In this document: one piece after another, positions 1 to 64,000 of the stretch | Layout: the number at the start of each line of letters is the position of its first letter | Numbering within the stretch: the first letter of the stretch is position 1 | Assembly: GCF_044647545.1 (NCBI RefSeq) | Contig: NZ_CP172818.1 | DNA length: 64,000 nucleotides | From: Escherichia coli | GTDB taxonomy: Bacteria > Pseudomonadota > Gammaproteobacteria > Enterobacterales > Enterobacteriaceae | Strand: one strand, 5' to 3' | Made by a program: the position numbers and the translations under genes | Notes under the pieces: generated by a model | The model's database searches: none | What the model was told of the DNA's origin: nothing | Seen by the model: the letters and a program-made list of their open reading frames with translations, nothing else

Positions 1-602
1 CTCAGGTCGAAGTCGACGCTAACGATCCGGCATTCCTCAACCCGACCAAGCCGATCGGTTCGTTCTTTACCGAGCAAGAAGCAGAGCAACTGACAAAACA
101 GGGTTACACTCTGAAAGAAGATGCTGGTCGCGGCTATCGTCGTGTTGTTGCTTCACCAAAACCGGTTGATATTATTGAAAAAGAGACGGTAAAAGCGCTG
201 GTAGAAGCAGGCCAGGTAGTGATCACCGTTGGCGGTGGTGGCATTCCCGTTATTCGTGAAGGTAACCATCTGCGCGGTGCCAGTGCGGTTATCGATAAAG
301 ACTGGGCCAGCGCCCGTTTAGCAGAAATGATTGATGCCGATATGCTGATCATTCTGACTGCGGTAGAAAAAGTGGCCATTAACTTCGGTAAAGAGAATGA
401 ACAGTGGCTCGATCGCCTGTCATTAAGTGATGCTGAACGCTTTATCGAAGAAGGTCATTTTGCGAAAGGTTCTATGCTGCCTAAAGTGGAAGCTGCCGCC
501 TCGTTTGCTCGCTCTCGCGCAGGTCGTGAAGCACTGATTACCGTATTGAGCAAAGCGAAAGAAGGGATTGAAGGCAAAACCGGAACGGTGATTTGTCAGT
601 AA
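1..602 (+). CDS. yqeA: carbamate kinase-like protein, C-terminal part (gene starts upstream of window; codon phase starts at position 3)
   Basis: Open frame runs from window edge to stop at 600-602; product has the carbamate kinase C-terminal signature (GGGGIPV...); sits where yqeA lies upstream of yqeB in E. coli. Confidence 0.8.
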   Translation, partial: QVEVDANDPAFLNPTKPIGSFFTEQEAEQLTKQGYTLKEDAGRGYRRVVASPKPVDIIEKETVKALVEAGQVVITVGGGGIPVIREGNHLRGASAVIDKDWASARLAEMIDADMLIILTAVEKVAINFGKENEQWLDRLSLSDAERFIEEGHFAKGSMLPKVEAAASFARSRAGREALITVLSKAKEGIEGKTGTVICQ

Positions 603-640
603 TTTAGGCCGGATGGGTAATACCATCCGGCCATTTTCAT

Positions 641-2266
641 TTAAGCCACTTCCAGCACTTCTTTTGTCGCTTTAACGCCCTGATGCATCAACATCATTAA
701 CGCCTCAAGTACGCCGCCGCCAATCGCCCGGGCTTTATCAGAAACGCTGGTGAAATCAGCCGTTTCACCACGAGGATCGATATCACCAATTTTAAAACCA
801 CCGACCACTGCCAGTCCGTCGTTCAACAAGCCACGCACCATCCCCGTCAACGGTGCTTTAATTTCATGCTCACCAATCCAGGCAATCACATCGCCCTCTT
901 TCACCAGATCGCCTAATTTCACGTTGGATCGCATAATGCCTGCAGCAGGAGCACGGATCACCCGTCGGGTGGTATGCCCCATAATATTGCCGGGAACACC
1001 GGTATTCTCCTGCGCACAACCAGAGTAAATCACCTGACCGAGCCAGTGCCCGCGATTTGTTTCAATTACCGCATGACAATCCTTCCCTGCAGTAAAGCCC
1101 GGCCCAAGCGCGATTGTTACTGGTGCCATATCTGCCCGCGTTCCCAAATTCTGTTTCGCCAGAATAGCGTCCACCACGCAAAGCGGTTTCAGTTCATCAA
1201 GCAATGAACAGGTGGGATCTACCATCACAGGGATGAATCCGCGTTCGGTAAGTTTCATCGCTTCCGCAGAGCTGGTTGCCAGGCGGGCGGTGACGCCTTC
1301 GACCGTCATTTCGCCATCGAACACGGCCTGGGCAAACGCCACGGTACAACGAATCACTGTCGGTTTTTCCACTTCCAACATGATCACTTTAAAACCCGCA
1401 TGATACAGACGTAGCGCTACACCACTGGCGATATCCCCCGCACCGCGAATCACCACCAGCTGGTGTCCGGAAGGATGAGAAGGCTTCATCATCAGCCCAC
1501 CCGGCGCGTTATTTTTCACCTGTAATATTTCTGCCAGCACGCTGATGGCGATCTCCTGCGGCGTTTCCGCACCTATGTTGTAACCAACGGGCGCATGTAA
1601 ACGGGCAATATGTTCTTCAGCCACGCCTTTCTCACGCAATTGACGCAGGAAAAGCTGAACCTTGCGACGACTTGCCAGCAACCCCAGCCATGCAATGGGC
1701 TGTTCAATGAGTTTGTCGAGGGCTTCACGATCCTGATTATTCGTGGCAATCAGGACAAAATTATCAGGGCGAATATCCAGTGCTTCCACTGCCGCACCAA
1801 ACGACTCAGCATAGAGAAGCGTGGTTGATGGTGGGAATAGTTCAGGATTGAGGCTTTCGCGATAAATATCAGCAACGGCAATATCAAATCCTAATAGCGC
1901 CGCACTCTGGGCTATCGCCCGGTTGACATGCCCCGCGCCAATCAACACCAGACGTGGACGCATACCATGGACGCTGATAAATACTGACATTGCACCTCCA
2001 CAATCTGACCCGACAGCATCCGCACCGTTACGAGCCATACGTCCATGGAATAATCGCGGCTTACGTTCCTGCAATGCCTGAAGCGACTCTTCAATCACCT
2101 TCCGCTCAACCATTCCGCCACCAATTGTACCGACGATAGAGCCATCGGCGCGCACTAACATTTGTGCAGAATGGCGGGGAGTCGAGCCTCGGCTATCAAC
2201 AATTTGCGCCATCGCAAACGGACAATTTTGCTCTTCGAGTTTTGCAGCCTCTGTGAAAATATTCAT
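641..2266 (-). CDS. yqeB: XdhC/CoxI-family molybdenum hydroxylase accessory protein YqeB
   Basis: 541-aa ORF, same length as E. coli YqeB; recognised by sequence and by position next to yqeC. Confidence 0.9.
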   Translation of the reverse strand: MNIFTEAAKLEEQNCPFAMAQIVDSRGSTPRHSAQMLVRADGSIVGTIGGGMVERKVIEESLQALQERKPRLFHGRMARNGADAVGSDCGGAMSVFISVHGMRPRLVLIGAGHVNRAIAQSAALLGFDIAVADIYRESLNPELFPPSTTLLYAESFGAAVEALDIRPDNFVLIATNNQDREALDKLIEQPIAWLGLLASRRKVQLFLRQLREKGVAEEHIARLHAPVGYNIGAETPQEIAISVLAEILQVKNNAPGGLMMKPSHPSGHQLVVIRGAGDIASGVALRLYHAGFKVIMLEVEKPTVIRCTVAFAQAVFDGEMTVEGVTARLATSSAEAMKLTERGFIPVMVDPTCSLLDELKPLCVVDAILAKQNLGTRADMAPVTIALGPGFTAGKDCHAVIETNRGHWLGQVIYSGCAQENTGVPGNIMGHTTRRVIRAPAAGIMRSNVKLGDLVKEGDVIAWIGEHEIKAPLTGMVRGLLNDGLAVVGGFKIGDIDPRGETADFTSVSDKARAIGGGVLEALMMLMHQGVKATKEVLEVA

Positions 2267-2313
2267 ACCAACCTCAATGGATATCCTTTCAGTAACCCGG
2301 AATACCCGGGCCG

Positions 2314-3084
2314 CTAATTCACAAATCTGCGCGCGATTGCAGGATGTTCTTGTATATCGCCCAGCCAGATTGCCTCTACGTTGTGTTGTTGCAGCGGTTG
2401 AAGGAGCTCGCTTTGCGCAATCGCATTCTCACATTGAGAAAAACGGTTAATGAACCAGACTCGCCGACAACCTTGCGGTACGTTTTTAAACGCCCCCTGA
2501 GGGTGGCGAACCAGCGCAACGAGATCGCTCAGTTGCAAGGGTGCATCAGGTGTTAACCCAGTAATATCAGCAAACTGCGACCAGCGATGGACATTTTCTG
2601 TGCTCACTTTCGCACCCAAAATATGTCCTCCCATCACAGCAATCACGCAGCAACTGCTTTTAGGTATGCAAGGTTCGTGCTCATCAGGCGCTTTTAACGG
2701 CATTCCACGCGAGCCATCTGCTTCAATGAGAATTACGTCACACTCTGGTCGTTGTACCAGTGCATCAATCGCTTCTGGCGTAAATCCCTGCACTTTTCCC
2801 TGATTCGCTTTCCAGCTGTGAAAACAAAATGAAATGGGGGATATAAAAGACGCATGAGGAAGCATGGCGGGATCACGACAGAAAACCACGGGCCAGTGAG
2901 ATGTTGGCATAAACATATGTGTCGTCGTAGTGATTAATACACGCCTGCCGCTCGCCTGGAACAGTTCTGCCAGCCAAAAAAGCAAGCTGGTTTTCCCCCC
3001 AGCACCAACAACAGAAATCACAGTGGGACGTTTCTGCGCGCCTAAATCAATGAATAATGCCGATGGGTCAATTATACTTTTCAC
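2314..3084 (-). CDS. yqeC: selenium-dependent molybdenum hydroxylase system protein YqeC
   Basis: 256-aa ORF with P-loop-like GAGGKTS motif; length and context match YqeC. Confidence 0.9.
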   Translation of the reverse strand: MKSIIDPSALFIDLGAQKRPTVISVVGAGGKTSLLFWLAELFQASGRRVLITTTTHMFMPTSHWPVVFCRDPAMLPHASFISPISFCFHSWKANQGKVQGFTPEAIDALVQRPECDVILIEADGSRGMPLKAPDEHEPCIPKSSCCVIAVMGGHILGAKVSTENVHRWSQFADITGLTPDAPLQLSDLVALVRHPQGAFKNVPQGCRRVWFINRFSQCENAIAQSELLQPLQQHNVEAIWLGDIQEHPAIARRFVN

Positions 3085-3187
3085 GCGTCTTTATGGACCT
3101 CTCTGGGATAAATTATCCCCAACTTAATCCATCAGGAAGTAACGCAATTATCAGGCGTTATTAGCCCCTATAAATAATGGAACCACT

Positions 3188-3766
3188 ATGTCAGCCATCG
3201 ACTGTATAATTACCGCTGCCGGATTATCATCAAGAATGGGGCAATGGAAAATGATGTTACCCTGGCAACAGGGAACAATTCTTGATGCAAGTATCAAAAA
3301 TGCGTTGCAGTTTTGTAGCCGAATTATTTTAGTCACCGGCTATCGTGGTAATGAACTGCACGAACGTTATGCGAACCAGAGTAATATCACTATTATCCAC
3401 AACCCAGATTATGCGCAGGGTTTACTGACATCAGTAAAGGCCGCAGTACCCGCGGTGCAAACAGAACATTGTTTTCTCACCCACGGTGACATGCCAACCC
3501 TCACCATCGATATTTTTAGAAAAATCTGGCCGTTACGTAATGATGGCGCAATACTGCCACTCCATAATGGCATCCCCGGCCATCCGATTTTAGTGTCAAA
3601 ACCATGCCTGATGCAGGCAATCCAGCGACCCAATGTCACCAATATGCGTCAGGCACTCCTTATGGGAGAACATTATTCCGTCGAAATAGAAAATGCAGAA
3701 ATAATTTTAGATATTGATACTCCTGACGACTTTATTACAGCGAAGAAAAGGTATACTGAAATTTAG
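3188..3766 (+). CDS. mocA: molybdenum cofactor cytidylyltransferase
   Basis: 192-aa ORF matching MocA (YgfJ) in length and MobA-like N-terminal motif. Confidence 0.9.
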   Translation: MSAIDCIITAAGLSSRMGQWKMMLPWQQGTILDASIKNALQFCSRIILVTGYRGNELHERYANQSNITIIHNPDYAQGLLTSVKAAVPAVQTEHCFLTHGDMPTLTIDIFRKIWPLRNDGAILPLHNGIPGHPILVSKPCLMQAIQRPNVTNMRQALLMGEHYSVEIENAEIILDIDTPDDFITAKKRYTEI

Positions 3767-3990
3767 AAAACGTAGTTAAACGATTGCGTTCAAATATTTA
3801 ACCCCTCCTGTACTCTTTATCATAATGATAAGGAATCACTGATTTTGAGAAAAGAGAAAAAGTGATAAATGGGCTGGCAATAATAATTTTCAGGAGTGAT
3901 TTTAATTCTCATTTGGCACCTGTGAGTTCATTCACAAAAAGCCATTAAGTTTCGAGCCGCCTCACATTTTTTTATATTTCCCGCCAAACC

Positions 3991-4006
3991 TGGCAAGAGT
4001 GGTGCG
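3991..4006 (+). promoter_or_regulatory. candidate sigma-54 (-24/-12) promoter element upstream of ygfK
   Basis: TGGCA at 3991-3995 with TGC at 4003-4005, giving GG and GC at consensus spacing; about 80 bp upstream of the ygfK start; -12 region is imperfect. Confidence 0.25.
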
Positions 4007-4087
4007 ATTGTTGCTCTATCCCCCTAAACCACCGGATTTCTCAACACCGGTCACTCAATGATATCTGTATAAGCTAAGGAGAGGGTT

Positions 4088-7000
4088 ATGGGGGATATTA
4101 TGCGTCCCATTCCGTTTGAGGAACTTTTGACGCGCATATTTGATGAATACCAACAACAACGCTCAATCTTTGGTATTCCCGAGCAACAGTTTTACTCACC
4201 CGTAAAAGGTAAAACTGTTAGCGTCTTCGGTGAAACCTGTGCCACTCCCGTCGGCCCTGCCGCTGGTCCGCACACGCAGCTCGCGCAAAATATTGTCACT
4301 TCCTGGCTGACTGGCGGACGCTTCATCGAACTAAAAACCGTCCAAATTCTTGACCGCCTGGAGCTGGAAAAGCCCTGTATCGATGCCGAAGACGAGTGCT
4401 TTAACACCGAATGGTCTACCGAATTTACCCTGCTTAAAGCCTGGGATGAATACCTCAAAGCCTGGTTTGCCCTGCACCTTCTCGAAGCGATGTTCCAGCC
4501 TTCTGATTCCGGTAAATCGTTCATCTTTAATATGAGCGTCGGTTACAACCTCGAAGGTATTAAGCAACCGCCGATGCAACAGTTCATCGACAATATGATG
4601 GACGCATCTGACCATCCGAAATTCGCTCAATATCGCGATGCACTTAATAAGCTACTCCAGGATGAGGCATTTTTAGCCCGCCACGGATTGCAGGAAAAAC
4701 GCGAAAGCTTGCAAGCCTTACCCGCTCGCATCCCCACCAGCATGGTACAAGGTGTTACCCTCTCCACCATGCACGGCTGTCCTCCGCATGAAATCGAAGC
4801 CATTTGTCGCTACATGCTGGAAGAAAAAGGACTCAACACCTTTGTGAAACTTAACCCGACCTTACTGGGGTATGCGCGTGTTCGTGAGATCCTCGATGTC
4901 TGCGGTTTCGGTTACATAGGCTTAAAAGAAGAGTCATTTGATCACGACCTCAAGCTGACGCAAGCGCTGGAAATGCTGGAACGCCTGATGGTACTGGCAA
5001 AAGAAAAATCACTCGGCTTTGGCGTAAAACTGACTAACACTCTCGGCACCATCAACAATAAAGGCGCACTGCCTGGTGAAGAGATGTATATGTCAGGCCG
5101 TGCGCTGTTCCCGCTCTCCATCAATGTTGCAGCAGTTCTCTCTCGCGCCTTTGACGGCAAACTGCCCATTTCTTATTCCGGTGGTGCCAGTCAGCTGACT
5201 ATCCGCGATATTTTTGATACTGGTATTCGCCCTATTACTATGGCAACCGACCTGCTGAAACCTGGCGGCTATCTGCGCTTAAGTGCCTGCATGCGCGAGC
5301 TGGAAGGCTCCGACGCCTGGGGGCTTGACCATGTTGACGTCGAACGACTGAACAAACTGGCAGCAGACGCGTTAACCATGGAATACACTCAGAAACACTG
5401 GAAGCCAGAAGAGCGTATTGAAGTGGCAGAAGACCTGCCGCTGACCGACTGCTACGTTGCACCGTGCGTTACTGCTTGCGCCATTAAACAGGATATTCCG
5501 GAATACATCCGTCTGCTTGGCGAACACCGCTATGCCGACGCACTGGAACTCATCTACCAACGCAACGCCCTGCCCGCCATTACCGGTCATATTTGCGATC
5601 ACCAGTGCCAATACAACTGTACCCGCCTGGATTACGACAGTGCGCTGAATATCCGCGAACTGAAAAAAGTCGCGCTGGAAAAAGGTTGGAATGAATATAA
5701 GCAACGCTGGCACAAACCAGCCGGTTCTGGTTCACGCCATCCGGTTGCCGTGATTGGTGCAGGTCCGGCGGGTCTGGCAGCAGGTTACTTCCTTGCCAGA
5801 GCGGGCCATCCGGTTACGCTGTTTGAACGCGAAGCCAATGCGGGCGGCGTGGTGAAAAATATCATTCCTCAGTTCCGTATTCCTGCAGAGTTAATTCAGC
5901 ACGATATCGATTTTGTTGCCGCTCACGGCGTGAAATTTGAGTATGGCTGCTCACCCGATCTGACCGTTGAACAGTTAAAAAATCAGGGCTTCCACTATGT
6001 TCTGATTGCCACCGGCACTGATAAAAATAGCGGTGTGAAACTGGCGGGCGACAACCAAAATGTCTGGAAATCACTCCCCTTCCTGCGTGAATACAACAAG
6101 GGCACAGCGCTCAAGCTGGGCAAACATGTGGTCGTTGTCGGGGCGGGTAACACCGCAATGGACTGCGCTCGTGCGGCGTTACGCGTTCCAGGCGTAGAAA
6201 AAGCAACGGTCGTTTACCGTCGTTCACTGCAAGAGATGCCAGCATGGCGCGAAGAGTATGAAGAAGCGTTGCACGACGGCGTGGAGTTCCGTTTTCTGAA
6301 TAATCCGGAACGTTTCGATGCTGATGGCACCTTAACCTTGCGCGTTATGTCGCTTGGCGAACCTGATGAGAAAGGTCGTCGCCGTCCGGTTGAAACCAAC
6401 GAAACAGTAACGCTGCATGTAGACAGCCTGATCACCGCCATTGGTGAACAGCAGGATACTGAAGCCCTGAATGCAATGGGCGTGCCGCTGGACAAAAACG
6501 GCTGGCCAGACGTCGACCATAATGGCGAAACGCGTCTGACTGACGTCTTTATGATCGGCGACGTACAGCGCGGACCATCCTCCATTGTCGCTGCTGTCGG
6601 AACCGCGCGTCGGGCGACCGATGCAATCCTGAGTAGGGAAAATATCCGTTCCCACCAGAACGATAAATACTGGAACAACGTCAATCCGGCGGAAATCTAT
6701 CAACGTAAAGGCGATATCTCTATCACTCTGGTGAACAGTGACGATCGTGACGCGTTTGTCGCCCAGGAAGCCGCACGCTGCCTTGAATGTAACTACGTTT
6801 GCAGCAAGTGTGTGGATGTCTGCCCGAACCGCGCCAACGTCTCCATTGCGGTTCCTGGCTTCCAGAACCGTTTCCAGACGCTGCATCTCGATGCCTACTG
6901 CAACGAATGCGGCAACTGCGCCCAATTCTGCCCGTGGAACGGTAAACCGTACAAAGACAAAATCACCGTCTTCAGCCTGTCGCAAGACTTTGATAACAGC

Positions 7001-7186
7001 AGCAACCCAGGCTTCCTTGTGGAAGATTGCCGGGTACGAGTACGTCTGAATAACCAAAGCTGGGTGTTAAACATCGACAGCGAAGGTCAGTTCAACAACG
7101 TACCACCGGAGCTGAACGATATGTGCCGCATTATTAGCCATGTCCACCAGCATCATCATTATCTGCTGGACCGCGTGGAGGTGTAA
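4088..7186 (+). CDS. ygfK: putative Fe-S / FAD-NAD(P)-binding oxidoreductase subunit (GltD-like), YgfK
   Basis: 1032-aa ORF, same length as E. coli YgfK; GAGPAG dinucleotide-binding motif and cysteine clusters; preceded by RBS AAGGAGAGGG. Confidence 0.9.
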   Translation: MGDIMRPIPFEELLTRIFDEYQQQRSIFGIPEQQFYSPVKGKTVSVFGETCATPVGPAAGPHTQLAQNIVTSWLTGGRFIELKTVQILDRLELEKPCIDAEDECFNTEWSTEFTLLKAWDEYLKAWFALHLLEAMFQPSDSGKSFIFNMSVGYNLEGIKQPPMQQFIDNMMDASDHPKFAQYRDALNKLLQDEAFLARHGLQEKRESLQALPARIPTSMVQGVTLSTMHGCPPHEIEAICRYMLEEKGLNTFVKLNPTLLGYARVREILDVCGFGYIGLKEESFDHDLKLTQALEMLERLMVLAKEKSLGFGVKLTNTLGTINNKGALPGEEMYMSGRALFPLSINVAAVLSRAFDGKLPISYSGGASQLTIRDIFDTGIRPITMATDLLKPGGYLRLSACMRELEGSDAWGLDHVDVERLNKLAADALTMEYTQKHWKPEERIEVAEDLPLTDCYVAPCVTACAIKQDIPEYIRLLGEHRYADALELIYQRNALPAITGHICDHQCQYNCTRLDYDSALNIRELKKVALEKGWNEYKQRWHKPAGSGSRHPVAVIGAGPAGLAAGYFLARAGHPVTLFEREANAGGVVKNIIPQFRIPAELIQHDIDFVAAHGVKFEYGCSPDLTVEQLKNQGFHYVLIATGTDKNSGVKLAGDNQNVWKSLPFLREYNKGTALKLGKHVVVVGAGNTAMDCARAALRVPGVEKATVVYRRSLQEMPAWREEYEEALHDGVEFRFLNNPERFDADGTLTLRVMSLGEPDEKGRRRPVETNETVTLHVDSLITAIGEQQDTEALNAMGVPLDKNGWPDVDHNGETRLTDVFMIGDVQRGPSSIVAAVGTARRATDAILSRENIRSHQNDKYWNNVNPAEIYQRKGDISITLVNSDDRDAFVAQEAARCLECNYVCSKCVDVCPNRANVSIAVPGFQNRFQTLHLDAYCNECGNCAQFCPWNGKPYKDKITVFSLSQDFDNSSNPGFLVEDCRVRVRLNNQSWVLNIDSEGQFNNVPPELNDMCRIISHVHQHHHYLLDRVEV

Positions 7187-7188
7187 TC

Positions 7189-8517
7189 ATGTTGATTCTG
7201 AAGAATGTCACCGCAGTGCAGTTACACCCGGCGAAAGTGCAGGAAGGCGTTGATATCGCCATCGAAAATGATGTGATTGTCGCTATCGGCGATGCCCTGA
7301 CGCAACGCTACCCCGATGCCAGCTACAAAGAGATGCATGGTCGGATTGTGATGCCGGGAATTGTCTGCTCGCATAACCATTTTTACTCGGGACTTTCCCG
7401 CGGAATTATGGCAAATATCGCCCCCTGCCCGGATTTCATCTCAACGCTGAAAAATCTCTGGTGGCGGCTCGATCGCGCCCTTGATGAAGAGTCGCTCTAT
7501 TACAGCGGACTGATTTGTTCCCTGGAAGCGATTAAGAGCGGATGTACATCGGTTATCGATCACCATGCCTCTCCAGCCTATATCGGCGGGTCACTCTCCA
7601 CATTGCGCGACGCATTTTTAAAAGTTGGCCTGCGCGCGATGACCTGTTTTGAAACTACTGACCGTAACAGCGGCATCAAAGAGTTGCAGGAAGGTGTAGA
7701 AGAAAACATCCGCTTCGCCCGTCAGATTGATGAGGCGAAGAAAGCAGCAACCGAGCCGTATCTGGTGGAAGCACATATCGGCGCTCACGCGCCGTTTACC
7801 GTGCCGGATGCCGGTCTGGAGATGCTGCGTGAAGCCGTGAAAACCACAGGTCGTGGTTTGCATATTCACGCTGCGGAAGACCTTTACGACGTTTCCTACA
7901 GTCACCACTGGTACGGCAAAGACCTACTGGCACGACTGACGCAATTCGATCTCATCGACAGCAAAACGCTGGTCGCTCATGGGCTGTACTTGTCGAAAGA
8001 TGACATCACCCTACTCAATCAGCGCGATGCGTTCCTGGTGCATAACGCCCGTTCAAACATGAACAACCATGTCGGCTACAACCATCACCTTAGCGACATC
8101 CGCAATCTGGCGTTGGGAACGGACGGCATTGGTTCGGACATGTTTGAAGAGATGAAATTTGCCTTCTTTAAACATCGCGATGCGGGTGGCCCGCTGTGGC
8201 CTGACAGTTTTGCCAAAGCACTGGCTAACGGCAACGAACTGATGAGCCGCAACTTTGGCGCGAAATTTGGGCTTCTGGAAGCCGGTTACAAAGCCGATTT
8301 AACCATTTGCGATTACAACTCGCCGACGCCGCTGCTGGCAGACAATATCGCCGGGCATATCGCTTTCGGTATGGGCTCAGGCAGCGTTCACAGCGTGATG
8401 GTCAATGGTGTGATGGTCTATGAAGACCGTCAGTTTAACTTCGATTGCGATTCCATTTATGCGCAAGCCAGAAAAGCCGCTGCCAGTATGTGGCGTCGGA
8501 TGGATGCGCTGGCATAA
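7189..8517 (+). CDS. ssnA: putative aminohydrolase / chlorohydrolase SsnA
   Basis: 442-aa ORF, amidohydrolase-like HxH metal motif (CSHNHFY); starts 3 bp after ygfK stop. Confidence 0.9.
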   Translation: MLILKNVTAVQLHPAKVQEGVDIAIENDVIVAIGDALTQRYPDASYKEMHGRIVMPGIVCSHNHFYSGLSRGIMANIAPCPDFISTLKNLWWRLDRALDEESLYYSGLICSLEAIKSGCTSVIDHHASPAYIGGSLSTLRDAFLKVGLRAMTCFETTDRNSGIKELQEGVEENIRFARQIDEAKKAATEPYLVEAHIGAHAPFTVPDAGLEMLREAVKTTGRGLHIHAAEDLYDVSYSHHWYGKDLLARLTQFDLIDSKTLVAHGLYLSKDDITLLNQRDAFLVHNARSNMNNHVGYNHHLSDIRNLALGTDGIGSDMFEEMKFAFFKHRDAGGPLWPDSFAKALANGNELMSRNFGAKFGLLEAGYKADLTICDYNSPTPLLADNIAGHIAFGMGSGSVHSVMVNGVMVYEDRQFNFDCDSIYAQARKAAASMWRRMDALA

Positions 8518-8521
8518 ATAA

Positions 8522-8552
8522 CAGCTCCCCTCTTCTTTCAGAGAAGAGGGGA
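8522..8552 (+). other. intra-operon stem-loop between ssnA and ygfM
   Basis: Inverted repeat CCCCTCTTCT...AGAAGAGGGG directly after the ssnA stop and before the ygfM RBS. Confidence 0.4.
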
Positions 8553-8567
8553 AATTAAGGAAAGACG

Positions 8568-9347
8568 ATGATTGAACAATTTTTCAGACCCGACTCTGTC
8601 GAACAAGCGCTGGAACTGAAGCGCCGCTACCAGGATGAAGCCGTCTGGTTCGCCGGGGGCAGTAAACTCAACGCCACACCAACCCGTACCGATAAAAAGA
8701 TTGCCATATCCTTACAGGATCTGGAACTGGACTGGGTTGACTGGGATAACGGTGCATTGCGGATTGGCGCGATGTCTCGCTTGCAAACACTGCGTGATGC
8801 ACGGTTTATTCCTGCAGCACTGCGTGAGGCTCTCGGCTTTGTCTACTCTCGCCATATTCGTAATCAGTCGACCATTGGTGGTGAAATCGCCGCCCGGCAG
8901 GAAGAGTCGGTGCTGCTTCCCGTCCTGCTGGCACTGGATGCTGAACTGGTTTTTGGCAACGGCGAAACGCTGTCAATCGAGGACTACCTGACCTGCCCAT
9001 GCGATCGCCTGCTAACCGAAATTATCATTAAAGATCCGTATCGCACCTGTGCGACCCGCAAAATTAGCCGTTCTCAGGCTGGGTTAACGGTAGTAACGGC
9101 AGCCGTTGCGTTAACCGATCACGACGGTATGCGAATTGCGTTGGATGGCGTGGCCAGTAAAGCACTGCGTCTGCACGATGTCGAAAAACAAAACCTGGAA
9201 GGCGATGCCCTTGAACAGGCTGTCGCCAACGCCATTTTCCCGCAGGAAGATTTGCGGGGCAGCGTGGCCTATAAACGCTATATCACGGGAGTTCTGGTAG
9301 CCGACCTGTATGCCGACTGCCAACAGGCTGGGGAGGAAGCCGTATGA
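8568..9347 (+). CDS. ygfM: FAD-binding subunit of xanthine-dehydrogenase-like molybdoenzyme
   Basis: 259-aa ORF matching YgfM length; overlaps xdhD start by 4 bp. Confidence 0.9.
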   Translation: MIEQFFRPDSVEQALELKRRYQDEAVWFAGGSKLNATPTRTDKKIAISLQDLELDWVDWDNGALRIGAMSRLQTLRDARFIPAALREALGFVYSRHIRNQSTIGGEIAARQEESVLLPVLLALDAELVFGNGETLSIEDYLTCPCDRLLTEIIIKDPYRTCATRKISRSQAGLTVVTAAVALTDHDGMRIALDGVASKALRLHDVEKQNLEGDALEQAVANAIFPQEDLRGSVAYKRYITGVLVADLYADCQQAGEEAV

Positions 9348-12214
9348 TCATCCACTTTACTTTAAATGGCGCGCCTCAGGAGCTGACCGTTAATCCTGGT
9401 GAAAACGTGCAAAAGCTGTTGTTTAACATGGGAATGCACTCTGTACGCAACAGTGATGATGGCTTCGGGTTTGCCGGTTCTGACGCAATAATCTTTAACG
9501 GTAATATCGTTAACGCGTCCTTGCTTATCGCCGCACAGTTAGAGAAGGCAGATATTCGTACCGCAGAGTCTCTGGGCAAATGGAACGAGTTAAGTCTGGT
9601 TCAACAGGCAATGGTTGATGTTGGCGTGGTGCAGTCTGGTTATAACGATCCAGCTGCGGCTCTGATTATCACCGATCTTCTCGATCGCATTGCCGCACCT
9701 ACCCGCGAAGAGATCGACGACGCGCTTTCTGGTTTGTTCAGCCGCGATGCAGGCTGGCAACAATACTATCAGGTCATTGAACTGGCGGTTGCACGTAAAA
9801 ATAATCCGCAGGCCACCATTGATATCGCTCCGACTTTCCGCGATGACCTTGAAGTCATTGGTAAGCATTATCCTAAAACTGATGCCGCGAAAATGGTGCA
9901 GGCGAAACCCTGCTATGTTGAAGACCGCGTAACGGCTGACGCCTGCGTCATTAAAATGTTACGTAGCCCACACGCTCACGCACTGATTACTCATCTGGAT
10001 GTCAGCAAAGCTGAAGCCTTACCGGGCGTCGTTCACGTTATTACTCACCTGAATTGCCCGGATATTTACTATACCCCGGGTGGTCAGAGCGCACCGGAAC
10101 CGTCACCGCTTGACCGCCGAATGTTCGGCAAGAAAATGCGTCACGTCGGCGATCGCGTTGCTGCGGTAGTAGCCGAAAGTGAAGACATTGCGCTCGAAGC
10201 ACTGAAGCTCATCGACGTTGAATATGAAGTGCTTAAGCCAGTAATGTCGATTGACGAGGCAATGGCGGAAGATGCGCCTGTGGTGCACGATGAACCGGTG
10301 GTGTATGTTGCTGGTGCGCCAGATACTCTGGAAGATGATAACAGCCATGCAGCCCAGCGCGGCGAGCATATGATCATCAACTTCCCGATCGGTTCTCGCC
10401 CACGCAAAAATATCGCTGCCAGTATTCATGGTCATATTGGCGATATGGACAAAGGCTTTGCCGATGCCGATGTGATCATTGAGCGAACCTATAACTCAAC
10501 GCAGGCGCAGCAGTGCCCGACTGAAACACATATCTGCTTTACCCGTATGGACGGCGATCGTCTGGTTATCCACGCCTCCACCCAGGTACCATGGCACTTA
10601 CGCCGCCAGGTCGCGCGCCTCGTGGGCATGAAACAACATAAAGTTCATGTCATTAAAGAGCGAGTTGGCGGCGGTTTTGGTTCCAAACAGGACATCCTGC
10701 TGGAAGAAGTGTGCGCCTGGGCAACCTGCGTGACCGGGCGTCCGGTACTGTTCCGCTACACCCGTGAAGAAGAGTTTATTGCTAACACCTCTCGTCACGT
10801 CGCGAAAGTCACCGTCAAACTGGGCGCGAAAAAAGATGGTCGCCTGACGGCAGTGAAGATGGATTTCCGCGCCAACACTGGCCCTTACGGCAACCACTCA
10901 CTCACCGTACCGTGTAACGGACCGGCGCTGTCGCTGCCGTTATATCCGTGCGATAACGTCGATTTCCAGGTCACCACCTACTACAGCAACATTTGCCCAA
11001 ATGGTGCTTATCAGGGTTATGGCGCACCGAAAGGTAACTTCGCTATCACCATGGCATTAGCGGAACTGGCTGAACAGTTACAGATCGACCAACTGGAAAT
11101 TATCGAACGTAACCGGGTACACGAAGGGCAAGAGCTGAAAATTCTCGGTGCAATCGGTGAAGGTAAAGCGCCGACCTCCGTTCCTTCCGCCGCCAGCTGC
11201 GCACTGGAAGAGATCCTGCGTCAGGGTCGCGAGATGATCCAATGGTCTTCACCAAAACCACAAAACGGTGACTGGCACATCGGTCGTGGCGTCGCCATTA
11301 TCATGCAGAAATCAGGGATCCCAGATATCGATCAGGCTAACTGCATGATCAAACTGGAATCAGACGGTACCTTTATCGTTCATTCTGGCGGTGCGGATAT
11401 TGGTACTGGTTTGGATACTGTGGTGACGAAACTGGCAGCAGAAGTGCTGCACTGCCCACCGCAGGACGTGCATGTTATCTCTGGTGATACCGATCATGCA
11501 CTGTTTGATAAAGGCGCATATGCCTCGTCCGGTACTTGCTTCTCGGGTAACGCGGCGCGTTTGGCAGCGGAAAATCTGCGGGAGAAAATTCTTTTCCACG
11601 GTGCGCAAATGTTGGGTGAGCCAGTGGCAGATGTTCAACTAGCAACGCCGGGCGTCGTTCGCGGCAAGAAAGGCGAAGTTAGTTTCGGGGATATTGCCCA
11701 TAAAGGCGAAACCGGCACCGGCTTTGGTTCACTGGTGGGAACTGGCAGTTATATCACGCCTGATTTCGCCTTCCCGTATGGCGCGAACTTCGCTGAAGTT
11801 GCCGTCAACACGCGTACGGGTGAAATCCGCCTGGATAAATTCTACGCCTTGCTGGATTGCGGTACACCGGTCAATCCAGAGTTAGCGTTGGGACAAATCT
11901 ACGGTGCCACCCTTCGTGCAATCGGCCACAGTATGAGCGAAGAAATCATTTATGACGCCGAAGGTCACCCGTTAACGCGTGATTTACGCAGTTACGGCGC
12001 ACCGAAAATTGGTGACATTCCGCGTGATTTCCGCGCTGTGCTGGTGCCGAGCAACGATAAAGTCGGCCCATTCGGGGCGAAATCGATCTCGGAAATCGGT
12101 GTAAATGGCGCAGCTCCGGCGATTGCTACCGCAATTCACGATGCCTGCGGCATCTGGTTACGCGAATGGCATTTCACACCGGAGAAAATACTCACCGCGC
12201 TGGAAAAAATATAA
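9344..12214 (+). CDS. xdhD: molybdopterin-binding hypoxanthine oxidase-like subunit XdhD
   Basis: 956-aa ORF matching XdhD length; N-terminal 2Fe-2S-like region followed by aldehyde oxidase/xanthine dehydrogenase-type domain. Confidence 0.9.
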   Translation: MIIHFTLNGAPQELTVNPGENVQKLLFNMGMHSVRNSDDGFGFAGSDAIIFNGNIVNASLLIAAQLEKADIRTAESLGKWNELSLVQQAMVDVGVVQSGYNDPAAALIITDLLDRIAAPTREEIDDALSGLFSRDAGWQQYYQVIELAVARKNNPQATIDIAPTFRDDLEVIGKHYPKTDAAKMVQAKPCYVEDRVTADACVIKMLRSPHAHALITHLDVSKAEALPGVVHVITHLNCPDIYYTPGGQSAPEPSPLDRRMFGKKMRHVGDRVAAVVAESEDIALEALKLIDVEYEVLKPVMSIDEAMAEDAPVVHDEPVVYVAGAPDTLEDDNSHAAQRGEHMIINFPIGSRPRKNIAASIHGHIGDMDKGFADADVIIERTYNSTQAQQCPTETHICFTRMDGDRLVIHASTQVPWHLRRQVARLVGMKQHKVHVIKERVGGGFGSKQDILLEEVCAWATCVTGRPVLFRYTREEEFIANTSRHVAKVTVKLGAKKDGRLTAVKMDFRANTGPYGNHSLTVPCNGPALSLPLYPCDNVDFQVTTYYSNICPNGAYQGYGAPKGNFAITMALAELAEQLQIDQLEIIERNRVHEGQELKILGAIGEGKAPTSVPSAASCALEEILRQGREMIQWSSPKPQNGDWHIGRGVAIIMQKSGIPDIDQANCMIKLESDGTFIVHSGGADIGTGLDTVVTKLAAEVLHCPPQDVHVISGDTDHALFDKGAYASSGTCFSGNAARLAAENLREKILFHGAQMLGEPVADVQLATPGVVRGKKGEVSFGDIAHKGETGTGFGSLVGTGSYITPDFAFPYGANFAEVAVNTRTGEIRLDKFYALLDCGTPVNPELALGQIYGATLRAIGHSMSEEIIYDAEGHPLTRDLRSYGAPKIGDIPRDFRAVLVPSNDKVGPFGAKSISEIGVNGAAPAIATAIHDACGIWLREWHFTPEKILTALEKI

Positions 12215-12223
12215 GTAATAAAT

Positions 12224-12253
12224 GGCCGCTTCGGCGGCCTGTTTCTCTGTTTG
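12224..12253 (+). terminator. Rho-independent terminator after xdhD
   Basis: GGCCGC-TTCG-GCGGCC hairpin followed by a T-rich run (TGTTTCTCTGTTT). Confidence 0.6.
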
Positions 12254-12378
12254 GACGATGACTAAATAGTGACTGCGAAAATGAGATAAGCCGTTCTCAA
12301 GGCGTCCTGCGCCCCAAATTCGTGGGAATTTATTTTACTAATTCAGATGATCAAATTTACTTTAAAAGGAGTGAAGGG

Positions 12379-13779
12379 ATGTCTGATATAAACCATGCAG
12401 GTTCTGACCTTATATTTGAACTGGAGGATCGCCCTCCCTTTCATCAGGCTCTCGTAGGTGCCATTACCCATCTGTTGGCAATTTTCGTTCCGATGGTAAC
12501 CCCCGCGTTAATCGTGGGTGCGACCTTACAGCTTTCCGCTGAAACAACTGCCTATCTTGTTTCTATGGCGATGATCGCCTCTGGTATTGGTACCTGGTTA
12601 CAAGTAAACCGCTACGGCATCGTCGGTTCTGGTCTTCTCTCAATTCAGTCAGTCAATTTTTCATTTGTTACGGTCATGATTGCGCTGGGCAGCAGCATGA
12701 AAAGCGACGGTTTTCACGAAGAGTTAATCATGTCGTCGCTCCTCGGCGTCTCCTTCGTTGGCGCATTTCTGGTTGTCGGATCTTCATTTATCCTGCCCTA
12801 TTTACGTCGGGTTATTACGCCTACCGTCAGCGGTATTGTGGTACTGATGATCGGCTTAAGCCTGATTAAAGTCGGCATTATCGATTTTGGTGGAGGATTT
12901 GCAGCCAAAAGCAGCGGTACGTTCGGCAATTACGAACATCTCGGCGTTGGTTTATTGGTTTTAATTGTGGTGATCGGCTTTAACTGCTGTCGCAGTCCGT
13001 TGCTACGCATGGGAGGGATCGCCATTGGGCTATGTGTCGGCTATATCGCATCGTTATGCCTGGGCATGGTGGATTTCAGCAGTATGCGCAATTTGCCGTT
13101 AATCACCATCCCGCATCCGTTCAAATACGGCTTTAGTTTTAGCTTCCATCAGTTCCTGGTGGTTGGCACGATTTATCTGCTTAGCGTGCTGGAAGCAGTC
13201 GGCGATATCACCGCCACGGCAATGGTTTCCCGCCGCCCCATTCAGGGGGAAGAGTATCAGTCCCGACTGAAAGGCGGCGTGCTGGCAGATGGTCTGGTTT
13301 CTGTTATCGCCTCCGCTGTCGGATCATTACCATTAACCACGTTTGCGCAAAATAATGGGGTTATTCAGATGACTGGCGTCGCTTCACGTTATGTCGGGCG
13401 AACCATCGCGGTAATGCTGGTTATCCTCGGCTTGTTTCCGATGATTGGCGGCTTCTTCACAACCATACCCTCGGCAGTTCTGGGAGGCGCAATGACGTTG
13501 ATGTTTTCCATGATTGCCATCGCTGGGATTCGCATCATCATCACCAACGGATTAAAGCGGCGTGAAACACTTATTGTCGCCACTTCTTTAGGTTTAGGGC
13601 TTGGCGTCTCCTACGATCCCGAAATTTTTAAAATATTGCCAGCCTCTATTTATGTATTAGTTGAAAACCCTATTTGTGCTGGCGGGTTAACTGCGATTTT
13701 ATTAAATATTATCCTCCCTGGTGGCTACCGACAGGAAAACGTTCTGCCTGGTATTACCTCAGCGGAAGAGATGGATTAA
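12379..13779 (+). CDS. xanQ: xanthine permease (NCS2/NAT family)
   Basis: Start chosen at the ATG after RBS AAGGAGTGAAGGG, giving 466 aa starting MSDINHAG; the longer 485-aa ORF in the track is an upstream extension. Confidence 0.9.
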   Translation: MSDINHAGSDLIFELEDRPPFHQALVGAITHLLAIFVPMVTPALIVGATLQLSAETTAYLVSMAMIASGIGTWLQVNRYGIVGSGLLSIQSVNFSFVTVMIALGSSMKSDGFHEELIMSSLLGVSFVGAFLVVGSSFILPYLRRVITPTVSGIVVLMIGLSLIKVGIIDFGGGFAAKSSGTFGNYEHLGVGLLVLIVVIGFNCCRSPLLRMGGIAIGLCVGYIASLCLGMVDFSSMRNLPLITIPHPFKYGFSFSFHQFLVVGTIYLLSVLEAVGDITATAMVSRRPIQGEEYQSRLKGGVLADGLVSVIASAVGSLPLTTFAQNNGVIQMTGVASRYVGRTIAVMLVILGLFPMIGGFFTTIPSAVLGGAMTLMFSMIAIAGIRIIITNGLKRRETLIVATSLGLGLGVSYDPEIFKILPASIYVLVENPICAGGLTAILLNIILPGGYRQENVLPGITSAEEMD

Positions 13780-13793
13780 CAGTAAAGGAGTCA

Positions 13794-15113
13794 ATGATGT
13801 CAGGAGAACACACGTTAAAAGCGGTACGAGGCAGTTTTATTGATGTCACCCGTACGGTCGATAACCCGGAAGAGATTGCCTCTGCGCTGCGGTTTATTGA
13901 GGATGGTTTATTACTCATTAAACAGGGAAAAGTGGAATGGTTTGGCGAATGGGAAAACGGAAAGCATCAAATTCCTGACACCATTCGCGTGCGCGACTAT
14001 CGCGGCAAACTGATAGTACCGGGCTTTGTCGATACACATATCCATTATCCGCAAAGTGAAATGGTGGGGGCCTATGGTGAACAATTGCTGGAGTGGTTGA
14101 ATAAACACACCTTCCCTACTGAACGTCGTTATGAGGATTTAGAGTACGCCCGCGAAATGTCGGCATTCTTCATCAAGCAGCTTTTACGTAACGGAACCAC
14201 CACGGCGCTGGTGTTTGGCACTGTTCATCCGCAATCCGTTGATGCGCTGTTTGAAGCCGCCAGTCATATCAATATGCGTATGATTGCCGGTAAGGTGATG
14301 ATGGACCGCAACGCACCGGATTATCTGCTCGACACTGCCGAAAGCAGCTATCACCAAAGCAAAGAACTGATCGAACGCTGGCACAAAAATGGTCGTCTGT
14401 TGTATGCGATTACGCCACGCTTCGCCCCTACCTCATCTCCTGAACAGATGGCGATGGCGCAACGCCTGAAAGAAGAATATCCGGATACGTGGGTACATAC
14501 CCATCTCTGTGAAAACAAAGATGAAATTGCCTGGGTGAAATCGCTTTATCCTGACCATGATGGTTATCTGGATGTTTACCATCAGTACGGTCTGACCGGT
14601 AAAAACTGTGTCTTTGCTCACTGCGTCCATCTCGAAGAAAAAGAGTGGGATCGTCTCAGCGAAACCAAATCCAGCATTGCTTTCTGTCCGACCTCCAACC
14701 TTTACCTCGGCAGCGGCTTATTCAACTTGAAAAAAGCATGGCAGAAGAAAGTTAAAGTGGGCATGGGAACGGATATCGGTGCCGGAACCACTTTCAACAT
14801 GCTGCAAACGCTAAACGAAGCCTACAAGGTATTGCAATTACAAGGCTATCGCCTCTCGGCATATGAAGCATTTTACCTGGCCACGCTCGGCGGAGCGAAA
14901 TCTCTGGGCCTTGACGATTTGATTGGCAACTTTTTACCTGGCAAAGAAGCTGATTTCGTGGTGATGGAACCCACCGCCACTCCGCTACAGCAGCTGCGCT
15001 ATGACAACTCTGTTTCTTTAGTCGACAAATTGTTCGTGATGATGACGTTGGGCGATGACCGTTCGATCTACCGCACCTACGTTGATGGTCGTCTGGTGTA
15101 CGAACGCAACTAA
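13794..15113 (+). CDS. guaD: guanine deaminase
   Basis: 439-aa product starting MMSGEHTLKA after RBS AAAGGAG; amidohydrolase HxH motif. Confidence 0.9.
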   Translation: MMSGEHTLKAVRGSFIDVTRTVDNPEEIASALRFIEDGLLLIKQGKVEWFGEWENGKHQIPDTIRVRDYRGKLIVPGFVDTHIHYPQSEMVGAYGEQLLEWLNKHTFPTERRYEDLEYAREMSAFFIKQLLRNGTTTALVFGTVHPQSVDALFEAASHINMRMIAGKVMMDRNAPDYLLDTAESSYHQSKELIERWHKNGRLLYAITPRFAPTSSPEQMAMAQRLKEEYPDTWVHTHLCENKDEIAWVKSLYPDHDGYLDVYHQYGLTGKNCVFAHCVHLEEKEWDRLSETKSSIAFCPTSNLYLGSGLFNLKKAWQKKVKVGMGTDIGAGTTFNMLQTLNEAYKVLQLQGYRLSAYEAFYLATLGGAKSLGLDDLIGNFLPGKEADFVVMEPTATPLQQLRYDNSVSLVDKLFVMMTLGDDRSIYRTYVDGRLVYERN

Positions 15114-15148
15114 TAATAAAACTTTAACATCCTCGTGAGGACATCATT

Positions 15149-16516
15149 ATGTCTGGAGACATCCTACAAACACCGGACGCACCAAAGCCACAGGGCGCGC
15201 TGGATAATTATTTTAAAATTACCGCTCGTGGCAGTACCGTTCGTCAGGAAGTACTGGCTGGCTTAACGACCTTTCTGGCCATGGTTTATTCCGTTATCGT
15301 CGTTCCGGGAATGCTGGGCAAAGCAGGTTTTCCTCCCGCAGCTGTGTTTGTTGCCACCTGTCTGGTCGCGGGCTTCGGCTCGTTGCTGATGGGGTTATGG
15401 GCCAATTTGCCAATGGCGATTGGTTGCGCGATTTCCCTGACGGCGTTTACCGCATTCAGTCTGGTACTCGGGCAACAAATTAGCGTTCCTGTCGCACTGG
15501 GCGCGGTCTTTCTGATGGGCGTCATCTTCACCGCCATTTCCGTAACCGGTGTGCGTACCTGGATCTTACGTAATTTACCGATGGGGATAGCTCACGGTAC
15601 AGGTATCGGTATCGGCCTGTTTCTGCTGCTGATTGCTGCTAACGGTGTGGGAATGGTTATCAAAAACCCGATTGAAGGCTTGCCGGTGGCGCTCGGTGCG
15701 TTTACCTCCTTCCCGGTGATGATGAGCTTGCTGGGGCTGGCGGTCATCTTCGGTCTGGAAAAGTGCCGCGTACCCGGCGGGATCTTGTTGGTGATTATTG
15801 CCATCTCGATCATCGGCTTAATCTTTGATCCAGCGGTGAAGTACCACGGTCTGGTGGCGATGCCCAGTCTGACTGGCGAAGATGGTAAGTCGCTGATTTT
15901 CAGCCTCGATATTATGGGGGCACTCCAGCCAACTGTACTTCCGAGTGTACTGGCATTGGTGATGACCGCAGTGTTCGACGCCACTGGTACCATCCGTGCC
16001 GTCGCCGGTCAGGCGAATTTGTTAGATAAAGACAACCAGATCATCAACGGCGGTAAAGCCCTGACCAGTGACTCAGTAAGTTCAATATTCTCCGGCCTGG
16101 TGGGCGCAGCGCCCGCAGCGGTTTATATCGAATCAGCGGCAGGAACCGCCGCCGGGGGTAAAACAGGGTTAACCGCAACCGTAGTGGGGGCGTTATTCCT
16201 GCTGATTCTGTTCTTATCACCGCTGTCATTTTTGATCCCTGGTTACGCCACTGCACCCGCTCTGATGTACGTAGGTTTGCTGATGTTAAGTAACGTCTCG
16301 AAGCTGGATTTCAATGATTTTATTGACGCTATGGCTGGCCTGGTGTGTGCCGTGTTCATCGTTCTGACTTGTAATATCGTTACCGGTATTATGCTGGGCT
16401 TTGTGACACTGGTCGTAGGCCGCGTCTTTGCACGCGAATGGCAAAAGCTGAATATTGGTACGGTGATCATTACTGCCGCACTTGTCGCATTTTACGCGGG
16501 TGGTTGGGCAATCTAA
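15149..16516 (+). CDS. ghxQ: guanine/hypoxanthine permease (AzgA-like NCS2)
   Basis: 455-aa polytopic membrane protein, length and sequence match GhxQ (YgfQ). Confidence 0.9.
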
Positions 16517-16521
16517 TAGAT

Positions 16522-16553
16522 TCTCCGCGCCTTTCAGCGCGGAGATTTCTTTC
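16522..16553. terminator. bidirectional stem-loop between convergent ghxQ and ygfS
   Basis: TCTCCGCGC-CTTTCA-GCGCGGAGA inverted repeat flanked by T/A runs in the 35-bp convergent spacer. Confidence 0.55.
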
Positions 16554-17043
16554 ACAGAGGATTCTCACCGCTGGCAACAATACGCTGCTGGCGGACTCGC
16601 CTGAGTTCTCTTTCAGTAAGCAACTGCAGCGCCTGTGTTGGGCAAGATTCAACGCAGGCTGGCCCCTCTTCCCGCTGTTCACAGAGATCGCATTTCACGA
16701 TTTGTTGCCGGGTATCCCCCGGCAACGACTGAATGGTGATCATTCCAAACGGGCACGCACTCACGCAACTCTGACAGCCAATACAACGGGCAGAATTGGT
16801 CTGCACCACCTGCTCGCCCATCGTCAGCGCCCCCACGGGGCAAGCGCTAACACAAGGGGCGTTTTCACACTGATGGCACATCACCGGCGCACTGATGCTG
16901 TCCAGTCGCTGTACCTTCAGCCGGGGTAAAAAGACATCGGCATTCAACTCCTGTTCTGAAGGGTGAGCGACCACACAGGCTACTTCACAAGTACGGCAGC
17001 CAATACAGTCAGCCGGATTAACGATAATTAACGATTTCATCAC
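16552..17043 (-). CDS. ygfS: 4Fe-4S ferredoxin-type oxidoreductase subunit
   Basis: About 162-aa ORF with several CxxCxxCxxxCP motifs; overlaps ygfT stop by 4 bp. Confidence 0.85.
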
Positions 17044-18959
17044 GATGCCTTCGTATCAAACAGAGTTAACATATCGCGCGCCGCCTGCCTTCCTGCGGCC
17101 ATTGCAGTGACAACCAGATCCGCGCCATGAACAGCATCACCACCAGCAAAGACTTTTTTCAGATGCGTCTGGGTAGGTAAATACCCGACGTCACCGGTTT
17201 GAATCAGGCCCCATTTATCGAGTTTAATTCCGCTGCCCTGCAACCACGGCATGGCATGCGCCTGGAAACCAAAGGCCATAATGAGAACATCGGCGGGCAA
17301 TTCAAACTCTGAACCCGCTACCGGACGAGGACGACGGCGACCATCCGGCCCCGGCTCACCCATGGCGGTACGAATCAGGCCCACCGCAGTTAAACGCCCA
17401 TCTTCGTCACAAGCGATATATTGCGGCTGAACATTGAATTGAAACTCGACACCTTCCTCGCGCGCATTGACCACCTCTTTGCGCGAGCCCGGCATACTGA
17501 CTTCATCACGACGATACGCGCAGGTCACGCTGGCGGCATTGAGGCGGATGGAAGTCCGCAAACAATCCATGGTCGTATCGCCACCGCCCAATACCACGAC
17601 TCGCTTACCTTCCACATCCGTCAGCGGATACTCTTCAGACTCCGGCAATCCCATGAGCTGGCGGGTATGGGCCGTCAGGAACGGTAGAGCCTGAATGACA
17701 CCGGGCACATCTTCATGCGGCAGATCTGCTCGCATCATCCCGTAAGTCCCCACGCCGATGAAAACTGCATCATATTCAGAAGTTAAATCGCTAAAGGTAA
17801 TATCGCGGCCAATTTCACAGTTAAGATGAAAGTCGATTCCCATTGCGGTGAATATCTCTCGCCGCTGGCTTAAGACTGTTTTATCGAGTTTGAAAGGAGG
17901 AATGCCAAAAGTCAGCATACCGCCAATTTCTGGATGACGATCAAAGACATCAACCTGAACTCCCGCGCGCACCAGGATATCAGCACACCCTAATCCTGCA
18001 GGCCCAGCGCCAATCACCGCCACTTTTTCGCTACGGGGAACCACCATGCTGACATCGGGACGCCAGCCCATCGCCAACGCAGTATCGGTGATGTAGCGTT
18101 CCAGATTCCCGATAGAGACTGCGCCAGAGTGATCTTTCAAAGTACATGCGCCTTCACAAAGACGGTCCTGTGGGCAAACTCTGCCGCAGATTTCGGGTAA
18201 GGAACTGGTCTGGTGGCAAAGTTCTGCCGCTTCAATAATCTTTCCTTCCTGTACCAGACGGATGTAATCCGGAATAGCGTTATGCAGCGGGCAATGCCAG
18301 TTGCAGTTAGCTTTTTCGGCACAATAAACACAGCGGTCACTCTCATAAGTCGCTTGTTGTGGATCCAGCCCGCAATAGATTTCGCCAAAGTGGGTTTTCC
18401 GTTCACTCGCTGAAATTTTATCTGCGCCTTTACGCGAGTTAATGGGAAGCAACGCTGCACTGCGAGATGGCTGAGCGTCTGATGACGCTTTTCCTGCTGC
18501 CGTTTTGCGCTGGCGGGCCACCTTTATCTGCTGCAACCCTTTATCGTCCATCAGCCGTAACGCCTGTGTTGGACAGACTTCAATACAGGCTTGCGTGCCG
18601 GAACTGCGCTGGTTACAAAGGTCGCATTTCTGCGCAATCGTATCGACCATCTCAACGACGCCAAAGGGGCAAGCGATTGCGCATCTTTTACAACCAATAC
18701 ATTTTTGCTCGTCCAGTTGTACGCTATCGGGCTGGAAAGTCAGAGCATTAACCGGACAAGCCGTAACGCAAGGGGCATTGTTGCAGTGATGGCAGGCCAC
18801 CGGATTCGCAGCCTGGCCTTTCCCTACAACGTGGATACGTGGTCGAAAGTCACTGTGACTCAGCGGCCAGTTTTCTTGATTATGTGCCATCGCACAGGCA
18901 ATTTCACAAGCATGACAGCCTATACATTCCGCAGCTTCAGCAGCGATAAACTTATTCAT
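17040..18959 (-). CDS. ygfT: Fe-S / FAD-NAD(P)-binding oxidoreductase (GltD-like) YgfT
   Basis: 639-aa product from the MNKFIAAE start; ferredoxin-like cysteine clusters plus GAGPAG motif. Confidence 0.85.
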
Positions 18960-19310
18960 TTGCATCCCTTTCATTTAATGAGTTATGTCTTCTCAAATTT
19001 CGCGATGCAATAAATGGGCATATATTAGGTAGCATGACCGATTTAATTATAATTTTGCGACTGAGTTCAAATTATTGCCCCTCAATCTGTGCCGCTTTCA
19101 TTATTTCAACATTGCCGAACAAAAGAGAGCTAACCAGATAAAAACGATTAAATACGAGAGTGCGACATGCCAGAATGATTAATGAAATATCAATATGAGA
19201 AAATTACAGATAATTCCATTGTCAGGTTCTCTTCTCATTTTCGTGTTTTAACCACGATTATGTGATTGCCTCCGCAATTCCTGTCTCTAACTCCCCTTCC
19301 TCGCAAAAAC

Positions 19311-19326
19311 TGGCACTCCACGAGCA
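19311..19326 (+). promoter_or_regulatory. candidate sigma-54 (-24/-12) promoter upstream of uacT
   Basis: TGGCAC at 19311-19316 and GCA at 19324-19326 with consensus GG-N10-GC spacing, about 70 bp upstream of the uacT ATG. Confidence 0.3.
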
Positions 19327-19394
19327 TGTGTTTAGACAGTTTCATGAACGTAAACGGTTGCTTTTTACTCTGGCGAGCGAAAGGAGAAACACTG

Positions 19395-33051: not shown

Positions 33052-33073
33052 AGAAGATAGTCGAATCAGTGAA

Positions 33074-35947
33074 TTACTGGTATTCGCTAATCGGTACGCA
33101 GGAGCAGAACAGGTTACGGTCGCCGTAAACATCATCCAGACGTTTCACTGTCGGCCAGTATTTGTCTGCCACGCCTGCCGGGAATACCGCAACTTCACGG
33201 CTGTACGGATGCGCCCACTCGGCGACCAGTTCGCTCTGAATGTGCGGCGCGTTCACCAGCGGGTTATCTTCCAGCGGCCAGACACCGGCTTTCACCTGGT
33301 CAATTTCTGCGCGGATAGCCAGCATCGCGTCGATAAAGCGATCCAGTTCCACTTTGCTTTCAGATTCAGTCGGTTCAACCATCAGCGTACCCGCCACCGG
33401 GAACGACATGGTCGGCGCGTGGAAACCGTAGTCGATCAGACGCTTGGCAATATCCAGTTCGCTGATGCCGGTTTCTTCTTTCAGCGGGCGAATATCGAGA
33501 ATACATTCGTGCGCCACGCGACCGTCGCGACCGGTATACAGCACCGGGAAGGCATCCTGCAGGCGGCTGGCAATATAGTTGGCGTTAAGAATTGCCACCT
33601 GGCTTGCTTTTTTCAGCCCTTCTGCGCCCATCATGCGGATGTACATCCAGCTGATTGGCAGAATGGATGCGCTACCGAACGGTGCCGCAGAAACCGCGCC
33701 CTGACGGGTTAACATGCCTTCAATTTGTACCACGCTATGACCTGGCACAAACGGTGCCAGATGCGCTTTCACGCCGATCGGTCCCATACCAGGGCCGCCG
33801 CCACCGTGCGGAATGCAGAAAGTTTTATGCAGGTTAAGGTGCGAGACGTCCGCGCCAATAAAGCCCGGTGAGGTGATGCCGACCTGGGCGTTCATGTTCG
33901 CGCCATCAAGGTAAACCTGACCGCCGAACTGATGCACGACTTCACACACTTCACGGATCGTTTCTTCATACACGCCGTGGGTGGAAGGATAGGTCACCAT
34001 GATACAGGAGAGGTTATCGCCCGCCTGTTCCGCTTTCGCGCGCAGATCAGTCAGATCGATGTTGCCGTTTTTATCACACGCCACAACCACCACCTGCATT
34101 CCTGCCATATGTGCAGAAGCGGGGTTAGTTCCGTGCGCAGAAGCCGGGATCAGGCAGATATCACGATGCCCTTCGTTGCGGCTTTCATGATAATGACGAA
34201 TCGCCAGCAGGCCCGCGTATTCGCCCTGTGCGCCAGAGTTCGGCTGCATACAAACGGCGTCGTAACCGGTCAGTTTCACCAGCCAGTCAGCCAGCTGCGC
34301 AATCATCTGCTGATAACCTTCGGCCTGCTCCGGCGGGCAGAACGGGTGCAGTTCGGCAAATTCCGGCCAGGTGATTGGGATCATCTCGGCGGCGGCGTTC
34401 AGTTTCATGGTGCAGGAACCCAGCGGGATCATCGCCTGATTCAGCGCCAGATCTTTACGCTCCAGCGAGTGCATATAGCGCATCATTTCGGTTTCGCTGT
34501 GGTAGCGATTAAACACCGGATGGGTGAGGATTTCGACGTCGCGCAGCATCGCAGGCTGAATAGAGCGGCTGTCGTGAGCCACGTCTTTGTCCAGCGTGTC
34601 GATGTCCAGGCCGTGGTTATCCCCCAGCAGTACGCTGAAAAGCTGCATCACGTTTTCACGCGTGGTGGTTTCATCAAGGGTGATCCCAACCGCGTTCAGG
34701 ATATCGCTACGCAGGTTGATTTCAGCCGCTTCGGCACGCGCCAGTACGCCCGCCTTGTCTGCCACTTCCACACACAAAGTGTCGAAATAGTGCGCATGAC
34801 GCAGTTTCAGACCTTTTTGTTGCAGGCCCGCCGCCAGGATATCGGTCAGACGGTGGATGCGGTTAGCGATACGTTTCAGGCCAACCGGGCCGTGATAAAC
34901 GGCATACAGGCTGGCGATGTTTGCCAGCAGTACCTGGGAAGTACAAATGTTGGAGTTCGCTTTCTCACGGCGAATATGTTGCTCGCGAGTCTGCATCGCC
35001 ATGCGCAGAGCGGTATTGCCAGCTGCATCTTTCGATACACCGATAATACGGCCCGGCATTGAGCGTTTGTATTCATCTTTCGCCGCAAAGAATGCTGCGT
35101 GTGGGCCACCGTAGCCCATCGGCACACCGAAGCGTTGCGCCGAACCAAAGACAATATCCGCGCCCTGTTTACCCGGCGCAGTTAACAGCACCAGCGCCAT
35201 AATATCGGCGGCGACACTGACCACAATTTTGCGTGATTTCAGTTCGCTGATGAGCGCAGTGTAGTCGTGGATTTCACCGGTTGTGCCAACCTGCTGTAAC
35301 AGCACGCCGAAGACGTCCTGATGGTCGAGCACTTTTTGCGCGTCATCGACAATCACTTCAAAACCAAAGGTTTCAGCACGAGTACGGACCACATCGAGCG
35401 TTTGCGGATGAACGTCAGAAGCAACGAAGAAGCGGTTGGCATTTTTCAGTTTGCTGACGCGTTTCGCCATCGCCATTGCTTCGGCGGCAGCAGTGGCCTC
35501 GTCCAGAAGAGAGGCAGAGGCCATATCCAGCCCGGTCAAATCCAGCGTTACCTGCTGGAAGTTGAGCAGTGCTTCAAGGCGGCCCTGGGAGACTTCAGGT
35601 TGATACGGAGTATACGCGGTATACCAGCCCGGATTTTCCAGCATGTTACGCAGAATAACCGGCGGTAGCTGCACGGCGGTGTAACCCATGCCGATGTAAG
35701 ACGTGAAGCGTTTATTGCGACTGGCAATAGCCTTGAGTTCCGCCAGCGCGGCGTATTCGGTCGCCGGTGCGCCAACCTGCGGCGGGGTCGCAAGCTGAAT
35801 ATCTTTCGGCACAATCTGGCCGGTCAGCGCGTTTAACGATTGTGCGCCAACGGCATTCAGCATTTCTTGCTGTTGCGCGGCGTCCGGTCCGATATGGCGT
35901 TCAATAAAAGCGCCGCTGTTTTCAAGCTGGCTTAACGTCTGTGTCAT
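33074..35947 (-). CDS. gcvP: glycine dehydrogenase (decarboxylating), P protein
   Basis: 957-aa product from the [10 protein letters not shown] start; the 985-aa track ORF is an upstream extension. Confidence 0.95.
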
Positions 35948-36065
35948 GAGCGATGGTTCCTGAAACGTGCAGTGAATTGTGAACCTCTCTCCTTGCGAAG
36001 AGAGTGAGGGTGAGGCGTAAAAGTTCCTCACCCTGATCCTCTCCCGCAGAAGAGGAATAAAGCCG

Positions 36066-36455
36066 TTACTCGTCTTCTAACAATGCTTCGTATGCGGTCG
36101 CATCCAGCAGTGATTCCAGTTCGCTTTCATCGCTGGCTTTGATTTTAAAGATCCAGCCGCCTGCATACGGTTCGCTGTTCACCAGTTCCGGGGAATCGCT
36201 CAGTGCGTCGTTTACCGCCACGATTTCACCGCTTACTGGCGCATAAATGTCTGACGCCGCTTTTACTGATTCGGCAACCGCGCAGTCATCGCCCGCGCTA
36301 ACCGTTGCGCCCACTTCCGGCAGGTCAACAAACACCATATCGCCTAACAGCTCCTGGGCATGTTCGGTGATACCAACGGTGTAAGTGCCGTCGGCTTCTT
36401 TACGCAGCCATTCGTGTTCTTTGCTGTATTTCAGTTCTGCTGGTACGTTGCTCAT
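36066..36455 (-). CDS. gcvH: glycine cleavage system H protein
   Basis: 129-aa lipoyl-carrier protein. Confidence 0.95.
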
Positions 36456-36478
36456 CAATCAATCTCCAAAAAAGTAAA

Positions 36479-37573
36479 TCACGCGACGGCTTTACCGTTA
36501 CGCACAAAAACAGGTTTCGTCACTTTAACCGGCATTTCACGGTTGCGAATTTGTACAATCGCTGTTTCACCAATACCTTCCGGCACGCGCGCCAGCGCAA
36601 TGCTGTAACCCAGCGTCGGGGAGAAAGTACCGCTGGTGATAATGCCTTCATGCTGGTTGCCCTGCGCATCGGTAAAGCGTACCGGCAGTTCATTACGCAG
36701 CACGCCTTTTTCGGTCATCACCAGACCAACCAGTTTTTCTGTGCCATGCTCACGCTGCACTTCCAGGGCTTCACGACCGATGAAGTCACGATCTGCCGGT
36801 TCCCAGGCGATAGTCCAGCCCATATTGGCGGCTAAAGGAGAGATGGTTTCGTCCATCTCCTGACTATAAAGATTCATACCCGCTTCCAGACGCAGCGTGT
36901 CACGCGCGCCCAGGCCGCATGGCTTAACGCCCGCTTCCACCAGCGCGCGCCAGAAATCCGCCGCTTTTTCATTGGGCAGCGCAATTTCATAGCCCGCTTC
37001 ACCGGTATAACCAGTGGTGGCAATAAACAGATCGCCCGCCTGCACGCCAAAGAACGGTTTCATCCCTTCCACCGCCTGACGCTGGGCGTCATTAAACAGT
37101 GTGGCAGCTTTTGCCTGCGCATTCGGCCCTTGTACGGCGATCATGGAAAGGTCATCACGAACGGTAATTTCGATGCCGAAAGGTTCAGCGTGTTGGGTAA
37201 TCCAGGAGAGGTCTTTTTCGCGGGTGGCGGAGTTAACAACGAGGCGGAAGAAATCTTCAGTAAAGTAGTAGACGATGAGGTCATCTATCACACCGCCAGA
37301 GGCATTCAACATCCCCGAGTAAAGGGCTTTGCCGCTTTTGGTGAGTTTCGCCACATCGTTCGCCAGCAGATAACGCAGAAACTCCCGAGTGCGGCTGCCG
37401 CGAAGATCGACGATGGTCATATGTGACACATCAAACATTCCGGCATCGGTACGTACCGCATGATGTTCGTCGATTTGCGAACCGTAATGCAGCGGCATCA
37501 TCCAGCCGTGGAAATCCACCATGCGAGCGCCGCAAAGCGTGTGTTGTTCGTACAAAGGAGTCTGTTGTGCCAT
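36479..37573 (-). CDS. gcvT: aminomethyltransferase, glycine cleavage T protein
   Basis: 364-aa product from the [11 protein letters not shown] start. Confidence 0.95.
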
Positions 37574-37940
37574 CTTGTCCTCATTGAATAAGCGGGGCTG
37601 ACAACTTTTCCATGGCGAAATTATCACCACGAAACCCAGCATCGGAGCCACTCCCGGTCCCCAACGCAATCGTTCTCTTTTGCCTGAACTTACCACCGAA
37701 ACAGACTGTTAACCATAAGGTAAAATTGATCATCACATTAGCTTATGGTTAAAAAATGCAAAAATCGCAACAGAATAAAAAACCAAAAAATGAACAAATC
37801 TCTATATAAAGATAAACAGATGAGAAAGTTAATTTGATTAATGCAATATTAAGAACTAAAAAAATGTCAAAAAACACTAAATCAAAAAATCATGACATTA
37901 GAAAATATAATGCGAAAACGGAGGTGAAATTAGTTTATTT
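37574..37940 (-). promoter_or_regulatory. AT-rich gcvTHP upstream control region
   Basis: About 370 bp of very AT-rich DNA upstream of gcvT; E. coli gcv is known to have a long upstream control region (GcvA, Lrp, PurR, CRP); individual sites not resolved here. Confidence 0.5.
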
Positions 37941-37943
37941 CAA

Positions 37944-37977
37944 ATGAGGAAAATCTCCCGGCGAAAAAACCGGGAGA
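37944..37977 (-). terminator. Rho-independent terminator downstream of ubiI
   Basis: Minus-strand TCTCCCGG-TTTTTTCG-CCGGGAGA hairpin followed by a U-rich tract. Confidence 0.6.
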
Positions 37978-38020
37978 TGAAAGTGTGATGGGTATCAAAT
38001 AAACAACAGAGGAGAAATTT

Positions 38021-39223
38021 TTAACGCAGCCATTCAGGCAAATCGTTTAATCCCATTGCCTGGCGGATAAGTTGTGGTTTAACGCCAGGAAGCGTGTCGG
38101 CCAGTTTTAAACCAATATCACGCAGCAATTTTTTCGCCGGATTGGTACCGGAAAACAGATCGCGGAATCCCTGCATACCAGCCAGCATCAGCGCCGCACT
38201 GTGCTTACGGCTACGCTCATAGCGACGCAGGTAAATGTACTGCCCGATGTCTTTACCCTGACGATGCAACCGTTTCAGTTCAGCAATCAGCTCTGCAGCA
38301 TCCATAAAGCCGAGATTTACCCCCTGCCCCGCCAGCGGGTGAATAGTATGCGCGGCGTCGCCCACCAGCGCCAGACGGTGTGCGGCAAACTGGCGCGCAT
38401 AACGCCCCGTTAGCGGGAACACCAGGCGCTCACTTTCAACCTTGCATAAGCCCAGGCGATTATCAAAAGCGATATTTAACGCGCGATTAAATTCGTCTTC
38501 GCCTGCCTGCTGCATCCGCTGCGCTTCCTCTGGCGACAGTGACCAGACAATCGAGCAAAGATGCGGATCGCTAAGCGGCAAAAAGGCCAGAATGCCTTCG
38601 CCATGAAAAACCTGCCGCGCCACCGCATCATGCGGTTCTTCCGTGCGAATGGTCGCTACCAGCGCGTGATGCTGATAATCCCAGAAAGTCAGCGGAATAT
38701 CGGCTTTGTTGCGCAACCAGGAATTAGCGCCGTCCGCGCCAATCACCAGACGCGCCGTTAACATACTGCCATCTTTCAACGTCAGGAAGGTTTCATTTTC
38801 TCCCCAGGCGACCTGCTGTAATTCTGCGGGGGCCAACAGAGTGATATCTGACGACTGCTGCGCTTTGTTCCACAGCGCGTAGTGAATCACCGAGTTTTCA
38901 ACGATATGCCCAAGATGGCTATAGCCCATGCTTTGATCGTCAAACGAAATGTGACCAAAACTGTCTTTGTCCCACACTTCCATACCGTGATAACAACTGG
39001 CCCTACGAGAGAGAATGTCCTGCCAGACGCCAAGACGGGTGAGTAATTTTTCGCTGGCGGCATTGATAGCCGAAACGCGCAGTTGTGGTGGTGCATCCGC
39101 CGCCAGAGGTTCCGGTACGCGCTGCTCCAGTACGGCAACGCGTAAGCCGCTACCCTGCAAGCCGCAGGCAACCGCCAGCCCCACCATGCCGCCGCCAACA
39201 ATGGCTACATCAACACTTTGCAT
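38021..39223 (-). CDS. ubiI: 2-octaprenylphenol hydroxylase (FAD monooxygenase)
   Basis: 400-aa ORF matching UbiI (VisC); N-terminal GxGxxG. Confidence 0.92.
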   Translation of the reverse strand: MQSVDVAIVGGGMVGLAVACGLQGSGLRVAVLEQRVPEPLAADAPPQLRVSAINAASEKLLTRLGVWQDILSRRASCYHGMEVWDKDSFGHISFDDQSMGYSHLGHIVENSVIHYALWNKAQQSSDITLLAPAELQQVAWGENETFLTLKDGSMLTARLVIGADGANSWLRNKADIPLTFWDYQHHALVATIRTEEPHDAVARQVFHGEGILAFLPLSDPHLCSIVWSLSPEEAQRMQQAGEDEFNRALNIAFDNRLGLCKVESERLVFPLTGRYARQFAAHRLALVGDAAHTIHPLAGQGVNLGFMDAAELIAELKRLHRQGKDIGQYIYLRRYERSRKHSAALMLAGMQGFRDLFSGTNPAKKLLRDIGLKLADTLPGVKPQLIRQAMGLNDLPEWLR

Positions 39224-39245
39224 TGTTTATTCCTTAAAACCGCCT

Positions 39246-40424
39246 TCAACGCGCCACCCACCCGAGGGTGCGCTGCGCCAGCACATCGCGTGCTGGGGTG
39301 AATAATTCCATTGCCATCAGCCCGATGTTGCGCCCGACAACCAGCGGCCCCCAACGGTTGGCAAAAAGATGTACAAGGCTGTCCGTGACGCCGATGGTTG
39401 CTTCGCGATCGCGCTGTCGACGCTGCTGATAACGGCACAATACGCCGTAATCACCCATGTCTTCTCCGCGCTCCTGCGCCTGAGTCAGGGTTTCCGCAAG
39501 GCTCATGACATCTCGCATACCGAGGTTGAACCCTTGCCCGGCAATCGGGTGCAGAGTTTGCGCCGCATTGCCCACCAGCACGGTACGATGGGTAATAGGT
39601 CTGGCGGCGCGGGTTAACGCCAGCGGATAAGCACTGCGTTTACCAGCGTGGGTAATTTTCCCAAGTCGCCAACCAAAGGCCGACTGGAGTTCACGGCAAA
39701 ACTTCTCGTCGCTCCAAGACAGTACCTCTTCGCGCCGTTCCAGTGGATGACACCAGACCAGCGAACAGCGTCCGTCAGACATCGGCAACATCGCCAGCGG
39801 GCCATATTGTGTAAAGCGTTCAAAAGCGCGCCCTTCATGCGCAACGGAAGTCGCAACGTTGGCAATCACAGCCAGTTGTTCGTAAGGCTCCTGCTGCCAG
39901 TCAACGCCGCACACGGTGGCTAACGCTGAATGGGTGCCATCAGCGGCTACCAGCACGCAGCCCGTCAGCGTCTCGCCACTCTCCAGCGTCACTTCAACGT
40001 GACTCTGAGTACGGGCAACGTTAGCCACGCGATCAGGACAATGCAGCGTTACGCCAGGTGCTTTGCGCAGCAATGCAAACAGCCGTTGCCCGACATTATG
40101 CAATTCGACAACCTGCCCCAGCGCCGCCAGTTGGTAATCTTCTGCGGCGAGGGTGACGAATCCGGCATGACCACGATCGCTGACATGCACGGTAGTGATG
40201 GCGGTTGCGCAATCAGCCAGAGATTGCCAGACGCCGATGCGCGCCAGTTGCTGACAGGTACCCGCCGCCAGCGCAATAGCCCGTCCATCAAAGCCCGGAT
40301 GAGCATGTGACTCTGGCGCAGTCGCTTCAATCAAATGTACCGGCAGCGCCCCGTGACTTAACCGGGAAATAGCCAGCGCCAGCGTCGCGCCCGCCATGCC
40401 GCCACCGACGATGATTACGCTCAT
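39246..40424 (-). CDS. ubiH: 2-octaprenyl-6-methoxyphenol hydroxylase
   Basis: 392-aa FAD monooxygenase paralogous to ubiI. Confidence 0.92.
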   Translation of the reverse strand: MSVIIVGGGMAGATLALAISRLSHGALPVHLIEATAPESHAHPGFDGRAIALAAGTCQQLARIGVWQSLADCATAITTVHVSDRGHAGFVTLAAEDYQLAALGQVVELHNVGQRLFALLRKAPGVTLHCPDRVANVARTQSHVEVTLESGETLTGCVLVAADGTHSALATVCGVDWQQEPYEQLAVIANVATSVAHEGRAFERFTQYGPLAMLPMSDGRCSLVWCHPLERREEVLSWSDEKFCRELQSAFGWRLGKITHAGKRSAYPLALTRAARPITHRTVLVGNAAQTLHPIAGQGFNLGMRDVMSLAETLTQAQERGEDMGDYGVLCRYQQRRQRDREATIGVTDSLVHLFANRWGPLVVGRNIGLMAMELFTPARDVLAQRTLGWVAR

Positions 40425-41746
40425 TGCTTTCTCGCAGCAGCCATCAACGCTTCGATTTCTTCCGGCTTTTTCACCACGCTGGCGGTGAGGTTTTCGTTGC
40501 CGGTTTCGGTAATCACAATGTCGTCTTCAATACGAATGCCGATACCGCGATATTGTTCTGGCACTTCTGCATCCGGCGCAATATACAGACCAGGCTCTAC
40601 GGTCAGTACCATCCCCGGTTCCAGAATACGCGAGCGATCCTGACCATAAACACCAACGTCATGAACATCCAGTCCTAACCAGTGGCTAAGGCCATGCATA
40701 AAGAAAGGACGATGGGCGTTCTGAGCGATCAGTTCATCAACATCACCTTTCAGGATGCCGAGTTTTACCAGGCCGCTAACCATGATGCGCACCACTTCAC
40801 CAGTGACTTCCTGCATGGAAGTTCCCGGACGATACAGCCGCAGGCTGGTTTCAAGAGACTCCAGCACAATGTCGTAGATTTCACGCTGGGCCAGGGTGAA
40901 TTTGCCGTTGACCGGGAAGGTGCGGGTAATATCGCCCGCGTAACCTTTGTATTCACAACCCGCGTCAATCAACACCAGGTCACCGTCGCGCAGTTCACTC
41001 TCGTTTTCGGTGTAGTGCAGAATGCAGCCATTTTCACCGCTGCCGACAATGGTGTTATAGGAAGGATAGCGCGCACCGTGGCGGTTAAATTCGTGGTGAA
41101 TTTCGCCTTCCAGGTGGTACTCGAACATTCCCGGACGGCATTTTTCCATCGCCCGGGTATGCGCCAGGGCGGTGATTTCCCCCGCGCGGCGAAGTACGGC
41201 AATCTCTTCTGGTGATTTGAACAGGCGCATTTCATGAACAATGGGACGCCAGTCGATCATCGTTGCCGGGGCAGTGAGATTCTGTCGCGAGCCTTTACGC
41301 AGCTTTTCCAGCGCGCTGTTCACGATTTCATCAGCATAGGTATATTCGCCCTGAGCGTGATAAACCACATCCAGACCATTAAGCAGTTGATAAAGTTGCT
41401 GATTGATTTCGCTGAATGCCAGTGCGCGGTCAACGCCCAGTTTCTCTGGCGCGGCATCCTGGCCTAAGCGACGACCAAACCAGATCTCTGCCGTCAGGTC
41501 GCGAACGCGGTTAAACAAAACGCTGTGGTTATGAGTGTCGTCGCTTTTAATCAGCACCAGCACCGCTTCCGGTTCGTTAAAGCCGGTGAAGTACCAGAAG
41601 TCACTGTTCTGACGATAGGGGTATTCGCTGTCGGCGCTACGTGTTACTTCTGGTGCAGCAAAAATCAGCGCGGCGCTGCCGGGTTGCATTTGCTCCACCA
41701 GGGCCTGACGGCGACGCTGAAACTCTTGCCGGGATATCTCACTCAT
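40421..41746 (-). CDS. pepP: Xaa-Pro aminopeptidase (aminopeptidase P II)
   Basis: 441-aa product from the MSEISRQEFQ start; the 512-aa track ORF is an upstream extension. Confidence 0.92.
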   Translation of the reverse strand: MSEISRQEFQRRRQALVEQMQPGSAALIFAAPEVTRSADSEYPYRQNSDFWYFTGFNEPEAVLVLIKSDDTHNHSVLFNRVRDLTAEIWFGRRLGQDAAPEKLGVDRALAFSEINQQLYQLLNGLDVVYHAQGEYTYADEIVNSALEKLRKGSRQNLTAPATMIDWRPIVHEMRLFKSPEEIAVLRRAGEITALAHTRAMEKCRPGMFEYHLEGEIHHEFNRHGARYPSYNTIVGSGENGCILHYTENESELRDGDLVLIDAGCEYKGYAGDITRTFPVNGKFTLAQREIYDIVLESLETSLRLYRPGTSMQEVTGEVVRIMVSGLVKLGILKGDVDELIAQNAHRPFFMHGLSHWLGLDVHDVGVYGQDRSRILEPGMVLTVEPGLYIAPDAEVPEQYRGIGIRIEDDIVITETGNENLTASVVKKPEEIEALMAAARKQ

Positions 41747-41771
41747 AACACTCTCCTTACGTTTTTTGTTT

Positions 41772-42350
41772 TTAGTGTAGAGTCGGTTTTTGTACTTCTG
41801 GCGCGGTCGGTTGCGGATGAGTAAAGGTGTCGTGGCATAACAGCGCGGCAACACGAACGTATTCGATGATCTCTTCAAGCGACATTTCAAGCTCTTCCTG
41901 ATCTTCGTCTTCGTCGTAGCCCAGCTGCGCGATGTTACGCAGATCGTCGATGGCTTCACCGGTTTCTCCGGTCACTTTGTCCAGCTTCGGTTGCGTAACG
42001 CCAAGACCAAGCAGGAAGTGATTGACCCAACCTGCCAGCGCATCAGCCCGATCGAAAACGCTGACATCATCGCCATCAGGCAGATAAAGCTGAAAAAGGA
42101 AGCCGTCATCCTGCAGGGCATCGCTGGTGGCAGAGTGCATTTTACGCAGTGCCTGTGCCAGCTCATGACCGAAAGCCATGCCTTCGTTCGTCAGGTCGTG
42201 AAGTAGCGGCAGCCATGAGCTGTCATCGTTACCGCCACATATCATCCCACTGATTAAACCATGCATCTCAGCAGGGGTCAGACCCGTCCCTTGTTGGTTC
42301 AGATACTGGTTCATTTCGTTGTAACCAGGCATTTCGTTCTGTATAGACAT
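41772..42350 (-). CDS. ygfB: UPF0149 family protein YgfB
   Basis: 192-aa ORF heading the ygfB-pepP-ubiH-ubiI gene string. Confidence 0.85.
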
Positions 42351-42451
42351 AAGCATTCGTCGTCAAAGGGAGGAATATTCATGATATGCTACCACTTTGG
42401 GCCCTGGTGGACCAGAAAAGGGCTTGTCTCTTCTCATCAGGGTAGCTATAG

Positions 42452-42847
<396 letters not shown>

Positions 42848-42888
42848 CACTTTTCGGTTTACTGTGGTAGAGTAACCGTGAAGACAAA

Positions 42889-43074
42889 ATTTCTCTGAGA
42901 TGTTCGCAAGCGGGCCAGTCCCCTGAGCCGATATTTCATACCACAAGAATGTGGCGCTCCGCGGTTGGTGAGCATGCTCGGTCCGTCCGAGAAGCCTTAA
43001 AACTGCGACGACACATTCACCTTGAACCAAGGGTTCAAGGGTTACAGCCTGCGGCGGCATCTCGGAGATTCCCT
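42889..43074 (+). ncRNA. ssrS: 6S RNA
   Basis: Sequence ATTTCTCTGAGATGTTCGCAAGCGGGCCAGTCCCC...GGCATCTCGGAGATTCCC recognised as E. coli 6S RNA; ends are approximate. Confidence 0.9.
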
Positions 43075-43146
43075 TCTTATCTGGCACCAGCCATGACGCA
43101 ACTACCCGAACTCCCACTGACATTATCCCGACAAGAAATCCGCAAA

Positions 43147-43695
43147 ATGATTCGGCAACGTCGTCGTACGTTAACGCCGGAACAACAGCAGGAAATGGGT
43201 CAACAAGCCGCTACCCGGATGATGACTTATCCCCCGGTGGTGATGGCACATACGGTCGCTGTATTCCTCTCTTTTGATGGCGAACTCGACACCCAGCCAC
43301 TCATAGAACAACTCTGGCGCGCCGGTAAGCGCGTATATCTTCCAGTTTTGCATCCCTTTAGTGCCGGTAATTTGCTGTTCCTGAATTACCATCCGCAAAG
43401 CGAACTGGTGATGAACAGGTTGAAGATCCATGAGCCAAAACTGGATGTGCGTGACGTGCTACCCCTTTCCCGATTAGACGTGTTGATCACACCGCTGGTC
43501 GCCTTTGATGAGTACGGTCAGCGCCTGGGAATGGGCGGTGGTTTTTATGATCGGACCTTACAAAACTGGCAGCACTATAAAATGCAACCGGTGGGTTATG
43601 CGCATGATTGTCAGTTGGTGGAAAAACTCCCCGTTGAAGAGTGGGATATCCCTCTTCCTGCGGTGGTTACACCGTCGAAAGTCTGGGAGTGGTAA
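43147..43695 (+). CDS. ygfA: 5-formyltetrahydrofolate cyclo-ligase
   Basis: 182-aa product from MIRQRRR; an in-frame alternative start at 43093 would give 200 aa; lies immediately 3' of 6S RNA. Confidence 0.85.
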   Translation: MIRQRRRTLTPEQQQEMGQQAATRMMTYPPVVMAHTVAVFLSFDGELDTQPLIEQLWRAGKRVYLPVLHPFSAGNLLFLNYHPQSELVMNRLKIHEPKLDVRDVLPLSRLDVLITPLVAFDEYGQRLGMGGGFYDRTLQNWQHYKMQPVGYAHDCQLVEKLPVEEWDIPLPAVVTPSKVWEW

Positions 43696-43720
43696 GGGCG
43701 ACACACCTGCATCGCCCTGA

Positions 43721-43749
43721 TTGACATCGTTGATTCTTTAACCTAATTT
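43721..43749 (+). promoter_or_regulatory. sigma-70 promoter of sibC (TTGACA-17 bp-TAATTT)
   Basis: Perfect -35 hexamer at 43721-43726 and -10-like hexamer at 43744-43749. Confidence 0.55.
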
Positions 43750-43756
43750 AGTGAGT

Positions 43757-43897
43757 AAGGGTAAGGGAGGATGACTCCTCCCCTGAGACTGACTGTTAAT
43801 AAGCTGGGAAACTTATGAGTAACAGTACAATCAGTATGATGACAAGTCGCATCATAACCCTTCTCCTTCAAGCCCTCGCTTCGGTGAGGGCTTTACC
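43757..43897 (+). ncRNA. sibC: SibC antitoxin sRNA of a type I toxin-antitoxin
   Basis: Antisense to the ibsC ORF; internal hairpins GGGAGG...CCTCCC and GCCCTCGCTTCGGTGAGGGC; boundaries inferred from the promoter and terminal hairpin. Confidence 0.6.
43796..43855 (-). CDS. ibsC: type I toxin IbsC (19-aa hydrophobic peptide)
   Basis: Minus-strand ORF ATGATGCGACTTGTCATCATACTG... translating to MMRLVIILIVLLLISFPAY, the Ibs-family signature. Confidence 0.75.
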   Translation of the reverse strand: MMRLVIILIVLLLISFPAY

Positions 43898-44030
43898 GTT
43901 ACAGCCCCATGCTGCCCTGCCATCGTAAATCCCCATTAAATAAACACAACGCATTGATCTGACTTTGATTTATTTTCTGGAGCAGACTCGCAAAGTAGAA
44001 TGCGCAATGCGGCAACGGTGTGGAGAAGGG

Positions 44031-44063
44031 ATAAAAAAATCGGGCAAGTCAGTGACCTGCCCG
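44031..44063 (-). terminator. Rho-independent terminator downstream of serA
   Basis: Minus-strand CGGGCAGGTCACTGACTTGCCCG hairpin followed by ATTTTTTTAT. Confidence 0.6.
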
Positions 44064-44084
44064 TTAATTTTCAGAGAAGGGGAA

Positions 44085-45317
44085 TTAGTACAGCAGACGG
44101 GCGCGAATGGTACCCGGAATAGCTTTCATTGCCTGCAGCGCTTTTTCGGCAACGTCTTCGTCGGCTTCAATATCAATAACTACATAACCCATCTGGGCGG
44201 AAGTTTGTAGATATTGCGCGGCGATGTTGACGCCCTGCTCGGCAAAAATTTTGTTGAGCGCAGTTAGCACGCCCGGACGGTTTTCGTGGATGTGCATCAG
44301 ACGACGCCCACCGTGCAGTGGCAGCGAGACTTCCGGGAAGTTCACCGCAGAGAGCGTTGAGCCATTGTCAGAATACTTGATCAATTTACCCGCAACTTCC
44401 AGGCCGATATTCTCCTGCGCTTCCTGAGTCGAACCGCCAATGTGTGGCGTCAGAAGGACGTTGTCGAATTCACACAGCGGAGAGGTAAATGGATCGCTAT
44501 TGGTTGCCGGTTCCGTCGGGAATACGTCGATTGCCGCCCCCGCCAGATGTTTGCTCGCCAGCGCGTCACACAGCGCCGGAATATCCACCACAGTACCGCG
44601 CGAAGCATTAATCAGCAGCGAGCCGGGCTTCATTAGTGAAATCTCTTTCGCACTCATCATATTTTTGGTGGACGGATTCTCTGGTACATGCAGACTCACC
44701 ACATCGCTCATATTCAGCAGGTCAGAAAGATGCTGTACCTGAGTGGCGTTGCCCAGCGGCAGTTTGTTTTCAATATCATAAAAGTAAACATACATTCCCA
44801 GCGATTCAGCCAGAATGCCCAATTGAGTACCAATATGACCATAGCCGATGATACCCAGCTTTTTGCCGCGCGCTTCAAAAGAACCCGCCGCCAGTTTGTT
44901 CCACACGCCACGGTGCGCTTTAGCATTGGCTTCCGGCACGCCGCGCAATAGCAGCAGCAGTTCGCCAATCACCAGCTCCGCAACAGAGCGCGTATTTGAG
45001 AACGGTGCGTTAAATACCGGGATACCGCGTTTTGCCGCCGCATCCAGATCAACCTGGTTTGTTCCGATACAGAAACAGCCAATAGCGACCAGTTTTTCTG
45101 CGGCGTTGATCACGTCTTCAGTCAGATGGGTACGGGATCGCAGGCCGATGAAGTGGGCATCGCGGATGGATTCTTTTAATTGTTCATCATCCAGCGCGCC
45201 TTTGTGAAATTCGATGTTGGTGTAACCCGCTGCACGAAGGCTTTCAAGCGCCTTTTGGTGCACGCCTTCTACCAGCAGAAACTTAATCTTGTCTTTCTCC
45301 AGCGATACCTTTGCCAT
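44085..45317 (-). CDS. serA: D-3-phosphoglycerate dehydrogenase
   Basis: 410-aa ORF with NAD-binding GxGxxG and C-terminal ACT domain. Confidence 0.95.
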   Translation of the reverse strand: MAKVSLEKDKIKFLLVEGVHQKALESLRAAGYTNIEFHKGALDDEQLKESIRDAHFIGLRSRTHLTEDVINAAEKLVAIGCFCIGTNQVDLDAAAKRGIPVFNAPFSNTRSVAELVIGELLLLLRGVPEANAKAHRGVWNKLAAGSFEARGKKLGIIGYGHIGTQLGILAESLGMYVYFYDIENKLPLGNATQVQHLSDLLNMSDVVSLHVPENPSTKNMMSAKEISLMKPGSLLINASRGTVVDIPALCDALASKHLAGAAIDVFPTEPATNSDPFTSPLCEFDNVLLTPHIGGSTQEAQENIGLEVAGKLIKYSDNGSTLSAVNFPEVSLPLHGGRRLMHIHENRPGVLTALNKIFAEQGVNIAAQYLQTSAQMGYVVIDIEADEDVAEKALQAMKAIPGTIRARLLY

Positions 45318-45572
45318 TTACCCAATCCTGTCTTTTGAAATGTTGTGTGCGGATTTGCATCCGCCTTTCAACATATCAAAAAATAATATTGCGGCAATAT
45401 GAACGTTTGCGTCGCGATGTTGAGGAAATATCACGCAAAGGTATTTCTTGGATGAATATGCTGGTTTAGAGGATTTATTTAGAGCAATCGACAATAGCCA
45501 GGTAAAAACGTGACACATGTCACCAAATTTAATGAAGAGAATTTTTTTAACGGGGGAGGTTCCCCCGTCAGA

Positions 45573-46232
45573 TCATTTCACAATGGTTTTGACACCGTCA
45601 GGTGTGCCAATCAGCGCAACGTCCGCGCCACGGTTAGCAAACAAGCCAACAGTCACCACGCCAGGAATCGCATTTATGGCGTTTTCCATCGCTATCGGGT
45701 CAAGGATTTCCATGCCGTGGACGTCGAGGATCACGTTGCCGTTATCGGTCACCACGCCCTGACGGTATTCCGGACGACCGCCCAGTTTCACCAGCTGGCG
45801 CGCCACTGCACTACGTGCCATCGGGATAACTTCTACTGGCAGCGGGAATTTGCCCAGAATATCAACCTGCTTGGAGGCGTCGGCAATACAGATAAATTTT
45901 TCCGCAACCGAAGCAATGATTTTTTCACGGGTCAGCGCCGCGCCGCCGCCTTTGATCATTTGCATGTGGCCGTTGATTTCATCTGCGCCATCAACGTAGA
46001 TGCCAAGGCTGTCGACTTCGTTGAGATCAAAAACGTGAATGCCGAGGCTTTTCAGTTTTTCAGTGGAAGCATCTGAACTGGAAACGGCCCCTTCAATCTG
46101 GCCTTTCATTGTACCGAGCGCGTCAATAAAGTGTGCGGCGGTGGAACCTGTACCTACACCAACAATGGTGCCGGGCTGAACATACTGAAGTGCCGCCCAT
46201 CCTACTGCTTTTTTCAATTCATCCTGGGTCAT
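45573..46232 (-). CDS. rpiA: ribose-5-phosphate isomerase A
   Basis: 219-aa product from the [10 protein letters not shown] start. Confidence 0.95.
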
Positions 46233-46287
46233 GATCGTTTCGCCTGTGGTATGAAATTTCACACGCATTATATACAAAAAAAGCGAT

Positions 46288-46518
46288 TCAGACCCCGTTG
46301 GCAAGCCGCGTGGTTAACTCATCCATAAAATATCGCGCAATGGCGGGCATCCCCTTTCGCCCGGCAAATAAAGCATACAACGGTCTGGGTATGCCGCTCC
46401 ACGGTGCAAACAGGCGCACCAGTTCACCGTTCGCAAGCCCCTGTTTACAGGCAAATTGAGGCAATAACGCCACGCCATTCAACCCAACCGGGACGCGAAC
46501 TCGCCGAGCAAAATGCAT
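46288..46518 (-). pseudogene. yqfE: LysR-family regulator remnant (C-terminal fragment only)
   Basis: 76-codon frame resembling the C-terminal co-inducer domain of a LysR regulator; no N-terminal HTH region upstream. Confidence 0.6.
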
Positions 46519-46584
46519 TAGCGCAAATCCCTGATCTTATTACACAAGTATTTAATCATTATCTTTAATATAAAAGGAGTTATT

Positions 46585-46845
46585 ATGTCTATTAAGCAAA
46601 ATTTATTTGCCGCATTATTTCTTTGCACTCTCACAGGACACGCATTTGCCGCAACCGAGATACACAAACCGGACAATAATCTTGAACAGTTATCAAAAGT
46701 GAGCATGTCCACACACAATAGCAATCCAGCGGGCGTTGAAAGCCAAATCAAAAGAGAAAGCGGAAGAGTTACAAGCCAGCAATTACTACATCAGTTCTTT
46801 CTCCGTAAAAATTATATCCACGCCACTGTAATTTTCTATAAATAG
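46585..46845 (+). CDS. hypothetical small secreted protein (86 aa, predicted signal peptide)
   Basis: ATG preceded by strong RBS AAAAGGAG; N-terminal hydrophobic stretch ending in AFA; AT-rich; no recognised homolog. Confidence 0.4.
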   Translation: MSIKQNLFAALFLCTLTGHAFAATEIHKPDNNLEQLSKVSMSTHNSNPAGVESQIKRESGRVTSQQLLHQFFLRKNYIHATVIFYK

Positions 46846-47528
46846 CCCCTCTGTTTAACGGAAGCATGGAATTATTCCATGCTCCTCTGCCAAAATGAAA
46901 TAAAAAATGAAAAAAGCTAATCTTACAGGTACGTTGGTTTGCTTTGTCGCATGCCTTATTTTTTTGTCGTCCGGTGATATTTTTCGTGAAAAGCCAATCG
47001 CTCTAATATGGTTCCTTCGACAAAACATACTCTTTTTTACGGGAACTCTTGCGTGGTGTCTGATGACGCTGACGATGTGTTTATCGTTGCGTTCATCATG
47101 GCTTAACAAAGTGCTGGGCGGTCTGGATAAAGTATGGCGAATCACATAAGTGGGCAGGAATATGCGCCATAGCGTTTGCTTTCGCCCACTGGCTGGATGA
47201 AAAATTACCCCAGTTATTCGTCGCCTTTGGCTGGCTTACTCACCCTGGTAAAATCGTTGATATTAACCTGACGCCAGTACAAGAAAATTGGCTTCATGCG
47301 GGACTGTTAGCGGGTGAATGCGCAATGTTTATTATTATAGCGATGGTTTGCGTATCTCTTAGCAAAAGAGTTCCCTATCATTTATTTCATCTTGTTCACC
47401 GTTTGTTCCCCGTCTTTTATCTGGCAATTGCCTTTCATGTGTTTACTGCTTTGTTTAAATCATACTGGTGGAACTCCTGCTGCGTATTTATTAATTTTAA
47501 TTACTATTCCGGGCGTCTTTGCGGCTTT

Positions 47529-47537
47529 CATTTCGCT
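47529..47537. repeat. IS1 target-site duplication, left copy (CATTTCGCT)
   Basis: Identical 9-mer directly flanks both IS1 ends. Confidence 0.8.
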
Positions 47538-47552
47538 GGTAATGACTCCAAC

Positions 47553-47942
47553 TTACTGATAGTGTTTTATGTTCAGATAATGCCCGATGACTTTGTCATG
47601 CAGCTCCACCGATTTTGAGAACGACAGTGACTTCCGTCCCAGCCTTGCCAGATGTTGTCTCAGATTCAGGTTATGTCGCTCAATGCGCTGAGTGTAACGC
47701 TTGCTGATTACGTGCAGCTTTCCCTTCAGGCGGGATTCATACAGCGGCCAGCCATCCGTCATCCATACCACGACCTCAAAGGCCGACAGCAGGCTCAGAA
47801 GACGCTCCAGTGTGGCCAGAGTGCGTTCACCGAAGACGTGCCACAACCGTCCTCCGTATCCTGTCATACGCGTAAAACAGCCAGCGCTGACGTGATTTAG
47901 CACCGACGTAGCCCCACTGTTCGTCCATTTCAGCGCAGACAA
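47553..47942 (-). CDS. insB: IS1 InsB-like transposase C-terminal ORF
   Basis: 129 aa ending ...[54 protein letters not shown]; overlaps the insA-like ORF in a different frame. Confidence 0.7.
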
Positions 47943-48252
47943 TCACATCACTGCCCGGCTGTATGCGCGAGGTTACCGACTGCGGCCTGAGTTTTTTAAT
48001 AAAGTGACGTAAAATCGTGTTGAGGCCAACGCCCATAATGCGGGCGGTCGCCCGGCATCCAACACCATTCATGGCCATATCAATGATTTTCTGGTGTGTA
48101 CCGGGTTGAGAAGCGGTGTAAGTGAACTGCAGTTGCCATGTTTTACGGCAGTGAGAGCAGAGATAGCGCTGATGTCCGGCAGTACTTTTACCGTTACGCA
48201 CCACGCCTTCAGTAGCTGAGCAGGAGGGACAACTGATGGAGATGGAAGCCAC
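47827..48252 (-). CDS. insA: IS1 InsA-like ORF, continuing in frame into the N-terminal part of InsB (141 aa)
   Basis: Starts [40 protein letters not shown] (InsA zinc-finger/HTH) and runs past the usual A6C slippery region. Confidence 0.7.
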
Positions 48253-48307
48253 GGGAGCACCTCAAAAACACCATCATACACTAAATCAGTAAGTTGGCAC
48301 CATTACC

Positions 48308-48316
48308 CATTTCGCT
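48308..48316. repeat. IS1 target-site duplication, right copy (CATTTCGCT)
   Basis: Identical 9-mer directly flanks both IS1 ends. Confidence 0.8.
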
Positions 48317-49082
48317 GCTGAAATTCAAACGGTAGTAAAAACAAGCATCAGGCTACCATTAAAAACATTGTTAACCATCCAGGACAAATTACCGAAGTCA
48401 CCCTGGAACTGGAACATGCCATCGACTATTCTCCGGGGCAGTTTGCATTCTTAACGTTCGCACACAGTAAAGAATCTCACCCTTTTACTATCGCTTCATA
48501 CACCAAAGAGAAGAACACGTTGCGCTTTGCCATCAAAAATTTAGGGGATTATACCTCTACCCTTGCATCCTCGATAAAAATCGGCCAGTCCGCCTTCGTT
48601 GAAGGGCCATGGGGAAAGTTTGATTTAGACTCTCCCTTGCTCCCACCAGGTCTGGATAGCAGGAGGCATCGGCATTACCCCCTTTATCGCCCAGCTTGAG
48701 TATCGTAAACATCATGGCGCGTCCTCTGTTCCTGTGGATCTCTGGTATTACGTCAGCCGAAGCGAGGATGCCTGGTATGTTGATAAACTGACCTCACTTT
48801 GTGCCCAGGCCAGGGTCACACTGCATCTGCTTGATGCGCATAAAGGTGAGCGCCTACAGGCGCACTATCTTACTGATAAAATAGCAAATAAAGGTGACAC
48901 CCATTTCTGGTTTTGCGGCCCACAGAGTTTTGCCAAAGCGCTCAGCAAAGGGTTATATGAAAATGGGATTGCCAGCCAAAACTTCCATTACGACCGTTTT
49001 TGTATGCGTTAAATGCTCTGTACCCAACGCAAAATTGTGTCATAGTGCAGGAAAAAGCATTTACCAGGAGCAGACAACAGCA

Positions 49083-49976
49083 ATGAAACGCCCGGACTAC
49101 AGAACATTACAGGCACTGGATGCGGTGATACGTGAACGAGGATTTGAACGCGCGGCACAAAAGCTGTGCATTACACAATCAGCCGTCTCACAGCGCATTA
49201 AGCAACTGGAAAATATGTTCGGGCAGCCGCTGTTGGTGCGTACCGTACCGCCGCGCCCGACAGAACAAGGGCAAAAACTGCTGGCACTGCTACGCCAGGT
49301 GGAGTTGCTGGAAGAAGAGTGGCTGGGCGATGAACAAACCGGTTCGACTCCGCTGCTGCTTTCACTGGCGGTCAACGCCGACAGTCTGGCGACGTGGTTG
49401 CTTCCGGCGCTGGCTCCTGTGTTGGCTGATTCGCCTATCCGCCTCAACTTGCAGGTAGAAGATGAAACCCGCACTCAGGAACGTCTGCGCCGCGGCGAAG
49501 TGGTCGGCGCGGTGAGTATTCAACATCAGGCGCTGCCGAGTTGCCTTGTCGATAAGCTCGGTGCGCTTGACTATCTGTTCGTCAGCTCAAAACCGTTTGC
49601 CGAAAAATATTTCCCTAACGGCGTAACGCGTTCGGCATTATTGAAAGCACCTGTGGTCGCCTTTGACCATCTTGACGATATGCACCAGGCCTTTTTGCAG
49701 CAAAACTTCGATCTGCCCCCAGGCAGCGTACCGTGCCATATCGTTAATTCTTCAGAAGCGTTCGTACAACTTGCTCGCCAGGGCACCACCTGCTGTATGA
49801 TCCCGCACCTGCAAATCGAGAAAGAACTGGCCAGCGGCGAACTGATTGACTTAACGCCGGGGCTATTTCAACGCCGGATGCTCTACTGGCACCGCTTTGC
49901 TCCTGAAAGCCGCATGATGCGTAAAGTCACTGATGCGTTGCTCGATTATGGTCACAAAGTCCTTCGTCAGGATTAA
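49083..49976 (+). CDS. argP: LysR-type transcriptional regulator ArgP (IciA)
   Basis: 297-aa product from the [15 protein letters not shown] start; the 360-aa track ORF is an upstream extension. Confidence 0.93.
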
Positions 49977-50179
49977 TCCATCAAATAATGCCTGATAGCA
50001 CATATCAGGCGTTATCCTCACTTCTTTTTGTATTCCTTGAATCACATCACAAAATAGACAAATCTCAGGCGGCAAAAAACGACGTCTGAATGCATTTTTT
50101 TTGCTGGCGACAAACCCACGTAAAAAGCTCACCGTAAGCGCAAATACCCTCATTTTGATTGCGTTTTACGGAGCAAATA

Positions 50180-52323
50180 ATGTCTAACGTGCAGGAGTGG
50201 CAACAGCTTGCCAACAAGGAATTGAGCCGTCGGGAGAAAACTGTCGACTCGCTGGTTCAGCAAACCGCGGAAGGGATCGCCATCAAGCCGCTGTATACCG
50301 AAGCCGATCTCGATAATCTGGAGGTGACAGGTACCCTTCCTGGTTTGCCCCCTACGTTCGTGGCCCGCGTGCCACTATGTATACCGCCCAACCGTGGACC
50401 ATCCGTCAGTATGCTGGTTTTTCAACAGCAAAAGAGTCCAACGCTTTTTATCGCCGTAACCTGGCCGCCGGGCAAAAAGGTCTTTCCGTTGCGTTTGACC
50501 TTGCCACCCACCGAGGCTACGACTCCGATAACCCGCGCGTGGCGGGCGACGTCGGCAAAGCGGGCGTTGCTATCGACACCGTGGAAGATATGAAAGTCCT
50601 GTTCGACCAGATCCCGCTGGATAAAATGTCGGTTTCGATGACCATGAATGGCGCAGTACTACCAGTACTGGCGTTTTATATTGTCGCCGCAGAAGAGCAA
50701 GGTGTTACACCCGATAAACTGACCGGCACCATTCAAAACGATATCCTCAAAGAGTATCTTTGCCGCAACACCTATATTTACCCGCCAAAACCGTCAATGC
50801 GTATTATCGCAGACATCATCGCCTGGTGTTCCGGCAACATGCCGCGATTTAATACCATCAGTATCAGCGGTTACCATATGGGTGAAGCGGGTGCCAACTG
50901 CGTGCAGCAGGTAGCATTTACGCTCGCTGATGGGATTGAGTACATCAAAGCAGCAATCTCCGCCGGGCTGAAAATTGATGACTTCGCTCCTCGCCTGTCG
51001 TTCTTCTTCGGCATTGGCATGGATCTGTTTATGAACGTCGCCATGTTGCGTGCGGCACGTTATTTATGGAGCGAAGCGGTCAGTGGATTTGGCGCACAGG
51101 ATCCGAAATCACTGGCGCTGCGTACCCACTGCCAGACCTCAGGCTGGAGCCTGACTGAACAGGATCCGTATAACAACGTTATACGCACCACCATTGAAGC
51201 ACTGGCTGCAACGCTGGGCGGTACTCAGTCACTGCATACCAACGCCTTTGATGAAGCGCTTGGTTTGCCTACCGATTTCTCAGCACGCATTGCCCGCAAT
51301 ACCCAGATCATCATTCAGGAAGAATCAGAACTCTGCCGCACCGTCGATCCACTGGCCGGATCCTATTACGTTGAATCGCTGACCGATCAAATCGTCAAAC
51401 AAGCCAGAGCCATTATCCAACAGATCGACGAAGCCGGTGGCATGGCGAAAGCGATCGAAGCAGGTCTGCCAAAACGAATGATCGAAGAGGCCTCAGCGCG
51501 CGAACAGTCGTTGATCGACCAGGGCAAGCGTGTCATCGTTGGTGTCAACAAGTACAAACTGGATCACGAAGACGAAACCGATGTACTTGAGATCGACAAC
51601 GTGATGGTGCGTAACGAGCAAATTGCTTCGCTGGAACGCATTCGCGCCACCCGTGATGATGCCGCCGTAACCGCCGCGTTGAACGCCCTGACTCACGCCG
51701 CACAGCATAACGAAAACCTGCTGGCTGCCGCTGTTAATGCCGCTCGCGTTCGCGCAACGCTTGGTGAAATTTCCGATGCACTGGAAGCGGCATTTGACCG
51801 TTATCTGGTGCCAAGCCAGTGTGTTACCGGCGTGATTGCGCAAAGCTATCATCAGTCTGAGAAATCGGCCACCGAGTTCGATGCCATTGTTGCGCAAACG
51901 GAGCAGTTCCTTGCCGACAATGGTCGTCGCCCGCGCATTCTGATCGCCAAAATGGGCCAGGATGGGCACGATCGCGGCGCGAAAGTGATCGCCAGCGCCT
52001 ATTCCGATCTCGGTTTCGACGTAGATTTAAGCCCGATGTTCTCTACACCTGAAGAGATCGCCCGCCTGGCAGTAGAAAACGACGTTCACGTAGTGGGCGC
52101 ATCTTCACTGGCTGCCGGTCATAAAACGCTGATCCCGGAACTGGTCGAAGCGCTGAAAAAATGGGGACGCGAAGATATCTGCGTGGTCGCGGGTGGCGTC
52201 ATTCCGCCGCAGGATTACGCCTTCCTGCAGGAGCGCGGCGTGGCGGCGATTTATGGTCCAGGTACGCCTATGCTCGACAGCGTGCGCGACGTACTGAATC
52301 TGATAAGCCAGCATCATGATTAA
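50180..52323 (+). pseudogene. scpA: methylmalonyl-CoA mutase ScpA (Sbm) with a 1-nt frameshift near 50348-50352
   Basis: First 57 codons in one frame (ORF 50159-50593), the rest including the conserved [22 protein letters not shown] in the -1 frame (ORF 50377-52323); span is 1 nt short of a 714-aa ORF; C-terminal B12-binding region present. Confidence 0.75.
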
Positions 52324-53311
52324 TGAAGCCACGCTGGCAGAAAGTATTCGCCGCTTACGTCAGGGTGAGCGTGCCACGCTCGCCCAGGCCATGACGCTGG
52401 TGGAAAGCCGTCACCCGCGTCATCAGGCGCTAAGTACGCAACTGCTTGATGCCATTATGCCGTTCTGTGGTAACGCCCTGCGACTGGGTGTTACCGGCAC
52501 ACCCGGCGCGGGGAAAAGTACCTTTCTTGAAGCCTTTGGCATGTTGTTGATTCGTGAGGGACTAAAGGTTGCGGTTATTGCGGTCGATCCCAGCAGCCCG
52601 GTCACTGGCGGTAGCATTCTCGGAGATAAAACCCGCATGAATGATCTGGCGCGTGCCGAGGCGGCGTTTATTCGCCCGGTACCCTCCTCCGGTCATCTGG
52701 GCGGTGCCAGTCAGCGAGCGCGGGAATTAATGCTGTTATGCGAAGCGGCGGGTTATGACGTAGTGATTGTCGAAACGGTTGGCGTCGGACAGTCGGAAAC
52801 GGAAGTCGCCCGCATGGTGGACTGTTTTATCTCGTTGCAAATTGCCGGTGGCGGCGATGATCTGCAGGGCATTAAAAAGGGGCTGATGGAAGTGGCAGAT
52901 CTGATCGTTATCAACAAAGACGATGGCGATAACCATACCAATGTCGCCATTGCCCAGCATATGTACGAGAGTGCCCTGCATATTCTGCGACACAAATACG
53001 ACGAATGGCAGCCACGGGTTCTGACTTGTAGCGCACTGGAAAAACGTGGAATCAATGAGATCTGGCACGCCATCATCGACTTCAAAACCGCGCTAACTGC
53101 CAGTGGTCGTTTGCAACAAGTACGGCAACAACAATCAGTGGAATGGCTGCGTAAACAAACCGAAGAAGAAGTACTGAATCACCTGTTCGCGAATGAAGAT
53201 TTCGATCGCTATTACCGCCAGACGCTTTTAGCGGTCAAAAACAATACGCTCTCACCGCGCACCGGCCTGCGACAGCTCAGTGAATTTATCCAGACGCAAT
53301 ATTTTGATTAA
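52316..53311 (+). CDS. argK: methylmalonyl-CoA mutase-associated G-protein (MeaB-like GTPase)
   Basis: 331-aa ORF with P-loop GTPGAGKST; overlaps scpA stop by 8 bp. Confidence 0.92.
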
Positions 53312-53321
53312 AGGAATTTTT

Positions 53322-54107
53322 ATGTCTTATCAGTATGTGAACGTTGTCACTATCAACAAAGTGGCGGTCATTGAGTTTAACTATGGCCGAAAACTTAATG
53401 CCTTAAGTAAAGTCTTTATTGATGATCTTATGCAGGCATTAAGCGATCTCAACCGGCCGGAAATTCGCTGTATCATTTTGCGCGCGCCGAGTGGATCCAA
53501 AGTCTTCTCCGCAGGTCACGATATTCACGAACTGCCGTCTGGCGGTCGCGATCCGCTCTCCTATGATGATCCGTTGCGTCAAATCACCCGCATGATCCAA
53601 AAATTCCCGAAACCGATCATTTCGATGGTGGAAGGTAGTGTTTGGGGTGGCGCATTTGAAATGATCATGAGTTCCGATCTGATTATCGCCGCCAGTACCT
53701 CAACCTTCTCAATGACACCTGTAAACCTCGGTGTCCCGTATAACCTGGTCGGCATTCACAATCTGACCCGCGACGCGGGCTTCCACATTGTCAAAGAGCT
53801 GATTTTTACCGCTTCGCCAATCACCGCCCAGCGCGCGCTGGCTGTCGGCATCCTCAACCATGTTGTGGAAGTGGAAGAACTGGAAGATTTCACCTTACAA
53901 ATGGCGCACCACATCTCTGAGAAAGCGCCGTTAGCCATTGCCGTTATCAAAGAAGAGCTGCGTGTACTGGGCGAAGCGCACACCATGAACTCCGATGAAT
54001 TTGAACGTATTCAGGGGATGCGCCGCGCGGTTTATGACAGCGAAGACTACCAGGAAGGGATGAACGCTTTCCTCGAAAAACGTAAACCTAATTTCGTTGG
54101 TCATTAA
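53322..54107 (+). CDS. scpB: methylmalonyl-CoA decarboxylase (crotonase fold)
   Basis: 261-aa product from the MSYQYVNVVTINK start. Confidence 0.92.
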   Translation: MSYQYVNVVTINKVAVIEFNYGRKLNALSKVFIDDLMQALSDLNRPEIRCIILRAPSGSKVFSAGHDIHELPSGGRDPLSYDDPLRQITRMIQKFPKPIISMVEGSVWGGAFEMIMSSDLIIAASTSTFSMTPVNLGVPYNLVGIHNLTRDAGFHIVKELIFTASPITAQRALAVGILNHVVEVEELEDFTLQMAHHISEKAPLAIAVIKEELRVLGEAHTMNSDEFERIQGMRRAVYDSEDYQEGMNAFLEKRKPNFVGH

Positions 54108-54130
54108 TCCCTGCGAACGAAGGAGTTAAA

Positions 54131-55609
54131 ATGGAAACTCAGTGGACAAGGATGACCGCCGATGAAGCGGCAGAAATTATCCAGCATAACGACATGGTGG
54201 CATTTAGCGGCTTTACCCCAGCGGGTTCGCCGAAAGCCTTACCCACCGCGATTGCCCGCAGAGCTAACGAACAGCATGAGGCCAAAAAGCCGTATCAAAT
54301 TCGCCTGCTGACGGGGGCGTCAATCAGCGCCACCGCTGACGATGTACTTTCTGACGCCGATGCTGTTTCCTGGCGTGCGCCATATCAAACATCGTCCGGT
54401 TTACGTAAAAAGATCAATCAGGGCGCGGTGAGTTTCGTTGACCTGCATTTGAGCGAAGTGGCGCAAATGGTCAATTACGGTTTCTTCGGCGACATTGATG
54501 TTGCCGTCATCGAAGCATCGGCACTGGCACCGGATGGTCGAGTCTGGTTAACCAGCGGGATCGGTAATGCGCCGACCTGGCTGCTGCGAGCGAAGAAAGT
54601 GATCATTGAACTTAATCACTATCACGATCCGCGCGTTGCAGAACTGGCAGATATTGTGATTCCTGGCGCGCCACCGCGGCGCAATAGCGTGTCGATCTTC
54701 CATGCAATGGATCGCGTCGGTACCCGCTATGTGCAAATCGATCCGAAAAAGATTGTCGCCGTCGTGGAAACCAACTTGCCTGACGCCGGTAATATGCTGG
54801 ATAAGCAAAATCCCATGTGCCAGCAGATTGCCGATAACGTGGTCACGTTCTTGTTGCAGGAAATGGCGCATGGGCGTATTCCGCCGGAATTTCTGCCGCT
54901 GCAAAGTGGCGTGGGCAATATCAATAATGCGGTAATGGCGCGTCTGGGGGAAAACCCGGAAATTCCTCCGTTTATGATGTATTCGGAAGTGCTACAGGAA
55001 TCGGTGGTGCATTTACTGGAAACCGGCAAAATCAGCGGGGCCAGCGCCTCCAGCCTGACAATCTCGGCCGATTCCCTGCGCAAGATTTACGACAATATGG
55101 ATTACTTTGCCAGCCGCATTGTGTTGCGTCCGCAGGAGATTTCCAATAACCCGGAAATCATCCGTCGTCTGGGCGTCATCGCTCTGAACGTCGGCCTGGA
55201 GTTTGATATTTACGGGCATGCCAACTCAACGCACGTAGCCGGGGTCGATCTGATGAACGGCATCGGCGGCAGCGGTGATTTTGAACGCAACGCGTATCTG
55301 TCGATCTTTATGGCTCCGTCGATTGCTAAAGAAGGCAAGATCTCAACCGTCGTGCCAATGTGCAGCCATGTTGATCACAGCGAACACAGCGTCAAAGTGA
55401 TCATCACCGAACAAGGGATCGCCGATCTGCGCGGTCTTTCCCCGCTTCAACGCGCCCGCACTATCATTGATAATTGTGCACATCCTATGTATCGGGATTA
55501 TCTGCATCGTTATCTGGAAAATGCGCCCGGCGGACATATTCACCACGATCTTAGCCACGTCTTCGACTTACACCGTAATTTAATTGCAACCGGCTCGATG
55601 CTGGGTTAA
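54131..55609 (+). CDS. scpC: propionyl-CoA:succinate CoA-transferase
   Basis: 492-aa ORF matching ScpC (YgfH). Confidence 0.92.
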   Translation: METQWTRMTADEAAEIIQHNDMVAFSGFTPAGSPKALPTAIARRANEQHEAKKPYQIRLLTGASISATADDVLSDADAVSWRAPYQTSSGLRKKINQGAVSFVDLHLSEVAQMVNYGFFGDIDVAVIEASALAPDGRVWLTSGIGNAPTWLLRAKKVIIELNHYHDPRVAELADIVIPGAPPRRNSVSIFHAMDRVGTRYVQIDPKKIVAVVETNLPDAGNMLDKQNPMCQQIADNVVTFLLQEMAHGRIPPEFLPLQSGVGNINNAVMARLGENPEIPPFMMYSEVLQESVVHLLETGKISGASASSLTISADSLRKIYDNMDYFASRIVLRPQEISNNPEIIRRLGVIALNVGLEFDIYGHANSTHVAGVDLMNGIGGSGDFERNAYLSIFMAPSIAKEGKISTVVPMCSHVDHSEHSVKVIITEQGIADLRGLSPLQRARTIIDNCAHPMYRDYLHRYLENAPGGHIHHDLSHVFDLHRNLIATGSMLG

Positions 55610-56502
55610 TGGTTTGTCCCGTCACGATCTTCAGCAATATGCTGAAGCATCGTGGCGGTATAACGATGATTTCTGATTGAATAAAGATATTCCTGCATAT
55701 ACATCGGCCTGTGCGGCGCATCAAAATATTTCAGCGTTGCCGGATTCACCAGTCGCCAGGCAAAATGCGGGATCACCGTCAGAAAATGTCCGCGCTCCAC
55801 GGCGCTGATTTTGGCCATAAAACTGTAGGGACGATAAATAATGGTGGGATTGATCCCACAAGGTCGCATATTCGCATCAATCATTGCTTCGAAGTTAGCC
55901 CGGTTCTGAAAGCGCATTTGCAGCCAGGGTAGCTCCTGAAGCAGCTCTTGCTCTTGTCGCTCTTCATAACGGCGAGAAACGAGAAAGCCCAATCGCAGCG
56001 GTGGTAGTTCACTGATAGTCAGGTTTTCCAGTTCCTGAACTCGTGCAGATACATGCTGTGGGGAGATAATAAAATCTAACTGACGGTCAAAAAGATTATC
56101 GATAACGCCGTTTTCGCTGAACTCAACTGGCTGGGCGGTCACGCCTTCATACTTATCTCCGAGACTAATCAACTGATCGAAAATAATTGTCGGATAAGTA
56201 TTATCTATGCCAATCACAATTTCTCGTGAACGACGCCCTGAGTTATGGATTTCATTATCAATCGCAGAAAGTCGTTGATAAACCGGGAACAGTTTTTGAT
56301 ACAGTTCCTGTCCGGCTTTATTGAGGCTGATATTATTATCTTTGCGGGTAAATAGCGTATAGCCAATTTGTTCTTCCAGCGCGGCAATGCTTTTACCAAA
56401 TGGCGAAGCCGTCATATGGATTTTTTCTGCCGCCCGGGCAATATTATTGGTTTGCGCTAATAAAATGAAATTGCGCATCTTTTTCGAAATAAAAATGTCC
56501 AT
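55606..56502 (-). CDS. ygfI: LysR-family transcriptional regulator
   Basis: 298-aa ORF with N-terminal HTH; convergent with scpC, 4-bp overlap. Confidence 0.88.
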   Translation of the reverse strand: MDIFISKKMRNFILLAQTNNIARAAEKIHMTASPFGKSIAALEEQIGYTLFTRKDNNISLNKAGQELYQKLFPVYQRLSAIDNEIHNSGRRSREIVIGIDNTYPTIIFDQLISLGDKYEGVTAQPVEFSENGVIDNLFDRQLDFIISPQHVSARVQELENLTISELPPLRLGFLVSRRYEERQEQELLQELPWLQMRFQNRANFEAMIDANMRPCGINPTIIYRPYSFMAKISAVERGHFLTVIPHFAWRLVNPATLKYFDAPHRPMYMQEYLYSIRNHRYTATMLQHIAEDRDGTNH

Positions 56503-56669
56503 ACCCCCTCCCCCGCATCCTTGTCCGCTTAACCGTTTCAGTCAGCCTATCCTTGATGAAACCGCGAGCAAAGATAGGTGATTACGTCATGGTTTTACAG
56601 AAAATTACAGAAAAAGGAGGCAATATCGGGTAAAGGCATTAGCCCGACGAATACGTCGGGCTACAAATA

Positions 56670-57410
56670 TTATTGTGCTGCAGGTGTTTTAGCGGGTTGT
56701 TGATCCACAGGTTCTAACTGGAAGACCACATCGACCTGATCATCAAACTGAATAGCGGCCTGCTCGTAAGTTTCCTGGGCGGACACCGGCGCGGCATCGG
56801 CTTTCATCATCCGCACCATTGGGCTGGGCTGATAGTTGGAAACATGGTAGCGCACGCTATATACCGGCCCCAGTTTACGATGAAAGCCGTTCGCCAGTTC
56901 CTGCGCCTGATGAATCGCGTTATCAATCGCTGCCTTACGCGCTTTGTCTTTATAGGCATCCGGCTGCGCCACGCCCAGCGACACAGAACGAATTTCGTTA
57001 AGACCCGCCTTCAGCGCGCCATCCAGCAAGGAATTCAGTTTGTCTAACTGACGGAGCGTGACTTCCACCGTTCTCACAGCACGGTAGCCTTTCAGGATAC
57101 TTTTACCATCCTGATAATCATAATCTGGCTGGGTGCGTAAGTTCGCTGAGCTGATATCTTTTTTCGCGATCTGATTGAGTTCAAGGAAGGAAATGTATTG
57201 TGCGACGCGCTCATCCGCCTGTTTCTTGGCAGTAGCGGCATCCTTCGCGGCCACGTTGACTTCAATCGCAAGAGTGGCAATGTCTGGCACCGCATCCACG
57301 CTTGCCGTACCGGAGGTGACAATATGCGGTCCATCCGGCAATTCGTTAGCCTGCGCTGCCATCCCGCTAATACCCATTAATGCCGCCAGGGCGATAACTT
57401 TGAACTTCAC
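56670..57410 (-). CDS. yggE: periplasmic SIMPL/DUF541-family protein YggE
   Basis: 246-aa ORF with signal peptide. Confidence 0.88.
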   Translation of the reverse strand: MKFKVIALAALMGISGMAAQANELPDGPHIVTSGTASVDAVPDIATLAIEVNVAAKDAATAKKQADERVAQYISFLELNQIAKKDISSANLRTQPDYDYQDGKSILKGYRAVRTVEVTLRQLDKLNSLLDGALKAGLNEIRSVSLGVAQPDAYKDKARKAAIDNAIHQAQELANGFHRKLGPVYSVRYHVSNYQPSPMVRMMKADAAPVSAQETYEQAAIQFDDQVDVVFQLEPVDQQPAKTPAAQ

Positions 57411-57502
57411 GTTAGTCTCTCCGTGTTAATTGACTTGCCCAAAATTCAGGACCTCTGGAGGCAAGCTTAGCGCCTCTGTTTTATTTTTCCATCAGATAGC
57501 GC

Positions 57503-58138
57503 CTAACTGAACAAGGCTTGTGCATGAGCAATACCGTCTCTCGCCAGCTGCAAGGCAATAAACCACATAACACATCCCACTACCAGATTGATAATGCGTT
57601 GTGATTTTGCCGTGCGCAGGCGCGGTGCCAGCCAGGCTGCGAGAATAGCCAGACCAAAGAACCACAGGAAAGAGGCGCTAATTGTCCCGAGCGCAAACCA
57701 ACGTTTTGGTTCGACGTCAAGCTGCCCACCAAGGCTGCCCAGTACAACAAAAGTATCCAGGTAAACATGCGGATTCAGCCAGGTCACTGCCAACATGGTG
57801 GCGATAATTTTCCATCTGCCTTGCTTCAGGACTTCGGCACTGGCTAACTCAATATTACTGCTCATTGCTGTTTTAAAAGCGCCAAAACCATACCACAGCA
57901 AGAAGGCTACGCCGCCCCAGGTGACCAGCGCCAGCAACCACGGCGACTGCATCAATAACGCACTGCCACCAAAAATCCCGGCGCAAATCAGGACCAAATC
58001 GCTGATAGCGCAAAGTAAGGCAATCATAATGTGGTACTGACGACGAATGCCCTGATTCATCACAAAAGCATTTTGTGGACCGAGCGGTAGGATCATAGCC
58101 GCCCCAAGCGCAAGACCTTGAAAGTAATAAGAAAACAC
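57503..58138 (-). CDS. argO: arginine exporter (LysE family)
   Basis: 211-aa membrane protein matching ArgO. Confidence 0.9.
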
Positions 58139-58276
58139 GTTGGATATTCCGAATTAAGTATCTGATGCAGAGACTATATCGCGGGATTGTTATTAGCGGA
58201 AATTGATAATATTAATTGGCAATCAGAAAAACTAATAAGAGAGAGGCCAGAGAGTATTATCTGGCCTCAGCGTTGA

Positions 58277-59137
<861 letters not shown>

Positions 59138-59271
59138 TCAATATTCCTTTTCAACTGACTCAAAATGGAGAAATACACTCCGCCGCCTTATGACGGGCAG
59201 TCTGACAAGGGTAAACAATAAAGCATAATTTTGCCAAATAGATCACAGATTTCTCATCTGTATCCTCTGGC

Positions 59272-59296
59272 GAAAAAAAGACCCGCAGAGCGGGCC
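59272..59296 (-). terminator. Rho-independent terminator downstream of fbaA
   Basis: Minus-strand GGCCCGC-TCT-GCGGGTC hairpin followed by TTTTTTT. Confidence 0.7.
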
Positions 59297-59320
59297 TTGA
59301 GATAAGCAGAAAGGAATGAC

Positions 59321-60400
59321 TTACAGAACGTCGATCGCGTTCAGTTCCTGGAATGCTTTTTCCAGACGAGCGATCATCGAAGTCTGACCGGCACGCAGCC
59401 ATACGCGCGGATCGTAGTATTTCTTGTTCGGCTGATCTTCGCCTTTCGGGTTACCCAGCTGACCCTGCAGGTAAGCTTCGTTCGCTTTGTAGTAGTTCAG
59501 AACGCCTTCCCAGGTTGCCCATTGGGTATCGGTATCGATGTTCATTTTCACTACGCCGTAGCTTACGGAGTCTTTGATTTCCTGAGCAGTAGAACCGGAA
59601 CCACCGTGGAATACGAAGTTCAGGCTGTTGTGCGGCAGGTTGTGTTTCTTAGAAACATATTCCTGAGAATCACGCAGGATGGTCGGAGTCAGAACCACGT
59701 TACCCGGCTTGTAAACACCGTGTACGTTACCGAAGGACGCTGCGATGGTGAAACGCGGGCTGATTTTGCTCAGCTCGGTATACGCATAATCAACGTCTTC
59801 CGGCTGGGTGTACAGTGCAGAAGCGTCCATGTGGCTGTTGTCCACGCCGTCTTCTTCACCACCGGTGCAACCCAGTTCGATTTCCAGAGTCATGCCGATT
59901 TTGGACATGCGCTCCAGGTATTTAGAGCAGATTTCGATGTTCTCTTGCAGAGATTCTTCAGACAGGTCGATCATGTGAGAAGAGAACAGCGGCTTGCCGG
60001 TAGCTGCGAAGTGTTTTTCACCAGCGTCCAGCAGACCGTCGATCCACGGCAGCAGTTTCTTCGCGCAGTGGTCGGTGTGCAGGATAACCGGAACACCATA
60101 ATGTTCAGCCATCTGGTGAACGTGATGCGCACCAGAGATCGCGCCCAGGATAGCAGCACCCTGCGGAACGTCAGATTTCACGCCTTTACCAGCGATAAAG
60201 GAAGCACCACCGTTGGAGAACTGAACGATAACCGGCGCTTTAACTTTAGCAGCGGTTTCCAGCACGGCGTTGATGGAGTCAGTACCGACGCAGTTTACTG
60301 CTGGCAGTGCGAAGTTGTTTTCTTTTGCTACCTGGAAAACTTTCTGTACGTCATCACCAGTGATTACGCCAGGTTTTACGAAATCAAAAATCTTAGACAT
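59321..60400 (-). CDS. fbaA: fructose-bisphosphate aldolase class II
   Basis: 359-aa product from the MSKIFDFVKPGV start. Confidence 0.95.
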   Translation of the reverse strand: MSKIFDFVKPGVITGDDVQKVFQVAKENNFALPAVNCVGTDSINAVLETAAKVKAPVIVQFSNGGASFIAGKGVKSDVPQGAAILGAISGAHHVHQMAEHYGVPVILHTDHCAKKLLPWIDGLLDAGEKHFAATGKPLFSSHMIDLSEESLQENIEICSKYLERMSKIGMTLEIELGCTGGEEDGVDNSHMDASALYTQPEDVDYAYTELSKISPRFTIAASFGNVHGVYKPGNVVLTPTILRDSQEYVSKKHNLPHNSLNFVFHGGSGSTAQEIKDSVSYGVVKMNIDTDTQWATWEGVLNYYKANEAYLQGQLGNPKGEDQPNKKYYDPRVWLRAGQTSMIARLEKAFQELNAIDVL

Positions 60401-60613
60401 GTCTCTTGTCCTGTATCGTCGGGCCTTATACTCGTCATACTTCAAGTTGCATGTGCTGCGTCTGCGTTCGCTCACCCCAGTCACTTACTTATGTAAGCTC
60501 ATGGGATTCACTCTCTTGTCGCCTTCCTGCAACTCGAATTATTTAGAGTATGAAAAAGTGCGTGCTTTAAAAGCGCGCTGCAACAAGGGCAGGTTTCCCT
60601 GCCCTGTGATTTT

Positions 60614-61777
60614 TTACTTCTTAGCGCGCTCTTCGAGCATCGCTACTGCAGGCAGTACTTTACCTTCCACGAATTCGAGGAATGCGCCGCCGCCAGTGGA
60701 GATGTAGGAGATTTTGTCAGCAATGCCGAACAGGTCGATTGCTGCCAGAGTGTCGCCGCCGCCAGCGATGGAGAACGCTTCGCTGTCTGCGATAGCGTTA
60801 GCCACGATTTCAGTACCTTTGCGGAAGTTCGGGAATTCGAACACGCCAACCGGACCGTTCCACAGAATGGTTTTCGCATTCTTCAGGATTTCAGCCAGTT
60901 CCTGAGCGGAAGCATCACCGATATCCAGGATCTGCTCGTCAGCTTTCACATCGTTAACAGATTTCAGGGTAGCCGGTGCAGTTTCAGAGAACTCAGTTGC
61001 TACACGAACATCAGACGGAACCGGGATGTTGCAGGTGGTCAGCAGACGTTTTGCTTCGTCAACCAGATCAGCTTCGTACAGGGATTTACCCACATCGTGG
61101 CCTTGTGCCGCGATAAAGGTGTTAGCGATACCACCACCAACAATCAGCTGGTCAGCGATTTTAGACAGGGAGTCCAGAACGGTCAGTTTGGTAGATACTT
61201 TAGAACCACCAACGATAGCCACCATCGGGCGAGCAGGTTCTTTCAGTGCTTTACCCAGCGCGTCCAGTTCAGCTGCCAGCAGCGGGCCTGCGCACGCAAC
61301 GTCAGCGAATTTACCGATACCGTGAGTAGAAGCCTGCGCGCGGTGAGCAGTACCGAATGCGTCCATTACGAACACGTCACACAGTGCAGCGTATTTTTTG
61401 GACAGGGTTTCGTCGTCTTTCTTCTCGCCTTTGTTGAAGCGAACGTTTTCCAGAACAACCAGTTCACCTTCAGCAACGTCAACGCCGTCGAGGTAATCTT
61501 TAACCAGACGAACCGGGTTAGACAGTTTGTCTTTCAGGTAGTTAACAACCGGCAGCAGAGAGAATTCTTCGTTGTACTCGCCTTCGGTAGGACGACCCAG
61601 GTGGGAAGTTACCATCACTTTTGCGCCTTGTTTCAGGGCCAGTTCGATGGTCGGCAGAGAAGCACGGATACGCGCGTCGCTGGTTACTTTCCCGTCTTTT
61701 ACTGGTACGTTCAGATCCGCACGGATAAATACACGTTTCCCAGCAAGATCCAGATCGGTCATCTTAATTACAGACAT
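60614..61777 (-). CDS. pgk: phosphoglycerate kinase
   Basis: 387-aa product from the [25 protein letters not shown] start. Confidence 0.95.
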
Positions 61778-61826
61778 GGTGAATCCTCTCGTTGATTCTA
61801 AAAGTTTTGCAGACGCTGCTTGCGTC

Positions 61827-62846
61827 TTACCTGAAAGCAACAGTAGCCATAGCTAACGTCGTGTCGAGCATTCGGTTAGCAAAGCCCCATTCGTTATCGC
61901 ACCAGACCAACGTTTTGATCAGGTGTGCGCCACTGACCCGGGTTTGAGTGCCATCGACAATGGCACTGTGCGGATCGTGGTTAAAATCTACAGAGACCAA
62001 CGGCAATTCCGTATAGTCAACTATACCATGAAATGCACCTTGTGCTGCTTTTTGCAGCAACAGGTTGACTTCATTGGCTTTTACAGGTTTCTTCACCGTC
62101 ACGCTTAAATCGATTGCCGTCACATTTATGGTTGGCACACGTACCGCAATCGCTTCAAAGCGATCGTTAAATTGCGGAAAAAATCGTGTGATACCGGCGG
62201 CCAGTTTAGTATCGACCGGAATGATCGACTGGCTGGCTGCCCGGGTGCGACGCAGGTCAGGATGGTATGCATCAATAACCTGTTGATCGTGCATGGCGGA
62301 GTGAATTGTGGTCACAGTGCCGGACTCAATACCGTACGCATCATCTAACAATTTGATGACGGGAATTATGCAATTCGTGGTACAGGAAGCGTTAGAAACG
62401 ATGCGGTGTTCCGCACGAAGTTGATCCTGATTGACGCCGTAAACAACGGTCGCGTCGAGATCGTTACTGCCAGGATGTGAAAAGAGCACTTTTTTAGCCC
62501 CGGCGGCAATGTGTGCTTCACCATGCTCGCGGGAGCCATATACGCCGGTGCAGTCGAGGACTACATCAACGCCAAGTTCACGCCAGGGGAGCGATTGCAG
62601 TGAACGTTCATGCAATACACGGATGGCGTCATCACCAACAAAAAGTTGATTGCGTTCCTGTCGTACTTCCCATGCAAAACGGCCATGGCTGGTGTCATAT
62701 TTCAACAAATGCGCCATGCCCGCAGCATCCGCCAGTTCGTTGATTGCCACCACGGTAATTTCCGCCCGGCGTCCGGATTCATACAAAGCACGAACCACAT
62801 TACGCCCGATGCGACCGAAGCCATTTATCGCTACGCGTACGGTCAT
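61827..62846 (-). CDS. epd: D-erythrose-4-phosphate dehydrogenase
   Basis: 339-aa product from the [15 protein letters not shown] start; GAPDH family. Confidence 0.93.
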
Positions 62847-63130
62847 AGATCTCCTGCAAGGTTTTCCCTGAGCAAATTTGCCAGACAGAGTAATCCAGCA
62901 AATCGTCCGGGGAAACCTTACCTGTCGCAAACTGCGACTGATTGGTTAATTGTCGAACATTTAATCGACTGAAACGCTTCAGCTAGGATAAGCGAAACGT
63001 GGAATAAAAGGAATGTTTGTCCAGCCGAAGAAGACATTTATCTGACTCACATCACACTTTTATCCCCTTTTGTGGGAAGCTTTATTCCAGGCTGGCGTAA
63101 TAATAACCCTGCAATAACTGGAATAAATTG

Positions 63131-63844
63131 TCAGCTTGTGAAGTAATACCGGCCTTCTTCAGTCATCTCTACTATCAGATTGGCCTGACGACTATTCATC
63201 AGCACACGCTCGACATTGGGGCCATCGGTTCGGGCATAAAATGCTTCGGCTTCTTGCCGCGATAATCCTCCCGCAATTTTACGACTAATCAAGCGCTCCC
63301 GCAGAATTTGAGCAGGTGCATGAATAAAAATAGAAAAATCGCAGAAAGATGCCAATTCCTGCCACTTTTCATCATCCAGTAATAGCCAGTTTCCTTCGAC
63401 GATGACGAGTGGTGCGGTAACGTGCAACGCATCTTCAACAGGATCATGCTTTTGTCGATCGTACTGCGGCCACGTACAATCCCCTTCCACGACCTGGCGC
63501 AGATTTTCCGCCAGTTTCGCAACGTCAAATGTCTCTGGTGCGCCTTTGAAGGGGCGCAATTGATGCGCATCCAGCCAGCTATTGTAATGGTGAAAACCAT
63601 CCATCGGTAGCGTCTGAATAGCGGGCAGTTCCGGGTCTTGTTGCGCGATATATTCCCAGAAGGTGGTTAGGGTAGATTTACCCGTCCCCGGCGGAGCGCA
63701 AAGAAAAACCACCGTACGCCGCTGCGGATTTACCGTCTGTAAGGCCGCCAACATGTGCAGCAACGGTTTATGTACATTTTCAATCTCTTCGTTCTGGTAC
63801 TGTGCCTGTATCTTCAGCCCATTCACCGTTAATTCAATTTTCAC
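63131..63844 (-). CDS. yggC: P-loop nucleoside/pantothenate-kinase-like protein YggC
   Basis: 237-aa ORF with Walker A GTGKST; apparently a non-ATG (GTG) start. Confidence 0.85.
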   Translation of the reverse strand: MKIELTVNGLKIQAQYQNEEIENVHKPLLHMLAALQTVNPQRRTVVFLCAPPGTGKSTLTTFWEYIAQQDPELPAIQTLPMDGFHHYNSWLDAHQLRPFKGAPETFDVAKLAENLRQVVEGDCTWPQYDRQKHDPVEDALHVTAPLVIVEGNWLLLDDEKWQELASFCDFSIFIHAPAQILRERLISRKIAGGLSRQEAEAFYARTDGPNVERVLMNSRQANLIVEMTEEGRYYFTS

Positions 63845-64000
63845 GGCGTTAATTCCTTTAAGGTGGTCGTTACTGCCAGCGTCAGCGCCGTTTTGACCAT
63901 CCCGCTAAAACGCGCCTCTGACCAGACGGCGAAATCGGCGAACTTCATCGCTTTCAATGCGTCATAGAGCGTCGCATTGCGGGTTATGCTATTGACGTTG

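Follow-up and report, generated by a model that had tools for sequence, protein, structure and literature searches.

The ygfK-ssnA-ygfM-xdhD operon of Escherichia coli is very probably served by a sigma-54 promoter whose core lies at positions 3999-4015 of the window, by which I mean the whole 64,000-nucleotide stretch of DNA that was analysed. I put the probability of this register at about 85%. The dependence of ygfK on sigma-54 is not new, having been published in 2010 and again in 2015. What is added here is the finding of which of two published registers is conserved, together with a map of a candidate activator site and of CRP sites. The candidate operator for YgeV and its arrangement with the CRP sites, both read from sequence, are the only parts that may be new.

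The ygfK locus

The genes of the region run in the order yqeB and yqeC (minus strand), mocA, ygfK, ssnA, ygfM, xdhD, and the last four are separated, in order, by 2 nt, by 50 nt and by an overlap of 4 nt. All the ygfK promoter elements described below lie within the 321 bp between mocA and ygfK.

3188-3766: mocA
4088-7186, plus strand: ygfK, with its ATG at 4088
4088-12214, plus strand: the transcribed genes ygfK-ssnA-ygfM-xdhD (RefSeq annotation)

The enzymes of the operon carry out the first steps of reductive urate degradation in gut bacteria: XdhD-YgfM reduce urate, and YgfK and SsnA open the ring (PMC12507026 and a preprint). Because this pathway is now being engineered for use against gout, the way it is controlled has practical interest.

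Positions 3700-4200 are 100% identical to the corresponding sequence of E. coli strain FDAARGOS_497, and a search of the same interval against Rfam (E <= 1) gave no matches. The 81 bp around the core (3960-4040) are 100% identical in a K-12 MG1655 record, and 4470 of 5168 E. coli genomes carry them with an identity of at least 99%, a level of polymorphism too low to tell the two registers apart.

Directly past the stop codon of mocA, at 3775-3794, stands a box, GTTAAACGATTGCGTTCAAA, which Citrobacter, Klebsiella indica, Edwardsiella, Buttiauxella and Serratia keep in the form TTWAWCGATTGCGYTCA. The box agrees with the PurR operator consensus at 12 of 16 positions, and is offered as a lead only.

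A sigma-54 core before ygfK

Three features bear on the position of the promoter.

3999-4015, plus strand: sigma-54 core promoter GTGGTGCGATTGTTGCT, from the ChIP-seq motif OS31, matrix score and conservation
3991-4006, plus strand: the element of an earlier note on this DNA, TGGCAAGAGTGGTGCG, with the same register as the ygfK prediction of Zhao et al. 2010
4026-4028, plus strand: predicted transcription start, 12-14 nt beyond the C in the -12 GC, for a 5' UTR of some 62 nt

Binding of sigma-54 upstream of ygfK was observed by ChIP-seq as peak OS31 (FAT 26; PMC4591121), which by my count ranks ninth in strength among the 42 intergenic-sense sites in Table 1 of that paper. The motif given for OS31 is identical to GTGGTGCGATTGTTGCT. 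Its centre is at 3014001 and that of the peak at 3014019 in K-12 coordinates, the distance to ygfK is given as 62 nt, in agreement with the window, and the site is flagged as a predicted promoter in EcoCyc (PMC4591121). What that paper shows is occupancy, not transcription. As to transcription, Zhao, Liu and Burgess 2010 counted ygfK among 22 new sigma-54 genes, its mRNA falling 2.4-fold in an rpoN deletion and rising 2.1-fold five minutes after induction of sigma-54 (PMC2831329). The peak and the rpoN-dependent mRNA together bear out the general claim of the earlier note, that a sigma-54 promoter precedes ygfK.

The sequence fits. With its -24 GG at 4001-4002 and its -12 GC at 4013-4014, 3999-4015 has the form TGGTGC-N5-TTGCT and only two mismatches to TGGCACG-N4-TTGCW. 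A weight matrix was made from the sigma-54 sites that Bonocora et al. 2015 list from ChIP-seq, 134 in number once that of ygfK is omitted. By this leave-one-out measure the core scores 14.15 bits, against a median of 14.4 in the training set, and it comes top of all 128,000 positions in the 64-kb window.

The start of transcription was predicted by the rule of Bonocora et al. (motif centre + 19). It is placed at 4026 because the published distance of 62 nt to ygfK equals 4088 - 4026. An A is moderately conserved at 4027 and 4028 (69% and 60%). No mapped transcription start for ygfK was found in the literature.

Occupancy might mean less than it seems. On one account the sigma-54 site is bound but unproductive, transcription of ygfK being the work of sigma-70 polymerase with CRP, or else the result of read-through from mocA. 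Bonocora et al. themselves warn against equating binding with a promoter (PMC4591121), in vitro genomic SELEX with RpoN lists the ygeV/ygeW spacer and not ygfK, a perfect CRP site is present upstream, and no terminator was found after mocA. Even so, I consider this account very unlikely. It has to contend with the dependence of ygfK mRNA on rpoN (PMC2831329) and with a motif that, as described below, keeps a promoter-like distance both to the ATG and to a conserved enhancer in very divergent bacteria. A scan of 3700-4150 for sigma-70 promoters gave 2 matches, against 1.3 expected, and no -35/-10 pair was found between the CRP sites and ygfK.

Two observations concern the region of the predicted start. 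An inverted repeat, ACCGG-N11-CCGGT, occupies 4031-4051, about +6 to +26 of the predicted transcript, and is kept as RYCGG...CCGRY in 26 sequences from Enterobacterales. Taken as a hairpin of 5 bp, which was named by hand, it is 94% paired and almost invariant, with a compensatory change at one pair, while RNAalifold applied to the 26 5' UTRs predicted no consensus structure. The repeat could be either an RNA hairpin or a DNA site. In E. coli ET245 (locus L086) a deletion of 5 bp, AAACC, equivalent to 4027-4031, falls in the region of the predicted ygfK start.

Two published registers

The earlier note had put the sigma-54 element nine nucleotides further upstream, and exactly the same string is the promoter predicted for ygfK in Table 2 of Zhao et al.: TGGCAAGAGTGGTGCGAT (printed aaccTGGCAAGAGTGGTGCGATtgtt) at -97 to -80, which is 3991-4008 of the window (PMC2831329). 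Their register is backed by rpoN-dependent array data, but it came from motif software, it is not conserved, and it differs from 3999-4015, the motif of OS31, which it overlaps. Bonocora et al. found no enriched sigma-54 motif in the Zhao gene set (PMC4591121). Both published registers for ygfK were in fact chosen by motif software, that of OS31 by MEME, and the independent support for choosing between them is the comparative analysis described here, not the MEME-picked motif.

The string itself is where the note said it was. It lies 82-97 nt before the ATG (the note had estimated about 80 bp), with GG at 3992-3993 and GC at 4004-4005, the consensus sigma-54 spacing of TGGCA-N7-TGC. Only the formula given for it, TGGCAA-N7-TGC, is off by one, the actual sequence being TGGCAA-N6-TGC, which is equivalent to TGGCA-N7-TGC. 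How much is such a match worth? The window holds 9 copies of the pattern TGGCA-N7-TGC, where shuffled sequence would lead one to expect 4.1, and the eight besides this one are all outside the mocA-ygfK spacer. A control pattern with the spacing wrong by one base (N8) also occurs 9 times.

Weight-matrix scoring, which the note had suggested as a check, gives little comfort to its element. The 17-mer at 3990-4006 reaches 7.9 bits with the full matrix, below 132 of the 134 real sites, and 74 positions in the window score at least as high. An alternative matrix, made from the 41 intergenic-sense sites only, treats it more kindly: 10.3-10.4 bits, 15th in the window and above 2 of the 41 real sites. 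The string is real, but alone it is no better than chance. Nor does the ChIP-seq peak favor it, the centre of the peak lying 18 bp downstream of the 3999-4015 register and 27 bp from the upstream one, though a difference of 9 bp is below the resolution of the method.

Conservation of the core

The comparison rests on 80 loci that contain an orthologue of ygfK. They come from Escherichia, Citrobacter, Klebsiella, Serratia, Edwardsiella, Morganella, Erwinia, Aeromonas, Vibrio, Photobacterium, Shewanella, some Betaproteobacteria and spirochaetes. The best matrix match within 400 bp before ygfK is, for 74 of these loci, a motif of 12-20 bits orthologous to 3999-4015, with the form YTGG(C/T)NYG-ATTG-TTGCT, 47-144 nt before the ATG; its range extends from Escherichia to Vibrio, Aeromonas, Shewanella and some of the Betaproteobacteria. 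Of the six loci without it, four are spirochaetes, one is an Ideonella and one has too little flank. Among the 72 unique sequences T-GG (4000-4002) and TTGC (4011-4014) are invariant in all 72, an apparent invariance of GG and GC that is inflated by the use of the matrix to pick the sites. The picks are not random, though, since the motif lies at a fixed distance from landmarks that owe nothing to the matrix, CTCAC at -38 and TGTGA-N6-TCACA at -78, and random picks would not do so.

The upstream string fares otherwise. Its GG columns (3992-3993) carry about 0.1 bit of information across the 72 orthologous sequences, and the string is present only in Escherichia among the 80 loci and absent outside the genus. 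Even within Escherichia it varies, reading TGGTAA in E. whittamii and having AAT for AAG in the spacer of E69, while the downstream 17-mer (3999-4015) is invariant in the same sequences. What had been read as its -12 TGC belongs in fact to TGGTGC, the -24 element of the 3999-4015 register. Thus 3991-4006 is probably not the functional register, and the claim that it is the sigma-54 element gives way to the conserved, high-scoring core nine nucleotides downstream.

It follows that I regard as extremely unlikely the possibility that the register of Zhao et al. is the functional promoter, with a start near 4017, despite its consensus spacing, its appearance in print, its better score with the intergenic-only matrix and the limited resolution of ChIP-seq. 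The score with the full matrix, the lack of conservation both within Escherichia and beyond it, and the greater distance to the peak centre all go the other way. A compromise would have both overlapping registers bind sigma-54 holoenzyme, giving two starts nine nucleotides apart or mutual interference. GG and GC are correctly spaced in both, and the upstream register is kept in the three Escherichia lineages sampled. Since nothing requires the second site, which scores in the range of chance and has no conservation beyond the genus, this too seems very unlikely.

The spacer between the -24 and -12 elements of the preferred core at 3999-4015 has a character of its own: ATTG (4007-4010) carries 0.8-1.3 bits per position across the 72 sequences, above what is usual in sigma-54 sites.

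A parallel exists at a greater distance. Orthologues of ygfK-ssnA belong to a reconstructed sigma-54 regulon of Clostridiales, that of DioR (PMC6615313), in which orthologues of ygeW-ygfK-ssnA-ygeY are under sigma-54 and a dedicated activator, as at ygfK. That regulon is found in Firmicutes, has another activator and another enhancer motif, and is a computational reconstruction only.

An upstream palindrome and its possible activator

Upstream of the core stand three conserved elements, with distances counted from the first base of the 17-mer (window 3999).

3818-3830, no strand assigned: UAS1, TATCATAATGATA, a perfect palindrome that may be bound by an enhancer-binding protein (YgeV)
3838-3852, no strand assigned: UAS2, degenerate second copy ACTGATTTTGAGAAA, about 20 bp past UAS1
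3897-3914, no strand assigned: conserved box TGATTTTAATTCTCATTT, possibly further half-sites of the TGAKA type

UAS1, TATCA-N3-TGATA, is at -181 from the 17-mer, its centre being at about -202 from the predicted start. A perfect copy is found in 60 of the 74 loci, and its distance from the sigma-54 motif falls into discrete classes: -160/-161 (14 loci), -180 to -183 (28 loci) and -193 to -195 (13 loci). The first two classes are two helical turns apart; the -193 class is shifted by about 12 bp, which does not make up a whole number of turns. The 551 kb of the loci hold 74 perfect copies of the palindrome, and 60 of the 74 are at this upstream position. The flanks of UAS1 are not conserved. The sequence TTTTGA(G/T)AA is kept 19-21 bp after it, and in Vibrio and Photobacterium UAS2 is a nearly full second palindrome, TATTAAATTGATA. 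The sigma-54 core has, then, a conserved tandem palindrome upstream of it, which I read as the activator site. Of the third element, ATTCTCAT keeps one position, -94/-95 relative to the motif, in most Enterobacterales, and TTCTCATTT also occurs upstream of uacT, at 19232-19240.

Which protein might bind here? YgeV has a PAS domain, a sigma-54-interaction AAA+ domain and an HTH_8 domain, and its gene is in the same cluster, 10 kb upstream and outside the window. A search of the 80 loci with E. coli YgeV (tblastn) gave no match, hence no homologue within 3 kb of ygfK. The chance that the palindrome serves as the YgeV operator at ygfK seems to me a little better than even.

CRP-like sites

Between the palindromes and the core are two sequences resembling CRP sites.

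3921-3936, no strand assigned: CRP-like site 1, TGTGAGTTCATTCACA, both pentamers perfect, centre at about -97.5
3951-3966, no strand assigned: CRP-like site 2, TTCGAGCCGCCTCACA, a weaker match, centre at about -67.5

The first is a perfect TGTGA-N6-TCACA, and it recurs with at most one mismatch at -78/-79 in 28 of the 74 loci, all of them Enterobacterales, compared with a background rate of about 1e-4 per position. The second reaches further, with at most three mismatches at -48/-49 in 56 of the 74 loci, Aeromonas included; in Erwinia it reads TGCGA-N6-TCACG, and CTCAC is fixed at -38. Binding of CRP in vitro is documented by genomic SELEX, whose targets include ygfK, the ygeV-ygeW spacer and the ygfT-ygfU (ygfT-uacT) spacer (PMC3105977). 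A Crp site has also been reported in the ygeV-ygeW spacer, and in wild-type E. coli the degradation of urate is repressed by glucose. That CRP plays an activating or architectural part at ygfK is a tentative proposal, which I would rate at rather less than an even chance; CRP could instead act negatively or on another promoter.

There is a precedent in the prpBCDE promoter of E. coli and Salmonella, which is used by sigma-54 with PrpR and is CRP-dependent. Like that of ygfK, it serves catabolic genes, uses sigma-54 and has an enhancer-binding protein of its own together with control by cAMP-CRP. It differs in its regulator, in its enhancer sequence and in its pathway, and the mechanism of CRP at ygfK is only proposed. 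The usual architectural role between an enhancer and a sigma-54 core is that of IHF; inspection by eye of the DNA between enhancer and core at ygfK turned up no convincing match to the IHF consensus.

A sigma-70 candidate picked by hand in this region, TTTCGA-17-TATATT, was rejected, its -35 element failing with 3/6 matches.

A model for activation

I propose that sigma-54 holoenzyme sits on 3999-4015 as a closed complex, as the published ChIP-seq occupancy suggests. An enhancer-binding ATPase, most likely YgeV, would assemble on the tandem palindrome some 180-200 bp upstream and reach the polymerase through looping of the DNA. CRP, at one or both of the intervening sites, would bend the DNA, help the loop to form or gate activation in a cAMP-dependent manner. 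Only upon action of the ATPase would transcription start near 4026 and read through ygfK-ssnA-ygfM-xdhD. Activation dependent on CRP, if that is what occurs, would explain the reported repression of urate degradation by glucose.

The model may be extended to the view that TATCA-N3-TGATA is the operator of YgeV, an orphan activator, throughout the Gammaproteobacteria, with tandem CRP sites replacing IHF at ygfK. This is possible, if short of probable. If true, the urate operon would need the YgeV signal and cAMP together in order to fire. Neither a published YgeV site nor such an arrangement of enhancer, CRP sites and core was found in the literature searched. Those who engineer this promoter or study YgeV could take the candidate activator and CRP sites as a guide.

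Other promoters of the cluster

The earlier note went on to suppose that the ygfK operon and uacT answer to the same regulator. This is reasonable, given the iModulon and the upstream element that they share, and is already in the literature: the YgeV iModulon contains ygfK, ssnA, ygfM, xdhD, ygfT, uacT, xdhABC, ygeWXY and hyuA (PMC10602906, PMC12133099). Expression of ygfT is lower in a ygeV mutant, according to a secondary statement whose primary source is Iwadate and Kato 2019.

The sequences tell a similar story. The element TATCAATATGAGA stands before ygeW and again between ygfT and uacT, at 19188-19200, and xdhA has related copies upstream of it. When up to two mismatches are allowed, copies of the palindrome are enriched upstream of the sigma-54 motifs of xdhA, ygeW, ygfK and uacT, 7 of 46 matches falling in the 1.6% of 77 kb made up by the 300 bp upstream regions (binomial p = 7e-6, a value that takes no account of A+T-rich spacers). 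Like ygfK, xdhA (OS29), ygeW (OS30) and ygfT (OS32) have -24/-12 cores with ChIP-seq peaks, and they share with it upstream elements like TATCA-N3-TGAKA and membership of the same iModulon. They differ in the distance from palindrome to core, which is about -131 at xdhA and -213 at ygeW compared with -181 at ygfK, and the only perfect palindrome among the cluster promoters is the copy at ygfK.

Two sigma-54 sites have been placed in the spacer between ygfT and uacT.

19310-19326, plus strand: sigma-54 candidate for uacT, CTGGCACTCCACGAGCA, 5.5 bits
19006-19022, minus strand: the ygfT site OS32, TATGCCCATTTATTGCA, one base different from K-12 TATGCCCGTTTATTGCA

The note had called the ygfK site the weaker of its two candidates, which has matters backwards: the uacT candidate scores 5.5 bits, compared with 14.2 for the ygfK core. 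The candidate is not among the ChIP-seq sites read from Tables 1 and 2 of Bonocora et al., and the ChIP-seq peak in the spacer is assigned to ygfT, on the opposite strand (PMC4591121). In this strain uacT (19395-20833) is a frameshifted pseudogene, the frame from the ATG at 19395 stopping at 20489 after 364 codons and the remainder lying in another frame; the matching RefSeq record annotates it so.

Sigma-54-like sequences within genes

Two further sequences in the window resemble sigma-54 sites and lie within genes. One, CTGGCACGACTGACGCA at 7927-7943 on the plus strand, is inside ssnA. It scores 13 bits as a sigma-54 motif, is absent from the published ChIP-seq sites and is probably a chance match. 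The other is the intragenic site IS34, TGAGCACGAACCTTGCA at 2667-2683 on the minus strand, inside yqeC and facing yqeB. Whether through promoter conservation or through coding constraint, it recurs as GCAYGARCCTTGCA in the DNA upstream of ygfK, with its strand unchanged, in Aeromonas, Edwardsiella, Serratia, Buttiauxella, Vibrio and Photobacterium.

Follow-up and report, generated by a model that had tools for sequence, protein, structure and literature searches.

A candidate sigma-54 promoter for the urate transporter gene uacT in the anaerobic purine- and urate-degradation cluster of Escherichia coli

In gut Enterobacteriaceae, the urate/H+ symporter UacT, encoded by uacT (ygfU), takes up urate for an anaerobic uricolytic pathway. 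This pathway has been connected with the urate homeostasis of the host and with probiotics engineered against gout, and its regulation is almost uncharacterised. In the gene cluster to which uacT belongs, sigma-54 ChIP-seq of K-12 found sites at xdhA, ygeW, ygfK and ygfT (OS29–OS32) and one more inside yqeC, whereas no peak facing uacT was reported at either high or low stringency (Bonocora 2015, Tables 1-2 and S2). The same ChIP-seq did detect the ygfT site, which lies 304 bp from a sigma-54-like element that precedes uacT. The locus poses the question of whether this element is a promoter of uacT. We put at about three in four the probability that it is the core of a sigma-54-dependent promoter driving uacT transcription from around position 19337 and following the design of the cluster's regulon. 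Such a promoter would probably depend on YgeV and sigma-54, be unusually weak and carry a conserved, non-canonical −12 flank. If this is true, placing uacT under YgeV and sigma-54 would make the cluster's promoter map complete and provide both a candidate YgeV operator and a candidate route of glucose repression. It would also mean that a conserved and probably functional sigma-54 promoter with a non-canonical −12 flank can escape ChIP-seq as well as matrix scans.

The window (the whole 64,000-nucleotide stretch of E. coli DNA that was analysed, to which all positions refer) starts inside yqeA/arcC and includes the distal half of the cluster for anaerobic purine and urate degradation, with yqeBC, mocA, ygfK-ssnA-ygfM-xdhD, xanQ, guaD, ghxQ, ygfST and uacT. 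The activator gene ygeV is present in the K-12 cluster, where it lies about 6 kb further upstream and so outside the window, as the original prediction had stated. Gene annotation was taken from a 100%-identical strain. The element sits within a 435-bp spacer between two divergent genes, ygfT (minus strand, ATG at 18959), whose product is a formate-dependent uric acid utilisation protein, and uacT (plus strand, ATG at 19395), and the 1-kb stretch around it matches 5,330 of 5,426 complete E. coli genomes. The uacT gene itself (19395–20833, plus strand) is annotated as frameshifted. Alignment to K-12, in which the gene is intact, revealed a 10-bp deletion after 20482 that shifts the frame and leaves a product of 364 amino acids, so in this lineage the promoter would serve a pseudogene.

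The uacT element and its match to the sigma-54 consensus

Direct reading of the sequence bore out the pattern originally described, TGGCAC-N7-GCA at 19311–19326 on the plus strand with GG and GC 10 nt apart. We place the candidate −24/−12 element of uacT at 19310–19326 (plus strand), which reads CTGGCACTCCACGAGCA and is identical in K-12 MG1655. Within it TGGCAC occupies 19311–19316, with GG at 19312–19313, and GCA occupies 19324–19326, with GC at 19324–19325; the 10-nt gap from GG to GC is the canonical sigma-54 register, on the gene strand and upstream of uacT. From the end of the element to the annotated ATG at 19395 there are 69 nt, in agreement with the distance of about 70 bp first proposed. 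Setting starts at the motif centre plus 19, the convention of Bonocora et al. 2015 (Table 1 footnotes), gives a predicted uacT transcription start at 19337 (plus strand) and a leader of 58 nt before the ATG; the stretch 19335–19340 around this start corresponds to about 3,031,309 in K-12 (NC_000913.3). The conserved sequence extends beyond the element itself to a block at 19306–19328 (AAAACTGGCA...GCATG). With the upstream AAAAC included, the −24 half is a full consensus match, and AAAACTGGCAC fits the extended sigma-54 consensus, with which AAAAC 5′ of the −24 element reportedly agrees.

Taken alone, the match is unimpressive. TGGCAC-N7-GCA occurs four times in the window against 1.05 expected, a number that one of 100 shuffles reached, and this bare count is no more than chance and not significant by itself. 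Matrix scoring, which the original prediction had named among its checks, gave a poor result. With a weight matrix built from the 135 sigma-54 ChIP-seq sites of Bonocora et al. 2015, the element reaches 5.2 bits. Of the true sites, 99.3% score higher and 0.7% as low, their leave-one-out scores ranging from 5.2 to 20.3 with a median of 13.9 bits. It ranks 186th of the 127,968 positions in the window, with 185 scoring higher. The whole deficit comes from the GA (19322–19323) at matrix positions 13–14, where T is found in 91 and 127 of the 135 sites, respectively; with TT in place of GA 5′ of GC, the element would score 16.1 bits. We did not count the low score as a refutation because the ChIP-verified ygfT site scores about as low, at 6.2–6.6 bits on the matrix from the same 135 sites.

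A flank of this kind has one verified counterpart. Among the 135 verified sites, A directly precedes GC in just one, the paaY site (Bonocora IS16, TTGGCATGGAAAAAGCA), and its binding in vivo (FAT, the fold-above-threshold score in ChIP-seq, of 5) indicates that such an A is compatible with binding. The uacT elements of Serratia, Kluyvera, Raoultella and Pluralibacter share its AAGCA, although paaY differs from uacT in being intragenic and in having no known transcript or activator. What lifts the case for uacT above chance is conservation and context, and not the match itself.

Conservation of the element among uacT orthologs

We compared the regions upstream of 11 uacT orthologs, which represent at least eight genera; the set comprises Escherichia, Citrobacter, Pseudocitrobacter, Serratia oryzae, Raoultella, Kluyvera, Pluralibacter and a metagenome contig. 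In this set, which was anchored on the motif, CTGGCA and GCAT are invariant at fixed sigma-54 spacing in all 11 sequences, and the eight bases between them and the flanks vary (spacer variants TCCAC, CCCAC, TGTCT, TTTCT, TCCCT, TGCCT, CACCT and CGGAT). The DNA between the motif and an upstream CRP-like box, described below, is only 41% identical in the same 11 sequences. The two bases before GC are GA, AA or GC and never T, and because of this the non-canonical −12 flank looks like something maintained rather than the product of decay.

A six-taxon alignment of the entire ygfT–uacT spacer, with a mean identity of 57%, gave a similar picture. Its best-conserved 10-column block is AAAaCTGGCA (19306–19315), with nine of ten columns invariant (permutation P of about 5 × 10−5), followed by eight columns without an invariant position and then by an invariant GCAT (19324–19327). 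The second-best block is TTGCAT, the −12 element of the ChIP-verified ygfT site. A bipartite footprint at the information-rich sigma-54 positions is what a functional −24/−12 element would predict.

Among the first eight close orthologs, TGGCA-N8-GCA was found on the plus strand upstream of uacT in seven. The exception is Morganella, the uacT upstream region of which carries a canonical sigma-54 site (TTGGTCTGTATTTTGCT, 13.7 bits). Upstream of more distant uacT homologs, which provide an empirical null, the pattern was found at one of 72 loci. The divergent arrangement of ygfT and uacT is present in E. coli, Citrobacter sp. R56, C. freundii M-21, Serratia oryzae and Kluyvera and, judging from the Pfam domain content of called genes, in Pseudocitrobacter, Raoultella and the metagenome contig too. 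The uacT genes of Erwinia sp. CGal63 and of one metagenome contig lie directly behind ygfK-ssnA, with gaps of 19 and 132 nt, and their transcription would come from the ygfK sigma-54 promoter.

Upstream boxes shared with the verified promoters of the cluster

Using a criterion of at least 8/10 matches to TGTGA-N6-TCACA, we found a CRP-like box on either side of the spacer. The box on the uacT side (19261–19276, no strand assigned; TGTGATTGCCTCCGCA) scores 8/10, with a perfect left half TGTGA and the right half CCGCA, and is centred at −68.5 from the predicted uacT start. The box on the ygfT side (19056–19071, no strand assigned; TGCGACTGAGTTCAAA) likewise scores 8/10, with its centre at −68.5 relative to the start predicted for ygfT; it coincides with a conserved block, and its C. 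freundii and Serratia orthologs score 9/10. At the other ChIP-verified promoters, the box centres lie at −67.5 for xdhA, at −97.5 (3921–3936, 10/10) and −67.5 (3951–3966, 8/10) for ygfK and at −77.5 for ygeW. A CRP-type box at a fixed position is thus present in four of the five cluster promoters, with that of ygeW one helical turn further. The box patterns were found post hoc; the −68 rule was derived from the verified promoters before uacT was compared with it, and a box at −67.5/−68.5 has a shuffle probability of about 0.001 per promoter. Nine of the ten uacT orthologs scanned have a box at −67.5/−68.5, Morganella being the exception with no box found, and a metagenome contig outside those ten has a box of 7/10 only, its position read by eye.

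A protein binding the TGTGA-N6-CCGCA box would most likely be cAMP–CRP, judging from sequence and position. Glucose represses urate degradation, and a CRP site has been noted in the ygeV–ygeW spacer in the literature; for the ygfT–uacT spacer, we found no CRP binding data in published sources. In the Escherichia lineage only, a direct repeat (CCACGAnnATGTGnTT) at 19252 and 19318 overlaps the CRP-like box and the −12 region.

The second upstream feature is a palindromic box at 19188–19200 (no strand assigned; TATCAATATGAGA) of the TMTCA-N3-TGAKA family, which may serve YgeV as an upstream activator site. Its centre lies at −143 from the predicted uacT start and at −199 from the ygfT start. The box recurs as an identical 14-mer in the ygeV–ygeW spacer; another family member, TATCATAATGATA, is found in the ygfK region (3818–3830 of the window), and K-12 has the near-matches TATCACATTGATT and ACTCATATTGATA upstream of xdhA. 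In the window the family pattern occurs three times against 0.20 expected, in each case within the cluster part, and none of 100 shuffles reached three; in the 19-kb K-12 cluster segment, it occurs four times against 0.05 expected. Orthologs carry palindromes upstream of uacT as well, a perfect TCTCATTATGAGA in Serratia and Raoultella and TCTCATTGTGAGA in Kluyvera, mostly 140–143 bp from the predicted uacT start. We propose that TMTCA-N3-TGAKA is the binding site of YgeV.

Three other proteins were considered for this palindrome and rejected. For IHF, the WATCAA core seen in E. coli is lost in Serratia and Kluyvera, which have a perfect TCTCA-N3-TGAGA. The FNR consensus has the half-sites TTGAT-N4-ATCAA, and at the upstream box these run in the opposite arrangement. 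Fur fails as a general explanation, as only the ygfK copy TATCATAATGATA is Fur-like and the uacT, ygeW and xdhA copies are not.

The ygfK promoter region (3818–4015, plus strand) provides a reference layout for these elements, with the palindromic box at 3818–3830, the two CRP-like boxes and a ChIP-verified sigma-54 site (GTGGTGCGATTGTTGCT) at 3999–4015. The Pluralibacter ygfK promoter has the same box spacing and layout. An alternative ygfK core (TGGCAAGAGTGGTGC, Zhao 2010) scores 8.0 versus 14.5 bits and is not conserved in Pluralibacter, and for these reasons we kept the Bonocora register for the −68 rule.

The divergent ygfT site (Bonocora OS32, FAT 3; 19006–19022, minus strand; TATGCCCATTTATTGCA) is ChIP-seq-verified and has a degenerate −24 element and an invariant −12 TTGCAT, with a predicted start at 18995, 36 nt before the ATG at 18959. 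The whole ygfT–uacT spacer is nearly mirror-symmetric, running from the ygfT core through a CRP-like box, the palindrome and a second CRP-like box to the uacT core. With the promoters of xdhA, ygeW, ygfK and ygfT, the uacT element shares the cluster and the iModulon, the GG/GC register, an imperfect match to the consensus, a CRP-like box at −67.5/−68.5 (−77.5 at ygeW) and a TMTCA-N3-TGAKA box, which at those promoters lies 130–330 bp upstream. It differs from them in that all four are ChIP-seq-positive (FAT 3–26, with ygeW and ygfT weakest at FAT 3) and the uacT element is not. The cores also have different defects: GA for TT in the −12 flank of uacT, the −24 element of ygfT and GT for GC at ygeW.

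Published data and competing readings

The lack of signal at uacT extends to other published data sets. An in vitro selection of RpoN binding sites (gSELEX) lists the ygeV/ygeW spacer, and the ygfT/uacT spacer is absent from it. The gene list of a sigma-54 overexpression microarray is without uacT (ygfU), and the supplements of a sigma-factor network study make no mention of ygfU (Cho 2014). These occupancy data sets cover one condition each, and weak sites are known to be missed. A Cappable-seq supplement has no entry near the predicted start at 19337, a blank that is uninformative for uacT because the gene is barely expressed in standard media. Our search of published data, Reg-Seq and PRECISE-1K among them, returned no mapped uacT start site and no results on rpoN or ygeV dependence, and the literature search returned no paper linking uacT/ygfU to sigma-54 or defining a YgeV site, an older prediction being possible. 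An Rfam scan of the spacer and leader gave a chance match only (20 bits against a gathering score of 298) and no known riboswitch or small RNA.

A 'YgeV imodulon' group has been listed in which uacT appears with ygfT, ygfK, xdhA and others (Table 1, PMC12133099). The YgeV iModulon has also been described alongside sigma-54 promoters at xdhA and ygeW, with lower ygfT expression in a ygeV mutant (PMC10602906). The co-expression of uacT with xdhABC, ygeWXY-hyuA, ygfK-ssnA-ygfM-xdhD and ygfT is drawn from the literature only, as are sigma-54 binding at the sister promoters, the YgeV dependence of ygfT and glucose repression. Conservation, shared architecture and the iModulon together lend good in silico support to the original prediction of a sigma-54 promoter for uacT, made plausible by ygeV.

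Three other explanations share the probability that this reading leaves. The one that survives best, although we consider it improbable, is that uacT is transcribed from an unrecognised sigma-70 promoter activated by CRP at the TGTGA box in class I geometry, the sigma-54 likeness being coincidental or overlapping. The poor matrix score, the missing ChIP and gSELEX signals and the glucose repression of the pathway would all suit it, as would the conserved CRP-like box some 61–72 bp upstream of possible starts at 19330–19340. However, a scan of 18900–19500 for sigma-70-like promoters found none reaching 9/12 and no −35/−10 pair (a terminator scan of the same stretch also found nothing). Moreover, no conserved −10-like hexamer follows GCAT, CTGGCA and GCAT are invariant at sigma-54 spacing, and the CRP-like box takes an equal position at three ChIP-verified sigma-54 promoters.

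We give somewhat less weight to a weakly bound, non-productive sigma-54 site or relic, with uacT expressed in some other way or hardly at all. Most of the 135 or more E. coli sigma-54 sites are without demonstrated transcription, uacT is a pseudogene in this strain and one isolate has an IS1 between the upstream box and the promoter. By contrast, the deep conservation and the two phased upstream boxes argue for selection on function, uacT co-varies with the YgeV iModulon, and K-12 and most of the orthologs we compared carry an intact copy of the gene. Least probable is that CTGGCA-N8-GCAT is the site of another DNA-binding protein, such as a repressor or second activator of the ygfT/uacT pair: the consistent lack of T just 5′ of GC in 11 orthologs (GA, AA or GC) is atypical for sigma-54 and no ChIP signal has been reported, but the invariant bases are the most informative positions of the sigma-54 matrix at the exact spacing, the upstream AAAAC reportedly fits the extended consensus, the block is without dyad symmetry and the equivalent region of Morganella has a fully canonical sigma-54 site.

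Proposed operation of the promoter and related systems

If uacT has a YgeV- and sigma-54-dependent promoter, sigma-54 RNA polymerase would recognise CTGGCAC-N5-GAGCA and start transcription at about 19337. Because only GCAT is retained in the −12 half, the closed complex would probably be weak or short-lived. Departures from the consensus in the −12 region reduce sigma-54 occupancy and can relax the block on initiation without an activator. An unstable closed complex resulting from the weak −12 flank would explain why neither ChIP nor gSELEX gave a signal at uacT, and we speculate that a low basal level of a substrate-importing transporter is useful. An enhancer-binding protein, most likely YgeV, may bind TATCAATATGAGA about 120 bp upstream, and YgeV at this central palindrome could serve both the uacT and the divergent ygfT promoters. 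A cAMP–CRP-like protein at −68.5 may bend the DNA or aid recruitment to the weak core, and the CRP-type box would tie uacT expression to carbon status. In this scheme we infer the use of sigma-54 at uacT, its start site and the identity of the proteins at the two upstream boxes.

A bolder extension, which we hold tentatively and regard as rather doubtful, is that the cluster promoters (xdhA, ygeW, ygfK, ygfT and uacT) share an undescribed three-part design in which occupancy at uacT is conditional on CRP/YgeV. The parts would be a TMTCA-N3-TGAKA box for YgeV, core elements kept deliberately below consensus and a CRP-type box locked near −68 or placed one to three helical turns beyond that. If this extension is true, the conserved non-T bases 5′ of GC would make occupancy conditional, which would explain the ChIP-seq miss and run counter to the common view of sigma-54 promoters as occupied whatever the conditions.

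The preferred reading of a weak, YgeV- and sigma-54-dependent uacT promoter has likenesses among known systems. At zraP/zraSR, divergent sigma-54 promoters have ZraR activator sites between them, and the ygfT–uacT spacer resembles this arrangement in that the ygfT and the candidate uacT sigma-54 promoters diverge across a short stretch, with one or more candidate activator sites between. The zraP and zraS promoters differ in that they have a strong consensus and are ChIP-bound (OS38 and OS39), and ZraR and its sites have been defined experimentally, whereas the activator site of uacT is proposed from sequence. The prpBCDE operon is transcribed with sigma-54 and PrpR and requires cAMP–CRP. Like uacT, it would represent a catabolic sigma-54 promoter, here of E. 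coli and Salmonella, that combines CRP-mediated coupling to carbon status with a dedicated enhancer-binding protein; it differs in that the prpB core is ChIP-positive (OS01, FAT 17), whereas a role for CRP at uacT is suggested by box sequence and position only.

The nifH promoter of K. pneumoniae and the Pu promoter of Pseudomonas are weak sigma-54 promoters that need a DNA-bending protein for efficient occupancy. They resemble the uacT element in that the −24 element is good and the bases 5′ of GC are not rich in T; low closed-complex stability is expected, as is dependence on an architectural protein between enhancer and promoter. The sole IHF-like core in the uacT spacer is the WATCAA inside the upstream box, which is not conserved in Serratia or Kluyvera; nifH and Pu use IHF, whereas the conserved intervening box at uacT looks like a CRP site.

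Sigma-54 sites near ygfT and within neighbouring genes

The ChIP-verified sigma-54 site of ygfT (Bonocora et al. 2015) lies at 19006-19022 on the minus strand and scores 6.2 bits with a matrix built from the 135 sites of that study. Its -12 element, TTGCAT, is invariant across genera, and its -24 element is degenerate: where TGGCAC would be expected it reads TATGCC, ATCGCC or CGTGTC. The defect of this site, lying in the -24 element, is opposite to that of the weak candidate promoter core upstream of uacT (19311-19326, plus strand). Two further matrix matches fall inside genes, CTGGCACGACTGACGCA in ssnA (7927-7943, plus strand, 13.1 bits) and GCGGCACGCCCATTGCA in ygfK (6472-6488, minus strand, 13.2 bits), and both are absent from the published sigma-54 ChIP lists.

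A ChIP-verified intragenic sigma-54 site at 2667-2683 (minus strand) is directed towards yqeB. A perfect TCTCACATTGAGA box, belonging to the palindrome family of the uacT spacer, sits 230 nt downstream of it (2427-2439), inside yqeC and around 160 nt before the yqeB ATG. This box could be an activator site lying downstream of the promoter it serves.

Insertion and direct repeat in the ygfT-uacT spacer

Isolate NZ_OZ501598.1 carries a 768-bp IS1A insertion with a 9-bp duplication, AACCACGAT (19250-19258), which falls exactly between two elements of the uacT promoter, the upstream palindrome (19188-19200) and the CRP-like box (19261-19276). The spacer also contains a direct repeat, CCACGATTATGTGATT and CCACGAGCATGTGTTT (19252-19267 and 19318-19333, 66 bp apart), whose copies overlap this CRP-like box and the uacT -12 region; it is seen only in the Escherichia lineage.

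uacT loci in other bacteria

In Erwinia sp. CGal63 (locus L086, 1-4446) and a Logan contig (locus L087, 1-4437), uacT comes third in an array, ygfK-ssnA-uacT, instead of lying divergent to ygfT. The intergenic gaps in these arrays are 19 and 132 nt, and no sigma-54-like element was found in the gap. Among the distant uacT homologs, a Janthinobacterium MAG (locus L065) is the only one to carry the core pattern upstream, as a canonical-looking TGGCACGAAGCGTGCA at 3780-3795; here a urate/xanthine permease may have come independently under sigma-54 control of the nitrogen type.

Coding sequence and start of uacT

In this strain an ATG in frame with uacT occurs 17 codons 5' of the annotated start (19344-19346), where K-12 has ATT. 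As no Shine-Dalgarno sequence precedes it, this ATG is probably irrelevant. A published PhoB ChIP-chip site within the gene, TCGTCACATTATTGCAAT (+234.5 from the ATG; K-12 U00096.2 coordinate 3029561.5), has no relation to the uacT promoter. Compared with K-12, the coding sequence (19395-20833) lacks 10 bp, CGGCGCTGGT (CDS nt 1089-1098, at 20482/20483), and the resulting frameshift cuts the product to 364 amino acids; RefSeq labels uacT of an identical strain 'frameshifted'.

Follow-up and report, generated by a model that had tools for sequence, protein, structure and literature searches.

Conservation, protein-family and initiation-profiling evidence favour the upstream ATG as the start of fau (ygfA), next to 6S RNA in Escherichia coli

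The window analysed here is a stretch of 64,000 nt from Escherichia coli, and its gene fau (formerly ygfA), directly downstream of the 6S RNA gene ssrS, raises the question of where translation begins. The reading frame, which ends at a TAA stop (43693-43695), contains two in-frame ATG codons, one at 43093 that would give a 200-aa product and one at 43147 that would give a 182-aa product. In the curated record of K-12 MG1655 (NC_000913.3), fau occupies 3056241-3056789 and encodes a protein of 182 aa (NP_417387.3), the start of which is equivalent to position 43147. PGAP places the 200-aa start both in a strain that is 100% identical to the studied stretch and in K-12 BW25113 (NZ_CP009273.1, 3049546), where fau (200 aa, WP_000192748.1) begins 20 nt after ssrS. 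One and the same K-12 fau sequence has two RefSeq starts, at 182 aa in MG1655 and at 200 aa in BW25113. By computation (3056241 minus 54), ATG 43093 falls at position 3056187 of MG1655. An earlier note on this DNA had pointed out the two ATGs, which are real, and the two possible products, which are indeed split between public annotations, and had called the choice of start ambiguous. That judgement does not hold. ATG 43093 is very probably the true start of fau, with Met19 an internal residue and the 182-aa annotation of K-12 an N-terminal truncation, because conservation of the start, two invariant arginines (R13 and R17), the family profile, a structure model and published initiation-site profiling all favour it. 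Against it stand the curated MG1655 record, which still lists 182 aa, the lack of a Shine-Dalgarno (SD) sequence, and an accessibility that is no greater than that of ATG 43147.

The region is a textbook E. coli ssrS-fau transcription unit, in which all of the testable features of 6S RNA and of the 5-formyltetrahydrofolate cyclo-ligase (5-FCL) family were found. Co-transcription of ssrS and ygfA and their conserved arrangement have already been described (PMC2848244, PMC7641849). A 1.4-kb stretch has 100% identity to many complete E. coli chromosomes and was found in 5,425 of 5,426 complete genomes. The gene order, zapA-ssrS-fau-sibC/ibsC-serA with serA on the minus strand, agrees with RefSeq (Table 1). 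The identities and coordinates proposed in the earlier note for 6S RNA and ygfA are correct, as judged from the Rfam match, the identity to K-12 and the protein profiles. Its figure of about 19 nt between 6S RNA and ATG 43093 was right as to proximity and short by 1-2 nt, the actual gap being 21 nt if 6S RNA ends at 43071, as annotated in K-12, or 20 nt if it ends at 43072, as in Rfam and PGAP. The known type I toxin-antitoxin locus sibC/ibsC follows the stop codon of fau at a distance of about 25 nt.

Table 1. Features of the ssrS-fau region, with positions counted from the first nucleotide of the window
Feature	Position	Strand	Basis
zapA CDS, 109-aa ORF, upstream neighbour	42518..42847	+	RefSeq annotation
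Sigma-70 promoter-like site, ATGACA-18-TAGAGT with TG extension	42844..42873	+	Consensus scan, 9/12 matches
ssrS, 6S RNA	42889..43072 (mature to 43071, K-12 annotation)	+	Rfam RF00013; RefSeq ssrS
C-rich, G-poor stretch, candidate Rho utilisation region	43070..43147	+	Sliding-window C/G scan
Pyrimidine-rich 20-nt spacer, the fau leader, without SD	43073..43092	+	Anti-SD duplex; composition
fau (ygfA) CDS, 5-formyltetrahydrofolate cyclo-ligase, 200 aa and stop	43093..43695	+	Pfam, TIGRFAM and NCBIfam profiles
ATG, best-supported fau start (200-aa product)	43093..43095	+	Conservation; TetRP; PGAP
Codons of R13-Q-E-I-R17, the N-terminal [K/R]-x-x-[L/I]-R motif	43129..43143	+	Alignment; lies outside the 182-aa form
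ATG of Met19, K-12 MG1655 start (182 aa)	43147..43149	+	Most likely internal Met, helix 1
sibC antitoxin RNA	43721..43871	+	Rfam RF00113, 136.5 bits; RefSeq
ibsC toxin CDS, antisense to sibC	43796..43855	-	RefSeq

The 6S RNA matches Rfam RF00013 on the plus strand with 139.8 bits (E 2e-29; gathering score 46.4) over the full model, positions 1-187 of 187, closing stem, central bubble and terminal hairpin included, and bases 42889-43071 are identical to K-12 ssrS (183/183). Since the identity is complete, it is a safe inference from the literature that this RNA would bind the sigma-70 RNA polymerase holoenzyme and template pRNA synthesis (PMC3299989). Its context, downstream of zapA and upstream of ygfA/fau, is typical of gamma-proteobacteria, and 62 enterobacterial and four Pasteurellaceae loci show the same order. 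The promoter-like site, which precedes the mature 5' end of 6S RNA by about 9-16 nt, is probably the proximal ssrS promoter, to judge from its match to the consensus. It presumably corresponds to the P1 promoter of ssrS described by Kim & Lee (2004). A simple scan found no promoter between 6S RNA and fau or inside 6S RNA, and the only terminator-like match on the plus strand, at 43522-43537, is within the number expected from shuffled sequences.

The conservation of the start was followed in a scan of one genome per species, which gave 68 loci with Fau relatives. The loci are mostly from Enterobacteriaceae and hence phylogenetically related, with four from Pasteurellaceae and one from Colwellia. 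The sequences were anchored on the motif R-x-x-[I/L]-R-x-x-[I/M/L/V]-R, which was found in 67 of them (66 loci and the studied stretch). In all 67, an in-frame ATG precedes the R-x-x-[I/L]-R motif by 7-15 codons, at position -10 relative to the motif in 58 sequences and at -12 in the six Escherichia sequences. Chance alone would, by estimate, place an in-frame ATG within the 18 codons upstream in roughly one case in four, which is not unusual; as far as the aligned sequences go, it is the conservation of the upstream ATG, not its presence, that exceeds chance. Among 58 distinct orthologous sequences, column entropy is zero at this ATG and at the next two bases, AC, while the mean over the 25-nt leader is 1.35 bits. 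The codons of the extension, between the two ATGs, have entropies of 0.91, 0.65 and 1.21 bits at codon positions 1, 2 and 3, a coding-like pattern in which the third position exceeds the second, and the length of the extension differs between genera by whole codons. The sole difference in the extension between the studied strain and K-12 is a synonymous CCC/CCA change at Pro5.

The codon aligned to Met19 behaves differently from the upstream ATG. It is ATG in 15 of the 67 sequences, from Escherichia, Salmonella, Pseudocitrobacter and some Citrobacter, while the other 52 have a non-start codon there (CTG, TTA, CTA, GTT, CTC, ATC, ATA, ATT, TTC, TTT, ACT, ACC, CAC, CAT, CAA, CAG or TAC), GTG and TTG being absent. 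The short start is therefore absent in most genera. The residues encoded at this position in the non-ATG orthologues are Leu, Ile, Val, Phe, Thr, His, Gln and Tyr.

The upstream start is a property of fau itself rather than of its adjacency to 6S RNA. The arrangement of the two genes, conserved according to the earlier note, is indeed widespread: of 64 loci from Enterobacteriaceae and allied genera, 62 have 6S RNA immediately before fau, as do all four from Pasteurellaceae. The two exceptions among the 64 are a locus from an uncultured Klebsiella, where the sequence is cut off within 6S RNA (L049), and that of Colwellia demingiae (L062). In the latter (positions 1-1900), Rfam detected no 6S RNA upstream of fau even at E values up to 1, so the ssrS-fau linkage is not universal in gamma-proteobacteria; a 320-aa ORF ends 138 nt before fau at this locus. 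Colwellia fau, though without 6S RNA, also starts before an R-x-x-L-R motif. Three loci of Klebsiella/Enterobacter type have an extra 80-105 nt between 6S RNA and the fau ATG (L031, 1099-1200, Klebsiella spallanzanii; L049, 55-153; L036, 1076-1200, Enterobacter sp. 10-1), as against a spacing of 15-25 nt in other genera. All three keep the ATGAC start, with in-frame stops upstream of it in at least two (L031 and L036). It is because these loci and Colwellia keep the upstream start that it can be assigned to the gene and not to its neighbour. Two further loci have a shortened fau ORF, of 126 aa in Enterobacter sp. EA-1 (CP025776; L066, 1201-1578) and of 188 aa in Kluyvera genomosp. 3 (L058, 1174-1737); each is a frameshift, a pseudogene or an assembly error.

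The family to which Fau belongs leads to the same start. 5-FCL catalyses the ATP-dependent conversion of 5-formyl-THF to 5,10-methenyl-THF, a function of Fau that is established in the literature and that the protein encoded here would share on the basis of its sequence. The 200-aa form scores 161.7 bits with PF01812, 178.6 bits with TIGR02727 and 447 bits with NF007661, the curated cut-offs being 27, 84.9 and 343, respectively. Position 1 of both the PF01812 and the TIGR02727 models aligns to residue 13 of the long form. The 182-aa form matches these two models only from position 8, with losses of 8.2 and 8.3 bits. R13 and R17, both upstream of Met19, are invariant in an alignment of 24 sequences that reaches down to about 50% identity in Pasteurellaceae and Colwellia. 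In PDB sequence and profile searches, R13-x-x-I-R17 aligns with K-x-x-L-R in five solved homologues: B. subtilis YqgN (1ydm), B. anthracis 5-FCL (2jcb), Aquifex MTHFS (1sou), human MTHFS (3hxt) and M. pneumoniae MTHFS (1sbq). In 1ydm and 1sou the first residue of the motif is chain residue 2-3, and in 3hxt it is residue 10. Only the 200-aa form has this N-terminal [K/R]-x-x-[L/I]-R motif, and a start six residues after it would, from the alignments, be anomalous for the 5-FCL/MTHFS family. The residues equivalent to R13 and R17, Lys10 and Arg14, presumably contact the ATP phosphates in MTHFS structures. A literature search for the role of Arg14 and Lys10 in human MTHFS returned matches that concerned Arg145 instead.

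The AlphaFold2 model of Fau has a mean pLDDT of 81.7 and a pTM of 0.80. Helix 1 is predicted to consist of residues 13-25, while residues 1-8 have pLDDT values below 50; the first 12 or so residues are a variable, probably disordered tail. Since Met19 is in the middle of the predicted helix, a start at this residue would halve helix 1. The residues found at position 19 across genera (Met, Leu, Ile, Val and Phe) fit a hydrophobic helix position. The model matches the structures 2jcb, 1ydm, 1sou, 3hxt/3hy3/3hy4/3hy6, 1wkc and 1sbq with E values from 5e-15 to 5e-9 and TM scores of 0.66-0.84, and with TM scores of 0.80-0.84 to 2jcb its fold is that of MTHFS.

Initiating ribosomes of E. coli BW25113 have been mapped by tetracycline-inhibited ribosome profiling (TetRP; Nakahigashi et al. 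2016, PMC4909307). Row 100 of their Table S2 (see also their Table S5 and Fig. S5) reports a new ygfA start, ATG -54, which gives 200 aa; the entry in Table S5 reads alt-N'(new), 200 aa, and its sequence is identical to the K-12 locus. Read depths in the three samples were 150.5, 4.68 and 0.62 at the new site versus 0, 1.75 and 0.33 at the annotated site. On manual inspection ygfA was scored as '1. new site', a class kept separate from '4. multiple', which covers two active sites. The gene is one of 87 to which TetRP gave a new start and whose start had not been revised in the K-12 annotations of 2006 and 2014 (PMC4909307). The TetRP data favour the long form of Fau with moderate force, the signal being weak and dominated by one of the three replicates, and the authors' own score for the ribosome-binding site at -54 is also weak. 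Ribosome profiling and N-terminal peptides had been named in the earlier note as the means of settling the start. The former, as published, supports a single start at ATG -54 at this moderate level; as to the latter, the study reports no N-terminal peptide for either form of YgfA, nor a reporter fusion. The N-terminal tryptic peptide would be TQLPELPLTLSR for the 200-aa form, on the prediction that its initiator Met is removed before Thr2, and MIR for the 182-aa form; QEIR(K) would likewise be specific to the long form. The text of the Meydan 2019 Ribo-RET preprint does not mention ygfA, and the supplements of Giess 2017 and of the mBio 2024 riboproteogenomics paper have no entry for ygfA or fau.

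The alternative that survives best, improbable as it is, is dual initiation in Escherichia and Salmonella, with proteoforms of 200 and 182 aa of which the shorter may be inactive or regulatory. All Escherichia, Salmonella and Pseudocitrobacter sequences and some of Citrobacter retain an ATG at codon 19, but the position takes Leu, Ile, Val or Phe across genera, as expected for a buried helix residue. The TetRP depth at the annotated site is nonzero in two of the three samples, and the low coverage leaves room for a minor start, yet the authors, who reported many E. coli genes with dual starts, placed ygfA with the new sites and not with the multiple ones (PMC4909307). ATG 43147 has no upstream SD, and the short product would be without R13 and R17. 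The features of a two-start gene were not found at this locus, the internal ATG being present in 15 of 67 sequences only and the initiating-ribosome signal, in low-coverage TetRP data, not being at both sites.

Translation from ATG 43147 only, with 43093-43146 as an untranslated leader of a 182-aa Fau, is highly improbable, even though it is what NC_000913.3 describes with its fau start at 3056241. A leader of this kind would encode, stop-free and in frame, the two invariant arginines and profile positions 1-7, and the model puts Met19 in mid-helix 1. The Met19 codon is a non-start codon in 52 of 67 orthologues, all 67 of which have the upstream ATG, and with depths of 0, 1.75 and 0.33 at Met19 the authors of the TetRP study scored the signal at -54 only (PMC4909307). 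With both ATGs lacking an SD, ATG 43147 is not disfavoured by signal strength, and the short form still scores above the Pfam and NCBIfam cut-offs.

A start at neither of these ATGs, but at a non-canonical codon in the intervening stretch (CTG 43117, for example) or within 6S RNA at ATG 42949, is so improbable that it can be set aside: CTG and ATC codons are present in the extension and the E. coli frame is open back to ATG 42949 (a 248-aa ORF), but the intermediate codons are not conserved while the ATG is invariant, Salmonella has an in-frame stop between 6S RNA and the conserved ATG, stops come immediately before the ATG in loci of Klebsiella type, and the 248-aa ORF would sit within a structured, abundant RNA. 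This ORF, at 42949-43695 on the plus strand, was rejected as a candidate, since it brings no gain in the Pfam score (160.8 versus 161.7 bits) and is interrupted by stops in other genera. The open frame in Escherichia could trap gene callers.

The anti-SD duplex has an energy of -1.5 kcal/mol at ATG 43093 and -0.7 kcal/mol at ATG 43147, as against -7.3 kcal/mol for the strong SD of zapA, which served as the positive control. SD strength was rejected as a discriminator between the two ATGs because both are without an SD. Accessibility of the mRNA was rejected likewise, since bases near either ATG are predicted to be unpaired with a probability of about 0.5 in models of the primary as well as of the processed transcript. 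The fau leader is rich in pyrimidines in the 58 orthologues (C 40%, T 33%, G 10%). Initiation at ATG 43093 may be independent of an SD and of low level, starting from a short pyrimidine-rich leader that would belong to the read-through ssrS transcript or else to the 3' fragment that remains once 6S RNA has been processed out.

The segment 43070-43147, which covers the 3' flank of 6S RNA and the first 18 codons of fau, contains 37% C and 13% G, and its C/G ratio of 2.9 is the maximum of the locus in the sliding-window scan. The ratio exceeds 2 in the equivalent 80-nt segment of 54 of 66 orthologues and is about 1 in the rest of the coding sequence. Rho-dependent termination within ygfA was described by Chae 2011 (J Biol Chem 286:114), as cited in PMC3299989. 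The composition of 43070-43147 fits a rut region, which is expected to be C-rich, G-poor, weakly structured and about 70-80 nt long. The C-rich spacer and the first 18 or so codons are the likely loading site for Rho in this published termination, which stops most ssrS transcripts within the early part of fau. If so, poor translation at the beginning of fau would allow termination and give 6S precursors, and occupancy by ribosomes would favour read-through. It is a tentative idea, and a somewhat doubtful one, that the SD-less start of fau and its first 18 or so codons double as the rut region of the Rho terminator that generates the 3' ends of 6S RNA, so that ribosome loading decides between 6S precursor and fau mRNA. 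If so, competition between translation and Rho at ATG 43093 would set the ratio of 6S RNA to Fau, and the C-rich, G-poor coding sequence of the Fau N-terminal tail, kept across Enterobacteriaceae and Pasteurellaceae, would be explained.

RefSeq records already disagree on the start and the TetRP study of 2016 dealt with the question, so the discrepancy is known, ordinary and largely solved; 6S RNA, the operon of ssrS and fau and termination by Rho inside ygfA are likewise established. The value of the present result lies in curation. In the MG1655 record and the resources that draw on it, Fau as listed probably lacks its first 18 residues; this short form is without two invariant arginines and half of helix 1 and could mislead the design of cloning and expression constructs, knock-outs or reporter fusions. 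With ATG 43093 as the start, mutations in 43093-43146 are coding, and it could mislead to read mutations in the 3' flank of ssrS as non-coding; constructs that alter this flank of 6S RNA also change the start region of fau.

Compared with known systems, the locus is the same as the ssrS-ygfA (fau) unit of E. coli K-12, from which the studied strain has no structural difference. Between the 3' end of 6S RNA and the fau stop, the two differ by five SNPs, with the amino-acid changes A26T and T164M. As a gene with a revised start, ygfA is in the same class as the other K-12 genes remapped by TetRP, and what is added here is support from comparative genomics, the protein family and structure. Fau has in common with the 5-FCL/MTHFS family a full-length profile match, the fold with TM scores of 0.71-0.84, the G-x-G-G-G-[FY]-Y-D-R segment and the N-terminal motif. 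The distinctive feature of enterobacterial Fau is a variable, low-confidence tail of 10-12 residues ahead of this motif, which in the B. subtilis and Aquifex proteins begins at residue 2-3.

Follow-up and report, generated by a model that had tools for sequence, protein, structure and literature searches.

The yqfE-argP spacer in the window and in K-12

The spacer between yqfE and argP raises the question of whether E. coli K-12 has lost DNA at this site or whether the present strain has gained it. In the window, that is the whole stretch of 64,000 nucleotides that was analysed, this spacer (46519-49082) spans 2,564 bp as against 141 bp in MG1655, where it lies between the end of yqfE at 3059611 and the start of argP at 3059753; a first-pass annotation, which gave roughly 0.14 kb for K-12 and about 2.56 kb here, is borne out by these figures. 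Its statement that the rpiA-yqfE and argP-scpA spacings are K-12-like also holds, serA-rpiA-yqfE and argP-scpA being collinear with K-12. When the window was compared by BLAST with the K-12-type locus L003, positions 44750-46542 and 49027-50849 aligned and the middle did not, which leaves 2,484 bp (46543-49026) with no K-12 counterpart. The extra DNA was rightly called AT-rich: its GC content, leaving out the IS1, is 43.0%, compared with 51.2% for the window and 52-55% for serA, rpiA and argP. We found no tRNA, integrase or flanking direct repeat at the segment, an RNA-family scan returned a single sub-threshold chance match, and promoter and terminator scans were uninformative, with counts at or below the shuffle expectation. 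The three contents first proposed, namely a small secreted-protein ORF, a decayed ferric-reductase-like gene and an IS1, were all recovered. The features of the locus are as follows.

46288-46518, minus strand: yqfE-like ORF, 76 aa
46288-46480, minus strand: stump of a LysR-type regulator gene (last 64 codons and stop), homologue of K-12 yqfE; collinear with bases 1539-1731 of loci L001 and L002 and 100% identical to ECONIH1
46480-46481: junction of deletion D1, joining L001/L002 base 1731 to base 3078
46481-46568, plus strand: last 88 bp of an FMN-dependent NADH-azoreductase gene, aligned to L001 3078-3165, the end of the CDS 2536-3165
46543-49026: DNA missing from K-12 (deletion D2), from the BLAST comparison with L003
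46585-46845, plus strand: gene for a DUF1471 (YdgH/BhsA/McbA-family) periplasmic protein, an open ORF of 86 aa with signal peptide
46907-49012, plus strand: frameshifted ferric-reductase-like gene, whole extent, from alignment to the intact 441-codon gene
46907-47537, plus strand: 5′ part of this NOX-family gene, covering codons 1 to about 210; frameshifts at 47140 (+1) and 47471 (-2)
47529-47537: left copy of the IS1 target duplication, CATTTCGCT, 9 bp, read directly
47538-48307, minus strand: defective IS1, 770 bp, with 23-nt inverted repeats
48308-48316: right copy of the target duplication, CATTTCGCT, 9 bp
48317-49012, plus strand: 3′ part of the NOX-family gene, coding for the FAD and NAD(P)H domains; frameshifts at 48326 (+1) and 48627 (+1)
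49083-49976, plus strand: argP, the intact right flank

The inactivated content that had been suspected was confirmed by the frameshifts and the IS1 in the genes of the segment. The NOX-like copy of the window has no uninterrupted frame, since it is broken by its four frameshifts and by the IS1 at 47538. The intact protein, on the other hand, has Pfam matches to Ferric_reduct (residues 45-174), FAD_binding_8 and NAD_binding_1, and its closest solved structure is the S. pneumoniae NOX (8qt6/8qq7, E = 4e-26). The filters of Hajjar et al. ask for an FAD motif H[PSA]F[TS][LIMV], two His-x12-14-His motifs in transmembrane helices, separated by 20 residues or more, and 3-7 helices (PMC5676040). The intact allele passes all the sequence filters of that 2017 study, with HPFTI at 265 as FAD motif, GIGITP at 327 for the second motif filter, and the haem motifs H80-x13-H94 and H164-x12-H177, both inside the Ferric_reduct match. 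A simple hydropathy scan of the intact allele gave about five stretches, with the H164-H177 motif in a hydrophobic one and the H80-H94 motif outside them at the cut-off used. At least six independent events have inactivated the NOX-family gene in Escherichia: IS1 inserted on two separate occasions, three different stretches were deleted within the gene in other species, and the K-12-type deletion removed it. The azoreductase was usually kept, and such repeated inactivation suggests that the NOX-like gene is costly or dispensable.

The IS1 possesses the terminal inverted repeats and the 9-bp target duplication of its family. When its lesions were called against the ECONIH1 copy, we observed a +4 insertion at the A6C frameshift site (47998-48001), which fuses InsA to InsB, and a -2 deletion at 47839 in insB, which shortens the fusion to 141 aa, the longest product. 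InsA and the InsAB' transposase are thus not translatable, and with these two lesions no full IS1 transposase is possible. An IS1 at the same site and in the same orientation is found in ECONIH1 and 34 other genomes.

Two deletions and the origin of yqfE

The DNA lost from the window through D1 amounts to 1,346 bp: codons 1-234 of the regulator gene, the 100 bp between the divergent genes and some 181 codons of the azoreductase gene. In the window the junction reads GCCACGCCATTC on its left and AACCCAACCGGG on its right, without microhomology at CATTC/AAC, and it is identical in K-12, ST131, O157 and ampC_0069. The 76-aa yqfE ORF takes its ATG, at 46518, and its first 12 codons from the antisense azoreductase tail. 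Judged from its sequence, yqfE of K-12 is the C-terminal stump of the cassette regulator fused to this antisense tail; as yqfE is part of the cassette, the relic starts at 46288 and not at 46519, where the first-pass annotation had placed it, and the true junction lies at 46480/46481.

K-12 carries both D1 and D2, whereas the window carries D1 only, and so it lacks the regulator, the promoter region and the azoreductase. The D2 site in K-12 is filled by 62 bp of unrelated sequence, with no significant similarity to the cassette or to the other Escherichia loci. K-12-type alleles have five substitutions within 38 bp to the right of the D1 junction that are absent in the window, and one metagenome contig shows an independent 94-bp deletion beginning 2 bp from the D1 left breakpoint. 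Both yqfE and the 62 bp that follow it in K-12 belong to the cassette, so the full arrangement came first and that of K-12 descends from it; the polarity is that of a deletion in K-12, not of an insertion here. K-12 and about 95% of E. coli have lost the cassette through D1 and D2, and yqfE is the scar of that loss.

The intact cassette and its distribution

A search for strains with an intact version, as had been advised, found the cassette intact between rpiA and argP in NZ_AP022222. Four genes make it up: a divergently transcribed LysR regulator gene of 897 bp, a gene for an FMN-dependent NADH azoreductase or quinone reductase, a gene for an 86-aa, Sec-exported DUF1471 periplasmic protein, and one for a 441-aa inner-membrane flavocytochrome of the NOX/ferric-reductase family. 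The 100-bp spacer between regulator and operon in the intact allele contains the dyad ATTGTT-N10-AACAAT, and the LysR divergent-operon layout present there was removed by D1 in the window.

Of the complete E. coli genomes, about 4% have the cassette intact between yqfE and argP. Any DUF1471-reductase DNA was found in 247 of the 5,426 complete genomes (4.6%), and most of it in 228-230, in line with the first description of a strain-variable islet that K-12 lacks. The short junction is found in all remaining genomes, those of the K-12 lineage, ST131 and O157 among them, so the 2.5 kb is not carried by K-12 and most E. coli. ECONIH1 has the same IS1 as the window with its regulator and azoreductase complete, and ST405-type relatives show additional IS1-adjacent deletions at this locus. 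In three other Escherichia species the cassette lies at the same site, broken and at species-level divergence; decay has largely spared their regulator, azoreductase and DUF1471 genes, and the NOX-like gene has a different internal deletion in each. In Salmonella all four genes recur in unchanged order at a different locus (identities of 71%, 73%, 37% and 51%), which adjoins an integrase fragment. Our literature search found nothing on the origin of yqfE, on the cassette or on any experiment with it.

The function of the intact cassette can be proposed from its domains and gene order. The LysR regulator would switch on one operon, whose soluble flavoenzyme would reduce electrophiles in the cytoplasm, while the membrane enzyme would take electrons from cytoplasmic NAD(P)H and hand them, via FAD and a pair of b-type haems, to an acceptor at the periplasmic face. 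Candidate acceptors are O2, Fe(III) or a quinone, or else a protein partner, for which the DUF1471 protein is a possible choice.

A cluster of changes private to the window

Twelve small changes private to the window, eight indels and four substitutions, lie in the 2,148 bp of 46481-48628, as against nine in the other 61.9 kb (P = 4.5e-13). The indel to substitution ratio is 2:1 and some of the changes are clustered within 2-11 bp. The tract extends to one side only, all of it within 2.1 kb to the right of the D1 junction. The adjacent 13.5 kb of the window are 100% identical to ECONIH1, and the rest of the window has no essential-gene frameshift and only two coding substitutions; given this identity and these two substitutions, we rejected a genome-wide mutator. 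The D1-only allele occurs in none of the 5,426 complete genomes and the D1-specific pattern in no metagenome contig, six control metagenome contigs with the DUF1471 upstream region being all in the full state where the contig reaches that far. Relatives found through scpA are all in the full state or the K-12 state, no exact match to three window-specific ORFs was found in a 153-billion-gene index, and a 101-bp loss after bglA is matched by no complete genome. Gene conversion from a K-12-type donor was also rejected, since the junction-spanning matches in the 5,426 genomes are all at most 94.6% identical and the collection therefore lacks a donor whose flanking bases would fit.

For this private allele, biology and a flaw in the source sequence are equally likely causes. 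It may tentatively be supposed that the private features (D1 on this background, the eight indels and the four substitutions) represent a poorly resolved, patched or reference-influenced assembly stretch or an edited sequence, and that the real strain is in the ECONIH1 state, in which the regulator and azoreductase would be complete, the DUF1471 gene intact and the NOX-like gene split by the IS1 alone. The density of private changes favours such a flaw, as does their 2:1 ratio and clustering, which misfit neutral decay at the tiny divergence from ECONIH1. D1 is moreover an exact K-12 junction beside ST405-type bases, as a consensus on a K-12-type scaffold would give, and the allele is absent from the complete genomes and metagenome contigs, as are the three ORFs from the gene index. 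However, the remaining window is clean and its essential genes are free of frameshifts, so this is not a generally poor assembly, and the other structural differences from ECONIH1 match neither K-12 nor, for the bglA loss, any complete genome, which leaves a simple reference-guided origin unsupported. A K-12-guided assembly in particular was rejected, as K-12 does not share the other indels that distinguish the window from ECONIH1. The lesions also all fall in already non-functional DNA, as expected of real mutations filtered by selection. Even if the private lesions are source errors, the ECONIH1 state still has an IS1-disrupted NOX-like gene.

It is unlikely, by comparison, that the allele is real and arose from one local double-strand break in the regulator/azoreductase region, with 1,346 bp lost and error-prone synthesis over about 2 kb rightward. 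In E. coli, the repair of a break can introduce mutations nearby, and a strictly one-sided tract that starts at the junction is consistent with it. The K-12-type alleles with five substitutions in 38 bp right of the same junction point the same way, and the metagenome deletion 2 bp from the same left breakpoint is a hint of a fragile site. Such repair nevertheless leaves unaccounted for a D1 right end identical to that of K-12 without microhomology, and the collection holds no donor with this junction and these flanking bases. Were the D1-only allele real, which we regard as improbable, it would be the only intermediate sampled on the way from the intact cassette to the yqfE scar, and the tract would be the footprint of mutagenic repair at a recurrently fragile site. 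The private cluster is a warning about the quality or provenance of this source stretch.

A probable non-functional relic

The segment is very probably a non-functional relic of a four-gene cassette that was ancestral at the rpiA-argP site in Escherichia. With D1, the double frameshift of the DUF1471 gene, the split NOX-like gene and the broken IS1, we infer that the segment is dead and that no working product is expressed from it.

The small secreted-protein ORF noticed at first is indeed open, with 86 aa and a signal peptide, but it is not intact. It stays open because two frameshifts, +1 at 46750 and -1 at 46804, compensate each other, leaving 18 codons out of frame, so that residues 57-74 read RESGRVTSQQLLHQFFLR where the intact protein reads EKAEELQASNYYISSFSG. 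The intact allele, which has a precomputed Pfam PF07338 match, scores 53.1 bits against the BhsA model and the window copy 21.8, where the equivalog cut-off is 90. We therefore find it highly improbable that the reductase alone is dead and that this gene still yields a small secreted stress protein: the open ORF does keep its signal peptide (AFA/A), ribosome-binding region and native C-terminal 12 residues, but the out-of-frame codons belong to the conserved core, the family score has dropped accordingly, the operon promoter and regulator are deleted, and no promoter-like site was found in the window upstream of the ORF on its strand. Read-through transcription from upstream into the ORF is possible.

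A recently acquired islet, inserted beside yqfE in the lineage of this strain, is hardly credible, as low GC (the single island-like trait of the segment), the patchy occurrence in 4.6% of genomes and the Salmonella copy at a different locus beside an integrase fragment are outweighed by the pieces of cassette in K-12 (yqfE and the 62 bp after it), by the shared site of the cassette in three other Escherichia species, where its divergence is at species level, and by the lack here of a tRNA, integrase or flanking direct repeat. An ancient acquisition of the cassette by the genus is possible.

As a relic of an ancestral cassette, the segment is an ordinary pseudogene remnant, and intact copies of each gene are catalogued in RefSeq; being dead DNA, it is of little consequence for the window itself. 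For K-12, the orphan pseudogene yqfE gains a concrete origin in a lost LysR/azoreductase/DUF1471/NOX-like cassette, and ST69-type strains naturally provide an intact enterobacterial NOX homologue that can be studied.

Comparison with known systems

The intact allele shares with SpNOX (8qq7, 8qt6) a multi-helix N-terminal ferric-reductase domain, two His-x12-14-His motifs, FAD and NAD(P)H domains, HPFT and GIGITP. The match is distant and covers mostly residues 135-425 of the intact protein, and the window copy, by contrast, is a pseudogene. The EcNOX of Hajjar and colleagues (UniProt L2VL28, strain KTE10) may be either the cassette protein or the second E. coli paralogue, P0109, at 38% identity.

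The K-12 pseudogene yqfE (b2915) corresponds to 46288-46518, with the same 76-codon ORF and the same junction, but unlike the window the K-12 locus has the second deletion, which removes the DUF1471 and NOX-like genes, and the five substitutions in 38 bp. The likeness to IS1 lies in the 23-nt repeats, the 9-bp duplication and insA/insB with the A6C site; the element of the window has 770 bp instead of 768 bp, with +4 at the frameshift site and -2 in insB.

In the reactive-chlorine operon of E. coli, rclABC/rclR, a divergent regulator stands beside genes for a cytoplasmic flavin reductase, a periplasmic DUF1471 protein and a membrane protein. The layout of the cassette would be analogous, and its DUF1471 protein matches the RclB model weakly (27.7 bits, all NCBIfam scores for the cassette being far under the curated cut-offs). 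However, the cassette regulator is of the LysR and not the AraC type, and the flavoenzyme and membrane protein differ. In the MsrQ (YedZ)/Fre chain, a di-haem membrane protein with a ferric-reductase domain takes electrons from a cytoplasmic flavin reductase to the periplasm, where they reach MsrP (PMC5676040). The cassette differs from this chain in having no molybdoenzyme partner and in the fusion of its reductase domains to the membrane domain.

An inactivated accessory segment between yqfE and argP

The first-pass annotation had described an AT-rich, strain-variable islet that K-12 lacks, and its listed contents, namely a secreted-type small ORF, a decayed ferric-reductase-like gene and an IS1, were all found as described. 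In the window, 2,564 bp separate yqfE from argP, compared with 141 bp in MG1655 (3059612-3059752), in agreement with the estimates of ~2.56 and ~0.14 kb, and the GC content of this spacer without IS1 is 43.0%, against 51.2% for the whole window. The interval, with scpA next in order after argP, is organized as follows.

Features of the serA-argP interval in the window
44085-45317, minus strand, serA
45573-46232, minus strand, rpiA
46288-46518, minus strand, yqfE-like ORF of 76 codons
46585-46845, inside the yqfE-argP spacer, signal-peptide ORF of 86 aa (DUF1471)
46907-49012, inside the spacer, ferric-reductase-like gene split by IS1
47538-48307, IS1 with 23-nt inverted repeats and the 9-bp duplication CATTTCGCT
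49083-49976, plus strand, argP

When a K-12-type locus (L003) was aligned by BLAST, only the flanks (window 44750-46542 and 49027-50849) matched, and thus 46543-49026 is missing from K-12, where an unrelated 62-bp filler takes its place. Among 5,426 complete E. coli genomes, any of the DUF1471-reductase DNA was found in 247 and most of it in 228-230, while all remaining genomes have the short junction; the segment is strain-variable.

The intact cassette and its distribution

An intact version does exist. In NZ_AP022222, four genes separate rpiA from argP.

Genes of the intact cassette in NZ_AP022222
LysR-family regulator, 897 bp, minus strand
FMN-dependent NADH azoreductase, 209 aa
DUF1471 protein, 86 aa
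"Ferredoxin reductase family protein" (the reductase), 441 aa

The 100-bp divergent intergenic region of this allele contains the dyad ATTGTT-N10-AACAAT. In one scan of species-representative genomes, three other species of the genus (Escherichia whittamii and those represented by MOD1-EC7003 and E1V33) had the cassette at the identical position between rpiA and argP, with 87-98% nucleotide identity. All three retain an intact azoreductase and two of them intact regulator and DUF1471 genes, while the reductase gene harbors an internal deletion in each species, different every time. The four genes recur with their order unchanged in Salmonella enterica (L026, L027), at an unrelated chromosomal locus (protein identities of 71%, 73%, 37% and 51%), and an integrase (arm-binding) fragment adjoining them in one contig suggests past mobility. 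The window's copy has neither a tRNA nor an integrase nor a flanking repeat to mark it. Given the same-site copies in other Escherichia and the conserved order in Salmonella, the cassette is a conserved unit of long standing in Escherichia, and its low GC content points to a possible acquisition in the distant past.

Two deletions and the origin of yqfE

At the base level, window 46288-46480 corresponds to the final 193 bp of the regulator gene, and from 46481 the alignment resumes at the final 88 bp of the azoreductase gene. Since the two gene ends abut, the window lacks 1,346 bp (deletion D1): the first 234 codons of the regulator, the 100-bp intergenic region between the divergent genes and some 181 codons of the azoreductase. 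The junction (CATTC/AAC, no microhomology) is identical in K-12, ST131, O157 and one phylogroup-D-like strain, all of which additionally have a second deletion (D2) that takes out the DUF1471 and reductase genes. Because K-12-type genomes have exactly the D1 junction, the K-12 pseudogene yqfE is a chimera of the regulator C-terminus and 38 bp of antisense azoreductase tail, the source of its ATG. This origin of yqfE, as a cassette scar, is worth keeping. The islet interpretation stands overall but has to be refined, as the alignments show that the short K-12 state was derived from the full cassette and not the reverse.

Immediately right of the D1 junction, all K-12-type genomes have 5 substitutions in common within 38 bp of what was the azoreductase tail (L003 1732-1769), a divergence of about 13% compared with only about 1% in the neighbouring regulator stump. 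Mutations are clustered here beside the old deletion junction. The 62-bp filler (MG1655 about 3059635-3059696; L003 1793-1854) resembles neither the cassette nor the other Escherichia loci at any detectable level. A K-12-type scar subtype (ampC_0069 and O157:H7) has a further 45-bp deletion within the yqfE stump, and the yqfE-like ORF is absent from the annotation of these genomes. In metagenome contig QZLL01001069.1 (L007, about 620-640), a 94-bp deletion inside the regulator gene starts 2 bp from the left breakpoint of D1, which hints at a fragile site; an ERIC-like element of 120 bp has inserted between rpiA and the regulator gene both in this contig and in L016.

Lesions in the window's copy

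Lesions were scored by comparison with ECONIH1 and GCA_029964605, the closest genomes and both ST405-type. The DUF1471 gene has +1 at 46750 and -1 at 46804, putting 18 core codons out of frame and lowering its family score from 53.1 to 21.8 bits. The NOX-like reductase gene carries frameshifts at 47140 (+1, codon 78), 47471 (-2, codon 189), 48326 (+1) and 48627 (+1), and is interrupted by IS1 at about codon 210. Within IS1, a +4 insertion (47998-48001) exactly at the A6C programmed-frameshift site joins InsA and InsB in one frame and alone would yield a constitutive InsAB' fusion; a separate -2 deletion at 47839 ends the fusion at 141 aa. D1 took away the promoter of the operon along with the regulator and the region it binds, and no promoter-like site was found in the window upstream of the DUF1471 ORF on the same strand. 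Taken together, these lesions bear out the earlier claim of inactivated content, and the segment reads as a dead relic. The same IS1 insertion is common to 35 complete genomes, and in some of these, deletions next to the IS1 have removed further parts of the locus; an IS1A insertion in strain SCU-313 is an independent event.

A private allele

Outside this segment the window differs very little from ST405-type genomes, with 100.0% identity over 24 kb and zero differences from ECONIH1 in the 13.5 kb left of the junction. The allele carrying D1 only was found in none of the 5,426 complete genomes and in no metagenome contig, and look-ups of three of its ORFs found them absent from the record. 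The 2,148 bp directly right of the D1 junction contain all twelve of its small private changes (8 indel events and 4 substitutions), compared with 9 in the other 61.9 kb (binomial P = 4.5e-13). The junction is that of K-12, yet the neighbouring bases are ST405-type: K-12-type alleles all depart from them by 5-6 substitutions, and across the junction no genome matched better than 94.6%.

This allele could stem from a stretch of the source record that is patched or locally of poor quality, although the K-12-guided assembly version of such an artefact was tested and found no support; a real, locally mutagenic repair event seems to us about equally likely. A K-12 junction among ST405-type bases is hard to reconcile with simple descent, with ordinary gene conversion or with independent recurrence. 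The provenance of bases 46481-48628 deserves a flag.

Other differences in the window

In scpA (methylmalonyl-CoA mutase), C6, as in ECONIH1, is reduced to C5 at 50347 near the 5' end, a frameshift that leaves a 648-aa ORF from 50377. It is a natural polymorphism, since the identical product is recorded for numerous further E. coli contigs and the alignment of the window with two loci (L021 and L024) has no gap there. Between bglA and gcvP, GCT (33008-33010) replaces a 101-bp REP-containing spacer that all close relatives have and turns the bglA stop from TAA to TAG; this junction occurs in no complete E. coli genome. Private intergenic indels relative to ECONIH1 are a 2-bp loss at 605 (after yqeA/arcC), a 1-bp loss at 30358 (in a REP element after ygfZ) and a 7-bp loss with two adjacent substitutions at 59263 (mscS/fbaA). 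The ygfF gene of K-12 is missing from the window's lineage.

The cassette and the NOX family

A working scheme for the intact cassette can be inferred from its domains, its gene order and existing knowledge of SpNOX and MsrQ. The LysR regulator would sense a redox or electrophile signal and activate the divergent three-gene operon. The soluble FMN enzyme would use NADH to reduce quinones or azo compounds, the membrane flavocytochrome would take electrons from NAD(P)H in the cytoplasm and deliver them, via FAD and two haems, to an acceptor on the periplasmic side, and the exported DUF1471 protein, whose family is associated with stress from peroxide, acid, copper and chlorine, would act periplasmically.

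The intact reductase has the Pfam domains Ferric_reduct (residues 45-174), FAD_binding_8 and NAD_binding_1. It passes every sequence filter by which Hajjar et al. 2017 (PMC5676040) defined bacterial NOX proteins, with HPFTI at 265, GIGITP at 327, H80-x13-H94 and H164-x12-H177, and its top solved-structure match is S. pneumoniae NOX (8qt6, 8qq7; E = 4e-26). The NOX-like family is very large (>5,000 relatives at E <= 1e-20), and the E. coli pan-genome holds a second paralogue (P0109, 435 aa), 38% identical to the cassette protein. The "EcNOX" cloned by Hajjar et al. 2017 (UniProt L2VL28, strain KTE10; PMC5676040) may be this paralogue or else the cassette protein. The cassette is made of gene families already catalogued and the window locus is an ordinary decayed accessory locus; also worth keeping is the finding of a NOX-family gene lost repeatedly and independently across Escherichia.

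Follow-up and report, generated by a model that had tools for sequence, protein, structure and literature searches.

The structural framework for the DUF1471 family comes from the solved structures of SrfN, YahO and YdgH, which share a mixed α+β fold (β1, a short helix, β2, a long helix, β3 and β4), together with the description of a structural relationship between DUF1471 and RcsF (Eletsky et al., PMC4092069). Two members of the family, BhsA (YcfR) and YhcN, are products of monocistronic stress genes. In Escherichia coli K-12, a third member, RclB, is encoded between the genes for a cytoplasmic flavoprotein reductase and an inner-membrane protein, next to a divergent activator gene (rclR, facing rclABC). 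The rclABC genes provide defence against reactive chlorine and hypothiocyanite, and rclB and rclC mutants behave alike, suggesting that their products act jointly (PMC12096828). A further point of reference is the class of bacterial NOX-like proteins (PMC5676040), to which the flavocytochrome discussed below is assigned. No paper linking DUF1471 to a ferric-reductase-domain protein was found in the literature searched.

The sequence considered here – a 64,000-nucleotide stretch, referred to as the window – shows the E. coli chromosomal gene order serA, rpiA, an accessory segment, argP and scpA. The accessory segment contains an 86-codon ORF at 46585-46845 that belongs to a known family already annotated in RefSeq: judged by its sequence, it is not an orphan but this strain's copy of a small periplasmic DUF1471 (YdgH/BhsA/McbA, 'YhcN') gene. 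As written in the record, that copy is scrambled, and its lesions are probably artefacts, introduced by an assembly that was guided by a reference or had its gaps poorly filled. The features of the locus are as follows.

46288-46518, minus strand: remnant of a LysR-family regulator gene, C-terminal 76 codons, equivalent to the K-12 pseudogene yqfE (Pfam LysR_substrate, 29.3 bits)
46480-46481, no strand: blunt junction left by a deletion of 1,346 bp that clade-mates do not have, at a position identical to the K-12-type yqfE junction
46481-46568, plus strand: last 88 nt, including the TAA, of an FMN-dependent NADH-azoreductase-like gene (aligned to 5001-5088 of locus L001)
46574-46579, plus strand: Shine–Dalgarno sequence AAGGAG, ending 5 nt before the ATG of the DUF1471 ORF
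46585-46845, plus strand: DUF1471-family ORF, ATG start, 86 codons plus TAG; a frame-scrambled copy of WP_000023744.1
46585-46650, plus strand: signal peptide, residues 1-22, with cleavage predicted between AFA and AT (inspection and hydropathy); kept in orthologs
46750-46753, plus strand: A-run lengthened by one base, from AAA to AAAA, which shifts the frame by +1 after codon 56
46753-46806, plus strand: out-of-frame codons 57-74, EKAEELQASNYYISSFSG becoming RESGRVTSQQLLHQFFLR; the stretch comprises the whole of β3 and the C-terminal portion of the long helix
46805-46805, plus strand: missing G (GG to G), a -1 change that restores the frame for the last 12 codons
46859-46886, plus strand: stable hairpin in the intercistronic space that separates the DUF1471 stop from the start of the flavocytochrome gene (-15.8 kcal/mol, z -3.8); not followed by a U-tract
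46907-47537, plus strand: N-terminal (transmembrane) part of a NOX-like flavocytochrome gene; it has 2 substitutions and two private indels, a +1 at 47140 and a -2 at 47471
47538-48307, minus strand: IS1 insertion of 770 nt with target duplication CATTTCGCTG; this copy carries one substitution and two private indels, a -2 and a +4, the latter at the A6C frameshift site
48308-49012, plus strand: remainder of the flavocytochrome gene, for the C-terminal, FAD/NAD-binding part; it has substitutions and private +1 indels at 48326 and 48627

Much of what the earlier note had read from this ORF holds. The 86-codon frame and its canonical AAGGAG ribosome-binding site are present as described, and the N-terminus that it had likened to a signal peptide displays, on inspection and by hydropathy, a basic n-region (K4), a hydrophobic core (Kyte–Doolittle 11-residue mean up to 2.3) and an A-F-A/A site that agrees with the -3/-1 rule. 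The sequence runs MSIKQNLFAALFLCTLTGHAFA up to the predicted cleavage point and continues with AT; residues 7-22 are LFAALFLCTLTGHAFA. By the same two approaches, the product has the make-up of a small periplasmic protein, that is, a Sec signal peptide followed by about 60-70 mature residues. The window ORF lacks a lipobox – Leu precedes Cys14 – and has no other cysteines. Its position close upstream of a decayed ferric-reductase-like gene, within a wrecked accessory operon, is also as noted: the remnant of that gene starts at 46907, 61 nt 3' of the DUF1471 ORF.

As for identity, a homology and HMM search, proposed as a check on the ORF, gave a clear answer. Across its full length, the window ORF shares 80% identity with WP_000023744.1, an 86-residue protein annotated in E. 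coli as 'DUF1471 domain-containing protein' or 'YdgH/BhsA/McbA family protein' and carried by strains including IMT16316, Ecol_881 and CB6837, and the underlying DNA is the same apart from two 1-nt indels. The two share locus, length, ribosome-binding site, signal peptide, and the first 56 and last 12 residues; they differ in that window residues 57-74 are out of frame and that the window has lost the upstream regulator and promoter, along with most of the azoreductase gene. The intact allele matches Pfam PF07338 with 37.9 bits over residues 34-86, against a gathering score of 27 bits, whereas the window ORF yields no PF07338 match at E<=1, and the BhsA profile score falls from 53 bits for the intact allele to 21.8 bits for the window copy. 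The gene lineage belongs to PF07338; the product encoded in this record no longer scores as a member.

Within the family, the intact allele stays under every NCBIfam equivalog cut-off – BhsA (53.1 bits against 90), YhcN (38.6 against 125), RclB (27.7 against 100), McbA (27.8 against 110) and YbiJ (30 against 110) – and it is therefore a distinct paralog. BhsA and YhcN supply the best of these profiles over the full length, and they share its size, signal peptide and C-terminal motif; they are unlike it in genomic context, and the scores lie far under their respective cut-offs. An exhaustive phmmer search returned only 8 proteins at E<=0.001, which makes this paralog a narrow subfamily.

Structural comparison places the intact allele in the same fold. 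A single-sequence search of the PDB with the DUF1471 protein gave nothing significant. An AF2 model of the intact allele, with seven family sequences as input, shows a β/α/β/β core with a domain pLDDT of 80-92. Its top PDB matches in Foldseek are the DUF1471 structures 2m2j, 2jna, 2ma8 and 4evu, with the solved DUF1471 domains of YdgH and SrfN as the best neighbours and RcsF next, so that the model recovers the DUF1471–RcsF relationship described by Eletsky et al. (PMC4092069). Superposition on 2m2j, 4evu and 2ma8 gives target-normalised TM scores of 0.63-0.75 at an rmsd of about 2.4-2.5 Å. The resemblance to SrfN, YahO, YdgH/SssB and RcsF is thus one of fold, at a sequence identity of 17-20%. 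RcsF differs further in its characteristic cysteines and lipobox, absent from the DUF1471 protein here; the possibility that the window ORF encodes an RcsF-like outer-membrane lipoprotein was considered and excluded, given that it has neither a lipobox nor redox-active cysteines, and RcsF is a structural neighbour only.

Where it is kept, the DUF1471 gene is, by sequence comparison, a real gene under purifying selection. Between the intact gene and its ortholog in a species with 83.5% identity in core genes, pN/pS is 0.073, and a strain with 97% identity in the DNA of the locus encodes an unchanged protein. Short ORFs of such length are common in six-frame translations, and one could suppose that this is a chance ORF that was never a gene here; near-identity to a conserved, annotated gene under purifying selection, in conserved synteny, refutes that supposition and leaves it with next to no probability.

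The earlier note had also taken the gene to be possibly intact, and this does not apply to the copy as written: no ortholog reads codons 57-74 in the frame used here, Pfam no longer gives a match, and the gene has lost its native promoter and regulator to a deletion. Relative to four other alleles, the frame is broken by the +1 at 46750-46753 and mended by the -1 at 46805, and the family sequence KAEELQASNYYISSFS can still be read in the +1 frame of the window. The ORF remains open because the two indels compensate; about 42% of random 18-codon out-of-frame stretches contain no stop, so the open frame is unremarkable. Likewise, the C-terminal strand motif A-T-x-x-x-Y-K is kept (as HATVIFYK) because the -1 indel restores the frame.

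The replaced segment is central to the fold. In the model of the intact allele, the long helix spans residues 48-62 and the central strand β3 residues 66-73, and in the window copy residues 57-62 and the whole of β3 are replaced. With half of the long helix and the central β-strand destroyed, the scrambled product would be non-functional. One might instead suppose that some new promoter drives the ORF and that its product works as a secreted protein whose middle segment is novel, given that the ORF is open and retains a strong ribosome-binding site, the signal peptide, and the first 56 and last 12 residues with ATxxxYK. We consider this very improbable: the segment lost is conserved in the Salmonella ortholog, in all other orthologs and even in RclB, the family HMM match is lost, the upstream plus strand shows no promoter-like site, and the allele occurs in a single record.

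No promoter-like or terminator-like sites were found on the plus strand near the ORF, and no Rfam family reaches threshold in 45000-49500. The hairpin at 46859-46886 is present in all alleles, the CB6837 allele being changed at 46862 and 46886, and could be an intercistronic mRNA element.

Downstream, the intact flavocytochrome is a protein of 441 aa annotated as 'ferredoxin reductase family', with Ferric_reduct, FAD and NAD domains, and its best solved relatives are the NADPH oxidase NOX of Streptococcus pneumoniae and NOX5. In the window, its gene is split by IS1 at an insertion site common to the clade-mates (the nearest relatives) and carries four private indels besides. The IS1 copy has peculiarities of its own, both private to the record: a 4-nt insertion at the A6C programmed-frameshift site (47998-48001) fuses insA in frame to insB', and a 2-nt deletion further on (47839) truncates that fusion.

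Upstream, the 1,346-bp deletion has removed residues 1-222 of the LysR protein and codons 1-180 of the azoreductase gene, together with the divergent promoter region, leaving the junction CCATTC followed by AACCCAACC (CCATTC, then AACCC). The LysR remnant aligns with the 3' end of the 298-aa LysR gene of IMT16316, its first codons coming from the tail of the azoreductase gene, whose intact product matches Pfam Flavodoxin_2 with 139 bits. In K-12, where yqfE is annotated as a pseudogene, the rpiA-argP spacer has the same LysR remnant and the same deletion junction as the window; K-12-type genomes differ in that the DUF1471 and flavocytochrome genes are missing as well. The K-12-type yqfE is present in most E. 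coli. A recurrent deletion mediated by repeats or microhomology was rejected, as no direct or inverted repeat of >=7 nt was found at the ends of the 1,346-bp deletion.

The lesions of the ORF are part of a wider set of changes private to this record. The exact scrambled protein, WP_400164852.1, occurs in one public record only, that of a 4,499,902-bp sequence, whereas the relatives have 5.1-5.3 Mb and the intact protein is found on at least 1,000 contigs. Against Ecol_881, the nearest complete genome, the window shows 0 substitutions in 1-46480 and 48751-64000 (about 59 kb). Besides the 1,346-bp deletion, the record has 12 small private events between 46750 and 48750, comprising 8 indels (1-4 nt each) and 5 substitutions, of which one abuts an indel; they make up a private patch of about 0.5% divergence over 2.3 kb. 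All 12 fall within the segment missing from K-12-type genomes (46543 to about 49026), and none of the private small changes is shared by Ecol_881, IMT16316 or the divergent CB6837 allele.

The distribution of these changes follows the structure of another genome. Compared with K-12, Ecol_881 falls into six collinear blocks across the window, and their five boundaries coincide to the nucleotide with private events:

605: private -2
30358: private -1
33007-33011, bglA/gcvP spacer: private -101
46481-48750: the deletion and the noisy patch
59264: replacement of 10 nt by 3 nt

Only one private difference lies outside these five boundaries, in scpA, and there are no substitutions elsewhere in the 64 kb. 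That difference frameshifts scpA (methylmalonyl-CoA mutase; ORFs 50159-50593 and 50377-52323) at 50347, where one C is lost from a C6 run that in K-12 has a G inside it (CCGCCC). In the bglA/gcvP spacer, the relatives' 101-nt REP-containing spacer is absent and a few filler bases stand in its place; the bglA stop is changed from TAA to TAG at 33007-33011, so that a stop is preserved, and K-12 has the ygfF gene there. The 33007 junction in one piece is absent from every complete E. coli genome.

The coincidence of private events with all five structural boundaries means that the lesions are most likely assembly artefacts, a reading that we hold to be probable. In a consensus built on a K-12-like reference, a pure insertion would be missed, a replaced segment would be gap-filled from noisy data, and scars would remain where DNA present only in the reference had been cut out. 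The record's size, near that of K-12, fits such a consensus. So does the deletion junction itself, which is of K-12 type, yet has flanks that are 100% Ecol_881-type: the adjoining 61-nt azoreductase tail of K-12-type genomes carries five substitutions, none of which is present in the window. The natural small indels inside the collinear blocks were called correctly in the record, which fits a read-mapping, reference-guided consensus better; a homolog-majority indel polisher was rejected, since natural small indel differences between K-12 and Ecol_881 inside these blocks were not converted. Direct copying of the scars from K-12 sequence was likewise dismissed by comparison.

The alternative is genuine decay, in which a real 1,346-bp deletion silenced the remnant, which then gathered indels, leaving the ORF a true pseudogene that is open by chance. 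We regard this as possible but the less favoured account. It draws on the partner flavocytochrome gene being already dead through IS1 in the whole clade, on the loss of the locus from most E. coli – in K-12-type strains completely – and on the fact that all private changes except that in scpA fall in non-functional or non-coding DNA. Other E. coli assemblies, moreover, have independent lesions in the DUF1471 gene, including IS1 fusions after residues 29, 59 and 65, frameshifts and internal deletions. The rest of the window is essentially error-free in its coding sequence, contrary to what a generally poor assembly would give, and, outside the dead segment, REP elements or terminator hairpins lie next to four of the five private events. 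REP elements and hairpins are natural hotspots of variation.

Several observations are nevertheless hard to reconcile with decay. Relaxed selection is insufficient to explain 5 substitutions and 8 indels in 2.3 kb beside flanks of about 59 kb with 0 substitutions; the spectrum is dominated by indels, with random-base insertions that are unusual for natural mutation; and a blunt junction identical to the ancient K-12-type one would need to have arisen twice. The private events match all five K-12-versus-lineage boundaries. Neither the 5,426 complete genomes nor the protein collection holds a second example of the allele, and its junction is missing from the JGI metagenomes.

Other natural origins were tried and set aside. 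A search with the deletion-junction pattern gave 0 matches in the JGI metagenomes and 0 among the 5,426 complete E. coli genomes, and a natural 'intermediate allele' in circulation elsewhere was rejected accordingly. Recombination with a diverged allele that had already decayed was rejected because the window agrees with Ecol_881 and IMT16316 at every CB6837-variant site and all 13 changes are private. A templated origin of the clustered changes, from a quasi-palindrome or an ectopic donor, was rejected as well, with no donor k-mers within 400 nt.

In the other assemblies just mentioned (among them P0021, P0022 and P0027), the DUF1471 N-terminus, up to residue 65, 59 or 29, is joined to a read-through peptide from the IS1 end. 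Their sequences suggest that repeated IS1-adjacent deletions proceed leftwards from the IS1 in the flavocytochrome gene.

If the lesions in this record are indeed made by assembly, the intact allele, present in all clade-mates, is probably what the living strain has too. The earlier note's picture would then be nearly right for that strain, which probably resembles its clade-mates in having an intact DUF1471 gene beside an IS1-broken flavocytochrome gene.

What the intact locus looks like can be seen in the minority of genomes that retain it. The region rightwards from 46481 matches about 230 of the 5,426 complete E. coli genomes (about 4%), and the intact rpiA-argP cluster consists of a divergent LysR regulator gene followed by azoreductase-like, DUF1471 and NOX-like membrane flavocytochrome genes, with DUF1471 in the middle. 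A synteny check, suggested at the outset for intact ferric-reductase homologs, found DUF1471 adjoining the flavocytochrome gene in E. coli, in Salmonella and in two further enterobacterial arrangements. Salmonella enterica has LysR, flavodoxin-like, DUF1471 and flavocytochrome genes in this order at a different chromosomal site, with a flavocytochrome that is 52% identical; a more distant Escherichia-like genome (L011) has the same four-gene order at the rpiA-argP site; and L020/L021 have LysR, DUF1471 and flavocytochrome genes without a reductase gene. In an enterobacterium with core genes about 77% identical (L018/L019, 4001-5277), the rpiA-argP site holds LysR, DUF1471 and a truncated flavocytochrome gene.

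Two of these arrangements have features of their own. In L018/L019, the flavocytochrome is truncated N-terminally to its FAD/NAD part and there is no azoreductase gene; the DUF1471 gene is intact, and is found on 10 contigs. In L011, the DUF1471–flavocytochrome segment (3587-4645) is 90% identical to that of the window, compared with about 83.5% for the core genes serA, rpiA and argP (1-2240 and 4636-6513), so that the module may have been exchanged horizontally at the site between rpiA and argP.

The DUF1471 and flavocytochrome genes are thus adjacent across divergent genomes and at different chromosomal sites, as expected of operon partners. The pairing has a limit: flavocytochrome homologs with <=42% identity (in Pantoea, Trabulsiella, Enterobacter and others) have no DUF1471 neighbour. 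Its conservation within the sub-clade supports a functional link, with the DUF1471 protein as a putative periplasmic partner of the NOX-like flavocytochrome. The suggestion that the ORF encodes a periplasmic partner of a ferric reductase accordingly survives in part: conserved synteny speaks for the partnership, and it is the copy as written here that is not intact.

The nearest described parallel to such a partnership is RclB with RclC. The rcl locus resembles the cluster in that both place a DUF1471 gene between the genes of a reductase and a membrane protein, with a divergently encoded regulator. The components differ, however: the regulator is of AraC type in the rcl system and of LysR type here, the reductase is a pyridine-nucleotide-disulfide oxidoreductase rather than a flavodoxin-like protein, and the membrane partner is a DUF417 protein rather than a haem/FAD flavocytochrome. 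Between the DUF1471 proteins themselves, the similarity is at the profile level only (NF040474), and pairwise BLASTP of the DUF1471 protein against RclB gave no match.

On this analogy, we tentatively propose that the LysR/azoreductase-like/DUF1471/NOX-like set may constitute a hitherto undescribed module for envelope redox or oxidant defence, in which the DUF1471 protein could be a periplasmic partner or acceptor of transmembrane electrons. The LysR protein would turn on the azoreductase-like, DUF1471 and flavocytochrome genes; cleavage between AFA and AT would free a 64-residue mature DUF1471 domain into the periplasm; and there the mature protein, together with the six-helix NOX-like membrane flavocytochrome, would take part in an envelope response to redox or oxidant stress, much as RclB may do with RclC. 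The copy as written in the record could not act in this way, with residues 57-74 scrambled and the regulator and promoter deleted.

The locus carries a caution for the annotation of small genes: a full-length ORF may have both a perfect ribosome-binding site and a signal peptide and yet be scrambled, which only comparison with orthologs reveals. It also makes inferences on gene decay from this particular record unsafe, as its indels, missing segments and K-12-type junction look assembly-made. For the family itself, the conserved cluster offers a modest broader lead, in that it could supply a DUF1471 protein with a defined membrane partner.

Follow-up and report, generated by a model that had tools for sequence, protein, structure and literature searches.

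An Escherichia coli NOX-like flavocytochrome gene inactivated by a clade-wide IS1 insertion, with additional frameshifts that are private to one assembly and probably artefactual

The window, a 64,000-nucleotide stretch of the Escherichia coli chromosome around serA-rpiA-argP-scpA, contains a gene that resembles ferric reductases and is broken at several places (46907–49012). The earlier note had regarded this gene as an old pseudogene and had taken the number of its lesions as an argument against sequencing error. We asked which protein the gene encoded, and whether its lesions result from slow decay, from a single inactivation, or from faults in the deposited sequence.

The insertion sequence IS1 (47538–48307) and one copy of its target-site duplication (48308–48316) were excised in silico before alignment. 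The remaining 1327 bp align over their full length with the intact coding sequence (1326 bp) of E. coli IMT16316 (contig L001, 6427–7752), which encodes a protein of 441 residues (WP_001571863.1), and the two are colinear at approximately 99.3% DNA identity. The ATG at 46907 and the stop codon at 49010–49012 agree with the annotated coding sequence of IMT16316. The RefSeq label of WP_001571863.1 is "ferredoxin reductase family protein". The intact protein contains the Pfam domains Ferric_reduct (residues 45–174, 7.5e-14), FAD_binding_8 (residues 225–297, 1.3e-8), and NAD_binding_1 (residues 324–420, 4e-7). Its closest solved relative is SpNOX (8qq7; phmmer E 1.2e-26, residues 136–425), and it also matches NOX5 (E 3.8e-9). 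The excision suggested in the earlier note thus yields one colinear homologue, the three domains of which are all matched through the intact protein, and the proposed identity as a flavocytochrome of the ferric-reductase/NOX type is borne out. The intact ortholog that was to be sought is present within E. coli itself, where it belongs to a four-gene island between rpiA and argP.

The sequence filters for bacterial NOX proteins of Hajjar et al. 2017 (mBio, PMC5676040) include an FAD motif H[PSA]F[TS][LIMV], two His-x12-14-His pairs that are placed on different transmembrane helices and spaced by 20 residues or more, and between three and seven transmembrane helices that are predicted to precede the dehydrogenase domain. 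The intact ortholog contains HPFTI as the FAD motif, GIGITP as the motif of the NADPH filter of the same study, and H80/H94 and H164/H177 as the two histidine pairs. A crude hydropathy scan showed about five hydrophobic segments within residues 2–217. Based on the colinear match to the annotated coding sequence, the Pfam domains, the similarity to SpNOX, and the FAD, NADPH, and bis-His filters, the locus is an E. coli accessory gene with a predicted flavocytochrome b of the NOX/FRE type as its product. The family has already been described, and the finding therefore carries little weight for biology. The intact protein may have six transmembrane segments and is predicted to bind two b-hemes, one by His80 and His94 and the other by His164 and His177, whereas the FAD and NAD(P)H domain that follows the membrane part would be located in the cytoplasm. 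By homology to the NOX of Streptococcus pneumoniae, the intact protein may take electrons from NAD(P)H and relay them by way of FAD and the two hemes, with the acceptor at the periplasmic side. The candidate acceptors of a NOX-like protein are O2, Fe3+, or a partner protein.

SpNOX of S. pneumoniae (PDB 8qq7, 8qt6) shares with the E. coli protein the organization in a single chain, in which the transmembrane domain is of the ferric-reductase type, contains two bis-His heme sites, and is followed by FAD and NAD(P)H domains, and the HPF(T/S), GGIGITPF, and CGP motifs of the two proteins align. However, the sequences are distant, SpNOX has 400 residues rather than 441, the N-terminal helices of the E. 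coli protein align only weakly, and the copy of the E. coli gene in the window is broken. MsrQ (YedZ) with Fre, NOX5, and yeast FRE1 belong to the same ferric-reductase-domain superfamily and share bis-heme transmembrane electron transfer, but MsrQ lacks a fused FAD/NAD domain, and the eukaryotic members NOX5 and FRE1 contain additional regulatory domains. Hajjar et al. 2017 (PMC5676040) list a sequence of E. coli KTE10, L2VL28, which passes the FAD, NADPH, and bis-His filters. A protein named EcNOX was cloned in that study, but the heme spectra were stronger for SpNOX and PaNOX, and EcNOX was not taken further. L2VL28/EcNOX is probably the same gene as the intact ortholog of the gene in the window. 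We found no published activity data on the E. coli NOX-like protein itself.

The full island between rpiA and argP contains genes for a divergent LysR regulator, an FMN-dependent azoreductase-like protein, a DUF1471 protein (BhsA/YhcN/RclB-like), and the NOX-like protein. A search of the four proteins against NCBIfam gave no match above the curated cut-off, and none of them has an equivalog name. The gene content suggests a role of the island in redox stress. The window lacks 1346 bp that comprise the 5′ part of the LysR gene and most of the azoreductase gene, and the remnants of the two genes are joined at 46480/46481. An equivalent fusion is known from E. coli K-12, in which the pseudogene yqfE (b2915) occupies the identical chromosomal site and consists of the 3′ remnant of the island LysR regulator fused to the 3′ end of the azoreductase gene. 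The junction in the window is base-identical to that of K-12, yet its flanks are island-type: to the right of the junction, the bases of the window are not those of yqfE. In K-12, the DUF1471 and NOX-like genes are also gone, whereas the window retains both of them in a broken form.

The NOX-like gene does not read through in a single frame in the deposited sequence, because it carries IS1 and four frameshifts (Table 1). The alignment to the intact coding sequence thus supports the presence of several independent lesions in the sequence as deposited. None of the heme, FAD, and NAD motifs is missing, but they lie in different frames, as had been noticed before. Lesion 1 shifts the frame one codon before the heme ligand His80 and leads to a stop at 47147–49. 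Of the frame breaks that had been proposed, those near 47141–47147 and 48630–48655 are correct to within 10 bp. The third, which had been located at the IS1 junction, resolves into two lesions, a loss of two nucleotides at 47472 that had been overlooked and a gain of one at 48326. The neighbouring DUF1471 gene contains a private compensating pair of indels, +A at 46750 and -G at 46805, which are 55 bp apart and rewrite approximately 18 residues.

Table 1 Features of the NOX-like gene and adjacent island remnants (positions in the window; residue and codon numbers of the intact ortholog)
Feature	Position	Strand	Basis or remark
LysR regulator remnant, 3′ end	46288–46480	-	within 76-codon remnant 46288–46518
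Azoreductase remnant, 3′ end	46481–46568	+	
DUF1471 (BhsA/YhcN-like) periplasmic protein gene	46585–46845	+	same island
Codons 1–77, first two hydrophobic segments, original frame	46907–47139	+	alignment to intact coding sequence
Substitution C>T, A76V	47133	+	also in independent Logan contig L008
Lesion 1: +A at 47140 with T>C at 47143 (GATTAC > GAATCAC)	47140–47143	+	frameshift at codon 78
Heme-binding core, now read in frame +1	47145–47438	+	
H80-x13-H94 heme pair	47145–47189	+	motif scan; within Ferric_reduct match
H164-x12-H177 heme pair	47397–47438	+	motif scan; aligns to SpNOX heme histidines
Lesion 2: -GA at 47472 (GGGAAA > GGAA)	between 47471 and 47472	+	frameshift at codon 189
Target-site duplication, 9 bp, CATTTCGCT	left 47529–47537; right 48308–48316		
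IS1	47538–48307	transposase on -	inserted after codon 210
Lesion 3: +C (ATTAAAC > ATTCAAAC)	48326	+	frameshift at codon 215
FAD-binding region	48327–48626	+	
HPFTI (FAD motif; residue 265)	48478–48492	+	codons intact in window
Lesion 4: +A at 48627 with T>G at 48628 (TTTTAC > TTTAGAC)	48627–48628	+	frameshift at codon 315
NAD(P)H-binding region, including stop 49010–49012	48629–49012	+	
GIGITP (NAD(P)H motif; residue 327)	48665–48682	+	motif scan
Substitution G>A, C355Y	48750	+	real sub-clade marker
CGP motif, NAD(P)H-binding region	48914–48922	+	

The inserted element has the properties of IS1: the element type of approximately 768 bp, inverted ends starting with GGTAATG, InsA and InsB′ reading frames, and a 9-bp target-site duplication. 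The copy in the window carries -GC at 47840, +4 (AATA) at 47998–48001, and T>C at 48049, and the two indels account for its length of 770 rather than 768 bp. The four-nucleotide insertion is located at the A6C slippery site and fuses insA to insB′; the two-nucleotide deletion then breaks the fusion. The exact product of a 141-residue open reading frame of IS1 is present in the protein collection.

The same insertion site with near-identical IS1 is found in the clone-mate Ecol_881, in ECONIH1, and on contig L010, and the annotations of Ecol_881 and ECONIH1 place an IS1-family transposase there. In clone-mates, the two halves separated by IS1 are already annotated in RefSeq. An identical 201-bp IS1 junction is present in at least 28 complete genomes. 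Of the 247 gene-bearing complete genomes, 198 have an uninterrupted target site, and most of the remaining 49 probably also carry the junction. The left half of the split gene (217 aa) is in frame on 901 contigs, and the right half (238 aa) is in frame on 509 contigs with C355 and on 393 with Y355 (P0046, including ECONIH1). Since both C355 and Y355 occur among the right halves of IS1-split copies, the insertion predates the C355Y substitution. The junction is identical throughout the clade, and therefore the IS1 insertion is the original, real knockout of the gene in the clade of the window and occurred as one event.

Among the disruptive lesions, only IS1 is common to other genomes. The four frameshifts were found in none of the 247 gene-bearing complete E. 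coli genomes and in none of the contigs that encode the in-frame halves, and the best matches of the two gene halves among complete genomes did not exceed 99.3% and 99.6%, respectively. The lesions give rise to open reading frames that the collection either lacks or contains as singletons from one NCBI contig of 4,499,902 bp (WP_400164851.1, WP_400164852.1). The 80-residue frame made by lesion 1 is absent from the collection of 15 billion proteins, and WP_400164852.1 is the rewritten DUF1471 product of the window. The A76V and C355Y substitutions are real, because they were seen in independent contigs and genomes, and the sequences that share them lack the private indels. The contigs L006 and L007, which have 48750A in common with ECONIH1, do not contain 48326+C, 48627+A with its T>G, or the loss of C in scpA. 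The contig with 47133T (L008) does not contain 46750+A, 46805-G, 47140+A/47143, or 47472-GA. Contig L014 also lacks 48326+C. The frameshifts are thus confined to one assembly, and the inference from several lesions to the absence of sequencing error does not hold: several lesions in one gene are by themselves no argument against sequence error.

The comparison with clone-mates shows how narrowly the changes are clustered. In 64 kb, the window has no substitutions relative to Ecol_881 outside 47133–48750, and all 5 substitutions and 8 of the 12 small indel events are located within 46750–48750. The distribution is non-uniform with P ~1e-9 for indels and ~6e-8 for substitutions. At each private indel, ECONIH1 has the sequence of Ecol_881 and not that of the window; it differs from the window in just two other substitutions, which lie outside the locus. 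An origin from Shigella, which IS1 and the pseudogenes might suggest, was rejected because of this near-complete agreement with Ecol_881 and ECONIH1. Such a comparison separates a real clade-wide lesion from assembly-private ones at structural breakpoints.

The identity to Ecol_881 outside 47133–48750 leaves no time for slow decay, and on this sequence comparison gradual decay of the gene in the window appears to be excluded. An old pseudogene would have gathered IS1 and several frameshifts independently over a long time. The five disruptive lesions in the sequence as given agree with such a history, as does the state of the species, in which approximately 95% of E. coli lack the locus and other lineages have independent knockouts. 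However, no frameshift is common to any other genome or contig, only two substitutions relative to intact alleles are confirmed, and the genome background is identical to that of clone-mates. The ratio of changes also disagrees with long decay: there are 8 small indel events to 5 substitutions within 2.3 kb of the window, compared with 64 substitutions per indel in an old frameshift allele of the same gene from another lineage. We therefore regard the interpretation as an old pseudogene as very improbable. We also considered whether the locus had been imported from another lineage in which the pseudogene is older, and rejected this because the substitutions number only five, IS1 occupies the same site, and the flanks do not differ. 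The chance that the gene still functions, with its halves expressed separately (as an MsrQ-like heme domain and a Fre-like reductase) or by recoding at the breaks, is close to nil. The two halves stay open on hundreds of contigs of the IS1 clade, and two-component systems of a ferric reductase domain and a reductase exist; MsrQ is discussed in PMC5676040. Nevertheless, each half contains two frameshifts in the window and reaches stops soon after them, slippery or recoding signals are not evident at the frame breaks, the regulator and azoreductase are missing, and both substitutions that have occurred since the IS1 insertion are non-synonymous.

The frameshifts in the gene, the DUF1471 and IS1 indels, and the 1346-bp loss are private to one assembly and are probably an assembly artefact, which may have arisen if, for instance, the consensus was guided by a reference or patched and its insert was poorly polished. 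The lesion cluster is located wholly inside 46543–49026, the sole segment that K-12-type genomes lack. The four private events elsewhere in the window (606, 30359, 33008–10, and 59265–8) are positioned within a few base pairs of the other four breaks in the alignment of the window to K-12, and the change in scpA corresponds to the K-12 sequence minus one G. The assembly contig has 4.50 Mb, compared with 5.1–5.3 Mb in relatives with the same IS1 insertion. To the right of the 46480/46481 junction, a stretch of 12 codons distinguishes the window from each of the 12 other yqfE alleles that were retrieved from the cluster, and import of the junction by recombination from a yqfE-type donor was rejected for this reason. 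Leftover K-12 bases were sought at the scars and none were found. K-12 was therefore discarded as a literal assembly template, and reference-guided assembly is something that we infer.

The alternative, that the private lesions are real and very recent, is unlikely but ranks next. It supposes that, after the IS1 knockout in the clade, a single strain lost the 1346 bp and rapidly gained indels and substitutions within a short stretch of dead DNA, for example by error-prone repair synthesis around a break, and that small deletions occurred at unstable REP or hairpin sites elsewhere. It is consistent with the confinement of the private events to dispensable or non-coding DNA, with the independent confirmation of two of the five substitutions of the cluster (47133T and 48750A), with the slippage-like character of several indels (A3>A4 at 46750, GG>G at 46805, and (GC)2>(GC)1 at 47840), and with the deposited record having passed RefSeq annotation, as indicated by the WP_ accessions. 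On the other hand, the other ~60 kb contain no substitutions, so that an indel rate far above the substitution rate would be needed, and the density of events in the cluster is approximately eight times that of other non-coding DNA. Half of the indels are untemplated or complex (for example lesions 1 and 3, and TTAAG > TTAATAAAG). A de novo deletion would have to reach the exact yqfE junction, at which there is no microhomology, and the scars coincide with K-12-type breakpoints. A specific form of this alternative, a real localized and indel-rich mutation shower of approximately 11 events in 2.3 kb beside a de novo deletion by which the ancient yqfE junction arose again with base precision, in a strain that does not otherwise differ from its clone-mates, is improbable. 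If true, the shower would represent natural clustered frameshift mutagenesis associated with break and repair in E. coli, and the endpoint of the rpiA-argP deletion would be recurrent and driven by a mechanism.

Several observations speak against an artefact. The private events avoid intact coding DNA, and four of the five outside the island are intergenic (P ~2e-4 if uniform); real mutations filtered by selection would show the same avoidance. The intergenic sites lie in REP or hairpin regions, which are naturally unstable. A simple K-12-guided consensus fails to explain a recovered insert of 2.5 kb beside the missing 1346 bp and a 101-bp segment. The poly-C tract of scpA varies from C4 to C8 among independent short-read assemblies.

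The gene is present in 247 of 5426 complete E. coli genomes, and approximately 95% of E. coli are without the island and are left with the yqfE remnant as in K-12. The intact four-gene island is a reasonable target for asking about the role of bacterial NOX homologues in Enterobacteria. The locus has been repeatedly lost or broken across E. coli, and because of the repeated knockouts and losses in several lineages the idea of decay fits the species, albeit loosely. In another lineage, which is diverged by approximately 5% and has the old frameshift allele considered above, a single-nucleotide deletion at nt 992, in a run of C5 within the codons for GIGITP, divides the gene into fragments of 339 and 92 residues, which are present on 141 and 54 contigs, respectively. 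One genome of this lineage contains an extra, independent IS1 at a different site. In Shigella boydii, the gene is represented by a fragment of 276 residues.

The NOX-like gene of the island, interrupted by IS1 in the window, has been knocked out repeatedly. In a second E. coli lineage, represented by comparison loci L021, L024 and L025, the gene carries a common −1 mutation at nucleotide 992, located in a C5 run within the codons of the NADPH motif, and this allele encodes fragments of 339 and 92 amino acids. Comparison locus L023 contains an extra, independent IS1 in the gene, inserted at a different site, and the Shigella boydii gene is reduced to a 276-residue-long fragment.

The LysR regulator and azoreductase genes are truncated at window position 46480/46481, where 1346 bp, comprising the 5' part of LysR and most of azoreductase, are gone. 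The junction, GCCACGCCATTC joined to AACCCAACCGGG, is identical base for base to that of yqfE, the K-12 remnant at the island site. Despite the identical join, the right flank of the junction is of the island type. The 76-residue-long open reading frame created at the junction is a singleton (WP_400164851.1). In K-12 (locus L005, 3636–3697), 62 bp of unrelated sequence stand where the window (46543–49026) has the DUF1471 and NOX-like genes. Genomes of the yqfE type and the island type diverge by ~15–17% over the 62 bp to the right of the yqfE junction. The background divergence is far lower, roughly 2%, and the comparison suggests that the split is ancient or that the island is of foreign origin.

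Several lesions are private to the assembly of the window, being absent from its clone-mates Ecol_881 and ECONIH1. The DUF1471 gene contains an inserted A at 46750 and a deleted G at 46805, spaced by 55 bp, so that its 86-codon frame stays open with ~18 residues altered; the resulting product is a singleton (WP_400164852.1). The IS1 copy, on the minus strand, contains a 4-bp insertion (47998–48001) directly upstream of the A6C programmed-frameshift site, which places insA in frame with insB' as a fused transposase, and a downstream 2-bp deletion (47840), which disrupts insB. Both changes are private. Outside the island, four private small deletions are intergenic and at REP or hairpin sequences, each a few base pairs from a break in the alignment of the window to K-12.

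Intergenic private small deletions outside the island
Window position	Change (bp)	Location
606	−2	intergenic
30359	−1	intergenic
33008–33010	−101, leaving a 3-bp scar	intergenic
59265–59268	−7, complex	intergenic

In contrast to the private lesions, uacT is a real pseudogene at the clade level, since it is annotated as frameshifted in both clone-mates, to which the window is identical across the gene. Relative to K-12, uacT (~19390–20830) contains a 10-bp deletion, with gaps at 20484–20486.

The poly-C tract of scpA (50343–50348) is C5 in the window, which shifts the frame and leaves a 648-residue-long open reading frame. The tract is C6 in the clone-mates and CCGCCC in K-12. Other assemblies with the identical 648-residue frame, including contigs from the short-read collection Logan, contain C4, C5, C7 or C8; the tract is hypervariable or error-prone.

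Follow-up and report, generated by a model that had tools for sequence, protein, structure and literature searches.

IS1 is an insertion sequence of 768 bp that generates a duplication of 8-9 bp at the site where it inserts (PMC12903888). Its transposase, InsAB', is produced through a -1 frameshift at the A6C motif, while the protein InsA represses both the IS1 promoter and transposition (PMC12903888). The transposase acts mainly in cis, and when abundant it can move immobile copies in trans; the engineered variant IS1Efs, in which A6C is in frame, makes InsAB' constitutively and transposes up to 900-fold more (PMC12903888).

The copy analysed here lies in a 64-kb stretch of DNA, which we call the window and which was analysed as a whole. 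It can be compared directly with the IS1 of ECONIH1, a clinical isolate of E. coli (NZ_CP009859.1, 3398540-3399307; WP_223216367.1, 'IS1 family transposase, programmed frameshift'), with which it shares the target site, the orientation, the 9-bp duplication and both ends. The two copies differ in that the ECONIH1 element has 768 bp and normal insA and insB', whereas the window copy has gained 4 bp at A6C, lost 2 bp within insB' and carries one substitution (at 48049); their aligned bases are 99.9% identical, with 1 substitution and 6 gap columns. The isoforms IS1F and IS1A of K-12 MG1655 show 95.4% and 93.1% identity, respectively, to the window copy in end-to-end DNA alignment. They have the same organisation of inverted repeats, insA, A6C and insB', and the insB' part of the window copy is nearly IS1F-like, with an IRR end that matches IS1F; the isoform is nevertheless a mosaic, the insA half of which is closer to neither reference. 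Elements of this kind are known, and RefSeq genomes already have an annotation of the same insertion, in which PGAP gives the isoform only the generic family name.

Structure of the IS1 Copy

By every structural criterion tested, the element belongs to the IS1 family (table 1). Direct reading of 47529-48316 gives CATTTCGCT, followed by GGTAATGACTCCAACTTACTGAT ... ATCAGTAAGTTGGCACCATTACC and then by CATTTCGCT again, and the repeat finder likewise returns the direct repeat, as CATTTCGCT(G), on the two sides. The terminal inverted repeats of IS1 are imperfect, extend over some 23-30 bp and start with GGTRATG...CCAACTTAYTGAT; those found here conform to this pattern, having 23 nt with 20 complementary positions (87%). 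Exact matches to the terminal consensus GGTRATGNYNCCAACTTAYTGAT number two in the 64 kb, against 0.02 expected, and both are ends of the element. The 9-mer CATTTCGCT also occurs twice in the window, each time abutting an end of the insertion sequence, and the chance probability of nine matches out of nine at two fixed positions is about 4e-6. The duplication has one of the lengths expected of IS1 (8-9 bp), is perfect on both sides and is single in the empty site described below. The length of the element, 770 instead of the canonical 768 bp, is accounted for by the pair of indels of +4 and -2 bp. At the protein level, the NCBIfam profile NF033558 (transpos_IS1) scores 146.7 bits on the 141-aa open reading frame (cut-off 100) and 81.4 bits on the part that remains. 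NF050000, the zinc domain of IS1/IS1595, is matched as well, and the slippery motif A6C (AAAAAAC) is present at the overlap of insA and insB'. The window has no other insertion sequence. The initial annotation had described, from 47529 to 48316, an IS1 possessing its two inverted repeats and flanked by a perfect target-site duplication of 9 bp; on recount this is exact, the interval comprising precisely the element and the two duplicated 9-mers.

Table 1. Features of the IS1 insertion and of the interrupted gene, in window coordinates
Feature	Position	Strand	Basis
5' fragment of target gene (ferric-reductase transmembrane domain)	46907..47537	+	Orthologous to ECONIH1_RS16790 and to the N-terminus of the 441-aa protein of SWHEFF_68
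Left copy of target-site duplication, CATTTCGCT	47529..47537	.	9-mer single in SWHEFF_68 empty site
IS1 element, 770 bp, insA/insB'	47538..48307	-	DNA alignment and NF033558 profile
IRR, insB-proximal terminal inverted repeat, GGTAATGACTCCAACTTACTGAT	47538..47560	+	Identical to K-12 IS1F end
C-terminal remainder of insB', out of frame with upstream part	47553..47838	-	129-aa ORF 47553-47942, NF033558 positions 128-199
141-aa ORF, in-frame fusion of insA with the first part of insB', cut off thereafter (RLR*)	47827..48252	-	NF033558 positions 1-129 of 199
Private 2-bp (GC) deletion inside insB'	47839..47840	-	Shifts frame, stop at codon 142
A6C (AAAAAAC) programmed -1 frameshift motif, retained	47991..47997	-	Alignment, translation; role per PMC12903888
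Private 4-bp insertion (TATT, coding strand) directly 5' of A6C	47998..48001	-	Alignment with ECONIH1 copy
IRL, insA-proximal terminal inverted repeat, GGTAATGGTGCCAACTTACTGAT on minus strand	48285..48307	-	Repeat finder, consensus, alignment
Right copy of target-site duplication, CATTTCGCT	48308..48316	.	9-mer single in SWHEFF_68 empty site
3' fragment of target gene (FAD/NAD-binding domain)	48308..49012	+	Comparison with intact gene, Pfam

Distribution of the Insertion among E. coli Genomes

An empty-site query was reconstructed from 600 bp on each side and one copy of the 9-mer, and was searched against 5426 complete E. coli genomes. The target region is carried by 247 of these, and uninterrupted, single-piece matches to the junction, that is, empty sites, were found at 99.3%, 97% and 94% identity. 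In SWHEFF_68 the site reads ...GCGGCTTTCATTTCGCTGCTGAAATT..., with one CATTTCGCT lying within an intact gene, and GCA_012977915 likewise has the empty site with the 9-mer present once; the expectation of the initial annotation, namely that relatives would have an empty site with a single 9-mer, is therefore confirmed. Using a junction-spanning query, IS1 is found at exactly this site in 30 of the 5426 genomes, and in the two filled genomes that were compared directly, ECONIH1 and FUJ80154, its position, orientation, ends and duplication are identical to those in the window.

We consider it very probable that a single ancestral insertion of IS1 was inherited vertically, split the gene into which it had moved and left a copy that has since become defective, as the sequence stands. 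One IS1 would have entered, at codon ~210, a gene for a ferric-reductase/FAD/NAD oxidoreductase of 441 aa; given the biology of IS1, the InsAB' transposase would have cut CATTTCGCT with a stagger of 9 bp, and gap repair would then have duplicated those 9 bp. This single event presumably occurred in an ancestor of the E. coli clade that includes ECONIH1, MS6198 and Ecol_881 and was followed by vertical inheritance, with the window coming from a member of the clade. A different possibility is that the lineage of the window gained its IS1 independently of the ECONIH1 clade, the site being a hot spot for insertion. The flanks here have 62-63% A+T, and AT-rich regions are preferred by IS1; moreover, five genomes have IS1A-like sequence at the same site. 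However, site, orientation and 9-mer are all the same, the isoform shows 99.9% identity and near-identity of the flanks extends over 60 kb, while the IS1A-like copies retain the original ends, with their differences confined to an internal patch of 320 bp, as produced by gene conversion and not by re-insertion. An independent gain is, in our judgement, very unlikely.

The Interrupted Gene and Its Island

The gene that was split is the last of an accessory island lying between rpiA and argP, which comprises a LysR regulator, an FMN azoreductase (azoR), a DUF1471 gene and the gene in question, annotated as "ferredoxin reductase family protein" (FRD). Its intact form, seen in SWHEFF_68 and GCA_012977915, encodes 441 aa with the domains Ferric_reduct, FAD_binding_8 and NAD_binding_1 (PF01794, PF08022 and PF00175); it occupies positions 2970-4295 in locus L003, for which the corresponding span in the window is 46907-49012. 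The closest solved structures to the protein are 8qq7/8qt6 (E 1e-26), which we take to be the NOX of Streptococcus pneumoniae, and NOX5 6sz5. The product is NOX-like, its FAD/NAD domains being fused to a ferric-reductase transmembrane domain. By splitting the gene, the insertion would have inactivated it, and it documents the loss of this accessory NOX-like reductase. Additional private frameshifts are present in both fragments, at 47140 and 47472 in the 5' part and at 48326 and 48627 in the 3' part.

In K-12 the rpiA-argP island is absent and only a yqfE remnant is kept. The remark, made in the initial annotation, that MG1655 has no IS1 at this locus is right for a stronger reason than the one offered, since the island itself is missing and with it the whole target gene.

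Lineage of the Window

The window is co-linear with ECONIH1, from which its three aligned blocks hardly depart (99.985%, 100% and 99.86% identity, overall ~99.98%). Near-identity and co-linearity together indicate that the window comes from an E. coli of the ECONIH1 clade and not from Shigella. The insertion had earlier been read as a sign of Shigella or of an IS-rich E. coli, namely a Shigella-like or IS-expanded lineage with gene decay throughout the genome, and the window does contain several pseudogenes: uacT, scpA, the FRD gene and DUF1471. Against this stands the presence of only one insertion sequence in 64 kb, along with the near-identity to an E. coli clinical isolate and the intact state of all other genes, which are co-linear with those of ECONIH1. 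Thirty complete E. coli genomes have this insertion fixed, and their load of IS1 is average: chromosomes with the filled site have IS1 at 7-22 places, the E. coli median being 11. Neither the very high copy number of IS1 nor the many IS-disrupted genes that distinguish Shigella and IS-expanded lineages were found.

The two frameshifts that had been taken as signs of decay have a different meaning. That in uacT (window ~19395-20833) is a single frameshift common to the whole clade, the window being identical there to ECONIH1, in which the gene is annotated as a pseudogene. That in scpA, at 50348, is due to a run of C that is shorter by one nucleotide, a recurrent slip; the same truncated product of 648 aa is found in many unrelated assemblies on many backgrounds, K-12-like loci included. 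We regard the Shigella-like reading as extremely unlikely. The insertion is an ordinary one and a lineage marker, not a sign of decay in the style of Shigella; it can be used to mark the clade of ECONIH1-like clinical E. coli, a significance that goes little beyond bookkeeping.

State of the Transposase Frame

The initial annotation held that the element had been left unaltered since insertion. This is true of the junctions, which are pristine, but not of the interior, where the changes listed above with respect to ECONIH1 break the transposase frame. The 4-bp insertion beside A6C puts insB' in frame with insA. On translation, frame 0 continues from insA across A6C to insB' and meets a stop at codon 142, with the rest of insB' in another frame; the match to NF033558 splits at profile position 128/129, in agreement with the frames thus computed. 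Full-length InsAB' can be obtained by a single -1 frameshift at A6C in the ECONIH1 copy and not in the window copy as written, a distinction that hinges on the accuracy of the sequence. Since no single -1 slip restores full-length InsAB', the copy as written is predicted to be non-autonomous.

In the history that we favour, autonomy would have been lost after the insertion had taken place. The 4 bp added beside A6C would hard-wire the fusion of insA to insB', and the 2-bp deletion, 158 bp further on, would truncate the product at 141 aa, leaving the copy able to make only an InsA-like DNA-binding fragment. Having both ends intact, it could still move, though only with transposase supplied in trans by another IS1. 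By analogy with the experimental work on IS1 (PMC12903888), it may be considered a trans-mobilisable, repressor-producing relic. Its resemblance to IS1Efs lies in a slippery-site change that restores the frame, makes ribosomal frameshifting unnecessary and abolishes the short InsA product. In contrast with the engineered element, which is hyperactive, the window copy is truncated by its second lesion and lacks full-length transposase. No IS1 copy in the 5426 complete E. coli genomes has the 4-bp insertion, an 81-bp probe being matched over its full length at 96.3% at best, and a hypothetical full-length, in-frame InsA-InsB' fusion does not occur among 153 billion gene positions.

Private Indels around the Element

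Compared with ECONIH1, the interval 46481-48628 has 9 indel events and 5 substitutions, while the remaining ~60 kb have 2 substitutions and 5 indels, four of which are intergenic and one in scpA. Neutral decay at the level of divergence of the clade cannot yield such a density of indels around the element, because there is almost no divergence elsewhere. The cluster being private and over-dense, the lesions of the IS1 copy may be artefacts, in which case the copy would be a normal IS1 of 768 bp.

Several changes deserve to be recorded individually. The indels beyond the island lie at 606, 30359, 33008, 50348 and 59264, and include a deletion of 101 bp in the bglA|gcvP spacer and one of 7 bp in the mscS|fbaA spacer. 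Within the island, a deletion of 1346 bp with respect to ECONIH1 falls at 46480/46481 and takes away most of the LysR regulator and the azoreductase; its junction equals that of the K-12 yqfE pseudogene base for base, with ECONIH1-type bases on both sides. The breakpoints show neither microhomology nor repeats of more than 6 nt, and the K-12 yqfE junction on an ECONIH1-type background occurs in none of the other complete E. coli genomes, the best match to the junction being K-12-type (96.3%). The DUF1471 gene (YdgH/BhsA/McbA-like, 46585-46845) has gained an A at 46750 and lost a G at 46805, 55 nt apart, so that its reading frame remains of 86 aa with ~18 residues recoded. Two sources for the private changes were considered and discarded: recombination from another allele of the island, as none of the changes is shared by the groups at 99%, 97% or 94% identity, and template switching or quasi-palindromes, as the clustered changes have no direct or inverted template nearby.

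It is a serious possibility, if somewhat short of an even one, that the element is in truth a canonical IS1 of 768 bp, intact like that of ECONIH1, and that its +4/-2 lesions and the other private indels stem from assembly, consensus calling or handling of the sequence. The private changes are overwhelmingly indels, with five of them and only two substitutions beyond the island; the one substitution that was checked, in ssnA, gives the window the common E. coli allele, and hence is probably a change of ECONIH1 itself. None of the private indels is present in the 5426 complete genomes or in other alleles, and the exact products of the reading frames concerned (the 141-aa InsA-InsB' fusion, the DUF1471 variant and a yqfE-like ORF) are absent from 153 billion gene positions. 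The 1346-bp deletion would also be hard to obtain naturally, copying as it does the K-12 yqfE junction exactly, without microhomology and on an ECONIH1-type background. On the other hand, the indels are not random: beyond the island four out of five are intergenic and the fifth affects scpA, which is dispensable, whereas random errors would fall mostly in genes and sequencing error of that kind would not avoid them. Several, moreover, are not homopolymer errors, among them the 4-bp insertion and the deletions of 7 and 101 bp. The pattern may come from an artefact such as protein- or reference-guided consensus building, from an indel-biased mutator filtered by selection, or from a manipulated sequence.

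Alternatively, the lesions could be real and sequential. A 4-bp insertion at the slippery site would have produced a constitutive InsAB' fusion, with survival of host or element only after the 2-bp knockout, and the indels of the island would reflect a local, indel-biased process, for instance error-prone repair of breaks around an active insertion sequence. This we hold to be unlikely, and if the lesions are real the deletion with the exact K-12 yqfE breakpoints needs a separate explanation. The excess of private indels around the element is more likely to be a flag of data quality than biology. It bears only on the claim that the copy is defective; the finding of the IS1 and of its duplication is not touched by it.

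Later Events at the Filled Site in Relatives

Relatives display textbook after-effects of IS1, namely isoform gene conversion and adjacent deletion. The IS1 of FUJ80154 (3303-4070 of locus L002) has the original ends and 33 differences, all in one internal patch of ~320 bp that matches IS1A; same-site IS1A-like sequence is also present in 2021CK-00607, EC200461, 20AR0192 and N4220121, which with FUJ80154 make up the five genomes mentioned above. The patch looks like the outcome of gene conversion between IS1 isoforms within the genome. In DETEC-S586 (position 3233 of locus L017) the IRR end is kept exactly and the right junction is unchanged, while 820 bp leftward are gone, so that the FRD gene lacks its 5' part, DUF1471 its end and the duplication its left 9-mer. 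This is a classical IS1-adjacent deletion. The empty-site query returned partial matches resembling that of DETEC-S586 in FDAARGOS_497 and OW967966.

Follow-up and report, generated by a model that had tools for sequence, protein, structure and literature searches.

An IS1 copy disrupted by two private indels within a patch of small private changes in an Escherichia coli genome

We analysed an IS1 insertion sequence in a 64,000-nucleotide stretch of an Escherichia coli genome (contig NZ_CP172818.1 of assembly GCF_044647545.1; the whole stretch is called the window below). The element interrupts a gene for a ferric-reductase-like/FAD-binding oxidoreductase, which is part of a small island flanked by rpiA and argP. 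Uninterrupted alleles of this gene are present in other genomes and are annotated there as one "ferredoxin reductase family protein" gene. A search of the 64-kb window with the IS1 terminal-repeat pattern returned exactly two matches, 47538-47560 (+) and 48285-48307 (-), where 0 were expected by chance. The stretch from 47553 to 48252, which had been singled out by a sequence-only reading of this DNA, is the coding span of the IS1 copy and not the whole element. The features of the locus are as follows.

47538-48307, minus strand: IS1 element of 770 bp (canonical length, 768 bp)
48285-48307, minus strand: IRL, the insA-proximal end, GGTAATGGTGCCAACTTACTGAT, identical to the orthologous copy
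47538-47560, plus strand: IRR, GGTAATGACTCCAACTTACTGAT, identical to the orthologous copy
47529-47537: left copy of the target-site duplication CATTTCGCT, read from the window sequence, with the same flanks in FUJ80154
48308-48316: right copy of the target-site duplication CATTTCGCT, read from the window sequence and from the comparison with FUJ80154
47827-48252, minus strand: 141-aa ORF with a GTG start, made up of the full InsA zinc ribbon and HTH, an in-frame fusion to the first ~50 InsB' residues, three out-of-frame codons and a stop
47553-47942, minus strand: second ORF, which lies in frame +1 with respect to the 141-aa ORF and carries the remaining InsB sequence (HVFGERT...NIKHYQ)
47991-47997, minus strand: A6C slippery motif AAAAAAC, intact and now read in the insB phase without a slip

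The assignment to the IS1 family is supported by several features. The element is bounded by terminal inverted repeats of the ~23 bp expected for the family, and the 9-bp direct repeat CATTTCGCT on both flanks has the typical size of an IS1 target duplication. The protein families PF03811, PF12759 and PF03400 all gave strong matches, so that the InsA zinc ribbon, the HTH and the DDE domain are each represented; NCBIfam NF033558 also matches and gives the same domain picture. The A6C motif of canonical IS1 is present, and the promoter-bearing left end is intact, as are both inverted repeats. The layout of a canonical autonomous IS1 (768 bp, a 91-aa InsA, insB in the -1 frame and a 232-aa InsAB') was not found in the window copy.

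The sequence-only reading had proposed that the InsA frame continues for 141 codons into InsB and that a different frame holds the rest of InsB. Translation and Pfam analysis bear out both statements. The 141-aa ORF passes through TTATTAAAAAACTC into InsB sequence and terminates with ...TVVARLR*. It matches Zn_ribbon_InsA at residues 1-36, HTH_Tnp_IS1 at residues 43-84 and positions 1-37 of the 131-position DDE_Tnp_IS1 profile. The second ORF, which is genuine InsB sequence only downstream of about 47838, matches positions 31-131 of the same profile. The DDE domain is therefore divided over two frames at profile position ~37. In the canonical 232-aa protein, we take the catalytic residues to be D109 (AEMDEQW), D166 (WMTDGW) and E191 (RIERH), from a reading of the conserved motifs; the DDE residues of IS1 were reportedly described by Ohta et al. 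in 2002. Under this assignment, the second ORF encodes the presumed D166 and E191.

We compared the window copy to IS1 elements at the same site in other strains. With the element and its flanks as the query, an IS1 was found at the identical chromosomal position in 35 complete E. coli genomes, including ECONIH1. ECONIH1 and the 34 other genomes share the insertion site, the orientation and the flanks, and the inverted repeats are identical. Direct inspection of FUJ80154 showed the same 9-bp target duplication as in the window. The orthologous IS1 of ECONIH1 is 768 bp long and is annotated by PGAP as "IS1 family transposase, programmed frameshift" (WP_223216367.1). Its translation gives a 91-aa InsA and, after a -1 slip at A6C, a 232-aa InsAB'. 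These products agree with the annotation of K-12 IS1A and with the published description of canonical IS1 (PMC12428005). Mosaic elements were also noted. In FUJ80154 (NZ_AP024687.1; locus L009, 2548-3315), the IS1 at this site, with the same target duplication, is IS1A-like at IS positions of about 357-678 and of the resident type at both ends, a pattern suggestive of gene conversion among IS1 copies. The IS1 of 2021CK-00607 is probably a mosaic as well, judging from its matching identity and annotation.

The window copy and the ECONIH1 ortholog match at 765 of 766 aligned bases (99.87% ungapped identity). Alignment to a 768-bp copy from strain 4/4 (annotated "programmed frameshift") and to a 769-bp copy from E138 also showed three differences only. 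The differences from the ECONIH1 ortholog are an insertion before A6C, a deletion in insB and one synonymous change.

47998-48003, minus strand: private 4-bp insertion, CACTT[TATT]AAAAAAC, directly 5' of A6C, with an exact placement that is ambiguous within 6 bases
about 47839-47842, minus strand: private 2-bp GC deletion, GTGGCGCAC to GTGGCAC, in a GCGC context ~160 bp downstream of the 4-bp insertion
48049, minus strand: single substitution, GCA to GCG (Ala, synonymous), from the alignment

Because the +4 and -2 changes net to +2, the element measures 770 bp between its inverted repeats instead of 768 bp, which accounts for the 2-bp excess that had been noticed from the sequence. Because of the same two changes, the window copy has neither the 91-aa InsA nor the 232-aa InsAB'. 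The same-site ortholog is canonical and only these three differences separate it from the window copy. We therefore conclude that the window copy derives from a canonical element inherited at this site.

The two indels have distinct effects on the reading frames. The 4-bp insertion counts as +1 in frame terms and brings insA and insB into phase. The frame outcome is that of the canonical -1 slip by the ribosome on A6C, except that one residue is added (HFIKK vs HLKK). Placed directly 5' of an intact A6C, it would thus act as the engineered and natural A7C fusions do. The 2-bp deletion then shifts the frame again and is followed by three aberrant codons and a stop at 47827-47829, so that translation would be expected to end after 141 codons. 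The description in the sequence-only reading was incomplete on this point; two separate lesions are involved, the insertion joining insA to insB in frame and the deletion disrupting insB.

We considered which products the element could still encode. The sole sizeable product would contain the zinc ribbon, the HTH and the first Asp of the presumed triad. Since the second Asp and the Glu are missing from the 141-aa protein, the copy is predicted to be unable to make a transposase without further recoding. Nor can the copy produce the canonical 91-aa InsA, whose C-terminal tail (NSGRSR*) has moved to the +1 frame. We also considered whether a -1 slip on the remaining A-run might restore InsA; a check by hand showed that it would not, the tail being in the +1 and not the -1 frame. 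The RNA fold downstream of A6C gave z = +0.82 relative to shuffled sequences, and this region is unchanged from canonical copies. The zinc ribbon and HTH of IS1 have been assigned to inverted-repeat binding (PMC12428005). Judging from its domains, the 141-aa protein would most likely be InsA-like, repressing the IS1 promoter and competing for binding to the ends. Action of InsAB' in trans has been reported (PMC12903888). The two inverted repeats of the window copy do not differ from those in the canonical ortholog, and the element should for this reason still be mobilisable by transposase from other IS1 copies.

The frames also allow a more elaborate reading, in which the two indels are real and together exchange the recoding switch of IS1. 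The +4 change would remove the need for a -1 slip, and a +1 slip at CUU-CGG-UGA (47827-47835, minus strand) would give a near-full-length transposase (...TVVARL-GERT...). With a rare Arg codon and then a stop codon next in line, the peptidyl-tRNA-Leu would shift from CUU to UUC, and translation would enter the InsB frame exactly. The site is reminiscent of CUU-AGG-C in yeast Ty1 and of CUU-UGA in prfB. The support for this reading is a coincidence of sequence. The absence of daughter copies argues against an active element of this kind, and we consider a switch of this sort extremely improbable.

We next compared the window copy to the IS1 types of K-12. IS1A, IS1D and IS1F share the family, ends, A6C motif and gene order of the window copy, with ungapped identities of 93.1%, 92.7% and 95.4%, respectively. 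All three are 768 bp long and have no indel at either of the affected sites. The sequence-only reading had named alignment to these types as its check, and the alignment places +4 at the slippery site and -2 downstream, with A6C intact. The closest K-12 type, IS1F of MG1655 (locus L007, 1973-2740), is itself another naturally defective IS1, its insB7 being annotated as a pseudogene. In strain BW25113, four of the six IS1 elements were found to be essentially immobile (PMC12428005).

Fusions of insA and insB are known from both engineered and natural copies. An engineered fusion of the two frames (GA2GA3C, "IS1E.fs") raises transposition ~1000-fold (PMC12428005). Natural A7C copies encode a single in-frame 232-aa ORF transposase; the exact context occurs in 15 complete-genome records, and the copy in E138 is labelled "IS1X4 family". 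Longer A-runs, A8C and A9C, are present in two assemblies (SCU-308 and SCU-176) and are annotated as frameshifted. Some of these A-run length variants may be homopolymer sequencing errors. The window copy resembles the frame-fused elements in that insA and insB are in phase and no slip is needed, and it differs from them by its one extra residue. The frame-fused copies encode a full-length transposase, with hyperactivity measured for IS1E.fs, whereas the frame of the window copy ends at codon 141.

We searched for the layout of the window copy in several sequence collections. Megablast with the whole element as query identified ~75,000 IS1 places in 5,426 complete E. coli genomes; the best matches were 99.1-99.2% identical over 768 or 769 bp, and none was identical. 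A 75-nt query over the slippery site had a best full-length match of 96% among ~70,000 IS1 places in the 5,426 E. coli genomes, and the +4 change was absent. A 221-nt query spanning both indels had a best match of 97.3% among the 5,000 best-scoring plasmid records, with neither indel present. Exact 24-27-nt junction patterns for both indels gave 0 matches in representative genomes of ~100,000 species and 0 matches in JGI metagenome contigs, and the +4 junction gave 0 matches in viral contigs. The exact ORF products of the window copy were not found in a gene-position index; exact look-ups of the 141-aa, 129-aa and 104-aa products and of the altered DUF1471 protein gave no record. If the layout defined a distinct isoform, independent copies elsewhere, at different sites or in different genomes, would share its changes; no such recurrence was found in the collections searched. 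Of the two options that the sequence-only reading had offered, a variant isoform or a defective copy, only the second is upheld: relative to the canonical ortholog, two indels break the frames. We consider it highly probable that the window copy is a common 768-bp E. coli IS1 of a non-IS1A type, that its site is common by descent to 35 genomes, and that its layout was destroyed by two private indels.

The two IS1 indels belong to a larger group of changes. We compared the whole window to ECONIH1 and delimited the following patch.

46750-48628: 11-12 small changes private to the window, indels of 1-4 bp for the most part, over the IS1 and flanks of ~790 bp and ~320 bp

The clustering of these changes is pronounced (binomial P = 8e-14). 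Eight of the events are indels, some of them complex, such as ATTA to AATCA at 47140 and TTTTAC to TTTAGAC at 48627. The changes break the frames of the flanking ferric-reductase and oxidoreductase genes, with the ferric-reductase-like gene truncated at 47149, and a compensating +1/-1 pair lies inside a DUF1471 gene (46750 and 46805). Because the same kind of small indel affects the non-IS flanks, the lesions in the IS1 are not IS1-specific. No other complete E. coli genome has the flank changes, not even in alleles that lack the IS, and the best match is 99.3%. Since these changes too are private, we discarded recombinational import of a diverged allele as an origin of the patch. Gene conversion by another IS1 does appear to have occurred at this site in FUJ80154, but it was discarded as an origin of the indels because no donor carrying them was found.

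Outside 46481-48628, the window and ECONIH1 differ by two substitutions and five indel events in ~62 kb, plus a 1346-bp deletion. Four of the five events are small (1-7 bp; three intergenic and one in scpA), and the fifth is a missing 101-bp intergenic segment. The change in scpA (methylmalonyl-CoA mutase) is a contraction of C6 to C5 at 50348, close to the 5' end of the gene, and would put it out of frame. The 101-bp segment, at 33007-33011 just downstream of bglA, is present in ECONIH1 and other top-scoring genomes and carries a palindromic REP-like sequence. At 46480/46481, the window lacks 1346 bp that ECONIH1 and its relatives possess, comprising the 5' portion of a gene for a LysR-family regulator together with the greater part of a gene for an FMN-dependent NADH-azoreductase; this junction is 270 bp to the left of the first change in the patch. 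Rfam also identifies 6S RNA (ssrS) at 42889-43072 and a SIB antitoxin RNA at 43721-43871. Judged by the annotation of ECONIH1, the latter is adjacent to the type I toxin gene ibsC.

The patch, which the sequence-only reading had left out and which reaches into the flanking genes, makes a sequencing or assembly error a serious alternative to decay. The strain would then carry a canonical 768-bp IS1, and the indels would be base-calling or consensus errors over a repeat, for instance where a gap was closed with an amplicon or where long reads were left unpolished. This explanation overlaps with the one we favour, since the element is a canonical IS1 in both; what separates the two is solely whether the strain itself has the lesions. 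The distribution of the changes speaks for an artefact: the window is nearly identical to ECONIH1-like genomes outside the patch, yet the private events are packed into 2.1 kb around the IS1, and the IS1 with its short unique flanks is as long as an amplicon bridging a gap caused by a repeat would be. Natural divergence is expected to consist mostly of substitutions, and eight indels, several of them complex, are unusual for it. That the flank changes recur in no other E. coli genome fits an artefact as well. Other observations favour real decay. Four of the five indels elsewhere in the window are intergenic, which resembles real variation filtered by selection and not the output of a generally error-prone assembly. 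A 4-bp insertion outside a homopolymer is atypical as a platform error. Finally, the patch lies wholly in genes already inactivated by the IS1 and the adjacent 1346-bp deletion, where real decay would be tolerated. We regard an artefact and real decay as about evenly balanced; the patch would result from poor assembly quality in this stretch in the one case and from mutagenesis localised beside the deletion in the other.

Two further accounts treat the fused frames as biologically meaningful. The window copy could be a genuine IS1 isoform, functional and propagating, with insA and insB fused by design or with another recoding or two-protein arrangement. The intact A6C, inverted repeats and promoter-bearing end are consistent with this, and natural in-frame A7C copies such as those of E138 and the 15 records are annotated as single-ORF transposases. 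A functional isoform is hard to reconcile, however, with a canonical ortholog at the same site, with a second indel that splits the DDE domain, with zero other occurrences of the layout in the E. coli, plasmid, species-representative, metagenome and viral collections searched, and with similar small indels in the non-IS flanks; we consider it very improbable. Alternatively, a hyperactive +4 fusion could have arisen first and then been silenced by a -2 suppressor frameshift that was selected or tolerated. Frame fusion is known to raise transposition by three orders of magnitude (PMC12428005), hyperactivity of this kind is likely costly, and a second, inactivating lesion in the same copy would then be plausible. 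Both lesions do lie in one copy with a single other base difference. A hyperactive copy should have left some daughters with +4 alone, yet none was found in the E. coli, plasmid, species-representative or metagenome collections. The unrelated indels around the element allow a simpler, non-selective account. We therefore view such a two-step history as unlikely, though less so than a functional isoform.

These results support annotating the locus as an IS1 with a frameshifted (pseudogene) transposase and not as a new isoform. Degenerate IS copies are commonplace; the window copy adds no new type to the IS1 family and carries little biological weight. The patch around it serves as a quality flag, and this stretch of the source assembly should be treated as suspect before its pseudogenes are interpreted.
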